Source: Candidatus Micrarchaeota archaeon (GTDB lineage Archaea; Micrarchaeota; Micrarchaeia; Micrarchaeales; CABMGC01). Taken from it: DNA of 64,000 nt. The stretch is from positions 1,077-65,076 of the forward strand of contig JAKAVK010000022.1 of NCBI GenBank assembly GCA_021817325.1. The letters run 5' to 3'. Both the position numbers and the translations under genes were made by a program. The notes beneath the pieces were generated by a model that saw nothing but the letters and a program-made list of their open reading frames with translations, was not told where the DNA came from and ran no database searches. This document shows positions 1 to 64,000 of the stretch, piece after piece. Position 1 is the first letter of the stretch. Every line of letters starts with the position of its first letter.

Positions 1-921
1 CTGGATCGGGCCGAAGGCGTTGTGGAATGCAACTTCTATGCCAAACGGCTCAGCCATCGCAGCCACTTTGTAAGCCTCCCGTATGCCGGTGAAGTTTGTT
101 ATGTCTGGTTGTATTACGTCAACTGCGTTGTTTGTGAAGTACCCTATGAATAGATTCTTGTTCAGCACCCGCTCTCCAAGCGCAACCGGGCTCTTTATTG
201 CGCTCCTAAAACGCAGCAGGCCATCGAACTCGTCGGGGTGCACGGGTTCCTCCATGAAGAGGGGCGAATACTGTTCCAGCTGCTGGGCGGCCTTTATCGC
301 AGAGTTTGCATCGAATCTGCCATGGAATTCAAGCAGGATATCTGCTTTCTTCACAGCCCTCTTCACAGCGCCAACTACCTCGGAGGCATGATCTATCTGT
401 TTTTTGTCTATTGTATCATAAGCATCTAGGAAGGGATCGAATTTCAGTGCGGTCATGCCCTTTGACACTATGCCTCTTGCCTTCTTTGCGAACTCCTCTG
501 GAGTTTTGCAGTCGTCGTACCACCCGTTTGCATAGGCTCGTATTTTCTTCCTCAGCGCACCGCCGAGCATCTTGTAAACAGGCATCCCGTATATCTTTCC
601 GGTTATGTCTAGCATTGCTATCTCAAAGGCGCTTGCAGCAGAGGTGGTTTCCATAGATACAGGCATATAGAACGAGTTCCTGTATAGCTCTAGCATGTTC
701 TGGTTTATCTCTGTGGGATCCTTACCCTTAAGCATCCTTGCCACCTCGCGCATCTGTTCGTACACCGGCAGCGTCATCAGAGTGGTCGGGGCCTCCCCAT
801 ATCCGACTATGCCATCGCTTGTAGTCATCCGCAGTACGAGTATTGTGGAACTCCACGGACTTGATCTCTCCCGCCTCCCCTCTCCCAATTCCAGTATCTC
901 GATGTCAGTTATCCTCTGCAT
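1..921 (-). CDS. enolase-superfamily sugar-acid dehydratase (gluconate/galactonate dehydratase-like); C-terminus cut by window edge
   Basis: Not in the ORF track because no stop lies in the window. My minus-strand translation from ATG at 921 stays open to base 1 (307 codons): MQRITDIEILELGEGRR...GIVGYGEAP...FEIAMLDITGKIYGMPVYKMLGG...ALKFDPF...ILLEFHGRF...LFMEEPV...VALGERV...VIQPDI. This is mandelate racemase/MLE-type architecture. GGTGA lies just upstream of the ATG. Confidence 0.8.
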   Translation of the reverse strand, partial: MQRITDIEILELGEGRRERSSPWSSTILVLRMTTSDGIVGYGEAPTTLMTLPVYEQMREVARMLKGKDPTEINQNMLELYRNSFYMPVSMETTSAASAFEIAMLDITGKIYGMPVYKMLGGALRKKIRAYANGWYDDCKTPEEFAKKARGIVSKGMTALKFDPFLDAYDTIDKKQIDHASEVVGAVKRAVKKADILLEFHGRFDANSAIKAAQQLEQYSPLFMEEPVHPDEFDGLLRFRSAIKSPVALGERVLNKNLFIGYFTNNAVDVIQPDITNFTGIREAYKVAAMAEPFGIEVAFHNAFGPIQ

Positions 922-984
922 TGGTTCACCTACTTTCTCACTTTGACGGCAAAGGATAAATAGCTTTAAGCAGATTCCATCTTG

Positions 985-1902
985 ATGAGGAAGCAATTCG
1001 GAATAATCACCCCTGCCATCTCTCCTTTCCGCGAGGAGGGCATAGATGATGAAGCTGTGTCCAGGCTGGTCAGATATGCGAGGAAGATAGGGGTCCGCGG
1101 CATCTTCCCTGCTGGATCCACTGGCTGCGCTCCGCTAATGAGCGTGGAGCAACATATAGGCATAATCAGGGCATACGCAGACGAGAACGTAGGATCCATG
1201 AAGCTGTTTCCGGGCATTGGCAGGAACTCTGTATCGGATACGCTCACTGTTGCAAAGACAGCCATAAAGGCCGGCTGTGATGCTGTTGTGCTTGTGACCC
1301 CATATTACCTCCTGCTTGACAGGGCAGAGATAACTAGGTACTATGATATTCTACTAGACAAGATTGACCACGATGTAATTGTATACAATATTCCGCAGCT
1401 GACAGGGAACGGAATAGACGCGGTAATGGTGATGGACCTTCGGAAGAGGCACAGAAACCTGGTAGGCGTTAAGGATAGCAGCAAGAATGCAGCGGGATTC
1501 AGTGAGCTGTGCCGCCTGCTGCCCGAGGAGATGCTAGTCTTTCAGGGTGAGGATGACCTGTTGCTCTGGTCGCTTAAGGAAGGCGCGTCAGGGGGCGTAT
1601 GCGGCACAACGAACTTCACCGACCTTGCGGTAAGGGTGTACGATTCGCATGCTTCCAGGAAAGCGGCAGAAGCGCGAATGCTTCAGGCGCTGCTCACACG
1701 GGTGATGTCAGCTGCAAATGAGCTGGCCTTCCCGTCAAATTACAACTACCTGTTCTACAGGACTGTGATGGGCAGGGGCCTTACCAACGTAGTGCCGCCC
1801 CTTGCAGGAATAGCAGACAAGGAAGGTGACGGTGCATATAAGCGCATACAAGGGATGCTCAACAGCCGGAAGCGGATGTATGTGAGCAGAGGCCGTGAAT
1901 AA
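985..1902 (+). CDS. DapA/NAL-family class I aldolase, context suggests 2-keto-3-deoxy-(phospho)gluconate aldolase
   Basis: Track ORF 982..1902 starts at TTG 982; I prefer ATG 985. Motifs are 'GIFPAGSTGC', 'VVLVTPYY', 'IVYNIPQLTG' and the Schiff-base lysine context 'LVGVKDSS'. It is divergent from the dehydratase gene across a 63-bp gap. The substrate assignment is inference from neighbours. Confidence 0.72.
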   Translation: MRKQFGIITPAISPFREEGIDDEAVSRLVRYARKIGVRGIFPAGSTGCAPLMSVEQHIGIIRAYADENVGSMKLFPGIGRNSVSDTLTVAKTAIKAGCDAVVLVTPYYLLLDRAEITRYYDILLDKIDHDVIVYNIPQLTGNGIDAVMVMDLRKRHRNLVGVKDSSKNAAGFSELCRLLPEEMLVFQGEDDLLLWSLKEGASGGVCGTTNFTDLAVRVYDSHASRKAAEARMLQALLTRVMSAANELAFPSNYNYLFYRTVMGRGLTNVVPPLAGIADKEGDGAYKRIQGMLNSRKRMYVSRGRE

Positions 1903-1917
1903 TCCATGTGACGTTCT

Positions 1918-2220
1918 TTAACTTGAGGTACTTCCATATTCCGTGCCTGCTTCCCTCTCCAGCCTGTCCATGTTGTCCGCCGCATCCTTGTTTATCGTTG
2001 GTAATGTCCGCGCACGAATTTGGCCATCCTCTGCGAATCTGAGGGCTTTTGCCATGTATATTATACTTGATTTGCCACCGATCAGATCCCGTCCCATTTC
2101 TCCCACGAGGCCTCTATCGCCCTTCCGAAGTCGTCTTTTGTCGCGCCTGGGATCTCCTGAAAAGTTACCCATGCCAAGGTTCAGCCTCTCTATGCTCCTC
2201 CGCGCCCAGAGCCGGCCCAT
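1918..2220 (-). CDS. hypothetical small protein (100 aa)
   Basis: Track ORF only. Its composition is more protein-like than the overlapping + strand ORFs. I recognise no motif. Confidence 0.3.
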   Translation of the reverse strand: MGRLWARRSIERLNLGMGNFSGDPRRDKRRLRKGDRGLVGEMGRDLIGGKSSIIYMAKALRFAEDGQIRARTLPTINKDAADNMDRLEREAGTEYGSTSS

Positions 2221-2261
2221 TACTAGCTATGCACAACAGCATCTCTTTGCTCGTAATACAC

Positions 2262-3365
2262 TCATCCCTTGCTGCCAGGCATCTCGATCACGACCTTCAC
2301 CTGGCTCCTGTCTTCTAGAATATCATAACTATTGAACTCGCCAAACGGCACCCTGCGCGTTATCATGCTCCTCAGAAGGCCTGGATGCATCTTCTCTATC
2401 CTCGCCATGTCCCTTGCACCCTCCTCGAAATGGCCCTTGTTGGAATTGACAACGCCAACAGCCAGGCGGTTCCCCAAGACCATCTCGTAGTTGAGCCTGG
2501 CCATGTCCACCTGCTCCATATAGCTGCCTCCCGTCACGCTGACAAGGGATGTGATTCCATTCGGGCCGGTCATACGCATCGCATCGTAAATGACAGTCGG
2601 GCTGCCAGTCAGTTCAACCACCATGTCAATTGGCTTGCCTATCATTTCTGGAATGCCTGCCACACCGATTGCCTTGGAATCTATATGCTTTATCCCAATG
2701 CTCCTGAAGATCCTCTTCTTGAGCGCATTGCTGGCGGTCCTGTCGGCTGAGAAGACCTCGAGCCCGCGCAGGCGCAGCAGCATCGCGGCAAAGAGGCCAA
2801 CTGTGCCGGTTCCAAGAACAACTGCGACTTTTGGCTTCCACAGCATCCTGCGCTGTATCGCGAACGGCTGCGTCACCGCTTTCTCTGCTATGCTGAACGG
2901 CTCAAGCATGACCGCTGGCTCACGTATTGCGGCAGGTATCTTCACTAGATTCCCTGGGACTTCCTTGTAATACCGTGTCATGTATCCGTGGGCACCCTTT
3001 ATGCCGCGCTCTGTGTAGTTCCCGGTGAGGCACATGTCCGACTCGCCGGCTGCGCAGTTGGCGCACCCATCAGGCCTGCGCACAGTTGCGACGACATAAT
3101 CGCCTTCCTTAAGGCCGCTGGATCTGGCAGCTCTGCCCACCTCCTCTACGATGCCCAGCGATTCGTGTCCCACCACCAGGTACTTGCACCCCTTTGGTGC
3201 CTTGCCATAGTACCCCATCCCTATCTCCCTGTCTGTACCGTCAAGTCCGACCCTGACTACCCTAACCAAGACCTCGTCCTTTGATATGCGCGGCACCGGA
3301 ATGTCAACGAAATGCAGCGTACCCTTCCTCATCGGTATTATTGCAGCAGCTTTCATAAGTTCCAC
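2262..3365 (-). CDS. Zn-dependent MDR dehydrogenase, glucose 1-dehydrogenase-like
   Basis: Motifs are 'GTDRE', 'VVGHESLG', the Cys cluster 'RRPDGCANCAAGESDMC' and the Rossmann 'VVLGTGTVG'. From memory, the pattern matches archaeal glucose dehydrogenases of the non-phosphorylative ED pathway. The substrate is not provable from sequence. Confidence 0.7.
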   Translation of the reverse strand: MELMKAAAIIPMRKGTLHFVDIPVPRISKDEVLVRVVRVGLDGTDREIGMGYYGKAPKGCKYLVVGHESLGIVEEVGRAARSSGLKEGDYVVATVRRPDGCANCAAGESDMCLTGNYTERGIKGAHGYMTRYYKEVPGNLVKIPAAIREPAVMLEPFSIAEKAVTQPFAIQRRMLWKPKVAVVLGTGTVGLFAAMLLRLRGLEVFSADRTASNALKKRIFRSIGIKHIDSKAIGVAGIPEMIGKPIDMVVELTGSPTVIYDAMRMTGPNGITSLVSVTGGSYMEQVDMARLNYEMVLGNRLAVGVVNSNKGHFEEGARDMARIEKMHPGLLRSMITRRVPFGEFNSYDILEDRSQVKVVIEMPGSKG

Positions 3366-3979
3366 CTTCCCTCAAGCAGCAGCGCCCTTGCCGGGGAACC
3401 ATCCGTAGCCATGCGCAGCGGAAGCCCTATGAACGTATACTCTCCCGCCTTCACCCACTTCAGGTTCAATCCCTCGAACAGGGTCATGTTGTCTATTATC
3501 AACGCGTGCACATCATCGTCCTTACCGAATTTCTTTACGCTCAGGTAATCTATCCCCAGGGTCCTGACACCTGCGCTTATAAGGTATTTTGCAGCGTCCA
3601 TGTCCACATGGGCGAAGTCCTTCCTGAAACGCGCATATTGTCTGACGGAGTTGTTGGTCTTCAGCAAAACTATCCTGCTGCCGCCGATCCTGCCCTTCAG
3701 ATCGCTCCCGTGTATCTCGTTACCGTGCTTTGTCAGATCCAGCACCCTGCACCTGCCCATGCAGGAGTCAAGCCTTATCCTGTCTGCAGTGTAGCCGCTG
3801 TTGGATACGTGCCTGCCGGCGTCTACGTGAGTGCCGGTATGCGAGCCCATACTTATAAGCGACTCGTTGGTCTTGTTGCGCGGAATCCTTGAGTATAAGC
3901 GTATTCTAGGTGCGGGGTTCCCTGGGTAAATAAGCATGCCTTCACGGATCATCATCGATATGTCGTGTATCCTCTTCAC
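3353..3979 (-). CDS. putative cyclase / kynurenine formamidase family protein
   Basis: 'MGSHTGTHVDAGRH' is the HxGTHxDxxxH motif of the cyclase/arylformamidase family. A 13-nt overlap with the downstream dehydrogenase gene suggests co-transcription. Confidence 0.7.
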   Translation of the reverse strand: MKRIHDISMMIREGMLIYPGNPAPRIRLYSRIPRNKTNESLISMGSHTGTHVDAGRHVSNSGYTADRIRLDSCMGRCRVLDLTKHGNEIHGSDLKGRIGGSRIVLLKTNNSVRQYARFRKDFAHVDMDAAKYLISAGVRTLGIDYLSVKKFGKDDDVHALIIDNMTLFEGLNLKWVKAGEYTFIGLPLRMATDGSPARALLLEGRWNL

Positions 3980-4173
3980 TTATACAACTCAGTTGTGTAA
4001 TAAGACAGAATCTTGCGTGCACGTATTTATAGGTTACACAGGAGCTTCTTCAGCTGGGGATGCGACCGGTGGATTGATGTCAGGAATCATGGGCAACTGC
4101 AGAACTGCGGCGCTTGTATCCGATGCCGTGATAAAGAGCTAGAGTGGCACCAGCATCGATGCGCAGCCCTAGC

Positions 4174-4944
4174 TTAATCCTTTGAGCCTCTTGTTTCGTC
4201 CTGGTCCCTATCCAAGGTTTTCGTGAGCATGTCGGCTGCGATCGTCACCGGGTTTATTATATTGTCCACTTCCAGATCAGAGAGATGGGTTTCTGCCTCT
4301 GCGTTGCTCGCCACTACCGAGATCCTGACGTTCTTTGCCAGCTTTCTGACCACCAGCACCACGTACACCGTCTTTGACGGATCCCTCAGGTCTATCAGTA
4401 TGTCAGTTGCCTTCTCGAGCCTGAACTTCTCCAATTCGGACCTTGACGTATAGTCCTCAACGAATGCCGGATAGCCTTTCTTTCTCAGTGCGTCTGCGGT
4501 AGGCTTGTCGCCCGTTATTATCACGAAATTCCTTCTCTGCGACTTGAGCCTCTGTGCTACAAGCGCATTCGTAGAGTCGTATCCTATTAGAACGATATGA
4601 CTGTCCATCCTCTTCCTGTCCACGCTGTTGGTACCAGAATAAAGCTTTTCTACCCTTGAACTCAAGAATTCACCCGAAAGCACAGTTATTGCGCTAAGGA
4701 ATATACTTAGTCCAGATATTATTAAAATTATCACGAACGCCCTGCCTATCGCTGTCACAGGAACTATGTCCCCGTATCCCACTGTGGAGATGGTGACAAT
4801 GGTGAAGTATATCGCGCTGCTGAGCGACATGGTATTGACATTGAAGTCGCCTTCCCTGCCCAGCACGTATGTGCCTACAGTTCCGTACGTGAGCACCGCG
4901 GCTATCGCAATGACGTAGAATGCAATCCTCCTGTTTATCTCCAT
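4174..4944 (-). CDS. two-TM K+ channel with C-terminal RCK/TrkA-N domain
   Basis: The selectivity filter 'TVGYGD' sits between two hydrophobic helices. It is followed by an NAD-fold-like 'HIVLIGYDSTNALVAQRL'. Confidence 0.8.
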   Translation of the reverse strand: MEINRRIAFYVIAIAAVLTYGTVGTYVLGREGDFNVNTMSLSSAIYFTIVTISTVGYGDIVPVTAIGRAFVIILIISGLSIFLSAITVLSGEFLSSRVEKLYSGTNSVDRKRMDSHIVLIGYDSTNALVAQRLKSQRRNFVIITGDKPTADALRKKGYPAFVEDYTSRSELEKFRLEKATDILIDLRDPSKTVYVVLVVRKLAKNVRISVVASNAEAETHLSDLEVDNIINPVTIAADMLTKTLDRDQDETRGSKD

Positions 4945-4980
4945 GAACCTATTTCGCCATTAAGATTAATGAATTTGTTT

Positions 4981-6180
4981 CTATGCCTTGAATTCCCCGC
5001 CCATGCGCATGAGTATGACCGCAGCGGCAAGAGAAACAACAAAGGCATACAGATAGGAATAAAATGGGCTCAGGGCATACAGTATTCCCATACCTGCATT
5101 GGCTATGAAGAGTCCTATGCTTCTTGACGATGTCAGATACCCCATCTTCTTGCTCATTTCCCTCCTTGAGGAGATGAACGATATTATGGTTGGCTCGAAC
5201 GTCTCTATAGAACCCAGTGCAACTCCCATGAGCGCTACCGCGATGTATGATACTGCTATTCCCATGCCGAGCGCATAGGCCAACCCGATCAGAAGTGACG
5301 CGAAGGCGGCCAGCATGTACCCGAGTATTGAGAGGCCCCTTATCATACCGATCCTTCTCGCGTTAATGCCTATAATGTAACCTGCGGCAGCGGAAACGGC
5401 CAGATATATCAGGTATGATAGTATTCCGAGGGGACTGCTGTGCGCCTCCTGTGCGATAGTGAGCACTGGGAAGCCAAGACTGTAGAAGCTGAATCCGAAT
5501 AGGGCTGTGGCAAGCAGCACCCCTTTTAGAGTGCGCCTGTTCGCCCTCGCACTTTCCTGGATCTCGGATTTGCCCTTGACCACAGGGGCGGCGGGCGCCT
5601 TCTTCCTGCCCACCGTGACAGGTAGCAGGCAGAGCGTAGATATTGCGATCGGAATGGCTGTGAGTATGAAGATTGTACCGATGCCGAATTTCAGGTGCAG
5701 CAGGATCAGCAGGTACAATACCGCTATCGCGCCGCCGCCCACGTCGAATGCGTGGAGCATGCCGAATGCGCGGCCTCTCTCTCCCTTTGAAGCTGCGTCT
5801 GACAGCATCGCCCTCCTTGGAGGCGATCTGAAGTTCCTCGACCACCAGCCTGTTGTAAATAGCGCTATCGATTGCATGGCACTTGCTGCAAAGCCGGTAA
5901 GCGGCATCAGGAGTATGAATATGTTTCCTGCGATGGCTGCCTTGCGCTTCCCTAATGCATCGCCAAGGCGGCCGCCTATGTAGCCGAAGACCGCGCCGCC
6001 CCCGTAGGATATCGCGTATGCGATGCCCAGGAGGTACGCAGGCGCCTTGAGCACAAAGACGAGGAAGACCGGAAATCCAGCGAGGATCGCCTGATATCCC
6101 ATGTCGGCAAAGAATGCCGAGAGGCTCAGCAGTATGGCGTTCCTATTTATCCACCACTTTTTCGCTGCCACACGCTCCAC
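4981..6180 (-). CDS. MFS transporter
   Basis: Polytopic hydrophobic profile with the loop motif 'GRLGDALGKRK', typical of the MFS TM2-3 loop. Confidence 0.72.
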   Translation of the reverse strand: MERVAAKKWWINRNAILLSLSAFFADMGYQAILAGFPVFLVFVLKAPAYLLGIAYAISYGGGAVFGYIGGRLGDALGKRKAAIAGNIFILLMPLTGFAASAMQSIALFTTGWWSRNFRSPPRRAMLSDAASKGERGRAFGMLHAFDVGGGAIAVLYLLILLHLKFGIGTIFILTAIPIAISTLCLLPVTVGRKKAPAAPVVKGKSEIQESARANRRTLKGVLLATALFGFSFYSLGFPVLTIAQEAHSSPLGILSYLIYLAVSAAAGYIIGINARRIGMIRGLSILGYMLAAFASLLIGLAYALGMGIAVSYIAVALMGVALGSIETFEPTIISFISSRREMSKKMGYLTSSRSIGLFIANAGMGILYALSPFYSYLYAFVVSLAAAVILMRMGGEFKA

Positions 6181-6207
6181 CGTAAGATAACTCTTGATGC
6201 GGCCAAT

Positions 6208-6215
6208 TTATATAG
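6208..6215 (-). promoter_or_regulatory. TATA-box candidate for the MFS gene (leaderless-type spacing)
   Basis: The minus strand reads TATATAAA, 28-35 nt upstream of the ATG at 6180. Confidence 0.35.
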
Positions 6216-6303
6216 ACTATTGATTGACATCTTTGGCAAGAGGGCATTTTCGTAGACGATCCTTAAAAATAGGCGGGCGCCAACAGGATAACTAGGTGAA
6301 TGC

Positions 6304-6546
6304 ATGCGGGTTACTAGAAGCGCATTCTTGGATGCAACCACTGCGGTAGCAAAGGCCATGGAAAGCGGCAACGGATCAGGTCCCTTGGACATAGTTGACA
6401 GAGTAATACGCGATGTAGACAGAACGCATAAGCAACCTATAGCTGGGCTCCGTCATGCATACAGTTCAGACTGTCCAGTATGTGAAAAGCTCAGCGTGCT
6501 GGGCAGGGTTAGGAGAGAACTCATCGAGCTGGAGGGGCGCGAGTAA
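6304..6546 (+). CDS. hypothetical small protein (80 aa)
   Basis: Track ORF only. It contains a single 'CPVC' and no family I can name. Confidence 0.3.
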   Translation: MRVTRSAFLDATTAVAKAMESGNGSGPLDIVDRVIRDVDRTHKQPIAGLRHAYSSDCPVCEKLSVLGRVRRELIELEGRE

Positions 6547-6582
6547 TGCTGGCCGCTGGCAGCTGTGGGTGTTTTGGCAGGG

Positions 6583-6592
6583 TAATATATTT
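6583..6592 (+). promoter_or_regulatory. TATA-box candidate for tag
   Basis: TAATATATTT lies 28-37 nt upstream of ATG 6620. Confidence 0.35.
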
Positions 6593-6619
6593 ACGGCCTG
6601 CAACTATATCCTGATCTTG

Positions 6620-7186
6620 ATGGATAAGAGAAGAAGATGCGAATGGGCTTCGCCCGATCCGCTATACGTACGCTACCATGATACTGAATGGGGCGTGCCT
6701 GTCCATGATGACAGGAAGCTCTTTGAGTTTCTTGTCCTTGAAGGGGCGCAGGCAGGGCTTAGCTGGTTTACAGTGCTAAAGAAACGCGAGAACTACAAAA
6801 GGGCATTTGATGGTTTTGACCCGCTTAAGGTTTCCAGGTACGGGAAGAGTAAGGTAAGCGAGCTGCTGAACGACAGCGGGATAATACGCAACAGGCTCAA
6901 GATAGAGGCTGCAATAGATAATGCAGGAGCATTCCTCGGGGTGCAGAAAGAGTTCGGGAGCTTCGACTCGTATATATGGCAGTTCACAGGAGGAAAGACG
7001 ATAAGGAACAGATGGACAAGCATAGAGCAGGTCCCTGCATCCACAAGGGTGTCGGATGCAATGAGCAAGGATCTGAAGGCTAGGGGATTCCGTTTTGTCG
7101 GGACTACAATATGCTATTCGCATATGCAGGCTACAGGCATGGTAAACGACCACATCACTTCATGCTTCCGCTACAATGAGCTTTAA
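6620..7186 (+). CDS. tag: DNA-3-methyladenine glycosylase I
   Basis: Trimmed from track ORF 6455 to the internal ATG. 'RCEWASPDPLYVRYHDTEWGVPVHDDRKLFEFLVLEGAQAGLSWFTVLKKRENYKRAF...FRFVGTTICYSHMQATGMVNDH' is near-colinear with E. coli Tag as I remember it. Confidence 0.88.
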   Translation: MDKRRRCEWASPDPLYVRYHDTEWGVPVHDDRKLFEFLVLEGAQAGLSWFTVLKKRENYKRAFDGFDPLKVSRYGKSKVSELLNDSGIIRNRLKIEAAIDNAGAFLGVQKEFGSFDSYIWQFTGGKTIRNRWTSIEQVPASTRVSDAMSKDLKARGFRFVGTTICYSHMQATGMVNDHITSCFRYNEL

Positions 7187-8361
7187 GATAATCTGTTCTT
7201 GTAGTCTTCGTATCCGAATCTCCTTACTATCCTTACCTTCCCGGTATCTGGATTATATCTTGCTATCGAAGGATGCCTCACTCCGTTGAACGTAGTGGTC
7301 TTCACCATCGAATAATGAGCCATGTCCAGAAAGACCAGCCTCTCCCCGACCTTCAGCCTTCTTTGGAATGAGTAATCCCCTATCACATCCCCAGCCAGGC
7401 AGGTGAGCCCGCCGAGGCGGTATGTGTATCTCCGCTCCCCTGGCTTTCCAGCGCCTATTATCTGCGGCCTGTAAGGGCCGGCCAGTACATCTGGCATATG
7501 CGCTTCTGCAGAAGTGTCGAGTATTGCTATGTCGACCCCGTTGTGCACTATGTCAAGAACTGTTGAGACAAGGATCCCGGCGTTAAGTGCAACCGCTTCA
7601 CCTGGTTCAAGGTAGACCTGCACGCCGTATTTCCTCTTGAAGTTGTTTATTGTCCTTATCAGAAGCTCCCTGTCGTAGTCCGATCTAGTGATGTGGTGCC
7701 CTCCTCCGAAGTTGACCCATTTCATCCTTGATATGTACTTACCGTACCGTTTCTCGAACGAATCCAGTACGTGCACCAGCGCGTCTGCATTCTGCTCGCA
7801 TAGGGCATGGAAGTGCAGGCCGTCTATCATTCTTATCACCCGCTCGGAGAGGTCCGCATATGGTGCGCCGAGCCTGGATCCGGGCAAGGTTGGATTGTAT
7901 AGTGCGTTTTTTACATTTGAATGGCCGGGATTCACCCGCAGTCCGAGTTCGATCTTCTTACCGCTTCTTGCCACCGCATCTCCGTATCTTTCCAGCTGCG
8001 CGGCGGAGTTGAAGATTATCTTGTCAGAGTACCTTATAGCATCCCTGATATCGCTGACGGAGTATGCAGGGGCGTATGTCACGACTTCCTTTTTGAACTC
8101 CTCGCGGCCTAGCCTGGCCTCTATCGGCCCGCTTGCGGATATTCCATCCAGATACTTCCTGATTATTGGAAAGGTGCTGTGCATCGCGAATGCCTTGAGG
8201 GCCAGCAAGATCCTTGCGCCGGTGCGCTTTCTGACCTCTGCAAGCACCTTCGCGTTGCCTTCCAGCAGGCGCTCGTTAACCAAGAAGGCTGGGCTCTCTA
8301 TACGGTCTGTAACGCCCTTTGGGAAATCCTTAAGCTTGTTTACATTGAAGTTCTCTCTCAT
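7183..8361 (-). CDS. nspC: carboxynorspermidine/carboxyspermidine decarboxylase
   Basis: A 392-aa PLP-decarboxylase (alanine racemase fold)-like protein with 'FHALCEQNAD', 'VNFGGGHHITR' and 'LEPGEAVALNAGILV'. It is paired with a saccharopine-dehydrogenase-family gene, as in the alternative (nor)spermidine pathway. Confidence 0.78.
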   Translation of the reverse strand: MRENFNVNKLKDFPKGVTDRIESPAFLVNERLLEGNAKVLAEVRKRTGARILLALKAFAMHSTFPIIRKYLDGISASGPIEARLGREEFKKEVVTYAPAYSVSDIRDAIRYSDKIIFNSAAQLERYGDAVARSGKKIELGLRVNPGHSNVKNALYNPTLPGSRLGAPYADLSERVIRMIDGLHFHALCEQNADALVHVLDSFEKRYGKYISRMKWVNFGGGHHITRSDYDRELLIRTINNFKRKYGVQVYLEPGEAVALNAGILVSTVLDIVHNGVDIAILDTSAEAHMPDVLAGPYRPQIIGAGKPGERRYTYRLGGLTCLAGDVIGDYSFQRRLKVGERLVFLDMAHYSMVKTTTFNGVRHPSIARYNPDTGKVRIVRRFGYEDYKNRLS

Positions 8362-8368
8362 AGCAACA

Positions 8369-9604
8369 CTATTCTGGGAGCCGTGAATCGAAATCGACCG
8401 GCTTCCATGGCAACCCGTACTTGTTCAATGCGTCCATGAACGGGTCAGGATCCAGCTGCTCGACATTGAATACGCCGCTGCCTCTCCAGGAACCGTTTAG
8501 CATGAGCATCGCCCCTATCATTGCTGGCACTCCGGTTGTATAAGAAACGGCCTGTGCACCGACCTCCTTGTATGACTCCTCGTGGTCGCAGACGTTGTAT
8601 ATGTAGACCGACTTGCTCTTTCCGTCCTTCATCCCTGACAGGATGTTGCCTATTACCGTCTTGCCGACGTAGTTCGTACCTAGCGTGGCAGGGTCCGGCA
8701 GCAGCTGTTTTAGGAATTTTATAGGCACTACCTTTGTGCCGTTGTACTCGACCTCGTCAATACGGGTCATGCCAACGTTCTGCAATACTCGCAGGTGCGT
8801 AAGGTAGTTCTCGGAAAATGTCATCCAGAATCTGATTCTCTTAAGGCCCCTGATGTTCCTCACCAGCGACTCGAGCTCCTCGTGATAGAGCAGGTAGCTC
8901 TCCTTCTCGCCTACGACAGGGTAATTGAAGCTGAAATGCACGCTCGTCGGGTCCAGAATTGGTGGCCTCTCTATCCACTGCCCGTTCTCCCAGTATCTTA
9001 CAACCTGCGTCACCTCCCTTATGTTTATCTCAGGATTGAAGTTCGTGGCAAATGGATGCCCGTGGTTGCCTGCATTGCAATCTAATATGTCTATGTAATT
9101 TATCTCATCGAACAGATGCTTCTGGGAATAAGCGCAGAAGACGTTTGATACCCCGGGATCGAAACCGCACCCGAGCACGGCCATCAGCCCCTTCTGCCTG
9201 AATTTCTCCTGATAAGCCCACTGCCATCGGTACTCGAAGTGTGCAACATCCGGTGGCTCGTAATTTGCGGTGTCAAGGTAGTTTACCCCGGCCTCGAGGC
9301 ACGCGTCCATTATGGCAAGATCCTGATATGGAAGCGCGACATTGACCACAAGCTGCGGATTGAACCTCTTTATCAGCGCTACGAGCTGTGCGACGTCATT
9401 CGCATCGACCTTTGCAGTATCTATCTCCCTTCCATATCGCTTCCTTATCTCCGCCTTTATCCGCTCGCATTTGGAGACGGTGCGGCTTGCTAGCATTATT
9501 CCTGAGAAGACCCCCGGTACTTGCGCGCACTTGTGCGCCACCACGCTTCCCACTCCGCCTGCGCCTATGATCAGTACCTTTCCCGCCATTGTTATCTTAG
9601 TCAT
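8369..9604 (-). CDS. saccharopine dehydrogenase family protein, carboxynorspermidine synthase-like
   Basis: It has an N-terminal Rossmann 'VLIIGAGGVGSVVA' and a typical length of 411 aa. It lies immediately upstream of nspC on the same strand. Confidence 0.72.
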   Translation of the reverse strand: MTKITMAGKVLIIGAGGVGSVVAHKCAQVPGVFSGIMLASRTVSKCERIKAEIRKRYGREIDTAKVDANDVAQLVALIKRFNPQLVVNVALPYQDLAIMDACLEAGVNYLDTANYEPPDVAHFEYRWQWAYQEKFRQKGLMAVLGCGFDPGVSNVFCAYSQKHLFDEINYIDILDCNAGNHGHPFATNFNPEINIREVTQVVRYWENGQWIERPPILDPTSVHFSFNYPVVGEKESYLLYHEELESLVRNIRGLKRIRFWMTFSENYLTHLRVLQNVGMTRIDEVEYNGTKVVPIKFLKQLLPDPATLGTNYVGKTVIGNILSGMKDGKSKSVYIYNVCDHEESYKEVGAQAVSYTTGVPAMIGAMLMLNGSWRGSGVFNVEQLDPDPFMDALNKYGLPWKPVDFDSRLPE

Positions 9605-9663
9605 TAATGTCGCAGTTTCTTATTAAACATTTCCTTGCGCCCGGCTGCCGTGCTCGCGAAGTG

Positions 9664-9675
9664 TTTTTATTTATT
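9664..9675 (+). promoter_or_regulatory. TATA-box candidate for the APC permease gene
   Basis: TTTTTATTTATT lies 19-30 nt upstream of ATG 9694. Confidence 0.3.
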
Positions 9676-9693
9676 CTGCATGATACACTAACG

Positions 9694-11007
9694 ATGGTCT
9701 ACAAGATAGGCATGGGCACAGCGATGGCGCTGTGCCTGAGTGCTGTAATCGGTGACACGCTCTTTGTCATAACAGGGGTTCCTATAGCACAGGCGGGCTC
9801 TGATTCCATTATCGCATTTATAGTGGTAGGGATACTCACAATCGTAATCGCGCTCCAGTTCGGTGAGCTGGGCTCTATGATGCCCGGGCAGAAGGGAGTC
9901 GGATACTCGTATATCACAAGGGCCTTTGGCTCGGAGCTGGGATTCATAGCCGGAATACTGCTCTTCATAAGCTTCTGCGCAATAGCAGCCGCGATAACAT
10001 TCAGTTTCGGTGGCTATCTCCTCTCCATGCTCGGGCTGCAGGGTCAGCTGCAGCAGATAGCTGTTGCCGCGATGCTGATCCTGATCATATCCGTATTGAA
10101 CATGTACGGGATAAGGGAGGCTGCTGCACTGAGCAAACCACTTATAGCGATCACGCTTCTGGCTGCAGCCGTGTTCGTGGCCTATGCCATCGCCTACAAC
10201 ATGCAGCATGATCACCTGGCTTCCAATTTCGTCAACCTTGCGACACAGAATGGCATCCCGCCGTTCGTGCAGGCAGCCACCACTATCGTATTCGCATACA
10301 CCGGCTTCCAGATGGTGACCACGTTTACCAACAACATAAAGGGGAAGGGGAGAAAGATGGCCAAGGTGCTGCTATATTCCATCGCCCTGGGCATGATCGC
10401 GTATCTTGCCGTTGATGTAGGCCTACTCGCGCTCGTGCCTGCAAGGAATTCGGTAATCTCCTCGCAGCCGCTGCTTTACGCACTAGAATACGCCTCGGCT
10501 CCTGAATATGTGATAGTAGTAGTTGGGGTTGGTACGCTGATAGCGATAGCCGCAGCCACAATCGCCACGATATACGGGGCATCAAGACTAATCTACCAAA
10601 TAGGCGTTGATGGGCTGTTGCCCCGCGTGGCTACGATATACGACAAGAGGGATGATGTGGCGGTAGGAGGCGTCTGGATATCGATGATTGTCTCTATTCT
10701 CATGCTCTTCTCTGGAAACCTCTACCAGATAGTATCGATAAGCAACTTCGGCATAATCTTCTCATGGATAATGGTGTGCGCATCGGTAATAAGCCTCAGG
10801 AGGCGCAGGTCCAGGGGTACATTCAGCGCCCCACTGTATCCTGTACTTCCTGTGATAGGCATTGTGTCGTGCATGATATTCCTGCTCGGACTTCCCAGAG
10901 AAAGCCTTGCAATAGGCATATCAATAATACTGGCACTTCTTATCATATTCTACACGATAGTTGAGATCAGGTACAGGGAGGTCTCCAGGATCAAGCTGTT
11001 TGACTGA
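9694..11007 (+). CDS. APC-superfamily amino acid/polyamine permease
   Basis: Trimmed from track ORF 9607 to ATG 9694. About 12 hydrophobic segments. The N-terminal 'AVIGDTLFVITGVPIAQAG' resembles the APC signature region. It is divergent from the polyamine gene pair. Confidence 0.72.
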   Translation: MVYKIGMGTAMALCLSAVIGDTLFVITGVPIAQAGSDSIIAFIVVGILTIVIALQFGELGSMMPGQKGVGYSYITRAFGSELGFIAGILLFISFCAIAAAITFSFGGYLLSMLGLQGQLQQIAVAAMLILIISVLNMYGIREAAALSKPLIAITLLAAAVFVAYAIAYNMQHDHLASNFVNLATQNGIPPFVQAATTIVFAYTGFQMVTTFTNNIKGKGRKMAKVLLYSIALGMIAYLAVDVGLLALVPARNSVISSQPLLYALEYASAPEYVIVVVGVGTLIAIAAATIATIYGASRLIYQIGVDGLLPRVATIYDKRDDVAVGGVWISMIVSILMLFSGNLYQIVSISNFGIIFSWIMVCASVISLRRRRSRGTFSAPLYPVLPVIGIVSCMIFLLGLPRESLAIGISIILALLIIFYTIVEIRYREVSRIKLFD

Positions 11008-11063
11008 CAGGCAGGAAAACCATGGGATGGCAAGATCGGCAGGAGGTTGCGCGTGCAGTCGCT

Positions 11064-12269
11064 TCATTGCCGCACTTCAAGCTTTACACGGCTTACCAGT
11101 ATGCTAGCGATCACGTTGGTGAATATTATCACAAGGAAGCAGATGTAGAATATCTGGTTGAAGTAATTGCCACCCAGTGAGAATAGTATTGCGGCAAGGA
11201 CTGCAACCACTGTTCCGCGCTGCATAAGCGAGAAAGCCATGTTCCTGTAGACCCGCTCCTTGCCAATGATGAAGTATACCTCCAAATACCTCATTACGAG
11301 AAGGCTCGCAGTGACTATCGCCGCATATATCATGTACTGTATAGAGAGCAGGGCTATCATGCCTATGAAGACAAAGAAGAAGGTTATTATTAGGAACTCG
11401 AGGTCGCGCTCCACGGCGTGGGTTTCTCTGCGCTCCTTCTTGTTTATCTCTATTTTCAGCCCGAGCCGCTCGGCTATGGCCTTGTAATTACCTATGATTA
11501 TGGCAAATATCAGCACCGATATGGCAGCGGCGCCGTTGAAGAGATCTACTACGCCGTATAGCAGTATCGCAACCGCAAGGCCTGCCAGGTACTCCCGTGC
11601 GCCCCTTATGTAACTCTGCATCATGAGCCAGAGTATGCCGGCGATCAGGCCTAGTGCTATCGCAACGCTGACATAGTCGACCGTAAAGTTTGCGAATGTG
11701 CTCATTGTGAGTGGCTGTCCATTTGTGAAGGAGAGCAGCAGAGTGAAGAAGAGTATAGCGAAGACGGAGTTCAGCGTGGTCTCCATGAAGAGTGGGACAT
11801 ACAGTTCATCTGGTATCCTTATCTTCCTGATCAGCGGGACTACTATCACAGTTGATGTCTCTCCCAGAATCGCGCCAAGTATGGCGCCGTAGATTGGTGG
11901 CCAGCCGAACGCCATCATAACTATTGCCAGTATCACCATCGACAGGAATACATCTAGGAACCCGAGTGATATGCCCTGCCTGTCGTGCAAAAGCTTCTGG
12001 TTCAGGACTATGGTCTTGCCGCCGTTGTACATTATCACTACAAGCGCTATGTCGCCGAATATGCCCGCGATGGAACGCAGCGCGGTCACATAGCTAGCTG
12101 GGAGAAGATGGCCTGCCGGACCAAGCAACACACCGATTAGGATCAGAATCAGCGCCTCTGGTATCTTCGTGCGCCTGAATATCGCCTTTCCCACGTATCC
12201 TATTATTATTATGAGCGCGATTGCGATAAGTATAGGTATTGATGACAAATCTGCCTGAAGTAGGTACAT
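11064..12269 (-). CDS. cation:proton antiporter (Na+/H+ exchanger family-like)
   Basis: A polytopic 401-aa protein. 'ALILILIGVLLGP' and 'IALVVIMYNGGKT' resemble conserved TM motifs of the CPA family, judged from memory. Confidence 0.6.
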   Translation of the reverse strand: MYLLQADLSSIPILIAIALIIIIGYVGKAIFRRTKIPEALILILIGVLLGPAGHLLPASYVTALRSIAGIFGDIALVVIMYNGGKTIVLNQKLLHDRQGISLGFLDVFLSMVILAIVMMAFGWPPIYGAILGAILGETSTVIVVPLIRKIRIPDELYVPLFMETTLNSVFAILFFTLLLSFTNGQPLTMSTFANFTVDYVSVAIALGLIAGILWLMMQSYIRGAREYLAGLAVAILLYGVVDLFNGAAAISVLIFAIIIGNYKAIAERLGLKIEINKKERRETHAVERDLEFLIITFFFVFIGMIALLSIQYMIYAAIVTASLLVMRYLEVYFIIGKERVYRNMAFSLMQRGTVVAVLAAILFSLGGNYFNQIFYICFLVIIFTNVIASILVSRVKLEVRQ

Positions 12270-12425
12270 CCTAGCATCCCGGGCTCTGAGATGTGATTAG
12301 AACTAAAGATTTATAACTCTCAGTAAAACATTGCAGCATCGGATATCTGGAGATCGACAGTGGCTTGAAGTACAAGCGCTGTTATTTGTGGAAAGTCGTA
12401 TATATTTGAAGTTACAATATATATT

Positions 12426-12917
12426 ATGGGTGATGAAATGGTACAGTTTCTTGAGGGCAGGAAGCGTGGACGGAGGCTGTTGCCTGGGAATAAGAGGGAA
12501 CAGCAGCTTAACGCAGCAGGGTACGCGGCGCGCACTGACGAGGCCAGGCTTAGGCTATATGGAGCGTTCAAGGGGGAGCTGCATGGCAGCACCCCGCATG
12601 AGAGCGAACTGGGAATAGAGGATGCCGTAAAGCTGGTTAATCGCAGCAAGGCCAGGTTTGTCTGGCTGGGCGTGGAGTCGGCAGAGTATGTGGGCAGAAT
12701 ACTGAACGTTGGCAGGGATAAGGTGATAAAGATGGACCCGGATGAATTGTACGGTGCGGACAGAGCGCTTCTCTATGGACTGTATGGCCATGTACTTGTC
12801 TGCTACAATGGCAATCTCTCGGGCTACCTCTCCGACTTCCTTAAGGCGGAATACGACATAGAGACATACAACCTGAAGGGAGGAATCCTTAGGGCAAGCC
12901 TGGTCGTTGTTTATTAG
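12426..12917 (+). CDS. rhodanese-like domain protein (paralog A)
   Basis: The C-terminal ~100 aa 'FVWLGVESAEYVGRIL...HVLVCYNGNLSGYLSDFLKAEYDIETYNLKGGI' has a Cys-containing loop (CYNGNLS) in rhodanese active-site position. It is paralogous to 16463..16807 and to the C-terminus of 61503..62354. Confidence 0.6.
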   Translation: MGDEMVQFLEGRKRGRRLLPGNKREQQLNAAGYAARTDEARLRLYGAFKGELHGSTPHESELGIEDAVKLVNRSKARFVWLGVESAEYVGRILNVGRDKVIKMDPDELYGADRALLYGLYGHVLVCYNGNLSGYLSDFLKAEYDIETYNLKGGILRASLVVVY

Positions 12918-12944
12918 CGCAAGGGCATGGCGCTGGCGGCGGCT

Positions 12945-13817
12945 CTACAGCAGCAGCGATAGCACCATGAGACCGCCTATCCAGAATGAGAAGTTGCTGA
13001 CCTGAGCTGCGGCATCACGCGGCGTGCGCCTGACTATCTTCCTGTTCAGCTTTATTGCGAGCGGTATCGTTGCGAGCATTATCGGGATCGAGAATAGCGG
13101 GAGCATCCCAATGAATGGCATAGCGATCAGGAAGAGATATATCAGGCCCAGCATAGAGCTGAAGAGCAGTTTCGATCTGGCGGGACCGAGCCTTGATGCT
13201 AGCGTCCTCATGCCGGCTGCAGAGTCCTTCTTTATGTCCCTTATGTTGTTGGCCAGCAGCACAAGCACTATGAGTATGCTGATCGGCATTGCAAAGATCA
13301 CCGGCCTGTATGAGAAGCTGCCGGTCTGGAGCAGATACGCGCCCTCCACCACAAGTATGCCGTAGGTCAGGAAGACCAGGAACTCGCCTGCGCCTATCGC
13401 CTTGGCGCTCTTTTTTGGTGCTGAATATAGGAGCGTTATCATTATGCCGGCTATACCGAGCGGTATTACGATCGGAGTATATCTTATAGACAGATATATG
13501 CCGCACATGATCGCGATCGCGATCAGGGCGAAGAAGACGCGCCACTCCTGGGCGGCGGTCGCCTTTTTGGATACTAATAGATATCCGCGCTCTGCAAGCT
13601 CCCTATCTTCCGGCCTGTCGGCCCCATTCTTGAAGTCGTATATGTCATTGGCCACATTGGAGGCCAGGTTTATCATTGTGACCCCTATGGCGGCCACCGC
13701 AAATGCGGCTGCATCAAAGCTGGGCCACGCTGCAAGCGAGCCCATCGCGACCGCAAATACGTTCAGCGGGGTGCTCCATATTCTTACCATCTGGAAGAAG
13801 TCCTTGGGACTGAGCAC
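12945..13817 (-). CDS. UbiA-family prenyltransferase, MenA-like
   Basis: About 8-9 TM segments. The Asp-rich motif 'NVANDIYDFKNGADRPED' fits N-D-x-x-D-x-x-x-G-x-D. Confidence 0.72.
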   Translation of the reverse strand: MLSPKDFFQMVRIWSTPLNVFAVAMGSLAAWPSFDAAAFAVAAIGVTMINLASNVANDIYDFKNGADRPEDRELAERGYLLVSKKATAAQEWRVFFALIAIAIMCGIYLSIRYTPIVIPLGIAGIMITLLYSAPKKSAKAIGAGEFLVFLTYGILVVEGAYLLQTGSFSYRPVIFAMPISILIVLVLLANNIRDIKKDSAAGMRTLASRLGPARSKLLFSSMLGLIYLFLIAMPFIGMLPLFSIPIMLATIPLAIKLNRKIVRRTPRDAAAQVSNFSFWIGGLMVLSLLL

Positions 13818-13919
13818 AGATGTAACTATATCTCCATTATAATAATCCTTTCTGCTCGCCTTCGCAATCGCTCTGCCCTCTCCGGGGGGCTTTATAAGAT
13901 TGGTATGTAAAGGTAAAGC

Positions 13920-14765
13920 ATGGGCACTTTGCGCAGGTATGCAAGCCTGATGCAGTTCAAGATAGTGTCTCTTCTCGCCTTCTCTACAATTGCTGGTTTT
14001 GCTATTGCAAGGCCTTACGGCGCGCTGCTCCTGAAGAGCCTTGTGCTGGCCACCATAGGAGTTATACTAGCGTCAGCAGGTGCGGAGGTCATGAACAAGC
14101 TGCTTGAGAGGGATATAGACAGGAAGATGGAGAGGACTAGGAGGAGACCTTCGGTCAGAGGATTGATTGGAGTACGCGCTGGCCTTTTGCTTGGACTGGG
14201 GCTTGTGGGGACAGGGATCGTCCTTGGCTACTTGGTCAATCAGCTGGCAGCGCTGATGATCCTCTCTGGGGCGGTTTTCTACATCCTCGTATATACTCTG
14301 ATACTCAAGAGACGGAGCAGATTTAGCGTTCTGATAGGAGGATTTGCCGGCAGCTTCTGCGTCTGGACCGGGGTCGCTGCAGCTGCAGGTACGATTACCG
14401 TGCCGGGCCTCATCCTCGGCCTGCTTGTACTTCTCTGGATACCTGGACACATATGGTCCCTTGCGCTCAGGCACAGGGATGATTACCGCAGGGCAGGGGT
14501 TCCGATGTTCACTGCGGTAGAAAGCGAACGGACAGGCACGCTGACGATAGCCTTATTCAACGTGCTGATGGCGCTGGTCACCATCTCCCTTGTACCTTTC
14601 CTTGGGATATATTATGCCGCAATAATTGTGATCCCGCTGCTGCTGGTTCTCTACCTGAGTGTAAAGGTGGTCCTTGACAGCTCAAAGGTCTGGTCGGTCT
14701 TCAAGCTCTCCTCCCCCTATCTTGCATTCGTCTTCATTGCAGTAATCGTGGCGACATTTGCTTGA
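13920..14765 (+). CDS. ctaB: protoheme IX farnesyltransferase (heme O synthase)
   Basis: 'AEVMNKLLERDIDRKMERTRRRP' is the CtaB/CyoE form of the UbiA Asp-rich motif. The protein is polytopic. Confidence 0.8.
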   Translation: MGTLRRYASLMQFKIVSLLAFSTIAGFAIARPYGALLLKSLVLATIGVILASAGAEVMNKLLERDIDRKMERTRRRPSVRGLIGVRAGLLLGLGLVGTGIVLGYLVNQLAALMILSGAVFYILVYTLILKRRSRFSVLIGGFAGSFCVWTGVAAAAGTITVPGLILGLLVLLWIPGHIWSLALRHRDDYRRAGVPMFTAVESERTGTLTIALFNVLMALVTISLVPFLGIYYAAIIVIPLLLVLYLSVKVVLDSSKVWSVFKLSSPYLAFVFIAVIVATFA

Positions 14766-16350
14766 TGTTATCTCTGGCAGTCCCTATTGGATTATCCCTG
14801 CCCTTCCTCACGATGAGCATCGCCTTTATTACGACCACAGACATTAGGAGCAGGCCTATGGCAAATATCCAACCCCAGAAGGTCGTTCCAGCGATGCTGC
14901 CGGAGCTGTTGAGCGAGCCGGGGTCGAAGAACGCGTATATGTACCCAGTTATCAGCGCGAACACGGTGACTGCTATTCCTGCGCCTGCCACATTCTTCCT
15001 GATGTTTCTTCTTCCCTCGAAGAAGTCAACAGCGAGAAATGCAAGGGTCACCATAGTTATTGCAAAGAGCGCAAAGTACTGCAGGTTGCCGAAGACCACG
15101 TCAGGCGGGGCTCCGCTTAGCGTCGCTTCGTGGAACTCGATGTAGAAACCCTCTATCGGGGTTGCTATGTATGCGATTATCCACGTGGCGAGGATCGAGA
15201 GCCTGAGAGGATCCCTCCACGCGGGCCTGTCTCTTAGCTTAGTCAGCATTAGAGGAAGAAGCATTATCATGGCTCCGAGGCTCGCTAGGAACATCGTCGC
15301 GTCATCACTGGCCATGCCGTTGGAAGCGGTGTATGAGATCAGCTGCATCGGCCCGCCAGGGTTGCTTGCAAAGATCAGTGGAGGAGTGAATGCTGCGAAT
15401 GCCTCGAATAGGAAGACTATTACCATTATCACAAGCCCAATGATGCTCACCCACATCCCAAACTTTGCAACGCTTCTCCTGATTCCCTTAAGGTGCAGGA
15501 CATTGAACCTCTGCGCGGTCGCTGCTACGGTTCCGAGTATTAGCGCCATGCCTATGACATGAGAATGCGAGCCTATCAGTGCGGTGAAGAATGCGTCGGC
15601 ACCACCAAGCCATGCCTCATACCCGTTCAGGAATGCAGGTGCGGCTATGAAGACGTGGTGTGGGTTTATCCAGAGGGCTATGAAACCCATTATTCCGGCT
15701 ATGAAAGCCACAGCGACCGCAGTGATCACCATGAAGTACGCGGAATCCATCTTCCTGAAATCGCTCCACGTTGGAAGCTGGTTGCGCTTTGGGAACATGC
15801 CCATCACGTTGTCATTTGGCTCGTACCTGCCGGATAGCTTTGCTGGAAGCAGATAGAGCTCTACCAAGAGGGCCCCACCCACATCTGCGAGGAGCAGGAG
15901 TGCTACGAACATTATTATGTCGACGATTGGCGCAGTAGCAGCGTTGAATGCAGGGGAGAGATAGAAGAGCGCTCCGACCGCGCCGATAATAGTCGACAGC
16001 ATCGCCCTGTAAGCTATTGGAAAGTCTATATTAGGCTCGTATTGGTCGATATGGAATGCCATTATTACAAAGTACACCAACAGCGCTGCTATGCCTATCC
16101 CTATAGAGTGGAAGAACATGTCTGAAGGGCCGAATGCGAAGGAGGGCGGAATGCTGCCTCTCGCGTTAGGTATCGCACCGAGGAGAAACCAGAGTATTGA
16201 CATTATTCCGGTAATCAGCAGCGTTATCCAGACGTATGTGCGCATCGAGTGCTTGTAGCCTTTGTGCGGCGCATTATACCTGTTCGGCTTCACATCGCTC
16301 TTGCCGTAAAGGTCGAGATACCTGAATTTGACGTCCCCATGCCCGGCCAT
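14734..16350 (-). CDS. large polytopic membrane protein, unknown function (His-motif rich)
   Basis: A 538-aa track ORF with at least 12 hydrophobic segments. Intramembrane His motifs are 'FFHSIG', 'AFHIDQ', 'WINPHHVF', 'GSHSHVIG' and 'EFHEAT'. Its 3' end overlaps ctaB convergently by 32 nt. Confidence 0.6.
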   Translation of the reverse strand: MAGHGDVKFRYLDLYGKSDVKPNRYNAPHKGYKHSMRTYVWITLLITGIMSILWFLLGAIPNARGSIPPSFAFGPSDMFFHSIGIGIAALLVYFVIMAFHIDQYEPNIDFPIAYRAMLSTIIGAVGALFYLSPAFNAATAPIVDIIMFVALLLLADVGGALLVELYLLPAKLSGRYEPNDNVMGMFPKRNQLPTWSDFRKMDSAYFMVITAVAVAFIAGIMGFIALWINPHHVFIAAPAFLNGYEAWLGGADAFFTALIGSHSHVIGMALILGTVAATAQRFNVLHLKGIRRSVAKFGMWVSIIGLVIMVIVFLFEAFAAFTPPLIFASNPGGPMQLISYTASNGMASDDATMFLASLGAMIMLLPLMLTKLRDRPAWRDPLRLSILATWIIAYIATPIEGFYIEFHEATLSGAPPDVVFGNLQYFALFAITMVTLAFLAVDFFEGRRNIRKNVAGAGIAVTVFALITGYIYAFFDPGSLNSSGSIAGTTFWGWIFAIGLLLMSVVVIKAMLIVRKGRDNPIGTARDNIKQMSPRLLQ

Positions 16351-16462
16351 CCATTCATCCCGTTTTTACACACGTATTAGAAGAATATATATCTTTATGA
16401 TATCAGAATAGATAGTATACGGGCGGCTGAGGCCGCAGATTGCAGCGCGCACAAGACCGCCC

Positions 16463-16807
16463 GTGCGGATGATGCCCATGGACAACAAAAATGTGGATGA
16501 AGTGACGTTCGAGGAAGCGCTTGGCATGGCAAGCGGGAGGCAGGCGAAGCTGGTATGGATAGGCAGGGAACCTGTCGAATATATAAGAGGGCTCCTGGAC
16601 CTTAAAGAGGAGATGATGACAGGCATTGATCCGCATGCGCTGATGGCGATGGAGAAGGAGGAAGCGGAAAGGCTGAAGGGGAGCGTCTTTGTCTGCTACC
16701 ATGGGAACAGCTCCAGGGCAGCTGCAAAGATACTGAAGGACAAGTTTGGCGTGGAGTCATACAGTATGAAAGGAGGAGTCACTGCGATTGTTGGGGAGAT
16801 CTTTTAG
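16463..16807 (+). CDS. rhodanese-like domain protein (paralog B)
   Basis: 'LVWIGREPVEYIRGLL...SVFVCYHGNSSRAAAKILKDKFGVESYSMKGGV'. GTG at 16463; ATG at 16469 is an alternative start. Confidence 0.6.
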   Translation: MRMMPMDNKNVDEVTFEEALGMASGRQAKLVWIGREPVEYIRGLLDLKEEMMTGIDPHALMAMEKEEAERLKGSVFVCYHGNSSRAAAKILKDKFGVESYSMKGGVTAIVGEIF

Positions 16808-16880
16808 CGCATTGACATACTCATGCTTCGATCCAACCTCGTAGGAAACGGTTTTAAGGGATGAAAGCCTTACTATCATC

Positions 16881-17795
16881 ATGCGCAGGGCTAAGGTTTA
16901 CATCGGAGTAGATATCGGAAAGACGAAGATCGCAGCTGGGCTCGTAAGGGATGGGGCTGTTATGCAGAAGAGCACAATAAAGACTGCTTATAGAGAGGGA
17001 TTTGACAAGGTATATGAGCAGACCACAAATACCGTCTCGAAGCTGGTTGAACGCGCGGGCAGGTATGGAGAGCTCTCCGGCATAGGGATAGCTATGTTCG
17101 GCATCGTTGATTCTGCAAGAGGCTTGTTGGTTGCAAGCAGCCTGACCACAGAAAGGCGTAATATTAAACTACAGGCCATGTTCGAGGAGAGGTTTGGCAA
17201 AACCGTAATCTTAAGCAATGATGTATCTGCAGAGGCGATAGGAGAGCACTTTTACGGAGCCGGAAAGGGTGTTGACAACTCCGTCTTTGTAGCAATCGGG
17301 ACCGGGATGGGGACCGGCATAGTTATAAATAACAGGCCGTTTCACGGCTCGCACATGCTTGCAGGACAAACAGGATGGGCAGGCTTCCTAGACACAAGCC
17401 GCACATGGGAGGATTATACATCAGGCAGCGGCATAGCCAGACGGGCAGCAAAGCTTATCGGCACCGGCGTGTCTGCGCAGAAGGTATTCGAATACGAGGC
17501 GCGGGGGGATCCTAGGGCAGCCGCCATAGTTGATGATGCTGTCCGTCATGCGGCCACGCACTTGGTCATGCTGCAGCGTACGCTGGACCCGGAAGTCATC
17601 GTCCTGGGCGGCGGAGTCATATCAAGACAGCATGCATACTTTGAGCGCATAGTGAACGAGGCTTCAGGGCTTAACGGCCTTTATAGGGCCGTCGCCGCAG
17701 ACACGATCAGGATAAAGAGAGCGGAGCTGGGGGAGAAGGCAGGGCTCGTTGGAGCAACGAAGTATGTGGAATTGTCCCTTGTAGGTAATATTTAA
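16881..17795 (+). CDS. ROK-family sugar kinase (glucokinase-like)
   Basis: It has an N-terminal 'YIGVDIGKTKIAAGLV' (actin-fold ATPase phosphate-1) and the ROK signature region 'VAIGTGMGTGIVINNRPFHGSHMLAGQTGW'. Confidence 0.75.
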   Translation: MRRAKVYIGVDIGKTKIAAGLVRDGAVMQKSTIKTAYREGFDKVYEQTTNTVSKLVERAGRYGELSGIGIAMFGIVDSARGLLVASSLTTERRNIKLQAMFEERFGKTVILSNDVSAEAIGEHFYGAGKGVDNSVFVAIGTGMGTGIVINNRPFHGSHMLAGQTGWAGFLDTSRTWEDYTSGSGIARRAAKLIGTGVSAQKVFEYEARGDPRAAAIVDDAVRHAATHLVMLQRTLDPEVIVLGGGVISRQHAYFERIVNEASGLNGLYRAVAADTIRIKRAELGEKAGLVGATKYVELSLVGNI

Positions 17796-18014
17796 ATACC
17801 AGTATTGAGTTAAGATTCTTGTTAACTGGCGTGATTATGAATAGCAGGCGATCTCTGATCCAGGTACCGCACGTCATAGTTAGCATGCTTATTTTGCAGA
17901 TGTTGTGGTTTATACAGTATGTAGGTATAGTACCTGCATAATGACGCACACATAAAAGCTCTTTTTGTTGGTCGTTATGCAAATACAAAACCTTAATGGT
18001 CGGTGCGTTTTGAC

Positions 18015-19892
18015 ATGGGTAGTAGCGTAGCTTATAGACGAAGCAGATCGGTTGATGGACAGATCCCCCATGGGGCGACAGAATCGATAGTACTGGGTCA
18101 GCGTACAATGGTCTTCGAATTGGAGGAAGTCAGGCGGCAGCTTGCTGGATTCAAGCCAGAGCCTGCCGAAGAGTTCGTGGGCCTGGTTAATAGCATATTC
18201 ATGGGGACTATTCACACGAGGTGGAGAGCAGACACTGAGAACATACTAAACGGCTTCGATAGGGAGCTTAGCAGCAAACTGGAAAGGAAGGAGTATGAAG
18301 AGGTGCATGGAGAGCTGCGCAGACTTGTAGGCAGTCTGGACACGCATAGGGATAGGATAACGAGGTCCAACAACGGATCCGGGTCCAAAGTCAGCGACCC
18401 CCTTTACGACGTGACATTTGATAAGATGGTCAGGGCGCTGCCATACCTACGGCGAAAGGTGATTGAGGTAGGGGAGAAGCACAGCTGCCCAGACGCGGCT
18501 GAAAGCACATCAAGGAAACTTGAAGAGTTAGGAGACACTCTATTACAGATGAAAGGCGACGGTGCACGCAAACTTGCTGCTGTGGTACTTGGCAATTGGT
18601 TCAGCGGATCGAGAAGGAGCCATATCAATGGCGGCACTGATGAATACGTTGCGCAATATTTCATGAATCACCACGACAATCCAGTCGCCACGATGTTCAT
18701 CGCGGTAACCAAACTAGGGCCGGAAGCCAGCCCCAGAAATGGCCCGGATATTTCAGAGCTTATGCTCTACGAGAGACTGGCTGCAGCAGGCTTCAAGAAA
18801 GTTGTGCTGCTTGATGAGTTTCCTACAGTCCAGGGCAATGTGAATCTCTTCGACAACAACAGATACGTTGATGAACTTAGGCAGATGATGAAAGGACGCA
18901 TTGAGGTAGAAGTGGTCCGATTTCCAGAGATTAATACCGAGAAGTTCGGTGGTGTCAGTAAGGCGGTTGACGGATATGTACACGGGCGTACTACCTGGGA
19001 GGAATTCGGCGCGCAGCTTAAGGCCATGTCAGACAGGCCAGGTGCAGCTGCAGAGCAGCTTGCCTCGGATATCTGGTTCAGCTTCCAGAACAATCTCAGG
19101 GCAGTAGTCAGATATGCTGGCAGCTTCGGCGGGAGGGATGCGGTACAGGCTGCGATTTCCGCAACTGCGATGAGCGTCTCGAAGGTCTCCCCAGGACCGG
19201 GTTACCATGACGACAAGCTCTACATCTCGGTTACAAGCAAACACGGAAGACTGCAGATGGGATCAGGTGACGCGCTGCTGCCTAACCACGGCACTGCAGT
19301 TATATATCCGGGCAAGGAAGGCTACGCATTCGCAGTTGCACCACTTTCTGATCTTGTGCAGATGGAGGGGGAGCTGTCAAAGCATTACGATATCATAAGG
19401 CTCGAGGAGAAGGAAGGCGGGAATTATATGGGATATGCACTGGTAGGCAAGGGTAATGAATTTGGCAAGGCCGATCTCAGCCAAGCGCTTCTCAAGTCGA
19501 TACGGCAGAAGGCTAACGCTGGCCAGTCTTGCGTAGGCCTCCTAAATGTACTAATACGTATGGGAGCGCCGAATTCGCTTGTAGAGTCTTACCTTATGAG
19601 AAAGGGCATATACACGGACTCTGTAGAGACGGCAGCTGGCGTTGCTGCAAAGCTTGTCAAAGGCAACATAGACGTAGACGCGGTAGCTATCGGCGTAATT
19701 AAGAGTGATGCAAACCCCATGGCAGTTGCAGACCGCCTACGAGTGATGGCTGAAAGCGACTCTACGATTGATGGCAATCTGGCCGGTTTCCGGAAACTGG
19801 TGGCCAAGATTTATCAAGGGATAGGTACAAATAGTAGCGTGATAATAAACGCTGCCGAGGATGTAGGCACCAAGGAGCTGCTGAGGGATTGA
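18015..19892 (+). CDS. hypothetical protein (625 aa); C-terminal two-thirds paralogous to next ORF, distant DIT1/PvcA-like motifs
   Basis: Track ORF 18003; I prefer ATG 18015, which has GGTG 8 nt upstream. The motifs 'FIAVTKLGPEASPRNGPDISELMLYERL', 'VVLLDEF' and 'YISVTSKHGRLQMGSGDALLPNHGTAVIY' are colinear with the ORF at 19895. The family assignment is from memory only. Confidence 0.5.
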   Translation: MGSSVAYRRSRSVDGQIPHGATESIVLGQRTMVFELEEVRRQLAGFKPEPAEEFVGLVNSIFMGTIHTRWRADTENILNGFDRELSSKLERKEYEEVHGELRRLVGSLDTHRDRITRSNNGSGSKVSDPLYDVTFDKMVRALPYLRRKVIEVGEKHSCPDAAESTSRKLEELGDTLLQMKGDGARKLAAVVLGNWFSGSRRSHINGGTDEYVAQYFMNHHDNPVATMFIAVTKLGPEASPRNGPDISELMLYERLAAAGFKKVVLLDEFPTVQGNVNLFDNNRYVDELRQMMKGRIEVEVVRFPEINTEKFGGVSKAVDGYVHGRTTWEEFGAQLKAMSDRPGAAAEQLASDIWFSFQNNLRAVVRYAGSFGGRDAVQAAISATAMSVSKVSPGPGYHDDKLYISVTSKHGRLQMGSGDALLPNHGTAVIYPGKEGYAFAVAPLSDLVQMEGELSKHYDIIRLEEKEGGNYMGYALVGKGNEFGKADLSQALLKSIRQKANAGQSCVGLLNVLIRMGAPNSLVESYLMRKGIYTDSVETAAGVAAKLVKGNIDVDAVAIGVIKSDANPMAVADRLRVMAESDSTIDGNLAGFRKLVAKIYQGIGTNSSVIINAAEDVGTKELLRD

Positions 19893-19894
19893 GC

Positions 19895-20935
19895 ATGACC
19901 TTAGACAAGAAGTTAGCCATAATACCAAGAGCATCAGTGACATCGTTCAAGGGCAGGGTAAAGCGCAGCATTGCCGATAAGCACATAATGGTAGTGAAGA
20001 AGGCAGTAGGCAAGCGGGAGATACAACGCATACTGGACACTGACGCGCGGCGCATGGTGAAGAGCGGGAATACGCTAAGAAGCTTCCTTGAGACCAACAA
20101 GGTTGCAAGGTACAACGGCTCTGTCGGAGAGTTTGCAGGGATGCTTAAGGGCAGGAAGACGCTGGACTTCCTGATGGTTACCTATATGGGTAAGATGTAC
20201 AACAACCTGAAATCGGATTTCAAGAATCCGGACCTTTCGAATCTTGTCTTTGTTAACCGGGTGAACGCGTTTGCAAGAAAGCTGCACGAGCTCACCGGAA
20301 AGAAGGTGCAGGTGACTATAGCTACTGAGAACGGCCTCTTCGACCGCGACGTATTGAGAATAAAAAGACCCCTGTACAGAAAGCAGCTTGCACAGTTGCA
20401 GAAGCTGATGGATGATTTTGGCATAGAGTACGTAAGACTGAGACCGCTTGACGAGTTCGTAGGCAGCAGATATCAGGGGGCATTTAGGAGGAGCGTATCG
20501 AGATTGAACAAGGATAGGGGCGCGCTGCCTGCTTCTGCCGATTTCAGGCCCGTCTTCGAGACGTTCTACTCGTCTTACCCATCCGATACGTTCAGGGAGG
20601 CGGTCGGCAATTACACCGATAGCAAGACGCAGGAGAGGATAGAGAAGTGGACGCTCGATGCACTGGTCAGATACATGTCATTCCATGCTGCAAGGTCTGA
20701 GACCGACTTTTGGGGAATCAACAAAGGATATATCAGATGCAGTGTGAGCAACAGGAAGGGGGTCCTTGTGTTTGAATATGGGGTGGGTAGAATGTCCCCT
20801 CTCCATGGCATGGCGGTTTATAGGAAGAACGGTGTCTTTACCGAACACTTCTACGATGTAGTAAACGCGTTGCCTGAGGGAAAGCCGCTGACCGTCTGGA
20901 TCTACAAGGACATGCCAGTATGCATAGTTGAATGA
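19895..20935 (+). CDS. hypothetical protein (346 aa), divergent DIT1/PvcA (isonitrile synthase family)-like
   Basis: ATG lies 3 nt after the upstream stop, with GAGGGA 7 nt upstream, suggesting translational coupling. 'NPDLSNLVFVNRVNAFARKLHELTGKKVQVTIATENGLFDRD' and 'YIRCSVSNRKGVLVFEYGVGRMSPLHGMAVY' follow the order PDxGE...SDGxVFxD...RLSIH...TPWH that I recall for Pfam DIT1_PvcA. Key positions are substituted. Confidence 0.5.
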   Translation: MTLDKKLAIIPRASVTSFKGRVKRSIADKHIMVVKKAVGKREIQRILDTDARRMVKSGNTLRSFLETNKVARYNGSVGEFAGMLKGRKTLDFLMVTYMGKMYNNLKSDFKNPDLSNLVFVNRVNAFARKLHELTGKKVQVTIATENGLFDRDVLRIKRPLYRKQLAQLQKLMDDFGIEYVRLRPLDEFVGSRYQGAFRRSVSRLNKDRGALPASADFRPVFETFYSSYPSDTFREAVGNYTDSKTQERIEKWTLDALVRYMSFHAARSETDFWGINKGYIRCSVSNRKGVLVFEYGVGRMSPLHGMAVYRKNGVFTEHFYDVVNALPEGKPLTVWIYKDMPVCIVE

Positions 20936-21173
20936 ACTGGGGTAAAACAGACAGTAACTCTCCACTTGCGGACCTTAATCTCTCATTGTTCATGCCCCCT
21001 TGTAAACTCGTTGATCTTCACGGCTAGGTCGCCATCGTGCATGTGCCTGGTCCCTGGCAGTCTGGTTATATCTTGCACCGCCGCAGGCATGGTATGCCAG
21101 ACGTTGCCCATATAGTAATTATATGTGGCGCTTTTCTTTGATTTTTGGCGTCTCTCGATTTTCGTAGGAAAGG

Positions 21174-21183
21174 TTTAAAATAA
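21174..21183 (+). promoter_or_regulatory. TATA-box candidate inside the 445-bp gap
   Basis: TTTAAAATAA lies 29-38 nt upstream of ATG 21212. Confidence 0.3.
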
Positions 21184-21211
21184 GGGGACTGAATGTTTGA
21201 ATAGTAATGTT

Positions 21212-21313
21212 ATGAACAAGACAGACGCCTTTGTATGCCGAGGTCTTGTGCCTGGCTGGTGCCTTGCTGGAGCGGCAGCATGCTTACCGGCGTGCCCTTA
21301 TGCAATTGCATAA
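21212..21313 (+). CDS. candidate mini-ORF, 33 aa, Cys-rich (MNKTDAFVCRGLVPGWCLAGAAACLPACPYAIA)
   Basis: Below the track cutoff, so I translated it myself. A TATA-like box sits upstream. A T6 run at about 21325-21331 follows it, and AGGTGA lies before the next ORF. Codon usage is somewhat atypical (cga, tta, att), so it may be non-coding leader. Confidence 0.25.
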   Translation: MNKTDAFVCRGLVPGWCLAGAAACLPACPYAIA

Positions 21314-21380
21314 TGGCTTGCTAATCTTTTTTGATGGTCTTTATGCGATACAAAACTATTAGGTTCAACCAGGTGAAGAT

Positions 21381-22637
21381 GTGGCACTAGAGAAGCGCAG
21401 GGGTTTGGCAGAGATAGTGTCTCGGAATGCGGAGAAGGTAGATTATCTGGCTGGAGTAGAGCCCACGTTTCCTGAGGTCAGGGATCTTTTCGGCGGCGTA
21501 CGTATGTTTGCATCGTTTTCGCATCCCGCACCAGATCCCATAGCAAGAGAGCTGTGGGGGCAGATCGTCTTGCTGGAAACGGCGAAGGAAGCAGGCCTGC
21601 TGAGGGATGGTGTACGCGTATCTGGCCACGCAGTATCCTCTAAGTATGCCGAGAATCTGGCATATGATTATGGAGTCCCGGCGCACTGGAGCAACAGGCA
21701 TGATCCTGGATACAACAGGATAGGCATGGGCAACTTTCCAGAGATCCTAAAGCCGTATATACCATTTTTCCTCCAGTCATTAAGGAAGACTTTGGATCTA
21801 GATACACTCGCCACAGTCACTGCAAAGAGCTTTGGCAGGGATGAAGAAGCGGCCCGCAGGGCGCAGGAGGTTGTGAAAATATTTGAGCCGTTGACCCCCA
21901 TAAGCAAGAAGGGCAAGACAGAAGCATTGCCTGGACTGTTAGCTGCAAGGTCGCGCGCATTTGACCTTATGGGAATAGACCATATAGAGGAGAGGGCGGC
22001 GTCGGGGCTCATGAAAACGGTCGCTAAAGCATTGGAACTCCTAGAGAAAAAAGGGCTGCCATTCTATCTGATGCCCTTGACGGATGAGTTCAAGGCTGGC
22101 GGCTACCTGCGTGCGATAGACAGCGAGAAGATACGCAAGAAGGTGGTAATAACAATGGATGGATCACAGCCTGTCTATACATTCGAGGACACTGTCTTTA
22201 AAACACCCGATGGCACTGTCCTTAAAAAGACAACCGAGGTGCGTGGCGACGAGATTTACGGGCTTATTGAATCCGGTGTTGTGATACCTACGGTGCCAAC
22301 CTTTCTGCTTGCAGTGATGGTAGGGCCACAGATACCGCAGATGGGAGGGAGGGACTGGAGGGCCTATGCGCCCCATCTGATAGACACTACGGTACAATGG
22401 ATCAAAGAATCTGGAAAACACGGCTACGACGCGGATTTGGGGAGGGCGTTATTCCTATGCACAGAGGGATACGATCCTTTCAAGGTCATATATAGGGGAA
22501 GGGATGGACAGCATCTCTCTAGGCATTTTAGCATGGGCTATGTGACAATGGGTGGGGATGAGATTAGCAATTCCCTGGTTTCGGATACGACGATAGTTGG
22601 AAAGTACGGCGTTGTTGGGGTATCTTTGAGGCATTGA
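21381..22637 (+). CDS. hypothetical protein (418 aa), possibly third member of the paralog set
   Basis: GTG start with AGGTGA 5 nt upstream. 'YLMPLTDEF' echoes the 'LDEF' motif of the two upstream ORFs. 'ALFLCTEGYDPFKVIYRGRDGQHLSRHFSMGYV' is only loosely similar to their C-terminal motif. Confidence 0.5.
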   Translation: MALEKRRGLAEIVSRNAEKVDYLAGVEPTFPEVRDLFGGVRMFASFSHPAPDPIARELWGQIVLLETAKEAGLLRDGVRVSGHAVSSKYAENLAYDYGVPAHWSNRHDPGYNRIGMGNFPEILKPYIPFFLQSLRKTLDLDTLATVTAKSFGRDEEAARRAQEVVKIFEPLTPISKKGKTEALPGLLAARSRAFDLMGIDHIEERAASGLMKTVAKALELLEKKGLPFYLMPLTDEFKAGGYLRAIDSEKIRKKVVITMDGSQPVYTFEDTVFKTPDGTVLKKTTEVRGDEIYGLIESGVVIPTVPTFLLAVMVGPQIPQMGGRDWRAYAPHLIDTTVQWIKESGKHGYDADLGRALFLCTEGYDPFKVIYRGRDGQHLSRHFSMGYVTMGGDEISNSLVSDTTIVGKYGVVGVSLRH

Positions 22638-22639
22638 GG

Positions 22640-23770
22640 TCACTTTAGCATTACGCCGTCCAGCTTGTCCTTAAGATGCTCCTTCTTCTTCCTGTGTTCC
22701 TCGAGGAATCTATTGATCTTCTTTGCGAGGTCGACTTTGTGGTCTCCTGCAAGCAGAGTGCCGTCACGCTCTCCCTTGAATATCTTCTCCAGCTTATTAT
22801 CGTCAGGCTCGAAGAGGAACTTGTTGTATTGGCAGACGGCGCACTTCTCCGGATCCCCGCCGTACTTCTTCTGCAGTTCTGCTGTCGCCTGCTGGCCTGT
22901 TATCGCCTTGTTCACCTTCTTTGCCACGACCTCAGGCGCATCGTCGAGGTAGATGGTGTTGTCAGGGTCGCTTGAAGACATCTTAGGGTTGCCCTTGAGC
23001 CCAGGCATGAACTTCGCGTGCATTATCGCAGGTTTATAGTATCCCATCTTCTCGATCGCGTTCCTCGCTACCCTGAAGTGCACGTCCTGGTCAACACCAA
23101 GCGGTATTACACAGGGGATGTTCCTGCCGGCCTCGACTGACTTGATGAATGCGGGCACCGCCTGCATGCTCGGATAGAAGAGAGTACCGACGTTCGTCTC
23201 ATTAGTGAAGCCATACGCGTCCTTTGTTATTGAATAGGTTATGTACTTTGCCACCCGTACCGCATGTTTGTAGAGTTTCCCGGCGTACTCGGTGTTGAGG
23301 AAGAGCCTTGTCTTCTTTGTGTCGAAGCCCAGCGCCATTATATTCAGCGCATCGGCATACGCGAGCTCATGCACCTTCTCGAGCGTCAGTTTTGGGTCCC
23401 TCTTTGCAAGGAATTTCTCCTCGTCTGGTATCTCTATGAGGACCTCTGCATCGAACCTCTCCTGAAGCCACTGCGCCATTACAAACGAGGGAAGGTGCGC
23501 TATCGTCATGCCTCCTGAAGGCGCTATTCCGGTGTAGATGTAGAACCTGTTACCCTTCTCGTACTCGTCGAGCAGCCAGTTCATGTCCCTGTTGGCAAAG
23601 AATATTTTCCGCCTTATCATGTAGTGCAGCTCTCCGGCGTCCTTTTTTATGCGCTCCATGAGCCTGTTATCGATAGGCTGTATGCCGAATCGCTCCTCGA
23701 GCCTGCCGTAATCTACCTGCCCCTCAACGTCATATGGTGTTACGCTAAAATCTCCAGGCATCTGAACCAC
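22640..23770 (-). CDS. trpS: tryptophanyl-tRNA synthetase (archaeal/eukaryotic type)
   Basis: 'FYIYTGIAPSGGMTIAHLPSFVMAQWLQERFDAEVLIEIPDEEKFLAK' is colinear with human/archaeal TrpRS '[32 protein letters not shown]...DDEKYL' as I remember it. The KMSKS-equivalent is 'KMSSSDP'. Confidence 0.85.
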   Translation of the reverse strand: MVQMPGDFSVTPYDVEGQVDYGRLEERFGIQPIDNRLMERIKKDAGELHYMIRRKIFFANRDMNWLLDEYEKGNRFYIYTGIAPSGGMTIAHLPSFVMAQWLQERFDAEVLIEIPDEEKFLAKRDPKLTLEKVHELAYADALNIMALGFDTKKTRLFLNTEYAGKLYKHAVRVAKYITYSITKDAYGFTNETNVGTLFYPSMQAVPAFIKSVEAGRNIPCVIPLGVDQDVHFRVARNAIEKMGYYKPAIMHAKFMPGLKGNPKMSSSDPDNTIYLDDAPEVVAKKVNKAITGQQATAELQKKYGGDPEKCAVCQYNKFLFEPDDNKLEKIFKGERDGTLLAGDHKVDLAKKINRFLEEHRKKKEHLKDKLDGVMLK

Positions 23771-23921
23771 ACAGCACTTAGCTATAAGGTGCCTGGTGTT
23801 TTAAGCGTTTCTGTCTTTTTACCGCTCGGTGTCGTATTACATAATAACAAACTTTAGTGTCAAAATTGGAATATTCAGCAAGCCTTAAATATCATGTAAA
23901 TCAGGAAAGCATGTGAGAAAC

Positions 23922-24077
23922 ATGATCTACTCAGGATACGAGAACGGGCACTACTATGTCAGAATAACGAGCGATGTCAAACTGCTTGACGTGCTTGGCA
24001 TGCAGTACAGCGGCTTCAAGTTCCTGGGAGAGTACATGCTCTTCCTTAAGAGAAGGCAGACGATCTCCAACTCCTAG
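23922..24077 (+). CDS. candidate small protein, 51 aa (MIYSGYENGHYYVRITSDVKLLDVLGMQYSGFKFLGEYMLFLKRRQTISNS)
   Basis: Below the track cutoff, so I translated it myself. Codon usage resembles the housekeeping genes (gag, aag, ttc, tac, ata). A TATA-like 'CCTTAAATATC' lies 25-38 nt upstream. I prefer it over the antisense track ORF 23931..24188. Confidence 0.4.
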   Translation: MIYSGYENGHYYVRITSDVKLLDVLGMQYSGFKFLGEYMLFLKRRQTISNS

Positions 24078-24312
24078 CGTACAGAATAATGCATAATGCA
24101 TAAAAAAAGGGGGTTGTACAAGATACCCAGTGCATGGTGTCGGTTTGGAGAATAACATCAGAAAATTGCCCGTCGGAGGGGATCGCATTGCAAGGCAGCA
24201 GAGTACTGAGATACAGATTTTGCTCAGAGGCTATAATTTTTACGGCATGCGGCTGGAGTCGGGCGCTTCGACAGCAAGTGGAGCAGTCGTGGTGCGCAGT
24301 GGCTTTTTGATT

Positions 24313-24633
24313 ATGGCAAGACGCCTTATAGATCGCGCCGCAGTGGATCAGGCCGGTTTGACCGAAGTTCTAAACGCGGCTAGGTGGCTAGCTCTGAAGG
24401 AGCTTAAAATATCACAGGAAAGCGGCATGGTGAACAGGAGGATCACTGCCTTGGAGCTTTGCGATACCACGGTGGCTGTTGCCGCACAGGCAGGACTGGA
24501 AGTGAAAGCAGAGAGGGAAGTTGGTGCTCTTGAACTGAAGGTATTGAGGAGATGGTTGGGCACAGCAGAAAGCCGGAATTTAAATAGCTTGCCACGTCAC
24601 CCAGCGGACAAACCGCCAGACGAAGGCGCATAA
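24313..24633 (+). CDS. uncertain: hypothetical helical protein (106 aa) or non-coding structured region
   Basis: This is the internal ATG of track ORF 24130..24633. The stop is followed by the hairpins GGCCG...CGGCC (24634-24660) and CCACA...TGTGG (24680-24693). Codon usage is atypical (gaa, ttg, cta), and long ORFs are open in several frames. Confidence 0.3.
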   Translation: MARRLIDRAAVDQAGLTEVLNAARWLALKELKISQESGMVNRRITALELCDTTVAVAAQAGLEVKAEREVGALELKVLRRWLGTAESRNLNSLPRHPADKPPDEGA

Positions 24634-24699
24634 GGCCGGTTGACCCAGAACAGTACGGCCCAAAGAGCATGGGGTTCTTCCACATCTGTGTGGTTATTA

Positions 24700-26358
24700 T
24701 TACCCGGGCGGCAGGTCGTAGTGCGGCTGCTTTACTAGGTTGTAGAATTTAACCCCTAGTTCCTCTTTTACCTTGGCAGAGTACTGGGCTTCCTGACCCC
24801 ACACGGCCCACCTCCTTACGAAGCGTTCCGCGTCTTGCTGTGAGCCGGACGATTGTATCCCGAGCACCTCCCTAGTCATCGATGTGACAATACTATGGAA
24901 CTTGTCGAAATCAACTGTGAAGAGGCTACCATCGAATTTGATTGCACCGGACTCAAGGAAGTAGTTTAGCTTCATCAGATTGCCCACATAGTGTGCGTCC
25001 CTTCCTATCCTTGGTTCAGTCACCGGAAGATTCCTCATAAGCCCGTCCTCCACCCATACCCCGAGCATCTCTTCGGGGGTATATAAGCCCTTATTCACAA
25101 GAAGGGGCATGTTGTACATTGCGAGTAAGTCCGCCTTGAGCTCCTCTATGGTGTTGTGCCATTTACCCAGTGCGGTAGTGACATCCACATTGCCAGTTGT
25201 CCTCTTTGGCCCTAGCGAGTGGCTCACTTCATGGCCCATGGTTGAGTTGGTCATGTTCTGTGTGCTCACGTATCTGTGCAGGCTCGGCTCCACCATCCGC
25301 TCCAGCATGGCGGGATCGGTCCTGAATCCAGCAATCACGTTGCGGAATATGAGAATCTTCCTGCCCTCTTGGTCGAGCACCTTCTCGTCATTTGGGAGGG
25401 TTTGCGCGATGGTTATGTGTGGCCTGTGAGCATTGTAGTCGCCACTCATTGCAACTATGTCCACCATAGAGACCGGCACCACTATATCTGACATCTTCTT
25501 TGCGTGTGACTGCGGCTGCGGCAGGTTTTCCTCGAGTTCCTGCATTAGGCTGGCATAGCCTGACAGGCGGGCCGATTCTTCCGGAAGGTTCACGGTTACC
25601 ATGCCTGCATAAGCTGCCTTCTTGCCCAGCACGCGGTCGTGGTACGTCTCCAGCGGACCGATTATGACGTCGAGGTGCTGTGCCGGGGTCTTGACCCATA
25701 ACACATCGCTCGGATAGTAGAAGTCGCTTGTAAGGGAGTCGCCTCTCGCACGCAGATATCTAGCAAGGCCGCTGTCCTCCATCACCGAGGCGGCGCTCCT
25801 CAGCGAGGCTCTTGTTTGTGAGAGGGTTTCCGCATACTCGTATGCGAACGGCGTTGTGCTTATCGATGTTCCGTTAGTTGATACTATGGTGGTCTCTGAG
25901 AATATTGGTGACGATGGGTCGGTAATTCCTTTAGCCTGCAGAAAACCAGCCATGAAGTCATCAGTTATGACACGGGCTGGGTCCCGATAATTGGTGCCGC
26001 CAGACTTCTCAGGGAGCGGCTCTATGCCCTCGAATAGGGGAACCGTTTCGCTTTTTGGCGTGATGGCAACCGGCCCGTTGAAGATACTGTACGCATCGAG
26101 ATTGGCCATCGCCACCTCGTTGCCTCTCTTAACATCGCTTACAAGCTGCTCGTAGACTTCGTGGCTCTGGGGATGATCCTGCCTGTGGAACAATTCCTCC
26201 ATGCTTCGGAGGGCCTTTGCCAGGTCAGGCAGCGCCCTGAGCTGGTCCTGGGGAACGTTGCCCAGATCCGGCTCGAATGTAAATCTCCTGAGCCTTGCTG
26301 GATTGAGAAACGTCAGATTTAACTCCTCAACAGGTCTGTATTTGAATCTTTCTGCCAT
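24700..26358 (-). CDS. zinc metallopeptidase-like protein (HExxH; DPP III/M49-like second motif)
   Basis: Trimmed from the track start 26466 to ATG 26358, which lies 4 nt after the upstream ORF stop. 'GHEVSHSLGP' is followed about 30 residues later by 'EELKADLLAMY'. Confidence 0.6.
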   Translation of the reverse strand: MAERFKYRPVEELNLTFLNPARLRRFTFEPDLGNVPQDQLRALPDLAKALRSMEELFHRQDHPQSHEVYEQLVSDVKRGNEVAMANLDAYSIFNGPVAITPKSETVPLFEGIEPLPEKSGGTNYRDPARVITDDFMAGFLQAKGITDPSSPIFSETTIVSTNGTSISTTPFAYEYAETLSQTRASLRSAASVMEDSGLARYLRARGDSLTSDFYYPSDVLWVKTPAQHLDVIIGPLETYHDRVLGKKAAYAGMVTVNLPEESARLSGYASLMQELEENLPQPQSHAKKMSDIVVPVSMVDIVAMSGDYNAHRPHITIAQTLPNDEKVLDQEGRKILIFRNVIAGFRTDPAMLERMVEPSLHRYVSTQNMTNSTMGHEVSHSLGPKRTTGNVDVTTALGKWHNTIEELKADLLAMYNMPLLVNKGLYTPEEMLGVWVEDGLMRNLPVTEPRIGRDAHYVGNLMKLNYFLESGAIKFDGSLFTVDFDKFHSIVTSMTREVLGIQSSGSQQDAERFVRRWAVWGQEAQYSAKVKEELGVKFYNLVKQPHYDLPPG

Positions 26359-26362
26359 TCGA

Positions 26363-26683
26363 TCACTCTTTGTTATTGCCAGTGTCTCTTCCGCCAGATA
26401 ATTTGAGACCTTCGAGCCTTTTCCTAACAGTTTGTATCGTATGCCCGAATGCCTTTGCCATCTCATTCGGGGTCATCTGTGCCTCGATGGCTTGCCTGTA
26501 GGCCGCATCTGGTACGCGCCCGGCATAGAGATGTATCATGTTTATCTGACCTTCCGACTCAGTGCGTTCCCGGCGCATCTGTGCTATGACCATTTTGTTG
26601 TGCCGCTGCGCGTAGCGCATGGCTTCCGCAAGGGAGATGGGGGATTGCGTCTCTGCCGTTACAGCATCGCGTCTGACCGCCAT
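26363..26683 (-). CDS. small HTH-domain protein
   Basis: The C-terminal 'MTPNEMAKAFGHTIQTVRKRLEGL' looks like a helix-turn-helix. It lies directly upstream of the peptidase-like gene on the same strand. Confidence 0.5.
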   Translation of the reverse strand: MAVRRDAVTAETQSPISLAEAMRYAQRHNKMVIAQMRRERTESEGQINMIHLYAGRVPDAAYRQAIEAQMTPNEMAKAFGHTIQTVRKRLEGLKLSGGRDTGNNKE

Positions 26684-26759
26684 TCAATCACAAAAGGACA
26701 TTATTTTTTCCACCTAATAAAAATTACCTGTGAAAGGCACGGCAGGCTTGCTGGATCTC

Positions 26760-27158
26760 TTAGCGTAGTGCGCGTTGAAGCCTCAGATTGAGTTCTCCTT
26801 CGAGCGACGCGCGCATGCTGCGCACGATCTCTGCACTGCTCCTTCCACGCATCTCATCGACCATCTGGGCGGCATCTATAAAGGCAAGTGCCCTATATGA
26901 CACCCCAGTCCTGAATTCACTCCTTGCGAGTCTTAGCAGCATCCGGAACGTGTTGTATTTCTCCTTTGCACCCCCGGTGGCTGCATATTGGACCAGCGTT
27001 TTGAGACCCTCGTTGAAGCTCTTGTCCGCAGCAAATGCGCTATTAGGATCCCCATGCCTTACCCTCTTTGCCTCATCAAACAGGTTGCGGGCTTTGAGCA
27101 GTTGTGGCAGGCCGTCATATTTACTGCCTACATTCGCAGTGCTGATGCTCCTCTCCAT
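26760..27158 (-). CDS. hypothetical helical protein (132 aa)
   Basis: Track ORF. A TATA-like AAATTTAATCG sits on the minus strand 28-38 nt upstream of the ATG. I recognise no family. Confidence 0.45.
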   Translation of the reverse strand: MERSISTANVGSKYDGLPQLLKARNLFDEAKRVRHGDPNSAFAADKSFNEGLKTLVQYAATGGAKEKYNTFRMLLRLARSEFRTGVSYRALAFIDAAQMVDEMRGRSSAEIVRSMRASLEGELNLRLQRALR

Positions 27159-27539
27159 ATTTTCTACCCATAGTCTTGAACAACGATTAAATTTGGGATC
27201 CGCCCATTTTTATACTTATGCTGCAGATATGTGGGCGGGCAAGGCCCATGTACTCTTTTGTTGTCGTAGGTTTCACTCTGTTTCAACGTTTGTGATCAGT
27301 TGGTGTTTGCCAGGGCCATCGGCCCTGTTGAGTAAATTGAATTCTGTTGCAATAATGGCGATTTTTGAAGCAGGCAGTTGGAAGTTCGCCGCAAGACTAC
27401 TTTTTTCTACAAAAAGCCCCCTTGCTAGGCTTGTATTGCTTGCCGTGCGGCCGGCAAAAAGTTATATAAGCCTTTTCTTGCAAAGAATGTATGATGCGTC
27501 TCAGTGCTAGTGCTTGTTTTACTTGCGTTAGGTGTATGA

Positions 27540-27770
27540 TTGCCATCTAAGAGTGACCACGAGAGTGTGCCAGTTCACGAAAGGCTAGAGTACAAGGAAG
27601 TGAAGGCGGTCCTTGAGGAGAAAGGCCTCAGGATAGAGAATCTGCCCAAGATACTTGAGAGCGACCCGCAGGCAAAGAAGCTAGGTGCCAAGCCCGGCCA
27701 CGTGATACGCATACACAGGAAGGATGGCGAGAACGCCTACCTCTACTACCGTGTGGTAGTCGAGGGGTAG
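27540..27770 (+). CDS. rpoH: DNA-directed RNA polymerase subunit H (Rpo5)
   Basis: TTG start with AGGTG 6 nt upstream. 'VPVHERLEYKEVKAVLEEKGLRIENLPKILESDPQAKKLGAKPGHVIRIHRKD' fits the RpoH pattern H.LVP.H....LP.I...DP.....GAK.GDV..I.R. Confidence 0.85.
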   Translation: MPSKSDHESVPVHERLEYKEVKAVLEEKGLRIENLPKILESDPQAKKLGAKPGHVIRIHRKDGENAYLYYRVVVEG

Positions 27771-27819
27771 AGTAAGCAGGATACAGGCCTGTCTGACGTT
27801 ACGTTTATATTGTGATATC

Positions 27820-29289
27820 ATGCAACCGTTGCTAGAATCTTATCTTAACTCGACTTCCCTCGTACAGCACCAGGTGGAGAGCTTCAATAGGTTCCTCGAC
27901 TCCAGCCTGCAGAAGGTCGTTTCCAGGCAGAACATGATCGAGCCTAGCGTAGAAGGCTTTGCCCTCAAGCTTGGCAACATACGCCTTGACAGGATATCGA
28001 TAATAGAATCTGATGGTTCAAGAAGGGGCATACTCCCAAATGAGGCCCGGCTAAGAAACCTCACCTACGCGGCACCGATATTCATAGAGGTGGTGCCCAT
28101 AATAAGAGGTATAGAGAAGGCGGCCGCCTACGGAGAAGTCTTCGTAGGAGAGCTTCCGATTATGGTAAGATCAAATCTCTGCAACACAAAGAACATGGCC
28201 AAGAGCCAGATGGTTGAAAATGGCGAGGACCCTGAGGATCCGGGAGGCTACTTCATAATAAAGGGCGTCGAGCGCGTCCTTATCGGCCTTGAGGATGTCG
28301 CACCGAATAGGATAATAACAACCAAGGAAGGCGATGGCAAGGAGGTCAAGAGCCGTGTCTTTTCAACTACCCCTGGCTTCAGGGCTAGATGCGTGGTCAC
28401 TCGCAACCAGAACGGTATCTTCTCGATTGATTTCCCGACCACGAGCAAGAGCCTCGATTTCATAATGACGCTGAGGGCACTAGGGTTGCAGATGAACGAC
28501 GTACTTGCCTATTCCGAAGATCTTCTCTCCTTCAAGAACGACATGCTGCTCAATATGGAGACAAGCAATGCCAAAGAACTTGCACCGAAGGATGCGCTCC
28601 TAGAACTCGGAAAGATGGCAGCGCCAGGGCAGGCCTCCAAGTACCAGGAGAGGAGGGCGGAGATGCAGCTTGACAACTATCTCCTTCCGCACATAGGCAG
28701 CAGTGTAGAGGACAGGAAGGAGAAGGGCAAGTACCTGATCCAGATGGCCAGGAAGGCCACCATGATATCCAACAAGCTGGCAAAGCAGGATGACAAGGAC
28801 CATTACGCAAACAAGAGGGTCAAGTTCTCTGGGGAACTTATGGAGGAGCTCTTCGCATATGCATTTAGGTTCTTTGTGAAGGAGGTAAAGTACCAGATAG
28901 AGAGGACTAGTGCAAGGGGCAGGAAACTCTCAATCCAGGCGATAATAAACCCGGATACGCTCACCGAGAAGATCGCATACGCGATGGGAACGGGCACCTG
29001 GGTTGCAGGCCAGACCGGCGTATCGCAGGTGCTTGACAGGACCAATTTCATAAGCTCCTATACCCATCTGAGGAGGGTAAAGAGCCCACTTGCGAAGAAG
29101 CACCCTCACTTCAGAGCCAGGGACGTCCACGGAACGCAGTGGGGCAAGATCTGCCCGTCTGAGACCCCTGAAGGCCAGGAGGTGGGACTTACCAAGTATC
29201 TTGCACTGATGTCCAAGGTGACCGTAGGCGCAGACGAGGCGAGCGCAGAACAGAAGCTGAAGAGCCTTGGAAAAGTTGAACAGATATAA
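27820..29289 (+). CDS. rpoB2: DNA-directed RNA polymerase subunit B'' (N-terminal half of split Rpo2)
   Basis: Conserved RpoB N-terminal blocks are 'LVQHQVESFNRF', 'GGYFIIKGVERVLI', 'DHYANKRVKFSGELM' and 'HPHFRARDVHGTQWGKICPSETPEGQEVGLTKYLA'. Confidence 0.92.
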   Translation: MQPLLESYLNSTSLVQHQVESFNRFLDSSLQKVVSRQNMIEPSVEGFALKLGNIRLDRISIIESDGSRRGILPNEARLRNLTYAAPIFIEVVPIIRGIEKAAAYGEVFVGELPIMVRSNLCNTKNMAKSQMVENGEDPEDPGGYFIIKGVERVLIGLEDVAPNRIITTKEGDGKEVKSRVFSTTPGFRARCVVTRNQNGIFSIDFPTTSKSLDFIMTLRALGLQMNDVLAYSEDLLSFKNDMLLNMETSNAKELAPKDALLELGKMAAPGQASKYQERRAEMQLDNYLLPHIGSSVEDRKEKGKYLIQMARKATMISNKLAKQDDKDHYANKRVKFSGELMEELFAYAFRFFVKEVKYQIERTSARGRKLSIQAIINPDTLTEKIAYAMGTGTWVAGQTGVSQVLDRTNFISSYTHLRRVKSPLAKKHPHFRARDVHGTQWGKICPSETPEGQEVGLTKYLALMSKVTVGADEASAEQKLKSLGKVEQI

Positions 29290-29303
29290 AATTAGGTGTT
29301 TGC

Positions 29304-31136
29304 ATGGCTGACGAAAAAGAGAAAGGAAGATGCTATCTTTACCTGAACGGCCGGATCATCGGCTACCTTAGCGACCCTGAAGGATATGTCGCAGAGGTAA
29401 GGGCTGCGAGGAGGAGGGGCCTTATCTCTGGAGAGGTTAACGTAGCGTACCTCAAAAAGCTCAACGCGGTTAACGTGAATACCGACAGGGGCAGGATCAG
29501 GAAGCCATACATAATAGTGGAGAACAAGGTGCCGAAGCTGACCGCGGAGATAGGGGAGAAGATAAGGAAGAAGGAGGTTGACTTCAATTACCTTGTCAGA
29601 AACGGGATAGTAGAGTATCTCGATGCCGAAGAGGAGGAGAACGCCCTTGTCGCGTTCTCTGAGAGCGACATCACCGACGCAACGACCCATATGGAGGTCG
29701 ATGTGGCAGCGATCTTCGGATTCACTATAAACACCTCGCCGTTCCCTGAGCACAACAACCTTGCCAGGCATGCAATGCTGGCTAACTTCACCAAGCAGGC
29801 GGAGGGTATGTATCTCTCGAACTTCAACCTGAGGTTTGATTCGCGTGCATACCTGCTGTTCTATCCGCAGGCGCCGGTGGTTACTACAAAGGCCTATGAT
29901 GGCATAAATATACAGCACCACCCCAGCGGCCAGAACTTCGTTGTCGCTCTGTCAACATATTATGGGTACAACATGGCAGATGCAGTGGTTGTTAACAAGG
30001 CTGCAGTTGACAGAGGCCTTGGACGCAGCGTCTTCTACAAGACTTATGTTGACGAGGAGCGGAGATACCCAGGAGGGCAGAAGGACCGCTTCAAGATGCC
30101 CCCGCCTACTGCAGAGGGATACATGGGCGAGCACGTCTACGCAAAGCTGAGCGATGATGGCATCATCGAGCCAGAGATGCATGTTGAGGAGGGAGAGGCG
30201 CTCATAGGCAAGGTCGCTCCGCCAAGATTCCTTGAGGAGAACATAGGAGCCGGAGGCCTTGAAGAGAAGATGCGCGACGACTCCACAGTGCTAAAGACAG
30301 GGGAGAGCGGAGAGGTTGACAGCGTAGTATTCACCGAATCGACAGGCGCTACAAAGATAGTCAAGGTCAGGGTAAGGAGCCTGAGGGTGCCTGAGAAGGG
30401 CGACAAGTTTGCCAGCAGGCACGGCCAGAAAGGCGTTATCGCAATGGTGGTGCCGCAGGAGGACATGCCGTTCACTTCTGAGGGTGTCATACCGGATCTT
30501 ATGCTCAACCCCCACTCGATTCCCACAAGGCTTACTTTCGGGCACCTGCTCGAGACACTGGCCGGCAAGGCTGGGGCGGTAACTGGCAAGATAGTCGATG
30601 GAACGGCCTTCGCTGAGAAGGGCTCGGTGCGCATGGAGGAGTACAGCAGGGCGCTGGAGAGTCATGGCTTTGACAGGAACGGCGAGGAACTGCTTTATGA
30701 CGGAATAACAGGCAGGCCTTTTAAGTCACAGATCTTCACAGGGGTTGTCTATTACAACAGGCTTTACCACATGGTCAGCAACAAGATACAGGTAAGGAGC
30801 AGAGGCAAGGTGCAGATACTGACGCACCAGCCTACTGAGGGAAAGGCCAGGCAGGGTGCGCTGAGATTCGGAGAGATGGAACGTGATGCGCTCATAGGAT
30901 ACGGCGCGAGTCTCCTGCTCAAGGAGCGCCTGCTTGACCAGTCGGACAAGGCAGAAGTGCTGATCTGCAAAGAGTGCGGGGACATAGGCTACTACGACAG
31001 GATAAAGAAGGTGGCGATATGCCCGCTGTGCAACAGCAACAGCTTCGCGGAGGTCGAGATCAGCTACGCGTTCAAGATACTGCTCGACGAGATAAAGTCG
31101 TTGCATATACTTCCGAGCATAAAGCTAAACCAGTGA
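29304..31136 (+). CDS. rpoB1: DNA-directed RNA polymerase subunit B' (C-terminal half of split Rpo2)
   Basis: 'GDKFASRHGQKGVIA', 'PDLMLNPHSIPTRLTFGHLLE', 'YYNRLYHMVSNKIQVRSRGKVQILTHQPTEGKARQGALRFGEMERDAL' and a C-terminal Zn ribbon 'CKECGD...CPLC'. Confidence 0.92.
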   Translation: MADEKEKGRCYLYLNGRIIGYLSDPEGYVAEVRAARRRGLISGEVNVAYLKKLNAVNVNTDRGRIRKPYIIVENKVPKLTAEIGEKIRKKEVDFNYLVRNGIVEYLDAEEEENALVAFSESDITDATTHMEVDVAAIFGFTINTSPFPEHNNLARHAMLANFTKQAEGMYLSNFNLRFDSRAYLLFYPQAPVVTTKAYDGINIQHHPSGQNFVVALSTYYGYNMADAVVVNKAAVDRGLGRSVFYKTYVDEERRYPGGQKDRFKMPPPTAEGYMGEHVYAKLSDDGIIEPEMHVEEGEALIGKVAPPRFLEENIGAGGLEEKMRDDSTVLKTGESGEVDSVVFTESTGATKIVKVRVRSLRVPEKGDKFASRHGQKGVIAMVVPQEDMPFTSEGVIPDLMLNPHSIPTRLTFGHLLETLAGKAGAVTGKIVDGTAFAEKGSVRMEEYSRALESHGFDRNGEELLYDGITGRPFKSQIFTGVVYYNRLYHMVSNKIQVRSRGKVQILTHQPTEGKARQGALRFGEMERDALIGYGASLLLKERLLDQSDKAEVLICKECGDIGYYDRIKKVAICPLCNSNSFAEVEISYAFKILLDEIKSLHILPSIKLNQ

Positions 31137-31142
31137 GTATTC

Positions 31143-31613
31143 ATGCCTATAACACGAACAGGACGGAACAGGGCGCTTGCCGCTGCGGTAGAGAACTATA
31201 ATCTCAAAGCGGTTAGGGATGCTATACGTAGCGGCGCGGATTGCAATTCCCGGTGCGTAGTTGGAGCCATAAGCACAGCGGTTTTGGGCAGCTCACATTC
31301 GGCAGATCTTGTAAGGCTTCTTTTGCTGGACGGAGGAATGAAGGCGCCAGACAATCTGCTAAGCATTGCAATAAGGTTTAGGCGTTATGATGTCGCCGGG
31401 TTGCTGGTAGCAAACGGCGCGAAGGCCGCACAGTCGGACATTGATGCTTTAAAGGCGCGGGTAGAGATGGAACTGCCTGCCAAAAGGGACAGGGAACTGA
31501 TGAGGGTCGATGCTGAGATAGGCAATGTACACACGCTGCTTGGGGCTCTGCGCGAGAGGCAGGCGGCTGCGGACATACGGACGGATGGAAGAGAGCGCAC
31601 AGGTATTAGGTGA
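31143..31613 (+). CDS. ankyrin-repeat-like protein 1 (156 aa) inside the RNAP operon
   Basis: Starts 6 nt after the rpoB' stop. 'AVENYNLKAVRDAIRSGADCN', 'HSADLVRLLLLDGGMKAPD' and 'RRYDVAGLLVANGAKA' resemble the ANK consensus (..D.V..LL..GA..N). It shares the N-terminus 'MPITR.G' with the next ORF. Confidence 0.6.
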   Translation: MPITRTGRNRALAAAVENYNLKAVRDAIRSGADCNSRCVVGAISTAVLGSSHSADLVRLLLLDGGMKAPDNLLSIAIRFRRYDVAGLLVANGAKAAQSDIDALKARVEMELPAKRDRELMRVDAEIGNVHTLLGALRERQAAADIRTDGRERTGIR

Positions 31614-31617
31614 CATT

Positions 31618-32064
31618 ATGCCAATCACAAGGAGAGGATGGACTGAGAAACTGGTCGACGCGATGTCGCACGACGACCTTAGGGGAGCCCTTGAGGCAGT
31701 AAGGCGCGGGGCCGAGCATGACGATCCTTACGTCCATGCGCTCTTCCTGACTGGCATCTCGAGGGGCAGGCTTGAGATGGGAAGGGAGCTGATCAGGAAC
31801 GGCTTTAGGGTAACCCAGGAGGACCTCTCAAGTGCGATAGAGGGTAAGGACTATGCAGTTGCGCGTTTTCTGGTTGAGAACGGCGTGAGGCCTACTGCAG
31901 ATGAGAGGAATGCCCTTGAGGAGAGGGTGAACAGACCGATAATTGAAGATGGAAGAACCAGCGGGGAGTTATTTGAGCTCAAGGCGCTGATGAAGAGGAT
32001 ATATGAACAGGATGCGGGTGGAAACGCGGATGCCCATGACGCTCATGTTGAATTGGTTGCGTGA
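31618..32064 (+). CDS. ankyrin-repeat-like protein 2 (148 aa) inside the RNAP operon
   Basis: Trimmed from track ORF 31525 to ATG 31618, which has AGGTGA 8 nt upstream and lies 4 nt after the previous stop. Repeat-like units are 'SHDDLRGALEAVRRGAEHDD', 'GRLEMGRELIRNGFRV' and 'KDYAVARFLVENGVRP'. Confidence 0.6.
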   Translation: MPITRRGWTEKLVDAMSHDDLRGALEAVRRGAEHDDPYVHALFLTGISRGRLEMGRELIRNGFRVTQEDLSSAIEGKDYAVARFLVENGVRPTADERNALEERVNRPIIEDGRTSGELFELKALMKRIYEQDAGGNADAHDAHVELVA

Positions 32065-32069
32065 TTCTT

Positions 32070-34643
32070 ATGCAAGCGGAGATAATAGATAGTGTGAAAT
32101 TCGGGATAGTCTCTCCTGAGCAGATAAAGAGGCTCAGTGTAGTGAAGCTCAGTGTTCCAGACACGTACAACGAAGATGGTTACCCAATAGACGGAGGGCT
32201 GCTCGACCAGAGGCTTGGGGTCATAGATCCGGGCCTGGTATGCAAGACATGCGGGGCCAGGGCGAAGAGCTGCCCAGGCCACTTCGGCCACATAGAGCTT
32301 GTCAGACCGGTTATCCACTCCGAGTTCTCAAAAATAATATATATGGTAATACAGTCCACGTGCAGGAGCTGCCATAGGATACTGCTGAACGACGATGGAA
32401 TAAAGATGCTCGAGGAGAGAAGCCATGGAATCTCGATACTCGAGGAGGAGATGATAGGCGAGGGCGAAGGAGAGGAGGAGGGCAAGAAGTCTGATGAGAA
32501 GAGCCTTCTCAAGAGGATACGGAGCATCAAGAAGTGCCCCCACTGCGGCGCGGTGCAGCAGAAGATAAAGTTCTCCGCCCCGACATACTTCTATATTGAG
32601 GATAGAAAGCTCAAGCCGGATGAGATAAGGGACGCTATGGCCGCTGTAAGCAATGAGGACCTTAAGATCCTTGGGATAGACCCGGATGCAAGCCGGCCGG
32701 AATGGTTGATACTTGGACTTCTGCTGGTTCCACCAGTCAATGTGAGACCATCTATAACCCTCGAGAGCGGCGAGAGGAGCGAAGATGATCTGACGCACAA
32801 GCTCGTCGATATAATGCGCATAAACCAGAGACTGGGTCAGAACATAAATGCCGGCGCGCCGCAGATCATAATAGATGATCTCTGGGAACTGCTGCAGTAC
32901 CACGTTACCGCATATTTCAACAATGAGACATCCGGGATACCGCCGGCAAGGCATAGGTCAGGTAGGGCGCTAAAGACGCTGGCACAGAGGCTGAAGGGGA
33001 AGGAGGGCCGTTTCAGGTATAACCTGAGCGGCAAGAGGGTCAACTACTCCGCCAGAACAGTCATAAGCGTGGATCCTTACATAGACCTCAACGAGGTCGG
33101 GGTACCGCACGAGGTTGCCGAGAAGCTCACTGTGCCCTTCTACGTGACTGCATGGAATCTCGAGAAGGCGAAGGAGATGCTTGCACGCGCACAGTACCCT
33201 TCGATACTTAATCTTGTCAGTACAGACGGCAAGAGGAAGCGGGTCATAGACATCAACAGGGAGGAGCTTCTCAAGGAGCTAAAGCCAGGGGACATACTGG
33301 AAAGGCAGCTTGTTGATGGCGACATAGTGCTCTTCAATAGGCAGCCTTCACTACACAGGATGTCGATAATGGCGCACAGGGTCAGGGTATTGCCGGGCAA
33401 GACCTTCAGGATAAACTTCTGCGTTACTCCGCCGTACAATGCTGACTTCGACGGAGACGAGATGAATATGCACGTGCCGCAGACACTTGAGGCACAGGCC
33501 GAGGCGAAGTACCTGATGGAAGTGCAGTATCAGATCTTCTCGCCCAGGGACGGAGAGGCGATAATCACCAATAACGAGGACGGGATAACCGGAATGTACT
33601 TCCTTACAAAGGACGAGACAAGGCTGGATAAGGAGGAGGCTTCATATGTCCTTGGCATTGCGGGCATATACGAACTGCCGGAGCCTACAAAGGACGGCAT
33701 GTACAAGGGCAAGGACGTCTTCTCGATGCTGCTTCCAAAGGACCTTGACTTCGAGATAAAGAGCCATGGGAATACGTTCAAGATAAGCAAGGGCAAGCTG
33801 GTCGAGGGAGTGGTGACAAAGGAGACATACGGAAGGGGCAACAACAAGCTTCTCATCAAGATAGGCATGGATTATGGACCTGAAGCCCTCAGGAACTTTC
33901 TATTCGTCTCATCGAAGCTGGCAGACGCATACGTAACGCTCGCAGGAGTTACCGTTGGCACAAAGGAGTACATGACCAACGACGAGATAGAGAAGGCGAG
34001 GGCAGAACTTCTGGAGAACACCTTCAAGCAGGTGGATGAGAAGATAACGCAGTATAAGGATGGCAAGCTTGATCCGCTCATCGGCTATACCAGGAGGGAG
34101 TCGCTGGAGCGCATGATAATAGTGGACCTCAACGTTGCAAGGGAAGAGGCCGGAAGCGTGCTCATAAAGTACGTTAACGCGCTAAACAGCGCAATGCAGA
34201 TGGCCAGGGCGGGCTCGAGAGGCAGCATCTTCCAGTATGAACAGATGTCGATGTTCCTCGGCCAGCAGGCAACGCTCTCGGGAGGCAGGATAAAGAGAGG
34301 TTACTACACCAACAGGGTGCTGCCCCACATCTATAGCGGGGATGTGAGGCCCAGGGCGCGCGGATTCGTTGCCACCAACTATTACACAGGACTCTCCCCG
34401 ATAGACCTGTTCATGCACGCTGTAGGCTCAAGGGGGTCTGAGGTCTACAAGGCGCTGCTTACCGCGCGCAGCGGATATCTCTACAGGAGGCTGTCTAACG
34501 CGCTGCAGGACTTCCACGTTGACAGGGACCTCAGCGTAAGGGACACGAACAACAACCTCATACAGACAGTGTACGGCGGCGATGCAGTAAGCCCGGTGAA
34601 TGTCCAGTTCCTGAAGATGGCCGAGAAGGAAAAGGAGAAGTGA
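32070..34643 (+). CDS. rpoA1: DNA-directed RNA polymerase subunit A' (Rpo1N)
   Basis: ATG 32070; the track GTG 32061 overlaps the upstream stop as GTGA. It has an N-terminal Zn motif 'CKTCGARAKSCPGHFGHIEL', 'VLFNRQPSLHRMSIMAHRVRV' and the catalytic 'YNADFDGDEMNMHVPQ'. Confidence 0.93.
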   Translation: MQAEIIDSVKFGIVSPEQIKRLSVVKLSVPDTYNEDGYPIDGGLLDQRLGVIDPGLVCKTCGARAKSCPGHFGHIELVRPVIHSEFSKIIYMVIQSTCRSCHRILLNDDGIKMLEERSHGISILEEEMIGEGEGEEEGKKSDEKSLLKRIRSIKKCPHCGAVQQKIKFSAPTYFYIEDRKLKPDEIRDAMAAVSNEDLKILGIDPDASRPEWLILGLLLVPPVNVRPSITLESGERSEDDLTHKLVDIMRINQRLGQNINAGAPQIIIDDLWELLQYHVTAYFNNETSGIPPARHRSGRALKTLAQRLKGKEGRFRYNLSGKRVNYSARTVISVDPYIDLNEVGVPHEVAEKLTVPFYVTAWNLEKAKEMLARAQYPSILNLVSTDGKRKRVIDINREELLKELKPGDILERQLVDGDIVLFNRQPSLHRMSIMAHRVRVLPGKTFRINFCVTPPYNADFDGDEMNMHVPQTLEAQAEAKYLMEVQYQIFSPRDGEAIITNNEDGITGMYFLTKDETRLDKEEASYVLGIAGIYELPEPTKDGMYKGKDVFSMLLPKDLDFEIKSHGNTFKISKGKLVEGVVTKETYGRGNNKLLIKIGMDYGPEALRNFLFVSSKLADAYVTLAGVTVGTKEYMTNDEIEKARAELLENTFKQVDEKITQYKDGKLDPLIGYTRRESLERMIIVDLNVAREEAGSVLIKYVNALNSAMQMARAGSRGSIFQYEQMSMFLGQQATLSGGRIKRGYYTNRVLPHIYSGDVRPRARGFVATNYYTGLSPIDLFMHAVGSRGSEVYKALLTARSGYLYRRLSNALQDFHVDRDLSVRDTNNNLIQTVYGGDAVSPVNVQFLKMAEKEKEK

Positions 34644-34647
34644 TATT

Positions 34648-35691
34648 ATGGCTAAGGATGACAATGAGAAAGAGTACGAGATCGAATACAGCGAACCTGT
34701 AGGCATTCTTGCTGCACAGTCAGTCGGAGAGCCTGGCACGCAGATGATACTGCGCTCGTTCCACTTTGCAGGAATAGAGTCTGCCATAGCAACGTCTGGC
34801 CTGCCGCGCATAGTGGAGCTGGTCGATGCGAAGAAGAAGCCGGCAACTCCCATAACCTATGTCTACCTGTCTGGCAGCGCGGGCAAGAATGTTGAGGAAG
34901 CAGACAGGATAGCAAAGAAGATCAATGAGGTTAAGATGTCTACGCTGGTCAAGAGGACGGTTGAGAATTTCTCTAAAGGCACAATAAAGATACTGCTCAG
35001 CAAGCAGGAGCTAGAGTCGGAGGAACTCACCCTTGGACAGGTTGCAGATAGGATACAGAAGGTCATGAAGGTGGAGGCGCGCGCCGAGGACAGGTACGTC
35101 TTGGTAAAGATCCATACAAAGAACCTTAAGGAGATCAGGTCCACAGGTGTGAAGCTGATGAAGGCGGTCATAAGCGGCATCGAAGGTGCAGGAAAGGCAG
35201 TCATACAGCGCGACAAGAAGAGCGGAGAGTTCTATATCATAGCCGCAGGCAGCAACATAGAGGGCATCCTCACGGTAGACGGCGTTGACAAGTCAAGGAT
35301 TTACACGAATGACGTCTTCGCAATGTATAGGGTGTTTGGCATAGAAGCTGCAAGAAACGCGATAGCAAAGGAGCTCTCCACCACGCTGGATGAGCAGAAG
35401 ATATCTGTTGACATAAGGCATCTGCTGCTTATCGCAGACGCAATGACTGCAGGCGGCACCATCAAGGGAGTGGGGAGGCACGGGCTCAGCGGCCAGAAGA
35501 ACTCGGTCTTCGCTAAGGCTGCCTATGAGGAAACTGTCAAGCACCTGATAAACGCGGCTGCGTTCGGCGAGGTAGACCCAATGAAGGGAGTGACTGAGAA
35601 CATACTTGTTGGCAAGCAGATACCGATAGGGACAGGGTCGGTCAGGCTGGCCATAAAGAAGGAGGACATGTCAAGGGCAAAGCCCAGGTAA
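34648..35691 (+). CDS. rpoA2: DNA-directed RNA polymerase subunit A'' (Rpo1C)
   Basis: 'EPVGILAAQSVGEPGTQMILRSFHFAG' and 'TNDVFAMYRVFGIEAARNAI...HLLLIADAMT' are trigger-loop region blocks. Confidence 0.92.
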   Translation: MAKDDNEKEYEIEYSEPVGILAAQSVGEPGTQMILRSFHFAGIESAIATSGLPRIVELVDAKKKPATPITYVYLSGSAGKNVEEADRIAKKINEVKMSTLVKRTVENFSKGTIKILLSKQELESEELTLGQVADRIQKVMKVEARAEDRYVLVKIHTKNLKEIRSTGVKLMKAVISGIEGAGKAVIQRDKKSGEFYIIAAGSNIEGILTVDGVDKSRIYTNDVFAMYRVFGIEAARNAIAKELSTTLDEQKISVDIRHLLLIADAMTAGGTIKGVGRHGLSGQKNSVFAKAAYEETVKHLINAAAFGEVDPMKGVTENILVGKQIPIGTGSVRLAIKKEDMSRAKPR

Positions 35692-35805
35692 ACCGCTAAT
35701 GCGTTCCTGATGCGCCTGTTACAGAATAACAATGATTGGCTGTTGCTTTGCTAAATTGGGCATCATTTAATATACCATGGTCACAATGAAGACAAATGTG
35801 ATCAT

Positions 35806-36765
35806 GTGTCAGGTTTGAGTAGAAGCATCAGGATGGCTAGCAGGAATCAGCGCGCGGACTTGAAGAGAGCATTTAGAGACGCTACTGGAACCTCTGGGGA
35901 GCTCGTGGCGCTTGCAGTTGAAGCACGCGCTGAAGGCTACAATAGATACTCCAAGAAGCTGTATAGAAAGGCTGAAGGGGCGGCATATGGACCTGACGAT
36001 CTCGTAGTGCTTGCTGCCAAGGTACATGAGAGCGGCTATAAGAGGTACGCAAGACAGTTATATGATAAGGCGATCGCAGGCCACGGGACTTCTCCCATCG
36101 CAGTTGCAATAGCATCGCAGGCGCTGCACCAGTACAGGCGCGCTGCGATTTTGGAAGAGAAAGCTGCTATGAAGATCGGGGATCAGGGCGCAAGGGCAGA
36201 TGCCGTAAAGGGCGCGATAAACATCGCATGGTTCGGAGCTACTGCACCGTCCTCAATAAATTTATATGGGCTTGAGCGCCAGCGCAGCCTTACCGAACGA
36301 GGGAGGGTCAACCGCAACATAAAGGCAGCTCTGCAGATATATGAGAGGGAGAGGAAGCGCCTGAATCGCGAACATAATCCCAAAGCGGCAAGGGAGCTCG
36401 GAAAGTTCTTCGAGGATGGGAGCCGCAAGGTACAGGAAAGACTTGAGAGTTACGTAGACGGAGTACCTGTGCTTCACCACAGGGGCAGGACGGCCATGAA
36501 AGAAGTGCGCACTGCTGTTGCCGCTGTGCCAGCTGCGCTGATCATAGGTGCGGTAGCTATAGGCGTAGGGATCGCAAGCGCTGCGGCATCTGCAAGGGAC
36601 AAGGTGAAGAAGGCGATGCAGGAGAGGAAGAAGAGAGAGGAAGCGCACAGGAAGGAGCCAGCGCACAGAATCCCAGCAAGTAGCGAGGCAGCAGTAGCAT
36701 CGGAGAATGGATATGTAAGGATCTCCTTTGTTCCCCAGCACAAGACCGCAGGCAATAACGAATAA
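35806..36765 (+). CDS. hypothetical repeat-containing, C-terminally TM-anchored protein
   Basis: GTG 35806; ATG 35833 is an alternative. Internal repeats are 'ELVALAVEARAEGYNRYSKKLYRKAEG' and 'DLVVLAAKVHESGYKRYARQLYDKAIAG'. The TM segment is 'AAVPAALIIGAVAIGVGIASAAA'. Confidence 0.5.
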   Translation: MSGLSRSIRMASRNQRADLKRAFRDATGTSGELVALAVEARAEGYNRYSKKLYRKAEGAAYGPDDLVVLAAKVHESGYKRYARQLYDKAIAGHGTSPIAVAIASQALHQYRRAAILEEKAAMKIGDQGARADAVKGAINIAWFGATAPSSINLYGLERQRSLTERGRVNRNIKAALQIYERERKRLNREHNPKAARELGKFFEDGSRKVQERLESYVDGVPVLHHRGRTAMKEVRTAVAAVPAALIIGAVAIGVGIASAAASARDKVKKAMQERKKREEAHRKEPAHRIPASSEAAVASENGYVRISFVPQHKTAGNNE

Positions 36766-36839
36766 CCGTCTCCCTGCTTTGTTTAATAAGTCGAGATCCG
36801 TTTATTGAGTCGGACTTTGTAAACAAAGCCCCGTCTCCC
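36766..36839. repeat. MITE-like / hairpin element: 9-bp direct repeats flanking a 56-bp unit with 10-bp terminal inverted repeats
   Basis: CCGTCTCCC occurs at 36766-36774 and again at 36831-36839. GCTTTGTTTA (36776-36785) is the reverse complement of TAAACAAAGC (36820-36829). An inner AAGTC/GACTT pairing extends the hairpin. Confidence 0.35.
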
Positions 36840-36897
36840 GCTAGGGTTTTAAAGTTTTCTATCCCTTATTAGCTTACCATTTGTTTGGTGCATTTTC

Positions 36898-37125
36898 ATG
36901 GCAACACAAGAGAGGCCTTTTGATTTGTTGAACAAGGCGATAGGGCAGCAGGTAATGATAAGGCTGAAGAACGGAACCGACATACGCGGCAAGGTGACGT
37001 CGTTCGATGCCCACATGAATCTTGTGCTCGAGAACGCAGAGGAGCTTGAGGAAGGCAACCTTCACGCCAAGATAGGCACAATACTCCTTAGGGGGGGAAA
37101 TATACTCTTCATCTCGCCAGCCTGA
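36898..37125 (+). CDS. Sm-like archaeal protein (SmAP/LSm)
   Basis: 'PFDLLNKAIGQQVMIRLKNGTDIRGKVTSFDAHMNLVLENAEE...ILLRGGNILFISP' contains the Sm1 and Sm2 motifs. Confidence 0.88.
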   Translation: MATQERPFDLLNKAIGQQVMIRLKNGTDIRGKVTSFDAHMNLVLENAEELEEGNLHAKIGTILLRGGNILFISPA

Positions 37126-37128
37126 TGG

Positions 37129-37136
37129 TTTTATAA
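37129..37136 (+). promoter_or_regulatory. TATA-box candidate for tRNA-Ala
   Basis: TTTTATAA lies 25-32 nt upstream of tRNA position 1 (37161). Confidence 0.35.
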
Positions 37137-37160
37137 CATTTCAGCGCATTCTATAAACAT

Positions 37161-37264
37161 GGGCTCCTAGCGCAACGGTAGCGCGCCTGCATGGCATGCA
37201 GGAGGTTGCGGGTTCAAATAGGCACCTGAGGAATCAGAACGCCTTGAAAATCCCGCGGAGTCCA
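37161..37264 (+). tRNA. tRNA-Ala (anticodon GGC) with a 32-nt intron in the T loop (59/60)
   Basis: Hand-folded as GGGCUCC/UA/GCGC/AACGGUA/GCGC/G/CCUGC/AUGGCAU/GCAGG/AGGUU/GCGGG/[UUCAAA + intron + U]/CCCGC/GGAGUCC/A. G3:U70 is present. No CCA is encoded. Confidence 0.85.
37219..37250 (+). other. tRNA-Ala intron (BHB-bounded; register ambiguous by 1-2 nt because of AAU repeats)
   Basis: The 4-bp helix UUCA (37213-16)/UGAA (37245-48) is flanked by 3-nt bulges AAU (37217-19) and AAU (37249-51). The inner helix is AGGC (37220-23)/GCCU (37241-44). A distal CUGA/UCAG stem is closed by GGAA. Confidence 0.75.
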
Positions 37265-37399
37265 TTATATTAACAAGGCTATTAGGCAGGTTGCCTGGGC
37301 GTGGATCTGTGCGCTGCGCAGGGGCGGATGGTATCGCAGACAGCCGAAGTGGCCTGGGCAACCGTTTAATGCTAATCCTTTATTTGGCCGCAGGAGAAA

Positions 37400-37609
37400 T
37401 TACTCCCCAATACCAATGTTTGGATTTGTGCAGAGATACGCTATGGTGCTGCCCTTGTTCTTGTCTATTGGCCGCAGCAGTATTATATGCGGCATGGTGT
37501 CGGTCCTGTCGAGCAGGACTATGCGCGACATGTTTGCGGTTGTTTCATAGCTCCAGGATCTCTTCGCCACGTAGTATTGGAGGTTCTTTCCATTTGATGA
37601 TAATGCCAT
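37400..37609 (-). CDS. hypothetical small protein (69 aa)
   Basis: Track ORF. The minus strand reads 'CTTTTTAAATAGTT' 28-40 nt upstream of the ATG, giving leaderless-type spacing. The overlapping + ORF 37291..37677 is Cys/Arg-rich junk. Confidence 0.4.
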   Translation of the reverse strand: MALSSNGKNLQYYVAKRSWSYETTANMSRIVLLDRTDTMPHIILLRPIDKNKGSTIAYLCTNPNIGIGE

Positions 37610-37818
37610 TTCCTCACCGGCAACTGATAGGCCTTAACTATTTAAAAAGGACATTGAAATATTGCGGTAATGTTTAGGTTTTTCACGAGATTAATGCACA
37701 GTTTCTAGATGGGATCGGCGTGCAATACAAGTAATCCAAGGAGCATGGATCTGCAAGCGTGGCCACCCGCCCTGCAGATATCGGTAAAGACTACTTGACG
37801 ATTGCCTTGGTTGCAGGT

Positions 37819-39393
37819 TTATTGAGAGGTTACTAGTGTGTCAAGCGGCCTGCCGAGCACGGCGTCTATTGACGCGACCTTCACCCTGTTTCCCTTCCTC
37901 AGTGTTATCCTGTAGAAAGGCAGGTAGACAAGATCCGCGCTGACAACCACTGAGTCCGGAAAGAGCATCGATACCCTGTCCTTGGCTGCCTTTGCAAACT
38001 TACTGGGAAATCCGACTATACTGTCCGTGTCTGCAATTTGCTCGGAAACTGCAGGAGCGCTTGCAGCAAGACCAGCCTTTGCACGAGAGGGAGAGAATCT
38101 GTCCTTCCTGCGGTCTGCAAGACCTGTTCTCTCCAGCCTAGAAAGGCTCCTGCTCACCTGCGTATCCTCCATGCCTGTCAGCCTGACTATCTTATCAAAA
38201 GCCAGGCTGCTGCCTGTATTGAGTTCCTTTAGTACCTTGCGCTCGTTAGCAGTGAGTCTCAGCGGTTTTTCACCTCCGAACCAGCTCGTGCTTATCCTCT
38301 TGCCTATGCCGACCGCGTTCATCTTACTGTCTATCAGCGCGTACCGCTCCTCGTAAGTGCCAGATCTTCTCGTAGGCACCCTTACCTTGCATAGGACCAT
38401 GCACAGGTAGTTTCTTGAGATACTGTCTATCCTCTCTACCGCACCGCCGAAGACCAGGAACCTCTTCTGGGCTATACGGTTTGCATACCTCTTTGCGTCC
38501 TCCTCGGTCACGGTGCTGTCGATCACGCTTATGCGCACCTTCTCAGTTTGCATTGCAGGGGTGGATGCCGCAGTGCTTGCTCCGGCCTGCGAGCCCTTCT
38601 TCAGCATGGCTATTATCTCTTCTGGATCCCCGACCAGCGCCTCCTTCCTGATTCTAGGCGTTGATCCGGTGTGCAGCACCGATCTCTGCTTTATGTGGAA
38701 TGGGTCGTCGTATCCCAGGCCGAATGCGGTAAATTCTCCTGTGCTCAGCTTGGGTATCGCTAGCAGCCTCTTCTTGTCCTCGAACAGTATGTCTATGGCC
38801 CTTATGTCGTTCTCCGTAGTCAACTTGCCTATGAACCCGTAGGAGCACTGGGCCAGCACGTTCTTGCTTATGTTGGCAGGGCGCTGCGTTGCGACCATCA
38901 ACCCTATGCCACGCTTCCTGCCCCTTACGCTTATCTCCTCTATTGGATTCCTCTCCTTCCGTACCACCTGCGGACAGAATTTGTCGGCTTCCTCTATTAT
39001 GACAAGGTATGGACTGCGTATCTTGTCCTCAGTCTTGTATAACGAGGTGAGTATTGAATCGACATACTTGTCCTTCTCCAGCACCTCGGAGATATCGAAT
39101 ACTATTGGTACGTTGCCCTCTATGCTGCTCCTGAACAGCCTTGATGGGTCGGTATCCGTAGGCAGGTCAGCACCGTCTTCGCCAACCAGTATGATCCTGA
39201 ATGCTGACTTCAGGGATGCATACTCGCCCTCGGTGTCGATTATCGCGAATGGTAGCCCTGCCTTGCATAGCTCCTCCACTATGACCCCAACAAGATATGA
39301 CTTCCCAGAGCCGCTCTGGCCTATGATGCAGCATCTGCCGGTAAGCACGTTCTGTGGGTCGAGGTCTATCTCCTTGGCTATGTTTATCTCCAT
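37819..39393 (-). CDS. HerA/FtsK-superfamily P-loop ATPase fused to a C-terminal winged-helix region
   Basis: Walker A 'IIGQSGSGKS', Walker B 'YLVIIEEADKF' and 'MVATQRPANIS' (TQRP). The C-terminal 'LTANERKVLKELNTGSSLAFDKIVRLTGMEDTQVSRSLSRLERTGLADRR' is wHTH-like. Two similar beta-rich segments are 'RNYLCMVLCKVRV..' and 'DLVYLPFYRITLR..'. Confidence 0.65.
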   Translation of the reverse strand: MEINIAKEIDLDPQNVLTGRCCIIGQSGSGKSYLVGVIVEELCKAGLPFAIIDTEGEYASLKSAFRIILVGEDGADLPTDTDPSRLFRSSIEGNVPIVFDISEVLEKDKYVDSILTSLYKTEDKIRSPYLVIIEEADKFCPQVVRKERNPIEEISVRGRKRGIGLMVATQRPANISKNVLAQCSYGFIGKLTTENDIRAIDILFEDKKRLLAIPKLSTGEFTAFGLGYDDPFHIKQRSVLHTGSTPRIRKEALVGDPEEIIAMLKKGSQAGASTAASTPAMQTEKVRISVIDSTVTEEDAKRYANRIAQKRFLVFGGAVERIDSISRNYLCMVLCKVRVPTRRSGTYEERYALIDSKMNAVGIGKRISTSWFGGEKPLRLTANERKVLKELNTGSSLAFDKIVRLTGMEDTQVSRSLSRLERTGLADRRKDRFSPSRAKAGLAASAPAVSEQIADTDSIVGFPSKFAKAAKDRVSMLFPDSVVVSADLVYLPFYRITLRKGNRVKVASIDAVLGRPLDTLVTSQ

Positions 39394-39489
39394 CGGCTAG
39401 ATTTATCTACTTGATAGAATAAATAACCGCACGTAGGCAGAAAGGCGCACAGGGAAGAGAGCTGTGCGCAGATGCCGGGCAGGCTGCGG

Positions 39490-40359
39490 CTATGCGTATA
39501 TCTTCGGCTGAATTACGATCGTGCCATTGTACGGCCTGCTTCCTATCGTTACAAGGAATTCATTAACTCCCCCTGCGCAGGGACCGTCTATCCTCATCCA
39601 GTAAGTACCGTGTGCCGTGCTGTTTGCAGCCAGGCTTACGGTGAAGTTCAGGATCTCGCCCTCAGACACGTTGTACTTTTCAGGGGAGATGCTGATATTG
39701 ATACCCCGAACAGTATTGTCCGATGTGGAATTCACCGCAGCCAGGTATGCATAGTGCGTCCTGTTTGTGGTAAACTGGGCCGGGTTGTTGTTTAGCACAT
39801 TTGTGACCCTTTCGCTCACGTTGAATGTTCCTGACGAGCCAGTCACGTAGTCCGGTATCCCACCGTTGCTTGAATTGACGTAATACAAAGAGAAGCCATG
39901 GTATCCAGTTATAGTGCCGTTAAGGGAATAGGTCATCATCGGGCATGCTATCGCACCTGCACCGCCTGGCTGTATTGGTGTAGTAGATGCGTTAGCCTGC
40001 GGGGCCGTGGTTGTTATGATCGAGGGAGGCGCGCTACCGTTTGATCGCTGCGGCTGGCTGGTTCCCGTCGCGCCGTATGACAGTATCGCGTATCCGCCTA
40101 TCGCAGCGGCCACGAGCAGTATCACGATCACATATTTGGCCATTGAGACAGGGGGTGTCTGGCTGGCCTTATAGTATTTGAGCCTCTTGAAGTGTTCATT
40201 GTCCACCCTCTCAACTGCACCCATCTTCTGCAATTCCTCCATATGCTGGCTTACCGTTGCGGTCGAGAGGCTTAGCTCCCTGCTGAGCTCGCTTATGGTC
40301 ATCTGCCTCTTCTTGAGCAAGTCCATTATCTTCCTCTTTGTTTCTAGTGCTTTGCTCAC
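39490..40359 (-). CDS. membrane-tethered ArsR-type HTH protein with extracellular N-glycosylation-sequon-rich domain
   Basis: 'KRKIMDLLKKRQMTISELSRELSLSTATVSQHMEELQKMGAVERV' is an ArsR HTH. It is followed by the TM segment 'YVIVILLVAAAIGGYAILSY' and a Ser/Thr/Asn-rich ectodomain with many N-x-S/T sites. Confidence 0.65.
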   Translation of the reverse strand: MSKALETKRKIMDLLKKRQMTISELSRELSLSTATVSQHMEELQKMGAVERVDNEHFKRLKYYKASQTPPVSMAKYVIVILLVAAAIGGYAILSYGATGTSQPQRSNGSAPPSIITTTAPQANASTTPIQPGGAGAIACPMMTYSLNGTITGYHGFSLYYVNSSNGGIPDYVTGSSGTFNVSERVTNVLNNNPAQFTTNRTHYAYLAAVNSTSDNTVRGINISISPEKYNVSEGEILNFTVSLAANSTAHGTYWMRIDGPCAGGVNEFLVTIGSRPYNGTIVIQPKIYA

Positions 40360-40612
40360 GGAATCACATATTGGCTATTGCACTGCATGTTATAAAACGA
40401 TTGCACATAGGAATAGGTTTTTTATAGGTTCTTACTCGTCAGCTCTGTTGCACGTTTTTTTTTGCCTGTGAAGGTCACATTGTATGGTGCGGTAGCGCGG
40501 CTTCTGTAATTGCCCTGCCTAGCAGGCTACCGTTCGCGGCAGCCGTTTTATCTGGCGTGTACCTTATGGGAAGGCGGCCGCAGGACGGCGGCAAGCACCG
40601 TGGGAATAGCTA

Positions 40613-40620
40613 TTTATATT
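40613..40620 (+). promoter_or_regulatory. TATA-box candidate
   Basis: TTTATATT lies 27-34 nt upstream of ATG 40647. Confidence 0.35.
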
Positions 40621-40646
40621 TCATATATGATGTATCACTGACCAGG

Positions 40647-41744
40647 ATGGCAAAGGAGACGCAGAAGGGTTCCTTCACGGGTATGAGGAGATGGGGCCTT
40701 AGGGAGCTAAACAGCAGCTACATCAGGGGCATGCCCCAGGAGCTGAGCCTGAACAAGAGACCCAGGCTGGTGAACATATTTATCACCATAATAATTCTAT
40801 ACATAATAGTGGTGCTTGGATACTACCCGACATTGAAGGTGATGGGCCTGTATGGGGCGGGCAACACCATAGACTCACTTGGATTCGTACTAGTGGTCTT
40901 TGGCGCGGTCTCGATCTACTATGGCCTCAAGGTATACTTTTACTATCTGGCTGTGAGAAACACCCCGTTTTCCAGCATAGGCGCAAGCAGCAGATTGAGT
41001 GAGCTTAAGGTCAGGTTTGTCCCGGAAAGCGATGCCGCGCTGGTCGCCCCTGCATCGAACCAGAAGTGTGTATACTTCAAACTTGAGGAGCACGAAGTCA
41101 CCAGTGCCGGAGAGCATGGGGACGCGGTAATAGCCAGCGCGACAAAGGCGATCCCGGCCCTGCTCGCTGATGATACGGGGTACCTCGCAGTGGATTTCAC
41201 GAGTGTCGCATTGGTAACAGTATCCGAAAGGTATAAACCAGTCTTCAGCGAAGGCGTCAAGAGCAAGTTCCAGAGCGCCATGGACAGGTCCAAGAACGAC
41301 CTGCTCAGCATGGAGAACATGCCCGCGTCCACCTACGAGGAGATGTATGACATCTGGCAGAAGGGGCAGGATGCCAACCTTAGAACGATGCAGGGAGGCG
41401 TACGTTTCGTTAAAGGGGATGGATACGGCTCCATTCCGCAGCCGCCTGGCGCAGTGGCAGGGCTGCCCGACAGGAGAGTCTATTTTGTCGAATATATCCT
41501 ACCTCTTGATCAGGAATATTTCGCCTTGGGAGAGGTCAGGGACCTTGACAAGACGCTGAACCGCAAACCGGTCAAGCTACTTCACGCCGATCCGAATTAC
41601 AAGCTGTTCTCGCTGCTGCCCGAATCGAAGAAGGTATGGGCACAGAAAGATACGAAGACATTCATCGCCCTCTTTGCATTTGGATTCATAAACATAATAA
41701 TTGGCCTTACACTTGTCGCAGGCTACCTCGCCTACTTGCTCTGA
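40647..41744 (+). CDS. membrane protein, GIDE-domain-like (weak)
   Basis: Trimmed from track ORF 40557. It has two N-terminal TM segments and one C-terminal TM segment. From memory, 'LKVRFVPESDAALVAPASNQKCVYFKLEEHEV' resembles the core of the GIDE (MUL1-type) family. Confidence 0.45.
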   Translation: MAKETQKGSFTGMRRWGLRELNSSYIRGMPQELSLNKRPRLVNIFITIIILYIIVVLGYYPTLKVMGLYGAGNTIDSLGFVLVVFGAVSIYYGLKVYFYYLAVRNTPFSSIGASSRLSELKVRFVPESDAALVAPASNQKCVYFKLEEHEVTSAGEHGDAVIASATKAIPALLADDTGYLAVDFTSVALVTVSERYKPVFSEGVKSKFQSAMDRSKNDLLSMENMPASTYEEMYDIWQKGQDANLRTMQGGVRFVKGDGYGSIPQPPGAVAGLPDRRVYFVEYILPLDQEYFALGEVRDLDKTLNRKPVKLLHADPNYKLFSLLPESKKVWAQKDTKTFIALFAFGFINIIIGLTLVAGYLAYLL

Positions 41745-42289
41745 CTGGCTGACGCCTTGTGCGCGTTATACTTCCTGAAGAGGTGTATTGTCTCCCCCAG
41801 CAGCATTCCCGATGTGAATGCGAGCAGGGCGCCTGTTATTGCTATTATAACCACAACAGAGGGAAAGGCAATCACGAGCCCGTATCTTGCCATGTATGCC
41901 GCAAGCCATATGCCTATTATGAACCGAGAGCGCTTGTAGTGAGTGACGCCATCCTTCTCGTATATCTGCGCTGCGGAGCCAAGCCGCAGGCCGACCAATG
42001 CACCTAGTGGAATTGAGAGCAGCGTTGCCAGGATGTCGAATTGCGTTGCGGCATAGGTGAACAGGGTAAAGATCGTGAGCAGGATGTATATTACCGGAAG
42101 GATATAAACCCTGTTTGTGAACTTCTGCCCCCTGACTCCCTGGTAGAGGCGCCTTGAGACTATCAGCACTATGACTATCAGGAAGACGGCCTGGGAGACG
42201 CCTCCGATTCCGTAAGTATTGTCATATGTGGTGGGAGCATTGTTCAGCGCGGCGTAGATGAACATCAGGATCACATGGTGCGCAGCCAA
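41732..42289 (-). CDS. small polytopic membrane protein, unknown function
   Basis: Track ORF with about 5 hydrophobic segments. It overlaps the upstream hydrolase gene by 19 nt, suggesting an operon. Confidence 0.5.
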   Translation of the reverse strand: MAAHHVILMFIYAALNNAPTTYDNTYGIGGVSQAVFLIVIVLIVSRRLYQGVRGQKFTNRVYILPVIYILLTIFTLFTYAATQFDILATLLSIPLGALVGLRLGSAAQIYEKDGVTHYKRSRFIIGIWLAAYMARYGLVIAFPSVVVIIAITGALLAFTSGMLLGETIHLFRKYNAHKASASQSK

Positions 42290-43167
42290 CTGGAGACGCC
42301 GGCGGCTAGCCTTTTCTCGTATCCGGTGAAGGAATGGGTTGCACGACGGATCAGGAGGTAGCCGAACTTTCTTGAGCCGCTATGCTCCTTGAGGATCCGC
42401 ACGTATGCAGAGACCGGCTTTACAGCGCCTTCATCCCTTGTCCCGAATGCCACAAATACCGGCGCCCGTATCCGCCCGAACTCGGCAAGTTCGCCATCAT
42501 AGTTGAAGAGACGCGCCTCTGGCCTCTTAAGATCCGCTATGGATAGGAACCTTTGCGCAGAAAAACCGGTGCCCGGAACCTGCGAGTTCCTGCGCCCGTC
42601 AGCCATCATCTTCTTTGCCAATGAGACGGTCGCCAGACACCGCCTTCCCAGCTTCTTCCTGTTCAGGTTGTAATCGTCGTCTGGCGCAAGCAGGACCAGG
42701 GTGCGTACCGATCTATCCGTTGTCTTGAGGAGATAGTAAAGCACCTTCTGGCAGCCGGTGCTGTGCCCTGCCAGAGCAAATCTCCTGTAACCGAGTTTGC
42801 GCATCGCGGCTATGGCGCCGCCTATGTCCCTTGCGCAGTCCTCGAACCTCTCTAACTTTGTGCCGATCGGCAGCCTTCTGCCATTCCTTCCGGAAAGGAC
42901 CTTTGCGCTGCTCTCCAAGTCGTGGCCGCGGGTATTTATCGCAAAGGTTGAATAGCCAGCCTTTAACGCACCTTGTGCAATGGCCTTGCTCAGGATGCCG
43001 CTGTAGAAATTGCCTCCCATGCCGTGGACATAGATCATGCAGTCCCTGGACCCATGCCTCTCAGTGAGGAACCCATTTAGCAGGAGCCTGTCCGATGATA
43101 GGAAGGTGATCAGCTTTCCCGCGACCTCGGAGTACGGTAATCTGGCCATTAATCCAAATAATGTCAA
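42271..43167 (-). CDS. alpha/beta-fold hydrolase
   Basis: The nucleophile elbow is 'LAGHSTGCQ' (G-x-S-x-G) and the oxyanion region is 'IYVHGMGGNF'. Confidence 0.65.
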   Translation of the reverse strand: MTLFGLMARLPYSEVAGKLITFLSSDRLLLNGFLTERHGSRDCMIYVHGMGGNFYSGILSKAIAQGALKAGYSTFAINTRGHDLESSAKVLSGRNGRRLPIGTKLERFEDCARDIGGAIAAMRKLGYRRFALAGHSTGCQKVLYYLLKTTDRSVRTLVLLAPDDDYNLNRKKLGRRCLATVSLAKKMMADGRRNSQVPGTGFSAQRFLSIADLKRPEARLFNYDGELAEFGRIRAPVFVAFGTRDEGAVKPVSAYVRILKEHSGSRKFGYLLIRRATHSFTGYEKRLAAGVSSWLRTM

Positions 43168-43279
43168 CTGCTCTTATTTATAACGGCTTCCATGGAACGG
43201 CGGCCGTAATCGGCTGGCGGCATTGAAAATGCAATCAAAACCAGAAAACTTACAATGATTCATTGAAAATATACAAAGA

Positions 43280-43288
43280 TTTATATAT
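43280..43288 (+). promoter_or_regulatory. TATA-box candidate for the chaperone operon
   Basis: TTTATATAT lies 29-37 nt upstream of ATG 43317. Confidence 0.4.
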
Positions 43289-43316
43289 GTGTAAGTGCAT
43301 AATATGTTTGTTTCCT

Positions 43317-43751
43317 ATGGCTAATGAAGAGAAGATGGTTATCCGTCAGGTAAACAGGCCGGCAAAGGAAGATGCAGATACGCTTGTTTTGTGGTTTCTG
43401 CAGTCTTTCGATTTGTCGGACAGCAAGAACAGCTTAGAACCGGTGATGTTAAAGGAGATCATCAATCGCAGCGTAAGTGGCAAGGGCGTAACAAGCAAGG
43501 AGCTCAACAGCAAACTTGCGACGCCCAGAACAACGGTGATATACCACCTCAACAGATTCATATATTCTGGACTGGTTGTGAGGAAGGGGAGGCGGTATTT
43601 TCTCAGGGCCACGAACATGGAGGGCACGCTCGAGGAGATGCAGGCAGACATGATGCGCGAATTCGGACGGCTCATGGCGTTTGCAGAGAAGTTGGATCAG
43701 TTAATGGAAGTGAGTTATCATGGCAGGAGAAGAGAGCAGAGAAGGCAATAA
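43317..43751 (+). CDS. winged-helix DNA-binding protein, first gene of the grpE-dnaK-dnaJ operon
   Basis: Trimmed from track ORF 43263. 'GVTSKELNSKLATPRTTVIYHLNRFIYSGLVVRKGRRYFL' is wHTH-like. Its 3' end overlaps the grpE start by 32 nt. Confidence 0.55.
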   Translation: MANEEKMVIRQVNRPAKEDADTLVLWFLQSFDLSDSKNSLEPVMLKEIINRSVSGKGVTSKELNSKLATPRTTVIYHLNRFIYSGLVVRKGRRYFLRATNMEGTLEEMQADMMREFGRLMAFAEKLDQLMEVSYHGRRREQRRQ

Positions 43752-44298
43752 CAATGCTGAAGGCCTAGATGCCGCTGCAGCCGGATCAAAGGGGCAGCAG
43801 ACCGAGGAAGATGGCGGATCTGAAGAGCTCAGGGAGAGGCTGCTTAGGCTTGCTGCAGAATTTGACAATTACAAGAAGAGGACATTGAAGCAGATGGAAG
43901 GTGCAAAGGATATGGGCAAGGCGGAGATAATGGCAAAGCTGCTGCCCACGCTTGACGAGTTTGAGCTGGCATTATCTTCGAAGAGCAGCGATGGGGATCA
44001 CTACAAAGGCATGGAGCTGGTCTTCTCCAACCTGATGAGCGCACTGAAGTCGTGCGGCCTGAGCCAGATAAGCTCGACGGGAAAGTTTGACCCATACAGG
44101 CATGAGATACTGCTCGCCAAAGAGAGCGAGAAGCCCGAAGGTACCATACTCGAAGTGGTAAGGAAGGGGTACATGCTAAACAACATGATGCTTAGGCCCG
44201 CTTCGGTGATCGTATCGAAGAGCATGGCCGATGAAGAGAGAAAGGAAAAGAAAAATGATACTGATAAGACGAGCGAAAACAAAGGTGAACAAAAATGA
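43720..44298 (+). CDS. grpE: nucleotide exchange factor GrpE
   Basis: '[19 protein letters not shown]', '[11 protein letters not shown]' and '[10 protein letters not shown]...[20 protein letters not shown]'. Confidence 0.88.
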
Positions 44299-46169
44299 CC
44301 AAGATTATAGGCATAGACCTAGGTACATCAAATAGCGCAGCTGCAGTACTTGAAGGAGGCAGACCGGCACTCGTACCAAGTGCGGAAGGCACATCGCTTT
44401 ATGGGAAATCCTTCCCGAGTTATGTTGCATTCACTAAGGATGGGCAGCGTTTGGTTGGTGAGCCTGCGAAGAGGCAGGCTGTGGCTAATCCCGAAGGCAC
44501 CATCAGTGCTTTCAAGAGGAAGATGGGTACCAGCTTCAAGTACAGCATAATGGGCAAGGATTACACGCCGCAGGAACTCTCAGCGATACTGCTACAGAAG
44601 ATAAAGAAGGATTCTGAGGCATTTCTTGGCGAGGAGGTGAAGCAGGCGGTCATAACCGTGCCGGCTTACTTTGACGACAACCAGCGGCAGGCCACAAAGG
44701 ACGCAGGGGAGATAGCCGGACTTGAGGTTGTAAGGCTTGTCAACGAGCCTACAGCTGCAGCGCTGGCATATGGCGTTGACAAGACCGGAAAGGACATGAA
44801 GATACTCGTCTATGATTTCGGGGGCGGTACGCTCGATGTAACGATAATGGAGTTCGGAAAGGGAGTCTTCGAGGTGAAATCGACCAACGGAGACACGCAG
44901 CTTGGAGGAACTGACATGGACAATGCGATAGTCAAGTTCCTAGTGGACGAGATAAAGAAGCAGGCTGGAGTGGACATAAGCAACGACAGGCAGGCTATGC
45001 AGAGGCTCAGGGAAGCTGGAGAGAGGGCCAAGATAGAGCTCTCCAACACGCTCACAAGCGAGATAAATCTGCCATTCCTCACTATGGGGCCTGGAAACGC
45101 CCCGGTCCACTTCACCTATTCCCTCACAAGGGCGAAGCTGGAGGATATAGTACTGCCAATAGTGGAGAAGACCACGAAGCCGGTAATGCAGGCGCTCAAG
45201 GACGCAAAGCTCGAACCAAAGGACATAGAGAAGATAATACTTGTCGGAGGGCCAACCAGGATGCCGATTGTGCAAAGATACGTTGAGCAGCTGCTCGGCA
45301 AGAAGATAGAGCGCGGCGTAGATCCGATGGAAGCCGTGGCCTTCGGCGCGGCGATACAGGCAGGGGTTCTGACGGGCGAGGTCAAGGACATAGTGCTTCT
45401 CGATGTGACGCCCCTATCGCTTGGACTAGAGACGCTGGGGGGCGTTATGACCAAGCTGATAGAAAAGAACACGACAATACCGATAAAGAAGACGCAGGTA
45501 TTCACAACCGCAGAGGACAGCCAGTCTGCGGTAGACATACACATACTGCAGGGCGAGAGGCCGATGGCAAAGGACAATATAGAGCTGGGGAGGTTCCAGC
45601 TAACAGGCATACCGCCGGCAAGGAGGGGAACGCCGCAGATAGAGGTCACATACGACATAGACTCCAATGGCATACTCCACGTTACTGCAAAGGACAAGGC
45701 TACAGGGAAGGAACAGAACATGCAGGTGGTTGCACCAAACAAGATGTCTAGGGACGACATAGAGAAGAAAATAAAAGAGGCCGAGCAGTTTGCAGAGGAA
45801 GACAAGAAAGCCTATGCGAACGTGGAGGTCAGGAACGAGGCTGAGTCGCTGGTGTACAGCACCGAGCACTCGCTAAAGGAGTTCAAGGACAAGATACCTG
45901 CGGATGTCGCAAAGAAGATAGAGGATGCAAAGGCGAAGCTTCAGGAAGCCGTAGACAAGGATGATACGGATGCTATCAGGTCTGGAATAGACAACCTCAA
46001 GCAGGCGCTCCAGGACATAGGCGCGAGTGTATATGGCCAGGGTGCAGGCGGGGGTTCGGGTTCAGGGCCAGGACCCGACCAGAATGCAGGGCCGTCTCCA
46101 GGGCAGGAGGGAGGGGGCGGAGGCGGACCGGATGACTCGGTGAATGCAGACTTCAAGGTAAACAAGTAG
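44295..46169 (+). CDS. dnaK: molecular chaperone DnaK (Hsp70)
   Basis: '[15 protein letters not shown]', '[20 protein letters not shown]' and '[15 protein letters not shown]'. An ATGA overlap links it to the grpE stop, and GGTGA lies upstream. Confidence 0.96.
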
Positions 46170-46181
46170 AAGTAGATTGTG

Positions 46182-47306
46182 ATGACAAGGGACTATTACG
46201 AAGTCCTGGGCGTTCAAAGAGATGCCAGTCTTGACGACATCAAGAAGGCTTACCGCGAGCTCGCGCTGAAACTGCATCCGGACAGGAACAAGACAAAGGA
46301 GGCTGAGGAGCAGTTCAAGGAGGTCAACGAGGCATACGCGGTGCTCAGCGACGAGCAGAAGAGGAGGAAGTATGATATGGTCGGTCCGGAGAGATTCGGC
46401 CAGTCTTACAGCGAGGAGGAGATCTTCAGGAACGTCAACTTCGACCAGATCTTCAGGGACCTTGGGATAAACATAAACTTTGGTTTTGGCGGAGGCTTTG
46501 GGGACGACGACATAATGAGCGGCTTCTTCGGAAATGCAAGGAGAGGGGAGGTGGGACAGAGCGTATTGCGCAGGATGGAACTCTCCCTGGAAGAGATAGC
46601 TAGGGGAACGCAGAAGGAGATAAGCATAAGGCACGTCAAGAGATGCGAGAGGTGCGCAGGCACAGGAGGAGAGCCGGGCTCGAAGCTTGTCAGGTGCCAG
46701 AAATGCAACGGGACTGGAAACGTCAATACGGTCAGGGACACATTTTTCGGCAGGATGCAGACCGTAACAGTCTGCGACAGGTGCGGAGGGAGAGGCAGAC
46801 TCTATGACAAGAAGTGCAGGAGTTGCGGTGGAAGGGGAGGGGTGGTTGCGACTGAGAATGTCACGGTGACGATCCCTGCAGGCATATACAACGGGGCGAG
46901 GCTGAGGCTGGCCGGAATGGGAGATTATGGGAAGGACGGCAGTGGTGACCTGTTGATAGAGATCATCGAGCAGAAGCACCCGCAGTTCCAGCGCGATGGG
47001 GATGATATCATTGCAACAGTAAGCGTGCCATTCTACACTGCCATACTCGGCGGAACTATAGCAGTGCCGACCCTGACCGATGGTGCTAGGGAGATGATGC
47101 TCGAGCCTGGCACGCAACAGGGAAGGAAGATTGTTATAAAGGGTGCCGGCATAAGGCGCCTGCGGGGAGGCGGCAACGGCGACGAGATCGCCATAATAAA
47201 TATAGAGATGCCAAGATCGGTAAATGGCGAGGAGCGCTCGCTCCTTGAGAAGTTCAGGGACCTTCAGGGAGGAGGGCCGGGAAAGAAGAGGTTCGGTGTC
47301 ATATAG
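46182..47306 (+). CDS. dnaJ: co-chaperone DnaJ (type I)
   Basis: The J domain is '[33 protein letters not shown]'. A G/F region follows, then four CxxCxGxG repeats ('CERCAGTGG', 'CQKCNGTG', 'CDRCGGRG', 'CRSCGGRG'). Confidence 0.92.
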
Positions 47307-47398
47307 AAAGCCGGCCGGCGTGGTCTTACAATGGAAACCATGGATGCCGCAGGATGGTTATTAAAGATTGCATATTGATGCTACTATGAGGCGGGCTT

Positions 47399-48166
47399 GT
47401 GTCTCAGTTCTCCCAGACCATGGTACGCACAAGGCAGGATATGATAAGAGGCAGCATGACAGATGCGCACTGCCACCTTGACCTCTTCGATGCGCCGGCA
47501 AAGATCGTTGAAGAAGCAACGGGCAGGGGAGTGGACCTTATAATAACCGCAGGGGGCAGTGGAAAGGGAAACGCAGGCACCTGGAATCTCTCCCGCCTGC
47601 CGCATGTCTATGGCGTGATAGGCATAGACCCCGGCTCGGCGAATGAGGATGACGGGTACTTCGATGAACTTGAGATCATGGTGAAGGGCAATGACAAGAT
47701 AGTGGGCCTTGGCGAGATCGGCCTTGATGCGACAGTGGAGAACTCCGCGGCCGCATACAGGCAGGTTGAGGTGTTCGAAAGACAGCTTGAAATCGCAAGG
47801 AGGCTTGAGATGCCAGTCGTGATACACTCGCGCAAGAGGCTTGATGAGGTAGTAGGCATGCTTGTTGAGAAGAGGATGCCGCGCGTCATGTTCCATTTCT
47901 TTGAAGGCGATGAGAAGGAGGCCGCGGAGCTGGCTGGGCGTGGCTGGCTCCTCTCCATCCCTCCAGCGGAATCCGGAAAGAGGAAAAGGATTATAAACGA
48001 GATAGAACTAAGTAACATAGTAACGGAGACCGATTCGCCAGTCGTAGGAAAGACGCCTGCAGATGTTTTCCAGGTTATAGATTATATTGCGAGAATAAAG
48101 AATGTAAGCCCAGTAGAGGTTGCCGAACAGACAACGAAAAACGTAAAAGGCTTCTTCGGCATATGA
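47399..48166 (+). CDS. TatD-family metal-dependent hydrolase/DNase
   Basis: 'DAHCHLD', 'GEIGLD', 'PVVIHSR' and 'FHFF'. GTG start; internal Met at 47459 is an alternative. Confidence 0.78.
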   Translation: MSQFSQTMVRTRQDMIRGSMTDAHCHLDLFDAPAKIVEEATGRGVDLIITAGGSGKGNAGTWNLSRLPHVYGVIGIDPGSANEDDGYFDELEIMVKGNDKIVGLGEIGLDATVENSAAAYRQVEVFERQLEIARRLEMPVVIHSRKRLDEVVGMLVEKRMPRVMFHFFEGDEKEAAELAGRGWLLSIPPAESGKRKRIINEIELSNIVTETDSPVVGKTPADVFQVIDYIARIKNVSPVEVAEQTTKNVKGFFGI

Positions 48167-48173
48167 TGCTTAC

Positions 48174-48270
48174 GGGCCCGTAGCTCAGCTTGGATAGAGC
48201 GGCAGACTTCTAATCTGATGGTCACGGGTTCAAAAGTGCTTGAAAAAGCCTGAAAATCCCGTCGGGCCCG
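48174..48270 (+). tRNA. tRNA-Arg (anticodon UCU) with a 22-nt intron in the T loop (59/60)
   Basis: Hand-folded as GGGCCCG/UA/GCUC/AGCUUGGAUA/GAGC/G/GCAGA/CUUCUAA/UCUGA/UGGUC/ACGGG/[UUCAAA + intron + U]/CCCGU/CGGGCCC/G. There is one G27.A43 mismatch. No CCA is encoded. Confidence 0.8.
48235..48256 (+). other. tRNA-Arg intron (BHB-bounded)
   Basis: The 4-bp helix UUCA (48229-32)/UGAA (48251-54) is flanked by bulges AAA (48233-35) and AAU (48255-57). The inner helix is G48236-C48250 plus GCUU (48238-41)/AAGC (48246-49), closed by a GAAA tetraloop. Confidence 0.7.
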
Positions 48271-48293
48271 CATACCCACATGAGGTTTGACAT

Positions 48294-48560
48294 ATGGCAG
48301 ATAATAAAAAATTTGACGAACAGATAACCCAGATAAGGCAGCAGATAGACATCTTGCTGAACGACAATAGCGTGCCGAGAAACGTAAAGACTGCGCTTGA
48401 GCAGGCGAAAGCCGCGCTGGGAGAGGACACCGACTACTCTGTTAAGGCATCGGCTGCGACATACAAGATCGACGAGGTCAGCAATGACATAAACCTTCCA
48501 CCGTATGCCAGGAGCGTGATCTGGAATATACTCAGCATGCTTGAATCGATAAAGGAGTAG
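48294..48560 (+). CDS. small helical archaeal protein, UPF0147-like
   Basis: 'NDNSVPRNVKTALEQAKAAL' matches my memory of the UPF0147 signature (D.SVPRN[IV]R.A). 88 aa. Confidence 0.55.
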   Translation: MADNKKFDEQITQIRQQIDILLNDNSVPRNVKTALEQAKAALGEDTDYSVKASAATYKIDEVSNDINLPPYARSVIWNILSMLESIKE

Positions 48561-48578
48561 CAGCAGAGTTTCTGATGA

Positions 48579-50150
48579 TTGCGGGTGCGGTGCACTGGCA
48601 TCGTACCCGATTTGCGTGGTGGGAATGTGTCTGAGAACCAGCTTACCGTTGAATTGGCTAATAGGCTTAGCGGCAAGGTGGTAGTCAGCTCCGACATCTC
48701 TGATTCTGACCTTGTAGGGCTCGACCTTGAGGCCCTGACAGGCAAGATTGTAAGCTTCTTCGAGCCACTCGAGGGCATGAAGCTTCTTGGAAGGGAAGAG
48801 CTTGTGAAGATAAAGGAGAGCCTTGCGGTGGAGAAGGAGCCGGTACAGGTGGAGATAATCAGGGAGACCGACTTCAAGCCCCTTGCAAAGGAGATAGACA
48901 GCAAGTATAGCTTCAAGAACTTCGATGTCGAGATGGCTGGCGTTACGGTAAACGACTTCGCCGCCTATTTCAATGACAGGCTTGACAGGTTGCGCGGAGT
49001 GATAGAGAGCGGCAGGGGTGCTAATTTTGGGGGCATGATAAGAAACATAGAGAGTGTCAAGCAGTATGCGGACGGCAGGGAGGTGGGCATCATAGGCATG
49101 GTCTATGACAAGATAATAACGAAGAATGGCCATGTGCTGATAACATTGGAGGACCAGACCGGATCGGCAAAAGTCCTGTTCATAAGGCCGGAAAAGAACG
49201 GCAGGCCTGAGCTTGCACGGCTCTTCTCATCTGCGGAGAGGATAGTAATGGATGAGGTCCTTGCGGTGAAGGGGAAGATATCCGGGCCATTCATAATCGC
49301 AAACACAATACTCTGGCCAGACGTACCGATCAGGACAAGGAAACAGACGGAAGAAGATATCGCCATCGCATTCACTTCGGACATACACGTGGGCAGCAAG
49401 CTCTTCATGGAGAAACAGTTTGGCAAGTTTCTGAAATGGATAAATGGGGAGATAGATTACAGGAGGGACCTTGCGGGCAAGATAAAGTACGTTGTGGCAA
49501 GCGGCGACCTGGTAGATGGGATTGGGGTGTATCCAAATCAGGACAAGGAACTCAGCGTGCCGGATATATACAAGCAATATTCCATGCTGTTCGACCTGAT
49601 ATCCAAAATACCAGATTACATACATGTCTTCCTGCTTACGGGCAACCACGACGCGGTGAGGCTGGCAGAGCCACAGCCCGCGCTGACCGATGAGCTGATA
49701 GGCGATTTCAAGCAGAGCAACATACATTTCCTCTCCAACCCTGCAAGGATGACACTTGGAGGGCTCAAGATTATAGGCAATCATGGCACGACTCTGGATT
49801 CGATAATACAGAGCATACCGGGATGCAGTTACAGCAGGCCTGAAGGAGCAATGATAGAGGTGCTCAAGAGGAGGCATATTTCGCCGATTTACGGCGACAA
49901 CCCGATAGTGCCTGGAAAGAAGGACCAGATGGTGATAGACGAAGTGCCCGATGTACTGCACATGGGGCACGTGCACAAGAACGGCTACGCAGACTACCAC
50001 GGTACGCTCATAGTCAACGGAGGGACTTGGCAGGCAAGGACCAGCTACCAGATAAAGCTGGGCCATGTGCCGAGCCCGGCTCTGCTGCCTGTCTATGAGG
50101 CGAAGAGCATGAACCTCTCAAGCGTGGACTTCAATGACATAGGGAGCTAG
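48579..50150 (+). CDS. polB: DNA polymerase II (PolD) small subunit DP1
   Basis: Calcineurin-like phosphoesterase motifs are 'IAFTSDIHVGS', 'VVASGDLVDG', 'LLTGNHD' and 'LHMGHVH'. An OB-fold region lies upstream of them. The start is uncertain: TTG 48579, or GTG 48627 with GGTGGG upstream. Confidence 0.88.
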   Translation: MRVRCTGIVPDLRGGNVSENQLTVELANRLSGKVVVSSDISDSDLVGLDLEALTGKIVSFFEPLEGMKLLGREELVKIKESLAVEKEPVQVEIIRETDFKPLAKEIDSKYSFKNFDVEMAGVTVNDFAAYFNDRLDRLRGVIESGRGANFGGMIRNIESVKQYADGREVGIIGMVYDKIITKNGHVLITLEDQTGSAKVLFIRPEKNGRPELARLFSSAERIVMDEVLAVKGKISGPFIIANTILWPDVPIRTRKQTEEDIAIAFTSDIHVGSKLFMEKQFGKFLKWINGEIDYRRDLAGKIKYVVASGDLVDGIGVYPNQDKELSVPDIYKQYSMLFDLISKIPDYIHVFLLTGNHDAVRLAEPQPALTDELIGDFKQSNIHFLSNPARMTLGGLKIIGNHGTTLDSIIQSIPGCSYSRPEGAMIEVLKRRHISPIYGDNPIVPGKKDQMVIDEVPDVLHMGHVHKNGYADYHGTLIVNGGTWQARTSYQIKLGHVPSPALLPVYEAKSMNLSSVDFNDIGS

Positions 50151-50159
50151 GCGTTTGCA

Positions 50160-53100
50160 ATGGATATTGATTCTTACTTCGAGATGCTTTCAGGCCGCTT
50201 TGATGAGGTGTACAAGATTGCGGAGGCGGCACGTGCAAGAGGCTACGACCCGAGGACCTACGTCGAGATAAAGCCCGCTCCAGACCTTGCGTCAAGGGTA
50301 GAGGGGCTGACCAACATCGATGGCATAGGAGAGCTGATACGCAAGGCATCGTCGGGGCAGTCCAGGACAAAGCTCGCATTCGCAGTGGTCAGGGAACTAT
50401 GCACGGACAACATGTTCGCAGAGCAGGAGACGATAAAGAGGATAGAGATTGCGGTCAAGGTGGGGACGGCGATACTTACCGAGGGCATATTGGTAGCGCC
50501 GACAGAAGGGATACAGACAGTGAAGGGCTACAAGAATTCTGACAATACTGACTACATAGCGATCTCCTACGCAGGGCCCATACGCGGAGCTGGAGGGACC
50601 GCGGCCGCGCTTTCCGTGGCGCTGGCAGACTATGCACGCAAGCTCTTTGGCATAGGCGCATACAAGCCCACGCAGGATGAGATAGAGAGGTATGTTGAGG
50701 AGACGGAGCTGTACCATACCAGAGCCGCGCGACTCCAGTACAGACCGCCTGACGATGATGTTAGGGTAATAGTAGGCAACTGTCCGGTATGCATAGACGG
50801 CGTGCCAACCGAACAGATAGAGGTAGGAGTGCATGGAAACCTCAAGAGGCTGGGACTCGACGGCAAGGAGATACCCATAACAAACAAGGTGCGTGGAGGC
50901 GTGGCACTTGTGGTATGCGAGGGCATAGCGCAGAAGGCAAAGAAGCTCCTCAAGGAGGTCAAGTCGCAGGGGCTCGACTGGGACTGGCTAAACAACATAA
51001 TAAAGGTGGATGTTAAGAAAAGTGATGCCAGGAGTGGAGACACCAAAAAGTCCAGTGTCTTTCTCGAGGATCTTGCTGCAGGAAGGCCGATACTCGCATA
51101 TCCGAGCATGCAGGGGGGATTCAGGCTTAGATACGGAAGGAGCAGGTTCACTGGCATAGCCGCAAAGGGATTCCATCCGGCAACCATGGTGATCACCAAC
51201 AACTTTGTTGCATTAGGTACACAGCTGAAGGTGGAGATGCCTGGCAAGGGATGCGTCGCACTGCCCGTGGATTCCATAGAGGGGCCTTTCGTAGTGCTGC
51301 AATCGGGCGAGGCGCTGCGAATCAGCGATAGCGACACGGCCATGCAGGCGCGTGATCAGATAAAGGAGGTGCTCTCGATGGGAGACATCCTTGTCACCTA
51401 CGGCGATTTCAAGAAGTCAAATACGCAGATGCTGCCGAGCAGCTATGTGGAGGAGCTGTGGGCACAGCAGGTCGGCAAATATATCCATGGCTTTGACAAG
51501 ACTGACGTCAGCTTCAGTGAGGCATATAGAATCTCCTTGGAGCATGGGGTTCCAATGCATCCCAAGTACCTGTACGAATTCAATTCGGTCAGTACCGATG
51601 CCATAAAAGAACTCTCCCTCTGGCTCGGGTCGGAAATGCCACATGCTGACAGCATATTCGCAGTAAACGAACTGGCTGCCGATGCCTTAGGAGGAGTGAA
51701 GAGGACTCTGGAACTACTCAATGTGCCGCATAAGATCGCTGATGGCAAGATACGGATAGAGAATGAATATGCGCAGAGCCTGCTCGCATCCCTTGGCTTT
51801 GCATCGGGGATGGACGGTGCGCTCAATGCTAACCCAAATCCATATGCTGATGCAGAAGATGCACTGGCGATGGCCAGCCAGAGGTCCGCATTCAAACTTG
51901 TAAGGCGCTCCACCTTCATAGGCGCCAGGATAGGCAGGCCTGAGAAGGCCAAGGAGCGGCTTATGCAACCTGCCCCGAATGTGTTATTCCCAATAGGCGC
52001 AGACGGGGGGAAGGAACGCAATATTACCAGCGCCTATCTCACCGACTCAAAGAAGTTCAGATCCAGCATAAAGGCAGATATGGCGCGTTATAGGTGCAGG
52101 AGCTGCAAGCGGGTGATTGACGGGCAATTCTGCTACGACTGCGGGAAGAGAACGTATGTGGAGAGGAAGTGCGTTGACTGCGGCGCAGTGACTGAGAAGA
52201 GAACCTGCAAGGTCTGCAATGGCAAGACCATCGCATATGAGCAGCGTGACATAATGCTGACAAAACTTGTAACTGAAGGGATGAAGAGAACTGGCGTGTC
52301 AAAGCTGCCTCGCATCATGAAGGGCGTAAAGGGCCTGACTAACGAGAGCAAGGTGTCGGAGCCGATAGAGAAGGGCATACTGCGCGCGCTGAATGGAGTC
52401 TACATCTTCAAAGACGGCACCGCAAGATTCGATGCAACTGACGCTCCGCTGACCCATTTCTATCCCAGTGAGGTCGGCGTTGGTGTGGAGAAGCTTAGGG
52501 AGATGGGTTATACAAAGGATTATCTTGGTAACGAGCTGACAGATGCTGGGCAGCTGCTGGAGCTAAGGCACCAGGACGTGGTAGTGAATAGGAGATGCAT
52601 GGAGAACCTGCTCCACATAGCAAACTTCGTAGACGACCTGCTGGAGCGCTTCTACGGGCTGCAGCGCTTCTACAATGCGGCAACTGCAAACGATATGATA
52701 GGCTGCCTGCTTGTCTCACTCTCTCCCCACACCTCATGCGGAGTGCTTAACAGGGTCGTAGGATTCACTGATGCCAATGTGGGCTTCGCGCACCCTTATG
52801 TCATATCGGCCAGGAGGAGGAACTGCGACGGTGATGAGGATACCGTTATGCTGCTTCTCGACGCGCTGATCAACTTCTCCAAGGACTACCTGCCTGAGAG
52901 CGTAGGAGGCACGATGGATACGCCGCTGATCCTGACCCTTAACGTCAAGCCGGAGGAGGTGGACGACGAGGTCCATGCGATGGAGGTCGTGGGATCTTAC
53001 CCGCTCTCTTTCTACGAGAAGAGCCTTGCTTCGGTCTCCCCATCAGAGATAGAGATTGAGATCGTAGAGAGCAGGCTTAAGGACAAATCAGTCTATGACA

Positions 53101-53594
53101 ACATCAGGTTCACTCACAGCTCTTCTGCCGAGGCGCTTGCAAAGTCGCCTAAGAGGAGCAGGTATGTGCAGATGAAGACCATGCAGGAGAAGGTTGATGC
53201 CGAATTCAATCTCATGGACAAGATATACGCAGTAAACAAGAAGGATGCCGCCAGGAGGGTCATAACGAGCCACTTCATACCAGACCTTATAGGCAACCTG
53301 CACTCGTTCTCGCGCCAGACCTTCAGGTGCGGCTCGTGCAATGCTAAGTACAGGAGAGTACCGCTTGTAGGCAAGTGCACAAAGGACGGAGGCAAGCTCC
53401 TGCTTACCATATCGAAAGGGGGTATAGAAAAGTACCTTCAGCTGGCGATAGGCACCGCAGAGCGGTATGATCTGGATCCATACATCAAGCAGCGCCTCTA
53501 TCTGGTCAAGGAGGAGATTGACGGCCTGTTTACGCCCCTCGACACCGGAGTAACTGCGACAGAAGGCCAGTTCAGCCTTACCAGATATATCTGA
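50160..53594 (+). CDS. polC: DNA polymerase II (PolD) large subunit DP2
   Basis: 1144 aa. Cys clusters are 'CRSCKRVIDGQFCYDCG...CVDCG...CKVCNG' and a C-terminal 'FRCGSCNAKYRRVPLVGKCTKDGGKL'. 'RRRNCDGDEDTVMLLLD' is the catalytic acidic block. No intein-sized insertion is seen. Confidence 0.92.
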   Translation: MDIDSYFEMLSGRFDEVYKIAEAARARGYDPRTYVEIKPAPDLASRVEGLTNIDGIGELIRKASSGQSRTKLAFAVVRELCTDNMFAEQETIKRIEIAVKVGTAILTEGILVAPTEGIQTVKGYKNSDNTDYIAISYAGPIRGAGGTAAALSVALADYARKLFGIGAYKPTQDEIERYVEETELYHTRAARLQYRPPDDDVRVIVGNCPVCIDGVPTEQIEVGVHGNLKRLGLDGKEIPITNKVRGGVALVVCEGIAQKAKKLLKEVKSQGLDWDWLNNIIKVDVKKSDARSGDTKKSSVFLEDLAAGRPILAYPSMQGGFRLRYGRSRFTGIAAKGFHPATMVITNNFVALGTQLKVEMPGKGCVALPVDSIEGPFVVLQSGEALRISDSDTAMQARDQIKEVLSMGDILVTYGDFKKSNTQMLPSSYVEELWAQQVGKYIHGFDKTDVSFSEAYRISLEHGVPMHPKYLYEFNSVSTDAIKELSLWLGSEMPHADSIFAVNELAADALGGVKRTLELLNVPHKIADGKIRIENEYAQSLLASLGFASGMDGALNANPNPYADAEDALAMASQRSAFKLVRRSTFIGARIGRPEKAKERLMQPAPNVLFPIGADGGKERNITSAYLTDSKKFRSSIKADMARYRCRSCKRVIDGQFCYDCGKRTYVERKCVDCGAVTEKRTCKVCNGKTIAYEQRDIMLTKLVTEGMKRTGVSKLPRIMKGVKGLTNESKVSEPIEKGILRALNGVYIFKDGTARFDATDAPLTHFYPSEVGVGVEKLREMGYTKDYLGNELTDAGQLLELRHQDVVVNRRCMENLLHIANFVDDLLERFYGLQRFYNAATANDMIGCLLVSLSPHTSCGVLNRVVGFTDANVGFAHPYVISARRRNCDGDEDTVMLLLDALINFSKDYLPESVGGTMDTPLILTLNVKPEEVDDEVHAMEVVGSYPLSFYEKSLASVSPSEIEIEIVESRLKDKSVYDNIRFTHSSSAEALAKSPKRSRYVQMKTMQEKVDAEFNLMDKIYAVNKKDAARRVITSHFIPDLIGNLHSFSRQTFRCGSCNAKYRRVPLVGKCTKDGGKLLLTISKGGIEKYLQLAIGTAERYDLDPYIKQRLYLVKEEIDGLFTPLDTGVTATEGQFSLTRYI

Positions 53595-53604
53595 TAGACA
53601 CCTG

Positions 53605-54936
53605 TCAGCGTGCGCGCTTGCGGTTCCTATTGGCGCTCTTGATCGCGTCCTCGAATAGGTTCAGCCCAGTCTCCAGGTTCGCATCGGATATTGTAAGTGG
53701 AGGTATTAGCCGGATACTCGAAGTGCCGCACGGGAGCAGCAGAAGCCCGTTGCTGAAACATTGTTCCAGTACCTTCTCCTGCTCCTCGACTGCAGGCTCT
53801 TTCGATCTCTTGTCCTTGACAAGCTCCACGCCGATCATCATTCCCAGGCCGCGTACATCGCCCACGATCTCGTAGTCTTCCATCATCTGTTTCAGGCGCT
53901 TCATCATTCGCTTGCCCTTTCTGTAAGCAGCCGCCTGGAGCTCCCCGTAATTCTTCCTCACGTAGCCAAGCTGCGCATCCGCGCCGGCCACGGCTGCAAG
54001 GTTCCCGCCGAAAGTGTTGGCGTGTGAGCCGGATGGTATGTTGCCCAAAGATGACCTGGTTACGGTAACGCCCATCGGCAGGCCGGCGCCTACAGCCTTG
54101 GCCATTGTATAGATGTCCGCCTCAACTTTGAAATGGTCCATTGCCAGGAACGTGCCTGTTCTCATGTACCCTGCCTGCACCTCGTCTGATACCATTAATA
54201 TGCCGTTGTCCGATGCTATTTCACGTATGCCCTGTATGAACTCCTTTGGAGGCACTATGTAGCCGCCCTCCCCGGCCACAGGCTCCACGAATATCGCTGC
54301 AACCTCGCTGGGAGGGACCTCTTTTGCCAATGGATACTTCTTTATGTAGTCAACACATGCCATCCCGCAGGATGGATACTCCTGATTGAATGGACAGCGG
54401 TAGCAGTACGCATATGGCGCGTGCACGACGGCATTGAACGGGCCGAAGTGCTCGCGCTGCACGTTCTTTGAAGCTGTCAGGCTCAGGGAGCCCAGGGTCC
54501 TGCCGTGGAACCCGTTATAGAACCCCATCATGTACTGCCTCTTGGTGAATATCTTCGAGAACTTTATTGCAGCTTCGTTTGCCTCAGCCCCCGAATTGGA
54601 GAAGAAGACCCGCCCGAATCCTTTTGGAAACATCTTGACCAGATTTTCAGCGAATACCACTGGCAGTTCTGAATAATAATCGGTGAAAGCCGCATGCATC
54701 AGATTACCTACTTGTGATCTGATTGCGTCCCTCACGAGCTTGCTCGCATTCTCGCCGAAATTGTATACAGATATGAATGTGGCAAAGTCTATGAAGCGGT
54801 TACCCTCGATGTCGTAAGTATAATCGCCCTCTGCTTTGTGAGACACGAATGGATAATGCTCCCTCGTGGTTGTCAGCATTACCTTCCTGTCTCTTGCTAT
54901 TATATCCCTGGTCCTATCGGTTATCTTGATCCGCAT
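53605..54936 (-). CDS. class-III PLP aminotransferase (GABA/acetylornithine aminotransferase-like)
   Basis: Trimmed from the track start 55008 to ATG 54936. 'FSNSGAEANEAAIK', 'LMVSDEVQAGYMRTG' and 'IYTMAKAVGAGLPMG' (PLP lysine). Confidence 0.8.
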   Translation of the reverse strand: MRIKITDRTRDIIARDRKVMLTTTREHYPFVSHKAEGDYTYDIEGNRFIDFATFISVYNFGENASKLVRDAIRSQVGNLMHAAFTDYYSELPVVFAENLVKMFPKGFGRVFFSNSGAEANEAAIKFSKIFTKRQYMMGFYNGFHGRTLGSLSLTASKNVQREHFGPFNAVVHAPYAYCYRCPFNQEYPSCGMACVDYIKKYPLAKEVPPSEVAAIFVEPVAGEGGYIVPPKEFIQGIREIASDNGILMVSDEVQAGYMRTGTFLAMDHFKVEADIYTMAKAVGAGLPMGVTVTRSSLGNIPSGSHANTFGGNLAAVAGADAQLGYVRKNYGELQAAAYRKGKRMMKRLKQMMEDYEIVGDVRGLGMMIGVELVKDKRSKEPAVEEQEKVLEQCFSNGLLLLPCGTSSIRLIPPLTISDANLETGLNLFEDAIKSANRNRKRAR

Positions 54937-55013
54937 GCAATAACCGATATTGATCGGAACGACAAAGATAAGAATGCGAGCCCTTCCTCCCTTACACCAG
55001 GATGCCACGGCGC

Positions 55014-55685
55014 CTATCTCCGCAGTAATGGATCTAATCCGGCCAAAAGTTCGGTTAGCGAGTCGTAGATGAAATCAGGCGCTTCGCGGGCCAGGCGCTC
55101 CTTCACGTGATAGCCGGTTGTAACTGCTGCTGATCTCGCCCCCGCACGTCTTGCTGCGAGTATGTCATAGGTCATGTCTCCAACATATACTGTGGACCCT
55201 GGTTCTCTGCGGTTCTCGGCGCACGCCGACCTTATGGCCTCTCCCTTGTCCTTTACGCTGCCGGTTAATCCCCTAAAACAGCCGCTTATGCCGTATTCCG
55301 CGGCTTCTGCGACAAGATGCTTTCTTGGATGGCTGCTGATTACCACTATCTGAACGGCTTCGGCCAGTCTATCCAGAATCTTCTTGGCGTCTGGATATGC
55401 AACTGGGCTGATACCCTCTTCCCTGACCTTTGCAAGAATTGCACTGTACTCCTCGTATATCGCTGCCCTGTTCCCAGTTACGCCATTGGCTGCGAGAAAC
55501 TCTGCAGGGCCAGGCTGCGTTATTGGAAGCCATTCGTCAAATTTGAGCCTTGGTATGCCCCGTGATTCTAGAATCCGCATATTGGCTTCGTATACGGGAC
55601 GCCTATCGTCGCTAATTACCCCGCTCCAGTCTATCGCCACAAGCTCTATACGGCGTCTGCCAGCGATCCGGCTCTTATACAGCAT
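55014..55685 (-). CDS. HAD-superfamily hydrolase (phosphoglycolate phosphatase-like)
   Basis: Motif I is 'LVAIDWSGVI' (DxS variant), with 'VVISSHPR' and 'VYVGDMTYDILAARRAG'. Confidence 0.68.
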   Translation of the reverse strand: MLYKSRIAGRRRIELVAIDWSGVISDDRRPVYEANMRILESRGIPRLKFDEWLPITQPGPAEFLAANGVTGNRAAIYEEYSAILAKVREEGISPVAYPDAKKILDRLAEAVQIVVISSHPRKHLVAEAAEYGISGCFRGLTGSVKDKGEAIRSACAENRREPGSTVYVGDMTYDILAARRAGARSAAVTTGYHVKERLAREAPDFIYDSLTELLAGLDPLLRR

Positions 55686-55695
55686 GCGACCTAGC

Positions 55696-55935
55696 TCACT
55701 GCTTGATCCTTGCCTGCTCTATCTCAAGCGCCCTGGCAAGCTGCTCCTTGTTATCAGGGTCGACCATCTCGGAGAGGAACTCAAGGTGCTTTATGTTGCA
55801 CTTCCTCTCCTTGAATCTTGCCGAAGTCCTTACACTAACCGTATTCCCATCCAGTATCTTCGTTATGACAGCCTTCTTGCCCGCATCCCTTCCGTATTTC
55901 TTTATGCACACTCTCCCTACTTCTACCAAAGCCAT
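55696..55935 (-). CDS. rpl14e: 50S ribosomal protein L14e
   Basis: 'VEVGRVCIKKYGRDAGKKAVITKILD' is KOW-like L14e. It lies next to cmk and L34e, as in many archaea. Confidence 0.8.
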   Translation of the reverse strand: MALVEVGRVCIKKYGRDAGKKAVITKILDGNTVSVRTSARFKERKCNIKHLEFLSEMVDPDNKEQLARALEIEQARIKQ

Positions 55936-55952
55936 AGTATCAGTCCATCGTC

Positions 55953-56522
55953 TTAGTTGTTTATCAGACCTATTTCCTTCATCTTATTTAGTATCCTCTC
56001 CGCGACCTCCTCGGCAGGTATCGAATCCGTATCGATTATGAGGTCGAATGGGACAGTATCCCTGCCCAGCTCGAAATTGTAGAGCTTCTTGTACAGCGCG
56101 TAGTTCTCCTTGTCCCTTATCCTTGCAGTCTTTATTGTCTCGGTTATTCCGGTGTTGTCGCGCTTGGCCATCCTCTGCGCCCTGTTCTTTACATTCGCAT
56201 TGAGCCATATCTTGAACCCGTCCTTTGCTATCCACGGTGCGGTGTAGCTCGTAACCACCACATTGCCTGCCTCTATCTTCTTTATCAGCCTTGCATCGGC
56301 TTCTTTGTCGAATTCCGAATTCGTCTCCCTCTCCCTCATGAACCTTATCCCGTCATCAGTATCCCACCAATCATCTCCTCCTGGAGTATAGCCCCTGTCC
56401 TTGGCCATCTCCTTGAGTATGTCGCCTCCGCCTATGACACTGAGGCCCAGCTTGTTGGCCAGCAATTTTGCTACTGTTGTCTTCCCTGCGGCTGGCATAC
56501 CGGATATGACTATGGCTTTCAT
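55953..56522 (-). CDS. cmk: cytidylate kinase (archaeal type)
   Basis: The P-loop is 'ISGMPAAGKTTVAKLLA', with 'GGDILKEMA', and the length is 189 aa. Confidence 0.8.
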   Translation of the reverse strand: MKAIVISGMPAAGKTTVAKLLANKLGLSVIGGGDILKEMAKDRGYTPGGDDWWDTDDGIRFMRERETNSEFDKEADARLIKKIEAGNVVVTSYTAPWIAKDGFKIWLNANVKNRAQRMAKRDNTGITETIKTARIRDKENYALYKKLYNFELGRDTVPFDLIIDTDSIPAEEVAERILNKMKEIGLINN

Positions 56523-56547
56523 GTGATCAGTTGGTTGGATGGCAGGT

Positions 56548-56883
56548 TCAGTGGGAGATCATCTGCAGGATGTAATTCCTCTGCACTATTCCTATGTCGT
56601 TGAGCTTCATCTCTCCCTGTTCTATCCTGCTCGCCAGTTTTATTACGTTGGCCGAGCATTTCGAGCAGAGAACTCCTCCGAACATGCGTGCGTTTGAATT
56701 TATCGTCCTGCCCTTGGCGTTCCTCTTTGCAGGTATGCCATTGAGCTCGGCCCTGCAGATCGCGCAGTGGGGCTTTGAGCCTGGCTTTCTCTCGAAGTGG
56801 AGGACATGCCTGCCCTTTGGAGTGACCCTGTCAGTTCTCCTGAAACTCTTGGATCTATGCATGGGTCTTGGCAAAATTAACAC
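56548..56883 (-). CDS. rpl34e: 50S ribosomal protein L34e
   Basis: 'RSKSFRRTDRVTPKGRHVLHFERKPGSKPHCAICRAELNG'. GTG 56883 in the track; TTG 56874 with GGTG 8 nt upstream would give MPRPMHRS. Confidence 0.8.
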   Translation of the reverse strand: MLILPRPMHRSKSFRRTDRVTPKGRHVLHFERKPGSKPHCAICRAELNGIPAKRNAKGRTINSNARMFGGVLCSKCSANVIKLASRIEQGEMKLNDIGIVQRNYILQMISH

Positions 56884-56994
56884 CTTGTATATCTAGGGTT
56901 AGTAGATGTATATACTTAGCATGGTGGCATTTATATTGGTTATTGTTATGGTCCCGTATTCCATAGAAATTGGAAGGAATGCATAAAAAGCAAC

Positions 56995-57705
56995 ATGGCG
57001 ACAATATCGAATATGGGTGTTGAGGGGCGGATAATAGTAACTGAAATTTCTACAAAACCACACTTGCCCCTCTCCTTTCTGTTCGACGATGCCCGTTCAC
57101 GGAGCCAGGCGGCGCACGATAGGACAGATGAGGAGCTCTTTGCAGACCTCCTAAGGCGCAAGACCGTATCAGTGACAACGGCCATAAAGGGCCCCTACGA
57201 GAAGGCCTCTAAAGAAGCATTTATAGAGCTGGATATACGGGCGGTATACGAACTGCACCAGTTCAAGATGGAGAGTAATGGTACGACAACAGTGTATCTG
57301 CCTGATTTCCTCACAAACCTTGTCTACAACGGCAAGCAGGTGATCTTCGAGCCTCACACTGGCGGCGAGTACGCTGATAGCAAATTCTGCAGGCGAGTAA
57401 GGAAGATGCGCGAGATGCACGGTGAGCGAATCTACATAATAGCGCTCAGATATCCCTCGCCGCGGGCTTACGAGCATACTGCGCCGCGGCATGGCGAGGA
57501 ATATGCGGATGAGATATGGACCATGCCGATGATACTGCAGTCTGGCACCAAGGCCGAGATAAAGAGAAGCTCTAACACCTGGAAGAAGCTCTTCAAGTCC
57601 AGGATAAGGGAGTTCTCATCCAGGGGGGCCGTACTGGTAAGAGACCCGGAAGAGATCGCAAGGCTGGAAAGCACTCTTTTCGAGATGCTAAGAAAAGCAA
57701 GCTGA
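56995..57705 (+). CDS. hypothetical protein with PD-(D/E)XK-nuclease-like motif (weak)
   Basis: Track ORF. 'TVYLPDFLTNLVYNGKQVIFEPHTG' resembles the Y.PDF...(E.K) cores of restriction-endonuclease-fold proteins, with H in the K position. Confidence 0.4.
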   Translation: MATISNMGVEGRIIVTEISTKPHLPLSFLFDDARSRSQAAHDRTDEELFADLLRRKTVSVTTAIKGPYEKASKEAFIELDIRAVYELHQFKMESNGTTTVYLPDFLTNLVYNGKQVIFEPHTGGEYADSKFCRRVRKMREMHGERIYIIALRYPSPRAYEHTAPRHGEEYADEIWTMPMILQSGTKAEIKRSSNTWKKLFKSRIREFSSRGAVLVRDPEEIARLESTLFEMLRKAS

Positions 57706-58509
57706 CTATATCTTTATCTCTCCTGACTTGACCTTGGCCTCGAACCGGGCCTTGTCCCTCTTCCCCAGCATCATCTGCACAGTAAGGCTCAGGACAAATG
57801 TTACCAGTATGAAGAACAGGCTGTCCTGGAACGTATTGTAGTGTATCTTATACACGAACAGGTTGTAGACAGGCTTGGTGGTGGCGTTTATCTGCATTGA
57901 GCTGTTTGCCTGCGTGCCTGATCTGATGGCTATCGCATCGCTATATGCATCGCTGTTGAGGTCATACGCCTTTGCGGAGTAGTTGCCCTGCGGCAACGTT
58001 CCTGCAAACGTGTCCGTCGCCGTGCCTTCGGATACCACGTTGCCTGAGCCGTACTTGCCGCCACTCAGCCATACGCCAACAGTATTGTTCGTGCCTGCTG
58101 GTGCGCTTGCGGTTAGCGTGACGGTCTGGTTTGGCGCCGGGTTTGTAGGAGATGCAGTGAGCATTGGCACAGGAAACAGGTTCGGAAGTATAAAGAAATA
58201 CAGAAGCAGTGAGATGACGAAGAGCACAGGCGTGGCCCGCATCTGGTGCTTCATGCTCTCAGACATTGTGGCGGAGAGCTCCTTTTGCTTTGCATTTATG
58301 TGGTCCTGGGGAGCCTTGCTCTCGGTTAGCTGCTTGATGTCGTCCATGTGCTTCTTCATCTTCGCCTGCAGGTGATATGTCTTCTCTACATTAGCTATGC
58401 GCCTCTGCACCAGTATTGATACGGCTATGTCGACAATCGATATTAGTATAAGTTCTATATATATCAGGTACAACAAGTGCTCATCTGCCTTTTTGTTTTT
58501 CTCTAACAT
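57706..58509 (-). CDS. DUF106 / EMC3-TMCO1-like (archaeal YidC-like) membrane protein with inserted ectodomain
   Basis: An N-terminal TM segment precedes the coiled region 'HLQAKMKKHMDDIKQLTESKAPQDHINAKQKELSATMSESMKHQMRATPVLFVISLL'. It occupies the conserved position downstream of adk. An extra ~110-aa Thr/Asn/Gly-rich segment ('TASPTNPAPNQTVTLTASAPAG...') is present. Confidence 0.6.
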   Translation of the reverse strand: MLEKNKKADEHLLYLIYIELILISIVDIAVSILVQRRIANVEKTYHLQAKMKKHMDDIKQLTESKAPQDHINAKQKELSATMSESMKHQMRATPVLFVISLLLYFFILPNLFPVPMLTASPTNPAPNQTVTLTASAPAGTNNTVGVWLSGGKYGSGNVVSEGTATDTFAGTLPQGNYSAKAYDLNSDAYSDAIAIRSGTQANSSMQINATTKPVYNLFVYKIHYNTFQDSLFFILVTFVLSLTVQMMLGKRDKARFEAKVKSGEIKI

Positions 58510-59095
58510 CGAAGTGCTCTTCCAGGATCTTGCCTATCTCTGTTGACGCCTCTTCCACCTTGCCATCTGCATTGTATATGATGTATATCGGTATGCTCAG
58601 GTATATTGAGCATGATGAGAGGATGGCCAGGTTTATGCTGCGCTGTTCCTCTATCTCGCCGGTTGTGTCGTTTATGTTCCGCCTGTGCTGCTTCTCTGGA
58701 TCCTTGTGCCTCCTCTTCCAGATCTCTTCTGCCGTGGCGTCGACATATATTATCGCCTTTATCCTTATCTTCTCAAGCTCTGCAAGCGTCACCCCTGGCA
58801 CGTACCTCCTGCCGTATTTTATGGTCAGGTGCGTGTCTATTATTGCGTCTGTCTTTCCCTCTATTATCTTCTTGAACGCCAATTCTCTCTGTATCAGGAT
58901 GTCATCGTTGGTCAGCATGCCCAGCTTCTCCCTGTCGGTTATCCCGAACCTCTCTCTTGCTATGTCGAGAAGCACGTCGCCCAGGTTGACTATCTTGAAG
59001 TCACCCTTGAACTTTCGTGCTGTTGTCTCGAGCAGCGTTGACTTGCCGGCACCAGGTGTGCCTACAAATAGTACTAGCTTTGTCATAGAACGCAC
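58481..59095 (-). CDS. adkA: adenylate kinase, archaeal type
   Basis: The P-loop is 'LFVGTPGAGKSTLLE', with 'AIIDTHLTIKYGRRYVPG', and the protein is about 200 aa. It overlaps the downstream DUF106 gene by 29 nt. Confidence 0.78.
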   Translation of the reverse strand: MRSMTKLVLFVGTPGAGKSTLLETTARKFKGDFKIVNLGDVLLDIARERFGITDREKLGMLTNDDILIQRELAFKKIIEGKTDAIIDTHLTIKYGRRYVPGVTLAELEKIRIKAIIYVDATAEEIWKRRHKDPEKQHRRNINDTTGEIEEQRSINLAILSSCSIYLSIPIYIIYNADGKVEEASTEIGKILEEHFDVREKQKGR

Positions 59096-59136
59096 TACCT
59101 ATTTGGCTGCGCAGGCTTAAAATGCTTTGGCTGGAG

Positions 59137-60801
59137 TTACTCCCCTCCCATGCCGCCCATTCCGCCTGGAGGCATGCCTCCTGCGCCTGCAGGAGACTTG
59201 CCCTTGGAACTGATCATGTCGTCTATACGAAGTATCGATGCTGCAGCCTCTGTGGCGCTGGATATCGCCTGGGTCTTCACTTTTAGTGGCTCTATTATGC
59301 CTAGCTTGTCCATGTCGCTTATTGAGTTCTTGAAGACATCTACGCCGTAGACCTTTCCGTCCTTGCCCTTGTGCTTGCTCCTAAGCTGCACAAGCGTGTC
59401 TATAGGGTCCATTCCCGCGCTCTCTGCAAGAGTCTTGGGAACGACCTCGAGCGCGTCGGCAAAGGCCTGTATGGCGAGCTGCTCCCTGCCGCCCACGTCG
59501 GTGGCGTAGTCGCGAAGCTTCATCGCTATCTCGACCTCTGAGCTGCCCCCGCCGGTTACGTACTTGCTGTCCTCTATGGTACTCGTAAGTGCACCGATCA
59601 CGTCGGTGAGCGCCCTCTCCACTTCGTCAGCAGCCTGCTTTGTTCCCGCCCTGACGAATATTGTAACGCTCTTGGGATCCTTGCACTTCTCCACAAAGAC
59701 CATCTGCTCGCCAGCTATCTTGCGCTCATCAACCTGCCCTGCAAAACCCAAATCGCTCTCTGCGAGGTCGTCGAGGCTCGTGACCATCTTTGCGCCGGTG
59801 GCCTTTGCGAGCTTCTCTATATCGCTCTTCTTGACCCTTCTCACAGCTGCAATGCCAGCCTTTGCCAGGTAGTGCTGCGCTACGTCGTCTATTCCCTTCT
59901 GTATGAAGACTACGTTGGCCTTTGACTTGACTATCTTGTCGACCATATCCTTGAGCATCTTCTCCTCCTGGTTGAGGAACGCCTGCATCTGCTCAGGCGA
60001 GGTTATCTCTATCTTGGCGTCGACCTCAGTCTTTTCTATTTCAAGGGCGACATCAAGAAGCGCTATCTTTGCGTTCTTGATGGATTTTGGCATACCAGGA
60101 TGGGCCATCTCCTTGTCTATCAGCACGCCGTTGATGAACTGCGTGTCGTTGACGCTGCCGCCCTCCTTCTTCTCGACTTTTATGAAATCACGGTCTATGG
60201 TTATCTTGCCCTGCTCCCTGGTAGCTACCTGCTTTATCGCCTGCAGTGCAAGTTTTGTTAGGTATGTCTTTGTGCTCTCTCCGCCTATGTTCTTCGAGCC
60301 TATAGAGACCTCTGCTATATCCTGCAGCTTTGCGTCATCATCTATGTTTATCTCATTAGATGCCATCTTCAGAAGCGACCTGGTCTTCTCCTCGGCCATC
60401 TCATATCCCTTGATTATGGCAGCTGGAGGCACGCCTTGATCAAGCAGCGAGCCCGCGTTTCTCAATAGGTCCCCGGATATTATTACCGCAGTGGTTGTTC
60501 CGTCGCCGACCTCCTTGTCCTGAGTCTTTGCCACCTCTACAAGTATCTTCGCTATCGGGTGCTCCACATTCATCTCTTCGAGTATCGTTGCGCCGTCGTT
60601 GGTTATTACTAAGTCGCCAAGCTCGCTGACCAGCATCTTGTCCATGCCCTTAGGCCCCAGCGTTGTCCTTACAATGCTTGCTACTGCATATCCTACAGCG
60701 ATGTTGGTCCTTTGTGCCTCCCTGCCCATGAGTCTGTTCGCCCCTTCCGGGAGTATGAGATACTGTTGTCCGCCCAATTGATTTTCAGCCATATTATTCA
60801 C
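59137..60801 (-). CDS. ths: thermosome subunit (group II chaperonin)
   Basis: '[13 protein letters not shown]', '[12 protein letters not shown]', '[14 protein letters not shown]', '[10 protein letters not shown]' and a C-terminal GGM tail '[14 protein letters not shown]'. Confidence 0.95.
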
Positions 60802-61021
60802 CTAAATAGGAAGTGCAGGTTAATGCGCATAAACATAGTTGTGTATTTTCACTATATTTATAATCATATATGGCATACAAAGATATTTATATATTTCTGG
60901 CAAAAGACCGTTTTGATGCCGGTGGGTGTATATACGGGAGCCTTGCATTCCTGCACTCCGGCACGTGGCACACCAGGAAGGCTATAAATGCTTCTATGAG
61001 TAAAGTCCTAATCGTGCGTGC

Positions 61022-61453
61022 ATGAAGACCGTAATTGCGTTTGGCTCATTTGACATACTGCACAGGGGCCATATACTTTATCTTGACGAGGCGAAGAGAT
61101 TAGGGGGTAGGCTTGTTGTTGTCATAGCCAGAGATGAGAGCGTGAGGATGTTCAAGGGTAAGAGGCCGTTCTTTGACGAGAGGACAAGGAGGTACATGGT
61201 CGGCTCTCTGAGGGTTGTAGACCAGGCTGTCCTTGGCGGGAAACTCTCGAAGCCCGCGGACATATACAGGATCTTCCTCAAGCACAGACCTGATATCATA
61301 GCGATAGGCTATGACCAACGCGTGAATGTTGCAGAGCTGAAGGAATGGCTTGCGGCCCACGGAATAGCGGCCAGAGTGGTCAGGATCAGGAAGAAGCTTA
61401 ACGAGGAGTTCTACAAGAGCTCTGCGATAAAGAGACGGATAGCTTCGCTCTGA
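61022..61453 (+). CDS. ribL: cytidylyltransferase-family nucleotidyltransferase, archaeal FAD synthase (RibL)-like
   Basis: 'AFGSFDILHRGHILYLDEAKRLG' is the (T/H)xGH motif. 143 aa. TATA-like GCTATAAATG lies 27-40 nt upstream. Confidence 0.7.
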   Translation: MKTVIAFGSFDILHRGHILYLDEAKRLGGRLVVVIARDESVRMFKGKRPFFDERTRRYMVGSLRVVDQAVLGGKLSKPADIYRIFLKHRPDIIAIGYDQRVNVAELKEWLAAHGIAARVVRIRKKLNEEFYKSSAIKRRIASL

Positions 61454-61502
61454 GCACTGGACCTGGCCCACACGGAAGGAATTACGACGTTGATATTGAT
61501 GC

Positions 61503-62354
61503 TCACTGGTTGTGAACTGCTATCTTGACTATGCCGCCGCCAAGAATATGCACGTTTATCCCGTGCGTCTTCTCGAGATACTTGGCTGCGGCCGCAGAAA
61601 CGCTTCCGTTGTAGCACACGAACACGCAGCCTCGCAGCGTCTCAAGAAGTCCCTTGTCGAGTTCGGTTATTGACCCTGGATTGAGCTTGATTATCTTGTC
61701 CGCATCCGTTCCAAGCGCATACTTTATGGTCCCCACCGGCTCCGTGCCCAGCCAGACGAACTTGGTGCCGCCGCCCTTCACCATGCTTGTTGCCTCGCCA
61801 AGGCTGAGTTCACTGACCTTTATGCCGTCATCGCCCTGAAGCTCAGGTGTAGAGGAGTATAGGCTATTGCGCTGGGCGCTAAGAAAGGATGCGGAATGCA
61901 GGTTTGCCTCCATCTCGTTCTTCCTGTGCCGTGCTGCATTGACCTCCCCGGCCATCGAGTCTATGAACTTGACCAGGTGTGTGGCATCCTTGTGCCAGAG
62001 CCCGTCCATCTCGCCCTCGTTCCGAGTCAGCGTCACGCCCGCCTCGAACTGGCCGCGCAGTCTTATCATCAGGGAGGAGAGAAACTTGCCCCTCACCTGA
62101 ACCACTGTAGTTATGTGCTCGTACAGTATGTAGTTGTAGTCTGCAGGCGAGATGAGATTGCGCCCGGCATACAGGCCCCAGAAAGTGTTGTGTATTATTA
62201 TTATCCTCTTGTCCGTAGCTATGAAAAAACAAGGTGTTATGCTGCTCAGCAGACTCTGCCGCTCAGCCTCCTTTATCTCCTCGCCCTTCTCAAGCAGGCT
62301 GCTTGCCTCCTCATATATCCTCGTCTTAAGAAATCCCATCCCACCACCATCCAA
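61503..62354 (-). CDS. bacterial-PH-like domain fused to rhodanese-like domain (paralog C)
   Basis: The N-terminal half 'CFFIATDKRIIIIHNTFWGLYAGRNLISPADYNYILYEHITTVVQVRGKFLSSLMIRLRG' looks like a bPH/YdbT-type domain. The C-terminal 'FVWLGTEPVGTIKYAL...CVFVCYNGSVSAAAAKYLEKTHGINVHILGGGI' is the third rhodanese-like paralog. Confidence 0.55.
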   Translation of the reverse strand: MDGGGMGFLKTRIYEEASSLLEKGEEIKEAERQSLLSSITPCFFIATDKRIIIIHNTFWGLYAGRNLISPADYNYILYEHITTVVQVRGKFLSSLMIRLRGQFEAGVTLTRNEGEMDGLWHKDATHLVKFIDSMAGEVNAARHRKNEMEANLHSASFLSAQRNSLYSSTPELQGDDGIKVSELSLGEATSMVKGGGTKFVWLGTEPVGTIKYALGTDADKIIKLNPGSITELDKGLLETLRGCVFVCYNGSVSAAAAKYLEKTHGINVHILGGGIVKIAVHNQ

Positions 62355-62448
62355 TCAACAATAAGCATTTGGCTTTTCTGATATATACGCCTTTCTCTGC
62401 GGAGACCGCGTTCCATAAAGAATTGCCTGCATGCACCTTGGCAGTCGG

Positions 62449-63588
62449 TTAAGAGGACTTGGCTGTCTTCCTGAGCAGGGGATCGAACTTGTCGAAGAAT
62501 GCGTCCCATGTGTATCTTGTCGTTGCCAGCTTCCTGCCATCCTTGCCCATCTTTGTCGCGGCGCTCTGGTGCTCTGCGATAAACTGCATTCGATCGGCCA
62601 TCTCTGCAGGGGAATTCACAAGGAAGCCGGTTTTGCCGTCCAGTATGACCTCCCTTGGCCCGCCCTCATTAACGGCTATTACTGGTTTTGAGCTTGCCAT
62701 CCCCTCCAGTGGGACTAGGCCGAAGTCCTCGTTTATTGGCGCGTACACCACTGCACTGCACCTTGAGTACAGGCTTATCAGCTCCCTGTCGCTTATATCT
62801 GTCCTTATCTCGATCCTGTACCCAGCGGAAAGCTTCCTGAGCTTATCTGCGTAAGCCCTGTGCTCCGGATCCCTTGATACAGGACCGGCCATGATGAGTT
62901 TGTAGTTCTTCTTTGATCTCTTTGCAAAGTGCCTGAAGGCGTCCACCACATAGTCCTGCCTCTTGTTTACCACTATCCTTGAAGGGTAGAAGAAGAATTT
63001 CTCATCCCCGTTGTTGCTGAACTCTGAATAGTCAAGTCCCGGGCCCGGGTTGATTACTGTCGCATCCCTGCCGTAGTATCTTGATATCCTCTCCTTTGTG
63101 TTGTTGCTGTTTGCCGCTATCTGTTCTATGTTCCTGACTATGCCCTTTGCAATCAGCTTGTAGGTGCTGGTCATCGCAGCATACAGCAGCTTCTCTCTCC
63201 CTGATCTATTCCTCATGCGCACATGATAGAGGTCATAGACCTCGCGGGGAGGTGTGTGGCAGTACCACACAACCCTCTTGTTCTTGTGCCTTATCCATTC
63301 ACTCGGGGAGATGTGCGAGTTTATGACATCGTAGTCCTCCTTTATCTTGAGGTTGTAGAAGTTGTATCCGTACCTGAAACCCTGCGATGCACGATATGGC
63401 AGCAGCCTTGAGACGCTTTCATTTTTACCCAGTATCTTCACTTCGACATCCCCGAATTCAGGGAACGTGCCCTTCCGGTCGTACTCTAGGGTGTATATCG
63501 GCGCCTTGTAATGCTGCGCTATCTTGAGTATGACTCTCTCGAACCCTCCCTTCAAGTTCAGATACGGCTGCATTAAGAGTAGCTTCAA
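62449..63588 (-). CDS. GT-B glycosyltransferase, family 4-like
   Basis: 'EDFGLVPLEGMASSKPVIAVNEGGPREVI' is the E-x7-E region. 379 aa. Confidence 0.8.
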   Translation of the reverse strand: MKLLLMQPYLNLKGGFERVILKIAQHYKAPIYTLEYDRKGTFPEFGDVEVKILGKNESVSRLLPYRASQGFRYGYNFYNLKIKEDYDVINSHISPSEWIRHKNKRVVWYCHTPPREVYDLYHVRMRNRSGREKLLYAAMTSTYKLIAKGIVRNIEQIAANSNNTKERISRYYGRDATVINPGPGLDYSEFSNNGDEKFFFYPSRIVVNKRQDYVVDAFRHFAKRSKKNYKLIMAGPVSRDPEHRAYADKLRKLSAGYRIEIRTDISDRELISLYSRCSAVVYAPINEDFGLVPLEGMASSKPVIAVNEGGPREVILDGKTGFLVNSPAEMADRMQFIAEHQSAATKMGKDGRKLATTRYTWDAFFDKFDPLLRKTAKSS

Positions 63589-63627
63589 GGTCCACCACCA
63601 TTATCCAAGACGTGGCGCGCAACGCTG

Positions 63628-64000
63628 TCAACCAGGTACCGTATAGTTGTTCTTAATCCAGCTTGGCTTTGCGGTATGAGGCGGATTGCCACCAGTGTAG
63701 TTGTTAAGCGCATATATTACGACCTTGCTCGTGCTGTTTACATAGTTTATTCCGGTGAAGTTCGCCGGATAGACGCGCGTGAACCCAGGCAGATGGCCGA
63801 GGAAGTATCCCTTGTAGTAGTTTGACTGATAGAATTCAGACGGAGCGTCGGTTATGGTATCATTCGGCCCGTTAGGCGCATAGATCAGTATGAATGTATA
63901 GAATACCTGACCCTGTATCTGGGTCAGCCCTTCGAACAGAGGCGTCGTAACAAGTATGTTGGTCTTCGTGCCATTTGGGTTCAGCAGGTACGTGGGATTT
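63628..64000 (-). CDS. C-terminal fragment of a secreted/glycosylated or membrane protein (N-terminus beyond window)
   Basis: Not in the track. My minus-strand translation is ...NPTYLLNPNGTKTNILVTTPLFEGLTQIQGQVFYTFILIYAPNGPNDTITDAPSEFYQSNYYKGYFLGHLPGFTRVYPANFTGINYVNSTSKVVIYALNNYTGGNPPHTAKPSWIKNNYTVPG*, with the stop at 63628-63630. It has several N-x-S/T sequons and lies upstream of the glycosyltransferase on the same strand. Confidence 0.5.
   Translation of the reverse strand, partial: NPTYLLNPNGTKTNILVTTPLFEGLTQIQGQVFYTFILIYAPNGPNDTITDAPSEFYQSNYYKGYFLGHLPGFTRVYPANFTGINYVNSTSKVVIYALNNYTGGNPPHTAKPSWIKNNYTVPG

Follow-up and report, generated by a model that had tools for sequence, protein, structure and literature searches.

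Organization of the locus

The locus was studied within a window of 64,000 nt, the whole stretch of DNA that was analysed, from a Candidatus Micrarchaeota archaeon (GCA_021817325.1, contig JAKAVK010000022.1, positions 1,077 to 65,076 of the forward strand). Three open reading frames on the plus strand, ORF1 (625 aa, 18015-19892), ORF2 (346 aa, 19895-20935) and ORF3 (418 aa, 21381-22637), are real, as the preliminary description of this DNA had reported. The close junction that it described is also present: only the two letters GC separate the TGA stop of ORF1 (19890-19892) from the ATG of ORF2 at 19895, and an SD-like GAGGGA stands at 19883-19888. ORF3 ends 2 nt from a convergent gene on the minus strand for an archaeal-type tryptophan-tRNA ligase (trpS, 22640-23770; NCBIfam trpS, 226 bits against a cut-off of 176.75), and a gene for a ROK-family sugar kinase lies upstream of ORF1 on the plus strand (16881-17795; Pfam ROK, E 2.7e-50; NCBIfam ROK glucokinase subfamily). 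A gap of 445 bp separates ORF2 from ORF3. Among the mini-ORFs that had been noted in this gap is one that is Cys-rich, conserved and preceded by a promoter of its own.

ORF2 and ORF1 as DIT1/PvcA-like proteins

ORF2 does belong to the DIT1/PvcA superfamily (isonitrile-synthase fold), as had been suspected from its motifs, although it has diverged very far. Its direct match to Pfam PF05141 falls under the gathering score (19.7 bits, E 6.7e-4), and its identity to the isonitrile synthases PvcA, IsnA and PIsnA is about 10-13%. A profile of the ORF2 family retrieved 57 proteins among 1.84 billion, and 28 of the 31 distant ones among them match PF05141 (best E 9.7e-27). Aligned with these distant PF05141-type proteins by hhalign, the ORF2 family reaches a probability of 99.95% (E 4.6e-38, 336 columns). 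An HMM of the distant proteins in turn matches ORF2 at E 5.9e-33 and, among crystal structures, PIsnA (1e-30) and PvcA (4e-27). With the AF2 model of ORF2, the first eight Foldseek matches in the PDB were only chains of PvcA (3E59) and PIsnA (9DH4/9DHM), at E 5.6e-6 to 3.4e-5, the next match being at 0.025. The AF2 models, that of ORF2 included, are poor (pLDDT 46 and 39, the latter for ORF3), and therefore give no reliable active-site geometry.

The motifs of PvcA and IsnA are colinear with those of ORF2: FPxK becomes YxGK, SDG becomes TEN, RLSIHP becomes R.SVS.K and TPWHG becomes SPLHG. The PD motif is kept in ORF2 while the Glu of PDxxE is not, the His of RLSIH is replaced by Ser, and some family members carry N or Q in place of the His of the HG motif.

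ORF1 has diverged even further: its core, roughly residues 190-480, is a paralogue of ORF2 and is flanked by N- and C-terminal extensions. ORF1 has no direct Pfam or NCBIfam match, and none of the members of its family matches Pfam. The ORF1 family profile (A7) aligns with PF05141-type proteins at 97.1% (hhalign, E 5.3e-11) and with the ORF2 family at 92% probability (E 6.5e-7, 187 columns, colinear). Pairwise BLASTP among ORF1, ORF2 and ORF3 gave no match, and thus the likeness of ORF1 and ORF2 is invisible at the level of single sequences. Three colinear motif pairs had been proposed for these two proteins. Two of them do align between the family profiles, ORF1 GPDISELMLYERL with ORF2 NPDLSNLVFVNRV and ORF1 YISVTSKHGRLQMG..LPNHGTAVIY with ORF2 YIRCSVSNRKGVLVFEY..SPLHGMAVY. 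The third was mis-paired: the profile alignment places VVLLDE of ORF1 not with LRPLDEF of ORF2 but with VTIATEN, the equivalent of the SDG motif.

Recurrence of the pair and its neighbours

The cluster had been taken for an orphan, but the pair of ORF1 and ORF2 is widespread and the cluster therefore not one. An ORF1-like gene directly upstream of an ORF2-like gene was found in the window and in loci L001, L002/3, L008-10, L012/13 and L017; six or more archaeal lineages have this pair. L011 carries two ORF2-type paralogues in tandem. Loci L014-16 and L018 contain PF05141 genes as tandem pairs, the layout in L014-16 being 385 aa, 384 aa and TrpRS, and L019 combines a PF05141 gene with a hexokinase-like kinase and an adjacent HAD phosphatase. 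The host of the tandem PF05141 loci was called bacterial from SecG, UvrC, RecA, RNase J and a bacterial-type TrpRS. The pair of ORF1 and ORF2 represents, in archaea, an uncharacterised clade whose genes typically come in tandem as A and B; ORF1 corresponds to A, the upstream gene, and is the more degenerate of the two, while ORF2 corresponds to B and is better conserved.

Neither an Fe/2OG dioxygenase nor a P450 is encoded near ORF1 and ORF2, in agreement with the preliminary description, but its statement that known partner enzymes are lacking does not stand, as ROK or hexokinase-like kinases, HAD phosphatases and TrpRS or TyrRS recur beside the pair in small-genome archaea and bacteria. A ROK kinase adjoins the pair in the window and in L008-10, L012 and L017, and L011 encodes its PvcA-like protein as a fusion with a HAD domain, the one case of such a fusion. 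TrpRS adjoins the pair in the window and in L014, and TyrRS in L002 and L011; counting either ligase, L002/3, L011 and L014-16 have one beside the pair, in L011 and L014 on the same strand and 20-95 nt after it. The pair loci sit among housekeeping genes in small genomes, a setting that is unusual for secondary metabolism.

ORF3, the Cys-rich ORF and the shared leader

ORF3 lies outside the DIT1/PvcA family. It had been presented as a third paralogue, but hhalign found no relation of its family profiles to the ORF1, ORF2 or PF05141-type profiles (0.15-1.4%, all below 1.5%), and no member of the ORF3 family has a Pfam, NCBIfam or PDB match. Only two clusters of homologues, at 50% identity, were found, and the family has strongly conserved motifs. 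It adjoins the pair in this window only, its homologues in L004 and L005 being placed elsewhere.

Directly upstream of all three ORF3 homologues is a never-annotated Cys-rich ORF of 31-33 codons, which is new. In the window it has 33 codons (MNKTDAFVCRGLVPGWCLAGAAACLPACPYAIA, 21212-21313, plus strand) and stands behind an archaeal-type TATA box TTTAAAATA (21174-21182, plus strand) that is preceded by AAAGG. The distance from TATA box to ATG is 38 nt in the window, 36 nt in L004 and 34 nt in L005. Four Cys positions and the C-terminus CxxxCxYA[IV]A are kept while the codons change synonymously (TGC/TGT, GCA/GCT), and none of the peptides is present in a collection of 15 billion proteins. ORF3 and this small ORF form a separate two-gene unit.

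The leader that ORF1 and ORF3 have in common is also new. In both, a TATA box is followed by an uORF of 31-36 codons ending in GCA-TAA and by the inverted repeat TGCATAA...T-run...TTATGCA. Upstream of ORF1 these are, all on the plus strand, a TATA-like box TTTAAAT (17791-17797), a uORF of 34 codons (17837-17941) whose peptide sequence is not conserved, and the repeat element TGCATAA(TGAC)...TTTTTG.TGGTC.TTATGCAA.ACAAAAC (17935-17991). Upstream of ORF3 the same element consists of the palindrome TTATGCAATTGCATAA, which takes in the final codons and the stop of the Cys-rich ORF, a T6 run and a third arm TTATGC (21298-21356, plus strand). Only these two sites fit the pattern in 64 kb, where 0.10 would be expected. 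The spacing from TATA box to uORF is 34-46 nt in six leaders, L008 and L017 also have a uORF of 33-36 codons ending in GCA-TAA before the ORF1 homologue, and the inverted repeat is conserved in L004, L005 and L008-10. The predicted RNA hairpin of the element has z -3.6, but no double compensatory change was seen in the repeat, so that there is no covariation to prove an RNA structure and the element may just as well act as an operator in the DNA. Because both units carry the same unusual leader, they are probably co-regulated.

Proposed function

ORF1 and ORF2 are homologous, and we propose that this highly divergent pair of DIT1/PvcA paralogues performs PvcA/IsnA-type chemistry, ORF3 being a separate, co-regulated unit; we put the chances for and against this reading at about equal. 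The two proteins probably act as a hetero-oligomer. The reaction would start as in PvcA and IsnA: an aromatic amino acid, Trp or Tyr, would condense through its alpha-amino group with a ketose phosphate at the keto position of the latter. The neighbouring ROK-type kinase may supply this ketose phosphate, and the reaction would yield an alpha-isocyano or N-formyl amino acid with no tailoring oxygenase acting afterwards. ROK kinases usually produce hexose-6-phosphates and not ribulose-5-phosphate, which counts against the proposal, as do the Pfam score of ORF2 under the gathering threshold, the lack of an Fe/2OG or P450 partner, the housekeeping surroundings and the fact that ORF3 adjoins the pair in this window only. 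For characterised isonitrile synthases, Trp and Tyr are the substrates and ribulose-5-phosphate the donor (PMC7345447; PMC7949033).

As canonical motif residues are replaced, the chemistry may differ. It is conceivable, at rather less than even chance, that a PvcA-like fold serves another reaction, in which the pair goes no further than the first step, or branches off from it, and makes an amino-acid-sugar-phosphate conjugate (Heyns/Amadori-type), or uses an activated aromatic amino acid (aminoacyl-AMP/-tRNA) from the neighbouring TrpRS or TyrRS, a HAD phosphatase trimming the product. The ligase genes that follow the pair on the same strand in L011 and L014, the HAD fusion in L011, the phosphatase and hexokinase-like kinase in L019 and the housekeeping-like setting in small genomes all agree with this, as does yeast Dit1, which shows that the family is not limited to isonitrile products (PMC7345447). 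However, use of aminoacyl-tRNA or adenylates is not known for any family member, most of the motif positions in common with true isonitrile synthases (K, D, acidic and HG) are kept, and the ligases could be neighbours simply because the amino acid or the regulation is shared.

An improbable alternative is a RiPP-like locus, with the Cys-rich 33-residue peptide as precursor, ORF3 as a new maturase and the PvcA-like pair supplying or installing an isonitrile or formyl group, for example in a metal-binding product. The fixed CxxxCxYA[IV]A end of a peptide encoded before every ORF3 homologue, the conserved motifs of the orphan ORF3 and the leader element common to ORF1 and ORF3 point in this direction, and copper is bound by isonitriles and Cys-rich peptides alike. 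Yet no maturase, protease or transporter domain can be recognised in ORF3, which is the pair's neighbour nowhere else, most pair loci have neither ORF3 nor the Cys-rich ORF within reach, and uORFs of similar length and unrelated sequence precede the ORF1 homologues, which suggests a regulatory uORF rather than a precursor. Finally, an orphan archaeal cluster of three paralogous DIT1/PvcA-like genes, as first described, is very improbable and, for ORF3, already largely refuted: ORF3 is adjacent, on the same strand, under the same leader element as ORF1 and has short motif echoes (e.g., TEGYDPF and TENGLFD), but the profile comparison, the lack of a Pfam or PDB match and the wide occurrence of the pair speak against it.

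Comparison with known systems

The leader resembles bacterial attenuators in that the stop codon of a short uORF lies inside one hairpin arm, and before ORF3 also in the three arms that allow alternative pairings and in the T-run within the element. It differs in its archaeal host and in the position of the T-run, inside the loop and not after the stem.

PvcA, IsnA and PIsnA (PF05141; PDB 3E59, 9DH4, 9DHM) have the superfamily in common with ORF2, and probably also the fold and the amino-acid link (Trp/Tyr-tRNA ligase genes here, Trp/Tyr substrates there). ORF1 and ORF2 differ from them as an A/B paralogue pair in an archaeal host and a housekeeping setting, with a ROK kinase, HAD phosphatases and aminoacyl-tRNA ligases as neighbours instead of an Fe/2OG partner (PvcB/IsnB). 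Yeast Dit1, of the same Pfam family, makes N-formyl-tyrosine for the spore wall, a structural or physiological role and not an antibiotic one, and illustrates that N-formyl amino acids, instead of isonitriles, can be the products of this family (PMC7345447). In contrast to the present pair, Dit1 is a single gene and works with a P450, Dit2.

The closest relatives that Pfam still recognises are the bacterial tandem PF05141 pairs (L014-16, L018, L019), with a like layout of two paralogues beside a Trp-tRNA ligase or a sugar kinase and phosphatase. They showed neither an ORF3 nor a Cys-rich ORF, both of their paralogues pass Pfam, and the A-type protein lacks the long extensions that ORF1 has at its N- and C-termini. 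Two isonitrile-synthase paralogues also lie side by side, as ORF1 and ORF2 do, in the cyanobacterial hapalindole and welwitindolinone clusters (AmbI1/AmbI2, WelI1/WelI2), but there both are canonical PF05141 proteins and are accompanied by an IsnB-type dioxygenase and many tailoring enzymes.

Results

The window carries three genes on the same strand, ORF1 (18015-19892, +, 625 aa), ORF2 (19895-20935, +, 346 aa) and ORF3 (21381-22637, +, 418 aa, GTG start), present at the lengths that the preliminary description gave them, and the G+C content is even throughout the region. The tight spacing that it described is also seen in the sequence: the TGA stop of ORF1 is followed by GC and then by the ATG of ORF2, with GAGGGA 7 nt upstream, and ORF3 ends 2 nt from the convergent gene that had been called trpS and that is an archaeal-type tryptophan-tRNA ligase by NCBIfam. 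Split RNA polymerase subunits (B'/B'' and A'/A'') encoded elsewhere in the window mark it as archaeal. ARAGORN found no tRNA anywhere in the window, and a marginal Rfam tRNA match at 48174-48232 (+; 32.9 bits, 59 nt, model positions 1-71) may represent a truncated tRNA or an atypical one. Two larger ORFs on the minus strand were also observed, one of 588 aa (24700-26466) that resembles peptidase family M49 and DUF7897 only weakly and below threshold, and one of 538 aa (14734-16350) without a Pfam match, the translation of which is rich in hydrophobic stretches. The latter is flanked by a UbiA-family prenyltransferase (13920-14765) and a rhodanese-like ORF (16463-16807), and a second UbiA-family gene lies at 12945-13817.

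Against Pfam, the likeness to DIT1_PvcA (PF05141) that had been proposed from motifs for all three proteins appeared in ORF2 only, and there below threshold (19.7 bits, E 6.7e-4, residues 91-200 only, against a gathering score of 26.4 bits); 7 of 23 ORF2-family members matched PF05141 at E<=0.01, and ORF1 and ORF3 had no such match. A word-indexed search gave few close homologues of ORF2, and 57 relatives emerged when 1.84 billion representatives were searched exhaustively with a profile. PF05141 proteins made up 28 of the 31 distant matches of the ORF2-family profile, and the alignment of the ORF2 family with PF05141-type proteins covered approximately the whole length (hhalign 99.95%, E 4.6e-38, 336 columns). 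An HMM built from the distant PF05141 proteins scored ORF2 at E 5.9e-33, and the same HMM gave approximately 1e-30 on crystal structures of the bacterial isonitrile synthase PIsnA (9DH4, 9DHM) and 4e-27 on that of PvcA (3E59). These comparisons show remote, full-length homology between the ORF2 family and PF05141 proteins, which bears out the proposed relationship for ORF2. Searching PDB sequences with ORF2 alone returned noise or nothing. AF2 models of ORF2 and ORF3 were built from 3-sequence alignments and the ORF2 model was poor (pLDDT 46); when this model was compared with the PDB by Foldseek, the best eight matches were all 3E59, 9DH4 or 9DHM (E approximately 5e-6, probability 1.00, TM only approximately 0.35), and the ninth-ranked match was already at E 0.025.

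Pairwise BLASTP among ORF1, ORF2 and ORF3 gave nothing significant, and family profiles were therefore built. The initial homologue search with ORF1 returned ORF1 itself only. Unannotated genes of 380-614 aa located directly upstream of ORF2 homologues were found to be ORF1 homologues (for example in L008, a related locus from another genome, with E 7e-61 over residues 27-516), and the five-member ORF1 profile aligned with the ORF2 family at 92% probability (hhalign, E 6.5e-7, 187 columns) and with the PF05141-type profile at 97.1% (E 5.3e-11, 226 columns). The upstream genes of 380-405 aa had also been considered as ORF3 homologues, a candidacy that was rejected as they match ORF1 instead. 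Neither ORF1 nor any member of its family matched PF05141 in Pfam; ORF1 gave only noise in Pfam and NCBIfam, and nothing beyond noise came from the PDB sequence search with the ORF1 family. The profile alignments thus show remote homology to PF05141 proteins in the ORF1 family as well, in agreement with what had been proposed for this protein. Because the profile evidence is strong, though the direct Pfam score is sub-threshold, we place ORF1 and ORF2 as divergent members of the DIT1/PvcA superfamily, which is not to call them proven isonitrile synthases.

Two of the three motif pairs that had been proposed to link ORF1 and ORF2 are real, because the family-profile alignment pairs the same stretches, GPDISELMLYERL with NPDLSNLVFVNRV and YISVTSKHGRL..LPNHG with YIRCSVSNRKGVL..SPLHG. 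The third was mis-paired, as ORF1 VVLLDE aligns with ORF2 VTIATEN. From isonitrile synthases to ORF2 the motifs correspond as FPxK to YxGK, PD to PD, SDG to TEN, RLSIHP to R.SVS.K and TPWHG to SPLHG. ORF2 retains a Lys (K100), an Asp (D113), an acidic residue (E145, invariant within the ORF2 family) and HG (H304-G305). Two residues are absent from ORF2, the SIH His and the PDxxE Glu, and in a few ORF2-family members N or Q stands in place of the HG His. ORF1 retains PD, DE, T.K and HG.

The proposed paralogy of the three ORFs held for ORF1 and ORF2 and failed for ORF3, the family profile of which gave only 0.15-1.4% by hhalign with the ORF1, ORF2 and PF05141-type profiles (0.15% with PF05141-type proteins), and ORF3 is therefore left outside the DIT1/PvcA superfamily. 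Its homologues form two clusters at 50% identity, and neither ORF3 nor its homologues matched Pfam, NCBIfam or PDB, where no maturase, RiPP-recognition, protease or exporter domain was recognisable in the family. The AF2 model of ORF3 was unusable (pLDDT 39) and the fold search on it uninformative. A profile scan of metagenome contigs with the ORF3 family found nothing.

The 445-bp gap between ORF2 and ORF3 holds a canonical archaeal TATA box (AAAGGTTTAAAATAAGG) and, starting 38 nt after it, a small Cys-rich ORF of 33 codons (21212-21313, +; MNKTDAFVCRGLVPGWCLAGAAACLPACPYAIA). The same arrangement of TATA box and small ORF was found at both other ORF3 homologues, in L004 and L005, two loci where ORF3 does not adjoin the ORF1-ORF2 pair, with small ORFs of 31 and 32 codons (L004 2596-2691, L005 334-432), so that all three ORF3 homologues have a Cys-rich ORF of 31-33 codons 67-70 nt upstream. 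Since four or more Cys occur in 11 of 116 random small ORFs and the Cys count alone is thus not rare, the case for conservation rests on the kept positions, namely four shared Cys and the C-terminus CxxxCxYA[IV]A, together with synonymous codon changes (TGC/TGT, GCA/GCT). None of the small peptides was found in a collection of 15 billion proteins. The arrangement resembles that of a RiPP system, with a putative short precursor gene conserved beside ORF3 as the candidate modifying enzyme.

The small ORF ends in a palindrome, TTATGCAATTGCATAA (21298-21313), made up of its last codons and its stop and followed before ORF3 by a T-run and then a further TTATGC arm. It belongs to a leader element with copies at 17935-17991 and 21298-21356 in the window, 8015-8056 in L008, 2676-2735 in L004 and 417-470 in L005; the ORF1 copy reads TGCATAA(TGAC)...TTTTTG.TGGTC.TTATGCAA.ACAAA, and the element starts 53 nt before the start codon of both ORF1 and ORF3. 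The pattern has two sites in 64 kb (0.10 expected), those before ORF1 and ORF3 only, and occurs once each in L004, L005 and L008-10, always before an ORF1 or ORF3 homologue. Six leaders are built alike, with a TATA box, a spacer of 34-46 nt and a uORF of 31-36 codons whose terminal GCA-TAA falls within the 5' arm, and the uORF peptide sequence is conserved only in ORF3-linked leaders. Since TTATGCAATTGCATAA equals its own reverse complement, ...YAIA-stop can be read from the minus strand too (21298-21313), and the apparent conservation in L005 of a frame on that strand (…HKDHQKRLASHYAIA*) comes only from conservation of the DNA element. The element may be either an RNA hairpin or a DNA operator. 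Read as RNA, the arms pair at 92% to give an 11-bp helix, with hairpin z-scores of -1.6 to -3.6, and the three arms before ORF3 make alternative pairings possible; the inverted repeat shows no double compensatory change, and the L013 leader has the variant arms GCATAT/ATATGC. Because both carry the same specific leader, the ORF1-ORF2 unit and the ORF3 unit are probably co-regulated. In lineages with a short form of ORF1, a divergent AsnC/Lrp-type regulator precedes the pair (L001 4882-5388, L002 1666-2172), and a different palindrome (TTGAATAATATTCAA) in this intergenic region replaces the TGCATAA element.

The cluster had been considered an orphan, a view that no longer stands, as the pair of an ORF1-like gene directly upstream of an ORF2-like gene recurs in several other genomes. 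It follows an AsnC regulator in L001, TyrRS and AsnC in L002/3, and a ROK-family sugar kinase in L008-10, as in the window; it precedes ROK and then arginase in L012/13, and ROK 3 nt downstream in L017, a 727-kb archaeal contig. Related arrangements were also found. L011 (1497-5292) has an N-terminal HAD phosphatase domain fused to an ORF2-type protein; next comes another ORF2-type paralogue, and TyrRS lies 20 nt further downstream. Divergent upstream of this locus is an aldo-keto reductase. In L014-16 two tandem PF05141 genes (L014 6811-10230, 31% identical to each other) precede a bacterial-type TrpRS in a bacterial setting (SecG, UvrC, RecA, RNase J), and phosphoglucomutase and a cupin-type glucose-6-phosphate isomerase were observed near the tandem genes of L014. 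L018 has an overlapping tandem PF05141 pair, and L019 (168-3522) has on the same strand a PF05141 gene, a Hexokinase_2-like protein of 442 aa and a Cof-type HAD phosphatase. A genome-contig scan with the A1 profile found one Micrarchaeota contig only, from the same organism as L001, and metagenome contigs scanned with a subset of the ORF2 family gave nothing.

Of approximately ten distinct contexts, four have an adjacent Trp/Tyr-tRNA ligase, five an adjacent sugar kinase, and two a HAD phosphatase that is adjacent or fused. Assuming two such ligase genes per approximately 1000 genes and four neighbouring slots, we roughly estimate the chance of ligase adjacency at <1% per lineage. Inherited synteny alone does not explain the adjacency, since the gene orders differ (convergent, divergent or co-directional, with Trp or Tyr). 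The partner enzymes of characterised systems, an Fe(II)/2-oxoglutarate dioxygenase (PvcB/IsnB) or a P450 (Dit2), were found neither among 16 neighbouring ORFs (approximately 7.2-36.8 kb of the window) and ORF1-3, as the preliminary description had it, nor at any related locus, to judge by precomputed Pfam annotation.

Discussion

Characterised family members form an isonitrile by condensing the amino group of Tyr or Trp with ribulose-5-phosphate, and the product of yeast Dit1 is N-formyl-tyrosine (PMC7345447; PMC7949033). The neighbours found here agree well with such chemistry: the tRNA ligase suggests Trp or Tyr as the amino acid, and a sugar phosphate is suggested by the kinase and the phosphatase. 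The arrangement as a tandem A/B pair, in which the more degenerate A is ORF1, suggests that the two proteins could form a hetero-oligomer, and because no oxygenase follows, the product would be one of two simple amino-acid derivatives, isocyano or N-formyl. Because the motif residues are altered, the reaction might instead halt at an adduct with the sugar phosphate, or the substrate might be an activated amino acid.

Our broadest reading, which we hold tentatively and consider more doubtful than probable, is that a previously unrecognised A/B PvcA-like pair is near-core in archaea with small genomes and has related pairs in bacteria of similarly small genome, and that the pair, in functional coupling with sugar kinases and Trp/Tyr-tRNA ligases, would make a new aromatic-amino-acid metabolite (isonitrile, N-formyl or sugar-phosphate conjugate) important for the lifestyle of these organisms. 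In the window the pair would form one regulon with the orphan enzyme ORF3 and the Cys-rich micropeptide under a new archaeal uORF-plus-hairpin leader. The never-annotated Cys-rich micro-ORF is a sign of how much small-gene content goes missed in such genomes, and the shared uORF and inverted-repeat leader is likewise a sign of missed regulatory content.

Synthases of isonitriles and N-formyl amino acids are known in the secondary metabolism of bacteria and fungi. In the literature we found no description of an archaeal synthase of either kind or of one linked to aminoacyl-tRNA ligase genes, of PvcA-like genes in DPANN or CPR, or of a Cys-rich micro-ORF beside ORF3 or a lineage-specific leader. 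The partner set of sugar kinase, phosphatase and Trp/Tyr-tRNA ligase, likewise unreported for this kind of enzyme in the literature found, offers a directly testable substrate hypothesis. As the conserved pair has housekeeping genes around it in archaea and bacteria with small genomes, its setting suggests a physiological rather than an antibiotic role.

Follow-up and report, generated by a model that had tools for sequence, protein, structure and literature searches.

Few gene orders are as rigid as that of the archaeal rpoH-B-A'-A'' block. A lineage-specific small subunit of RNA polymerase (RNAP), Rpo13, occurs in the Sulfolobales and has been seen bound in RNAP structures; it is not an ankyrin-repeat (ANK) protein, and its gene lies elsewhere than between rpoB and rpoA. 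Among bacteria, the katB-ankB operon of Pseudomonas aeruginosa encodes AnkB, a small, envelope-associated ankyrin protein that is co-transcribed with the adjoining enzyme gene and has the catalase as its partner. The Micrarchaeota are episymbionts, and the order to which Thermoplasma belongs hosts acidophilic members of the group. To our knowledge, the ankyrin protein tANK of Thermoplasma volcanium is not encoded in an RNAP operon. It is a characterised archaeal ankyrin protein with five canonical repeats (PMC8229355). ANK proteins are uncommon in archaea, with a count of 15 of 133 strains (~11%), and are enriched in host-associated microbes (PMC3932732). Literature searches combining ankyrin with Micrarchaeota, DPANN archaea or insertions into RNAP operons turned up no earlier description of an archaeal RNAP operon that contains an ankyrin gene. 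Here we describe two small ankyrin-like genes that lie between rpoB' and rpoA' in the genome of a Candidatus Micrarchaeota archaeon, a member of the DPANN archaea.

The window analysed is a stretch of 64,000 nucleotides of contig JAKAVK010000022.1 (assembly GCA_021817325.1, positions 1,077 to 65,076 of the forward strand), and all coordinates are counted from its first letter (Table 1). An initial annotation, made from the letters alone, had described two open reading frames (ORFs) of 156 and 148 aa that both start with MPITR.G; reading and translation of the window give the same two frames, and the peptides quoted at that time as repeat units are located at ORF1 residues 52-70 and ORF2 residues 77-95. 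The tight packing reported for the region is also confirmed, including the AGGTGA ahead of ORF2: the spacers are GTATTC (6 nt) between rpoB' and ORF1, CATT (4 nt) between ORF1 and ORF2, and TTCTT (5 nt) between ORF2 and rpoA', so that the ORF2 stop codon adjoins the start of rpoA'. The GTG at 32061 shares the frame of rpoA', but the RpoA' proteins of relatives begin with MQAE or MQTE, and thus the true start is the ATG at 32070. The RpoB' protein has 85% identity to the nearest Micrarchaeota genomes among the GTDB representatives and 81% to its closest match in the JGI metagenomes. A second orphan gene (319 aa) lies between rpoA'' and an LSM gene in this genome alone among those compared.

Table 1. 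Features of the RNAP operon and of the two ORFs between rpoB' and rpoA'
Feature	Position	Strand	Description	Evidence
TATA-like box TTATATAA	27462..27469	+	AAAAAG ahead of box; ~70 nt upstream of rpoH	Regex scan and direct reading
rpoH	27540..27770	+	Rpb5 C-terminal domain; first gene of operon	Translation; Pfam RNA_pol_Rpb5_C on identical L001 gene
rpoB''	27820..29289	+	N-terminal half of split subunit B	Translation; Pfam Rpb2_1/2/3
rpoB'	29304..31136	+	C-terminal half of split subunit B	Translation; Pfam Rpb2_4-7
ORF1	31143..31613	+	156 aa, MPITRTG...; basic ankyrin-like protein	Translation
ORF1 residues 5-96	31155..31430	+	Three degenerate ankyrin-type helix pairs, period 32-33 residues	AlphaFold2, Foldseek, Pfam, phmmer
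ORF1 residues 97-153	31431..31601	+	C-terminal helical hairpin, helices 97-115 and 119-153	AlphaFold2 secondary structure
AGGTGA	31608..31613	+	Shine-Dalgarno-like element for ORF2; overlaps ORF1 stop codon	Direct reading
ORF2	31618..32064	+	148 aa, MPITRRG...; acidic paralogue of ORF1	Translation, paralogy, AlphaFold2
rpoA'	32070..34643	+	N-terminal part of split subunit A	Translation; Pfam Rpb1_1-5; start conserved in relatives
rpoA''	34648..35691	+	C-terminal part of subunit A; last rpo gene in run	Pfam Rpb1_5; tblastn to relatives

The TATA-like box TTATATAA is the sole good archaeal-promoter-like element ahead of the operon and probably functions as its promoter. The earlier observation that no promoter-like AT box breaks the run holds for the plus strand from 27805 to 36000, where a scan found zero TATA-like boxes and zero runs of at least five T residues, the usual archaeal termination signal. 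Scans for bacterial-type promoters and terminators over the operon region gave results at chance level, and Rfam returned no RNA family there. Every gene of the operon, ORF1 and ORF2 included, has a Shine-Dalgarno-like (SD-like) element of the GGTGA or GTGA type 4-7 nt ahead of its start, and the AGGTGA ahead of ORF2 is the same type of signal as is found ahead of rpoH, rpoB', rpoA' and rpoA''. Both ORFs are thus likely to be transcribed from the rpoH promoter together with the rpo genes. The further claim that they are stoichiometrically linked with the core RNAP subunits is not supported, because translational coupling leaves protein ratios free and because internal termination is documented inside archaeal RNAP operons (PMC10450193).

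Contiguity of rpoB' and rpoA', which the initial annotation took to be the normal archaeal arrangement, was surveyed at 157 archaeal loci encoding both genes, drawn from the GTDB representatives and JGI metagenomes. The spacer has a median of ~21 nt over these loci (6-17 nt in close relatives), and 153 of the 157 junctions are without a gene. Gene-sized inserts outside the source genome are found at three loci, here called L093 (182 aa), L013 (135 aa) and L061 (160 aa). The insertion is lineage-specific: the two nearest clades comprise 12 lineages, of which 9 are without it, and searches of 1.84 and 5.8 billion proteins found no relocated copy in the non-carriers. The ORF of L093 is a clear homologue of the pair (BLASTP E 1e-5 to ORF2 and 5e-5 to ORF1; hhalign probability 88%, E 2.8e-6), and its alignment is colinear from an N-terminal [ST]-[KR]-x-G-[WR] motif. 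The ORF of L013 is ankyrin-like and aligns plausibly with the family, but a consensus designed ankyrin matches the family profile at least as closely (hhalign 31.5, E 1e-4, against 30.5, E 2e-4, for the L013 ORF), and the L013 ORF is less similar to ORF1 and ORF2 than the L093 ORF, though L093 is phylogenetically more distant. The L061 insert resembles the pair in being gene-sized and in occupying precisely the rpoB'-rpoA' interval of a Micrarchaeota genome; it differs in encoding an unrelated bPH_2 membrane protein (a bacterial PH domain with transmembrane helices) and in belonging to a different and distant lineage. With the orthology of the L013 ORF tentative, all four junction proteins of the family are found between rpoB' and rpoA' and nowhere else. 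When each ORF and a four-sequence profile were used to query 5.8 billion proteins, only the four junction proteins and one generic ankyrin were returned, the profile search having scored the 8000 candidates richest in common words, so that very divergent members elsewhere may escape it. Identity within the family is ~22-32% where that of RpoB' is 78-85%. The pair represents a new and very divergent family of small ankyrins whose location is unusual but patchy.

The proposal that the ORFs contain ankyrin-like helix-pair units stands on profile homology and on the predicted fold of ORF1; it is weakened by the Pfam scores, the missing TPLH motif and the weak fold match of ORF2. Pfam Ank_2 matches ORF1 with 20.8 bits (E 6e-4), below the gathering cut-off of 27.3, and the L013 ORF with 19.7 bits (E 1.3e-3), while ORF2 and the L093 ORF have no match to the Pfam ANK models; no single sequence of the four reaches a gathering score. 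A profile of ORF1 and ORF2 searched exhaustively against 1.84 billion proteins (representatives) had 1121 matches at E <= 1e-3, and all six of the listed matches that were checked against Pfam are ANK proteins. The four-sequence junction profile matched 306 PDB chains at E <= 0.01, including KIDINS220, RNase L and designed ankyrin repeats (DARPins), with ankyrin-1 as the best (E 1.8e-14); the best 60 of the 306 are all ankyrin-repeat proteins or designed ankyrin repeats. ORF1 alone matched 17 PDB ankyrin chains at E <= 0.01 (phmmer). Since tANK is not among these best 60 matches, no specific relationship to it is indicated; the pair is like tANK in consisting of small, soluble archaeal ANK proteins and differs in having three degenerate repeats in place of five canonical ones.

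AlphaFold2 models, built on alignments of just 2-4 sequences, have a pLDDT of 85.3 and pTM of 0.73 for ORF1 and a pLDDT of 84.9 and pTM of 0.76 for ORF2, and in both, three helix pairs that repeat every 30-33 residues (in ORF1 5-17/21-29, 37-49/53-63 and 70-78/82-90) precede a helical hairpin at the C-terminus. The top Foldseek matches of the ORF1 model are DARPins, on which it superposes (probability 1.00, rmsd 2.4-2.8 A over ~97 residues), and it matches other ankyrin domains too, thereby bearing out the ankyrin fold for this protein. For ORF2 the Foldseek matches are weak, comprising helical repeats and DARPins at E 0.35-1.8, with the DARPins at a probability of 0.8-0.9. An accessory chain F of the plastid RNAP is the top fold match of ORF2 and is not significant (E 0.35, rmsd 6.5 A). 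The pair shares with Ank_2 (PF12796), Ank (PF00023) and DARPins a stack of three helix-turn-helix repeats, spaced 32-33 residues apart, and the consensus skeleton L..A...G....V..LL..GA..N. It departs from known ankyrin proteins in the unusually long first helices of repeats 1 and 2 and in the extra C-terminal hairpin, and direct reading of both ORFs found neither TPLH nor a close variant of it. DSSP assigned no strands in either model, and beta-hairpin fingers are thus absent. Of the features that define the ankyrin superfamily, profile homology and at least three stacked repeats of ~33 residues are present, and a score above the Pfam cut-off and the TPLH motif are not. Both proteins are predicted to be ankyrin-repeat-like but degenerate, with three ANK-type repeats and a C-terminal helical hairpin that, in ORF1, might have a role in dimerisation or docking.

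The two ORFs were described initially as a tandem duplicate pair, and BLASTP finds significant paralogy between them (32% identity over 107 aa, E 3e-11). Their synonymous sites are saturated, and among the identical residues 26 of 39 degenerate codons differ, so that the duplication must be old and the identities held by selection rather than by gene conversion. The codons for MPITR are among those that differ synonymously, and gene conversion is thereby ruled out as the origin of the common start. By these comparisons ORF1 and ORF2 are old tandem paralogues, one basic (ORF1, pI 9.9, charge +5.7) and the other acidic (ORF2, pI 5.3, charge -7), with no signal peptide or membrane segment apparent in either. 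The TRRGW of ORF2 was considered as a twin-arginine signal and rejected, as no hydrophobic h-region follows it and residues 5-17 form the first repeat helix in the AlphaFold model.

In 22 metagenomic contigs of the same species both ORFs are intact throughout; ORF2 is unchanged, and ORF1 is either unchanged or has two adjacent substitutions, R10M and A11V. It is very improbable that the ORFs are non-functional, whether as chance frames or as decaying remnants in a long spacer, although several observations would fit such an origin. In single-sequence searches of 5.8 billion proteins they match only themselves, the Pfam cut-offs are missed, their GC3 (0.54 and 0.60) is below that of the rpo genes (0.65-0.70), and the strain-level differences in ORF1 are just two SNPs, both non-synonymous and too few for a selection test. 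Against this, two adjacent and significant paralogues exactly fill the spacer, both have SD-like signals and confident AlphaFold models, their homology to ankyrins is strong at the level of profiles, and a homologue still has an open frame at this site in a lineage whose synonymous divergence is saturated. The paralogy, the fold, the profile homology and the clear L093 homologue rule out chance ORFs in particular. An open ORF is retained at the junction in lineages whose RpoB' is just 78-83% identical, and on this evidence the two are real, selected genes. Absence from close relatives with no trace of selection had been set out as evidence that would count against the initial interpretation: the genes are indeed absent from most relatives, but selection is evident in the carriers.

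In a neighbour-joining tree of RpoB' with bootstrap, one clade (A, 100%) contains the source genome, L011, L020, L012 and L013, with L013 and L012 paired at 98%, and another (B, 100%) contains L093, L015, L102, L014, L017, L092 and L040. The grouping of A with B is weak (45%), which leaves the history of gain and loss uncertain. The carriers are scattered: L012, the sister of L013, and L102, L014 and L015, clade-mates of L093, have no insert, and the distribution can therefore be explained by a single gain followed by at least five losses, or by three gains. Three gains are the more parsimonious, and the tentative placement of the L013 ORF, described above, is in keeping with them. An ANK-type cassette might accordingly have entered the junction three times, or spread by recombination via the conserved rpo flanks, as a selfish or mobile element would. 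Repeated acquisition of this kind is nonetheless improbable. No nuclease, integrase or other mobility function accompanies the genes, there are no flanking repeats except the stop-plus-SD motif, and no potential donor is found in the protein databases searched. The G+C content of the inserts is fully ameliorated to each host (0.55 against 0.52 for the source genome, 0.41 against 0.425 for L093). RpoB' similarity between carriers is not raised beside the junction, which rejects a recent flank-mediated transfer between them, and viral contigs contain no relatives of the inserts.

Searches for defence and phage functions gave little. PADLOC returned weak matches to the candidate PDC-M72A (E 4e-3 for ORF1, E 3e-4 for the L013 ORF), which possibly reflect a shared ankyrin-like stretch, and PHROGs gave nothing below E 0.03. 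The genes belong to no known defence or toxin-antitoxin (TA) family, and the relatives have a single gene rather than a pair. A recent foreign or viral origin was rejected on the ameliorated G+C, the lack of viral-contig relatives and the lack of a PHROG match or of any but these weak PADLOC matches. Long vertical residence with repeated loss is favoured, because G+C follows the genome, the similarity of the flanking RpoB' is not raised and no viral, defence or phage relatives are found; ancient transfers may also have contributed.

The initial annotation had offered two explanations, namely lineage-specific RNAP-associated factors and an operon hitch-hiker duplication. As accessory factors of the polymerase, the ANK repeats would dock on RpoB' or RpoA' or on an assembly intermediate, the hairpins would pair the basic ORF1 with the acidic ORF2, and the complex would serve as assembly chaperone, regulator or shield against an inhibitor. 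This is possible, with positional support, and is ranked second. Every member of the family sits exactly between rpoB' and rpoA', the coupling is tight and uses SD-type signals like those of the rpo genes, and no promoter or terminator signals separate the ORFs from their neighbours; ANK repeats are a protein-binding scaffold, the charges of the paralogues are complementary, and the N-terminal MPITR has been kept despite synonymous divergence. The pair is also like Rpo13 in being small, helical, phylogenetically restricted and able in principle to decorate a conserved polymerase, although the ankyrin-like genes are missing from most close relatives. The polymerase works without the insert, however, since 9 of the 12 nearest lineages have neither it nor a relocated copy. 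A subunit of RNAP is expected wherever the polymerase of the lineage is present, and the insert is absent from those lineages and from 153 of 157 junctions. The family falls to ~25% identity while RNAP holds 78-85%; its invariant columns are mostly structural positions of the ANK consensus (G, L, A), with no obvious conserved binding surface; searches of Pfam and NCBIfam relate the proteins to none of the known Rpo subunits or transcription factors; and at L061 the same junction contains an evidently unrelated membrane protein. RpoB' has zero carrier-specific substitutions, a result that is uninformative rather than refuting. A more specific and bolder form, which we consider unlikely, is that a basic/acidic ankyrin heterodimer, encoded on the same mRNA as B' and A', docks on RNAP or its assembly intermediates and evolves fast in facing a viral or host antagonist. 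If true, archaea would thereby gain their first example of an ankyrin-type accessory or assembly factor for RNAP.

The comparative data lean to the hitch-hiker duplication, in view of the absence from 9 of 12 lineages, the fast evolution relative to RNAP, the lack of carrier-specific RpoB' residues and the unrelated guests in the same neighbourhood (the bPH_2 protein at the L061 junction and the orphan gene after rpoA'' in the source genome). Ranked first, and given about an even chance of being right, is the reading of ORF1 and ORF2 as real, co-expressed and dispensable genes for ankyrin-type adaptors, derived from a guest insertion that was later duplicated and acting on a partner outside RNAP. 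Co-transcription, adaptor function and the non-RNAP partner are parts of it that we infer. On this view an ancestor of one Micrarchaeota subclade would have acquired the founder gene at the rpoB'-rpoA' junction, and few of its descendant lineages would have kept it: the source genome has two copies, L093 has a single copy and L013 probably does too. The pair would be read as part of the polymerase transcript from the rpoH promoter and translated via the GGTGA-type coupling signals common to the rpo genes, the products being soluble protein-binding adaptors that exploit the operon for constant expression and are not parts of RNAP. After duplication the copies may have diverged into a basic and an acidic form, via sub-functionalisation or possibly as a heterodimer. 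The partner would probably be a variable protein (host, viral or lineage-specific) rather than a conserved polymerase surface. The katB-ankB operon offers a precedent for an operon-linked ANK helper, although AnkB is bacterial and envelope-associated and is likened to the pair by repeat type alone. To judge from their distribution, ORF1 and ORF2 are dispensable for the lineage as a whole. Two considerations stand against a guest insertion: the exclusive position at the junction is also expected of a polymerase-linked function, and selection should remove a gene that lands inside an essential, tightly coupled operon unless polymerase expression is at least unharmed by it and perhaps helped.

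As a selected and duplicated guest gene, the pair would mean that even the RNAP operon of reduced symbiont genomes can gain cistrons, with the surrounding operon supplying promoter and ribosome-binding context to them. It adds a very divergent ankyrin family to a domain of life in which ANK proteins are uncommon. Should the proteins bind polymerase, archaeal RNAP would have a new class of accessory factor, and transcription in uncultivated DPANN archaea would become more accessible to study; otherwise the locus would be a clean natural example of operon hitch-hiking.

Synteny with related genomes is lost directly outside the rpo block, since the genes lying upstream of rpoH (22640-27510) have no counterparts in the flanks of the 11 nearest relatives, with the single exception of an ORF at 22640-23770 that is matched in the near relative L012 at 73% identity. 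Downstream, an orphan ORF separates rpoA'' from the LSM gene (310 aa if started at the ATG at 35833). The rpoA''-to-LSM gap is only ~40-70 nt in the near relatives L011, L020, and L013, and this ORF is therefore a second species-specific insertion, flanking the rpo operon. The protein contains internal helical repeats and a hydrophobic stretch at its C-terminal end; a Pfam search gave no match, and PADLOC returned LeoBC alone, as a weak match (E 4.5e-4).

Features of the window discussed here
Feature	Position	Strand	Remark
Upstream gene	24700-26466	minus	Example without counterpart in relatives' flanks
Upstream gene	26788-27510	plus	Example without counterpart in relatives' flanks
ORF1 strain SNPs (R10M, A11V)	31171 and 31174		Basis: contigs L002, L005, L007-L009
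Orphan ORF	35806-36765	+	319 aa; between rpoA'' and LSM gene
LSM gene	36898-37125		Beyond orphan ORF

A second strain of the same species is represented by several metagenomic contigs, in which two adjacent non-synonymous SNPs are the sole differences within ORF1. The longest of these contigs, L002, carries three SNPs in the rpo genes, all synonymous, and upstream of rpoH (window 27319/27320) has ~870 nt unlike the window sequence, where the minus strand encodes an IMP cyclohydrolase. Three further non-synonymous changes are found in L005, two in rpoA' and one close to the end of that assembly.

Elsewhere in the window, Rfam reports a short tRNA match (48174-48232, plus strand; 59 nt, 32.9 bits, barely over the gathering score), which could represent an atypical or truncated tRNA; an ARAGORN scan of the whole 64 kb yielded none.

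In another Micrarchaeota MAG, at locus L059 (7797-11483), rpoA' and rpoA'' apparently form one fused ORF of 1133 aa, set apart from rpoB' by a 297-nt spacer in which no convincing ORF was found (none >46 aa). At L061, from a distant Micrarchaeota MAG, the position held here by ORF1 and ORF2 is occupied by a 160-aa membrane protein (2078-2560) containing a bPH_2 (bacterial PH) domain (E 3.4e-9), which shows that the rpoB'-rpoA' junction accepts guest genes of unrelated kind.

Follow-up and report, generated by a model that had tools for sequence, protein, structure and literature searches.

A tRNA-Ala(GGC) gene of Candidatus Micrarchaeota interrupted in the T loop by a bulge-helix-bulge intron

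It has been shown that 56% of the tRNA genes of Candidatus Micrarchaeum acidiphilum (ARMAN-2) are disrupted (Fujishima et al., 2011; PMC3239211). The intron sites of this organism overlap the major sites in Thermoproteales and other Crenarchaeota, and they include position 59/60 in the T loop: pre-tRNA-Cys(GCA) contains a 13-nt intron at this site, which is cleaved in vitro by recombinant epsilon2 EndA, and strict hBHBh' motifs are formed by the introns of pre-tRNA-Pro(GGG), located at 53/54 and 59/60 (PMC3239211). The alpha4 and alpha'2 splicing endonucleases accept strict motifs at the canonical position only (PMC3239211), in contrast to the (alpha-beta)2 enzyme and the three-unit epsilon2 EndA, which cleave non-canonical substrates; the latter enzyme has been described for Ca. 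Micrarchaeum (PMC3239211; PMC12397907). Transposition and integration have been proposed as the origins of non-canonical introns (PMC3239211).

The gene analyzed here is encoded in a 64-kb stretch of archaeal DNA (hereinafter the window), which contains an RNA polymerase operon (rpoH, split rpoB, rpoA' and rpoA'') and, among other genes, those for DNA polymerase D, the thermosome and dnaK-grpE-dnaJ. The RpoA'' protein, encoded 1.5 kb upstream of the tRNA gene, shares 55-77% identity with proteins from genomes of Candidatus Micrarchaeota and Micrarchaeaceae, and a search of a species-representative genome collection with this protein yielded 39 loci, nearly all of which are titled Candidatus Micrarchaeota, Micrarchaeia or Micrarchaeaceae. 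From these matches, the window belongs to a DPANN archaeon of the ARMAN-2 lineage, as had been guessed (an ARMAN-type archaeon) in a previous, sequence-only reading of the same DNA. A 319-aa ORF without a Pfam match separates rpoA'' from an LSm gene, and the 35-nt spacer between the stop of the LSm gene (37125) and the tRNA gene contains a TATA-like box, centered approximately 28 nt upstream of tRNA position 1, that may serve as the promoter of the tRNA gene (Table 1).

All arms of a tRNA are present in this gene. The acceptor stem is GGGCUCC/GGAGUCC and includes a pair between G3 (37163) and U70 (37261); the D arm is GCGC-AACGGUA-GCGC; the anticodon arm is CCUGC-AUGGCAU-GCAGG, with the anticodon GGC at 37193-37195; the variable loop is AGGUU; and the discriminator is A (37264), the CCA end being absent from the gene. 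The G3:U70 wobble pair is an identity element of alanine tRNAs, and the gene combines it with an NGC anticodon, as expected of tRNA-Ala. The two strands of the T stem, GCGGG (37208-37212) and CCCGC (37252-37256), are 39 nt apart instead of 7.

Table 1. Features of the two interrupted tRNA genes, in coordinates of the window
Feature	Position	Strand	Content or basis
TATA-like box TTTTATAA, candidate archaeal promoter of tRNA-Ala	37129-37136	+	direct reading
tRNA-Ala(GGC) gene with intron	37161-37264	+	direct reading, in-silico splicing
tRNA-Ala exon 1 (tRNA positions 1-59)	37161-37218	+	G3, anticodon, T-stem 5' strand, T-loop U54-A59
Central BHB helix, 5' strand UUCA (T-loop 54-57)	37213-37216	+	pairs with 37245-37248
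5' bulge AAU, 3 nt	37217-37219	+	predicted cut 37218/37219 from BHB rule
BHB intron UAGGCACCUGAGGAAUCAGAACGCCUUGAAAA, 32 nt, between tRNA positions 59 and 60	37219-37250	+	
Inner helix and distal hairpin (h' part)	37220-37244	+	minimum-free-energy fold, pair probabilities 0.85-1.0
Central BHB helix, 3' strand UGAA (intron positions -6 to -3)	37245-37248	+	
3' bulge AAU, 3 nt	37249-37251	+	predicted cut 37250/37251 from BHB rule
tRNA-Ala exon 2	37251-37264	+	U60, CCCGC (T-stem 3' strand), GGAGUCC (acceptor 3' strand), A73
tRNA-Arg(UCU) gene	48174-48270	+	exon 1 48174-48234; exon 2 48257-48270; ARAGORN call after splicing
tRNA-Arg(UCU) intron AGUGCUUGAAAAAGCCUGAAAA, 22 nt, site 59/60	48235-48256	+	

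Together with the T arm, the insert forms a strict 3-4-3 hBHBh' motif with two AAU bulges on opposite strands. The outer helix is the 5-bp T stem, which directly abuts the central helix, and on the other side the central helix abuts a 4-bp inner helix, AGGC (37220-37223)/GCCU (37241-37244), followed by a distal stem, CUGA (37226-37229)/UCAG (37234-37237), with a GGAA loop. Bulge-helix-bulge (BHB) substrates are cut in each bulge after the second base, and from this rule and the positions of the bulges, the insert is delimited as an intron at site 59/60. By analogy, this arrangement appears to mirror that at the canonical site 37/38, i.e., a 5-bp stem and a 7-nt loop, with the intron after the sixth loop nucleotide. 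The canonical archaeal introns have the same 3-nt bulges, 4-bp central helix and flanking helices, and the same EndA family and ligation chemistry would be expected to act on both; the difference is that the canonical motif is built on the anticodon arm, whereas the motif in the window is built on the T arm.

The fold of the complete precursor is markedly more stable than those of shuffled sequences (z = -4.1). The central helix is AU-rich and of marginal stability, with a pair probability of about 0.5 at 37 C, and the minimum-free-energy structure (-18.4 kcal/mol) does not include it, the BHB fold (-18.3 kcal/mol) lying 0.1 kcal/mol above. When the insert was shuffled 200,000 times, only 27 of the shuffled sequences gave the four central pairs together with a 4-bp inner helix in register. 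In the entire window, the signature pattern of a T-loop intron has two matches, with 0.07 expected, and both are in tRNA genes.

Deletion of 32 nt starting anywhere between 37216 and 37220 produces one identical 72-nt product with the T loop UUCAAAU. The five registers (55/56 to 59/60) are therefore equivalent and cannot be separated by sequence, and 59/60 is chosen by the BHB geometry only. ARAGORN recognizes the product as tRNA-Ala(ggc) with a perfect cloverleaf of 72 nt. The spliced sequence is identical to the tRNA-Ala of an intronless orthologue (L001:9758-9829), for which the Rfam tRNA model RF00005 gives 66.8 bits (gathering score 29). These results agree closely with the sequence-only reading, which had described a tRNA-Ala(GGC) with all arms, G3:U70 and the loop AUGGCAU, and T-stem strands 39 nt apart; each of these was found again by direct reading. 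Its drawing of the hBHBh' motif, from the T stem and UUCA/UGAA through the AAU bulges to AGGC/GCCU, CUGA/UCAG and GGAA, proved exact in every part, and its proposal that removal of 37219-37250, or of an equivalent register, restores UUCAAAU holds for all five registers equally. A covariance score below threshold after splicing, which the same reading had named as evidence against the gene, was not obtained, given the 66.8 bits of the identical L001 sequence.

Standard tools do not detect the unspliced gene. ARAGORN called no tRNA in it, either with or without the intron option, and none in the whole 64-kb window, and Rfam at a permissive threshold reported a partial tRNA match of 25.7 bits, below the gathering score of 29; that such genes are often missed by standard annotation had likewise been anticipated. 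At gathering and permissive thresholds, the Rfam search of the window yielded no other credible RNA family. A SNORD75 match at 45100-45132, which is inside dnaK and far under the threshold, was rejected.

We consider it very probable that this tRNA-Ala(GGC) gene of a Candidatus Micrarchaeota (DPANN, ARMAN-2-like) archaeon is functional and that its intron is removed through the EndA splicing pathway. The gene would be transcribed as a precursor of approximately 104 nt, in which U54-A57 would pair with the 3'-proximal UGAA of the intron, stacked between the T stem and AGGC/GCCU, to form the strict 3-4-3 BHB. The EndA, which is expected to be of the three-unit epsilon2 type, would cut after the second nucleotide of each bulge, at the two sites predicted in Table 1, and an RNA ligase would join A59 to U60. 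The 32-nt intron would be released, probably in a circular form, and the 72-nt tRNA would receive CCA and then be charged with alanine by AlaRS via G3:U70.

Orthologues of the tRNA-Ala(GGC) gene are present downstream of rpoA''/LSm in 16 related loci. Nine of these genes are intronless, and the remaining seven carry an insert at the identical phosphodiester; the inserts differ in sequence, range from 13 to 35 nt and form the same motif. In two intronless loci, L001 and L002, the tRNA-Ala sequence is identical to the spliced sequence of the window, and exon 1 is 100% identical in these two loci and in the intron-bearing L007. A public contig that was assembled independently (L087) is 99.64% identical to the window over 5.3 kb and contains the same intron. 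The organism is represented in ENA ERZ27237285 and in the Logan assemblies of DRR872537, SRR13205817 and SRR22746133. The 550-nt region downstream of the tRNA gene and the 128-aa ORF within it are not conserved in the related loci.

A pattern scan of metagenome contigs supplied 47 further loci, which brings the total to 42 distinct introns, of 13-38 nt, at 59/60 of tRNA-Ala(GGC). These introns fall into families and are not phylogenetically independent. The central helix is paired in 162 of the 168 cells (96%) and is perfect in 36 of the 42 introns. The pattern used for the metagenome scan required UUCRAA and the AA of the 3' bulge, so that conservation of these bases among the metagenome introns carries no weight. 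Covariation links T-loop nucleotide 57 to intron position -6: the two form A-U in 16 introns, G-C in 19 and G.U in 2, and they are mismatched in 5 (Fisher p = 9e-10, a value that ignores the relatedness of the introns). Among the intron cores of at least 20 nt, 23 of 26 fold better than shuffled sequences (z < -1.5). The motif is conserved through covariation despite the divergence of the intron sequences.

The same arrangement is found in a second gene of the window, tRNA-Arg(UCU), and the T loop is thus interrupted in each of the two tRNA genes that can be detected in the 64 kb. After splicing, this gene is recognized by ARAGORN as tRNA-Arg(tct); on the unspliced DNA, an Rfam match at 48174-48232 (32.9 bits, gathering level) is a mis-alignment of it. 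This gene has an intact central helix (UUCA/UGAA) but an imperfect inner helix, and its BHB fold is 2.3 kcal/mol above the minimum free energy. The orthologue in L007 contains another intron, of 31 nt, at 59/60, and that in L032 contains a 14-nt intron in the anticodon loop, i.e., at 37/38 instead of 59/60. In approximately 0.93 Mb of collected loci, Ala(GGC) and Arg(UCU) are the only tRNA species with a 59/60 intron, a count that is uninformative on the genome-wide frequency because the loci were chosen around these two genes.

None of the 63 ORFs of the window matched the Pfam families of tRNA-intron endonucleases (PF01974 and PF02778) in a scan with thresholds of 1e-6 to 0.05, depending on the batch, and with the unannotated ORFs re-run at 1e-3 to 0.05. 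Extension of the contig in search of endA led to a 2.4-kb contig for the left-edge gene and to no match for the right-edge ORF. Given that the window covers 64 kb of the genome and includes no EndA, we infer the type of the enzyme from its apparent substrate and from the host. Because the alpha4 and alpha'2 enzymes are limited to strict motifs at the canonical position, a T-loop substrate implies an enzyme of broad specificity, and the host lineage, Micrarchaeota, is one that is known to carry epsilon2 EndA. The sequence-only reading had stated that T-loop introns accompany broad-specificity endonucleases, including the three-unit ARMAN enzyme, in accord with the published account (PMC3239211). 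Furthermore, one metagenome contig (L073) contains both a tRNA-Ala(GGC) gene with a T-loop intron and a gene for a 384-aa EndA-like protein. This protein aligns over its full length to the structure of ARMAN-2 EndA (4fz2; E = 1.5e-148) and matches the N-terminal and catalytic endonuclease domains in Pfam; judging from these similarities, it is an epsilon2-type EndA.

The tRNA-Ala gene of the window and the disrupted ARMAN-2 genes come from the same lineage at the phylum level; in both, the intron enters the T loop at the same point and the T stem serves as the outer helix. The gene of the window also shares the strict hBHBh' motif with the Pro(GGG) introns, and the 13-nt length of the Cys intron recurs among the tRNA-Ala introns of its relatives. 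The differences are in the tRNA species (Ala(GGC) and Arg(UCU)), in the intron sequence and, for tRNA-Ala, in the length of 32 nt; in addition, cleavage has been observed in vitro for the Cys substrate and is predicted for that of the window. The gene is of a kind already known for the ARMAN-2 lineage, and it differs from the published examples in tRNA species and intron sequence. With both the phenomenon and the enzymology published for this lineage in 2011 (PMC3239211), the finding, while correct, is an ordinary one. The resemblance to Thermoproteales and other Crenarchaeota extends to introns at many non-canonical sites, often in relaxed BHBs, and to rapid gain and loss, for which intron transposition has been proposed, but those archaea are an unrelated lineage and possess a heterotetrameric (alpha-beta)2 EndA rather than a three-unit homodimer.

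The finding raises no new question, and its added value is modest, consisting of the demonstration of missed genes, the series of introns and the co-location on L073. Given that both tRNA genes of the window are missed or mis-aligned by ARAGORN and Rfam, genomes of Micrarchaeota that are annotated with standard tools will seem to lack tRNA-Ala(GGC) and tRNA-Arg(UCU), and such apparent absence would bias inferences on genome completeness and codon usage. The gene also adds an example to the known co-evolution of broad-specificity splicing endonucleases with disrupted tRNA genes. The 42 intron variants at one site, the intronless orthologues with identical exons and L073, with its intron and epsilon2 EndA, constitute a natural series that can be used to test which features of a T-loop substrate epsilon2 EndA requires and how such introns arise and disappear.

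With respect to the origin of the insert, it is conceivable, albeit rather unlikely, that it derives from a mobile or integrative element, or is a transposed intron, and is tolerated in the T loop only because the host endonuclease can remove it. Such an origin concerns the history of the intron, not the mechanism of its removal, and is compatible with splicing. It would fit the patchy distribution of the intron on a rough neighbor-joining tree of RpoA'': the intron is present in the window, L004/L007, L032, L027/L028/L031 and L034 and absent from a clade of six close relatives, from L033 and from L035/L036 (two intronless tRNA-Ala loci of Micrarchaeaceae). The intron sequences are largely unrelated between neighboring lineages, which also favors a mobile origin, as does the literature proposal of transposition or integration for non-canonical introns (PMC3239211). 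That elements target the tRNA-Ala gene is apparent from L003, an intronless allele, where a 42-nt repeat from the 3' part of tRNA-Ala, spanning 59/60, lies on both sides of a PIN-domain cassette. Against this origin, the 64-kb window contains no further copy of the intron and no repeat of the tRNA 3' end (att site), and the 32-nt intron encodes nothing. Moreover, the introns of the window and L032 differ in the distal hairpin but share the ends that form the inner helix (UAGGC...GCCU), which fits vertical descent with drift rather than a fresh insertion.

We are more doubtful still of a lineage-wide hotspot in Micrarchaeota, with fast turnover of introns at 59/60 of tRNA-Ala(GGC) and tRNA-Arg(UCU), even when a possible selective reading is included. 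The introns seen at this site comprise no fewer than 42 sequences, which belong to many unrelated families; the intron is present in some and absent from other genomes with RpoA'' 73-77% identical to that of the window, and orthologous tRNA-Arg genes switch between 59/60 and 37/38. As for selection, the intron may be kept as it interrupts the 3'-half attachment site used by integrative elements; L003 is the only locus with an att-like partial copy of tRNA-Ala among the collected loci, so that this protection idea rests on one example.

Turning back to splicing at 59/60 from a strict BHB, there is a very small probability that the intron is real and is removed in another register (55/56 to 58/59) or recognized as a relaxed motif (hBH or bulge-helix-loop). 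All five registers yield one product, and the weakness of the central helix leaves some room for this view. However, two 3-nt bulges located 4 bp apart, with cuts after the second base, fit 59/60 only. When the 3' strand is shifted by 1-4 nt to either side, the pairing is lost, with 0-2 perfect helices left among the 42 introns, and this control disfavors an alternative register. A relaxed motif has a precedent in a published ARMAN-2 59/60 intron of the hBH type (PMC3239211) and in the many orthologous introns of 13-16 nt, which have no inner helix and accordingly are relaxed hBH/BHL substrates. Those of 13 nt are found in L034, L041, L045, L046, L051, L052, L075 and L079 and, with a different sequence family, in L040. 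The intron of the window, in contrast, has a 4-bp inner helix abutting the central helix and is among the strict ones.

It is equally improbable that the locus is a pseudogene or a disabled gene, i.e., that the insert is a neutral T-loop insertion that is never removed and leaves no working tRNA. The failure of the standard detectors at this locus and the lack of a splicing-enzyme gene in the 64-kb window would be expected under such a scenario. It is made very unlikely by the identity of the exons to those of functional-looking intronless orthologues and by the covariation of the motif, given that the central helix persists, with compensatory A-U and G-C pairs, through 42 different inserts, which is not expected of a neutral insertion that escapes processing. 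The strict BHB formed by the insert and the repetition of the arrangement in tRNA-Arg(UCU) also argue against it, as does the fact that ARAGORN and Rfam found no second tRNA-Ala gene in the window.

Other classes of disrupted genes are readily dismissed. Group I and group II introns are self-splicing ribozymes with a core of hundreds of nucleotides, and both are rejected for an insert of 32 nt in a window without a match to any Rfam intron family. Split and permuted tRNA genes, such as those of Nanoarchaeum equitans, Caldivirga and Staphylothermus, resemble the tRNA-Ala gene in having a BHB-like junction that is processed by EndA; unlike in those genes, the exons here are contiguous and colinear on the plus strand, 32 nt apart, so that a split or permuted gene is rejected and the insert is an ordinary cis-intron.

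The tRNA-Ala(GGC) gene is not the only one in the window with a T-loop intron. A tRNA-Arg(UCU) gene is interrupted at the same site (see the table below); it was not detected by ARAGORN in the window, and in the gathering-level Rfam match to positions 48174-48232, part of the T arm is wrongly taken as the 3' acceptor strand. The position of the intron is not the same among the tRNA-Arg(UCU) orthologues, as is seen when two loci of related genomes, L007 and L032, are compared. The L032 gene, in turn, is mislabelled by ARAGORN as an intron-containing tRNA-Gln(ctg).

A T-loop-intron tRNA-Ala(GGC) and a gene for the three-unit splicing endonuclease EndA are both encoded on the metagenome contig VFSW01002402.1 (L073), ~3.3 kb apart. 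The encoded EndA aligns over its full length with the epsilon2 enzyme of ARMAN-2 (PDB 4fz2; E = 1.5e-148).

The independently assembled contig L087 is 99.64% identical to the window, with 19 differing positions over 5.3 kb. Two of these are located in exon 1 of tRNA-Ala (U38>G at 37197 and U47>G at 37206, window versus L087); the intron is free of differences. At position 38, the window has the base that is found in all orthologues.

In the related locus L003, an 80-aa ORF, a 136-aa ORF with a PIN_2 domain (E = 8e-24) and a partial repeat of the tRNA itself come, in this order, after the intronless tRNA-Ala(GGC) gene. This region (7382-8230) has the appearance of a small toxin-antitoxin-like cassette that has inserted at the 3' half of the tRNA. 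Three genes are located downstream of the tRNA-Ala gene of the window. Two of them, on the minus strand, encode a HerA-like (DUF87) ATPase that weakly matches a TrmB-type HTH, and an HTH protein of the ArsR/MarR type; the product of the third is 395 aa long and has a weak match to GIDE. Together, these genes may represent a variable or integrated region adjoining the tRNA gene; a flanking tRNA repeat was sought for this region and not found. Just 3' of the same tRNA, a strong hairpin (-36.8 kcal/mol) overlaps a Cys-rich ORF. The hairpin has no match in Rfam and is not conserved across the related loci, and for the ORF, there is neither a Pfam match nor a homologue in the related loci compared.

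Features of the window and of the compared loci
Feature	Locus	Coordinates	Strand	Details
Hairpin	window	37289-37364	+	12-bp stem GGUUGCCUGGGC/GCCUGGGCAACC, branched interior
128-aa ORF	window	37291-37677		
Three genes	window	37819-41744		
Class I Trp/Tyr-type tRNA synthetase	window	22640-23770	-	
tRNA-Arg(UCU)	window	48174-48270	+	22-nt intron 48235-48256, T loop (59/60)
tRNA-Arg(UCU)	L007	16819-16925	+	31-nt intron, 59/60
tRNA-Arg(UCU)	L032	6456-6545	+	14-nt intron, anticodon loop (37/38); T loop unbroken
Three-unit EndA	L073	4294-5505	+	
tRNA-Ala(GGC)	L073	~8820-8921	-	30-nt T-loop intron
tRNA-Ala(GGC)	L003	7382-7454		no intron
tRNA-Ala repeat	L003	8189-8230		42 nt, anticodon loop to 3' end, 95% identity

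Directly upstream of rpoH, the region 14734-27510 contains ORFs of 538, 629, 348, 418, 588 and 240 aa, with no Pfam matches, or only sub-threshold ones, at E up to 0.05; the tRNA synthetase gene is located among these ORFs. The weak similarity of positions 45100-45132 (minus strand) to the C/D box family SNORD75 of Rfam scores 21.3 bits, where the gathering score is 50; it is located within the dnaK coding region and is most likely due to chance.
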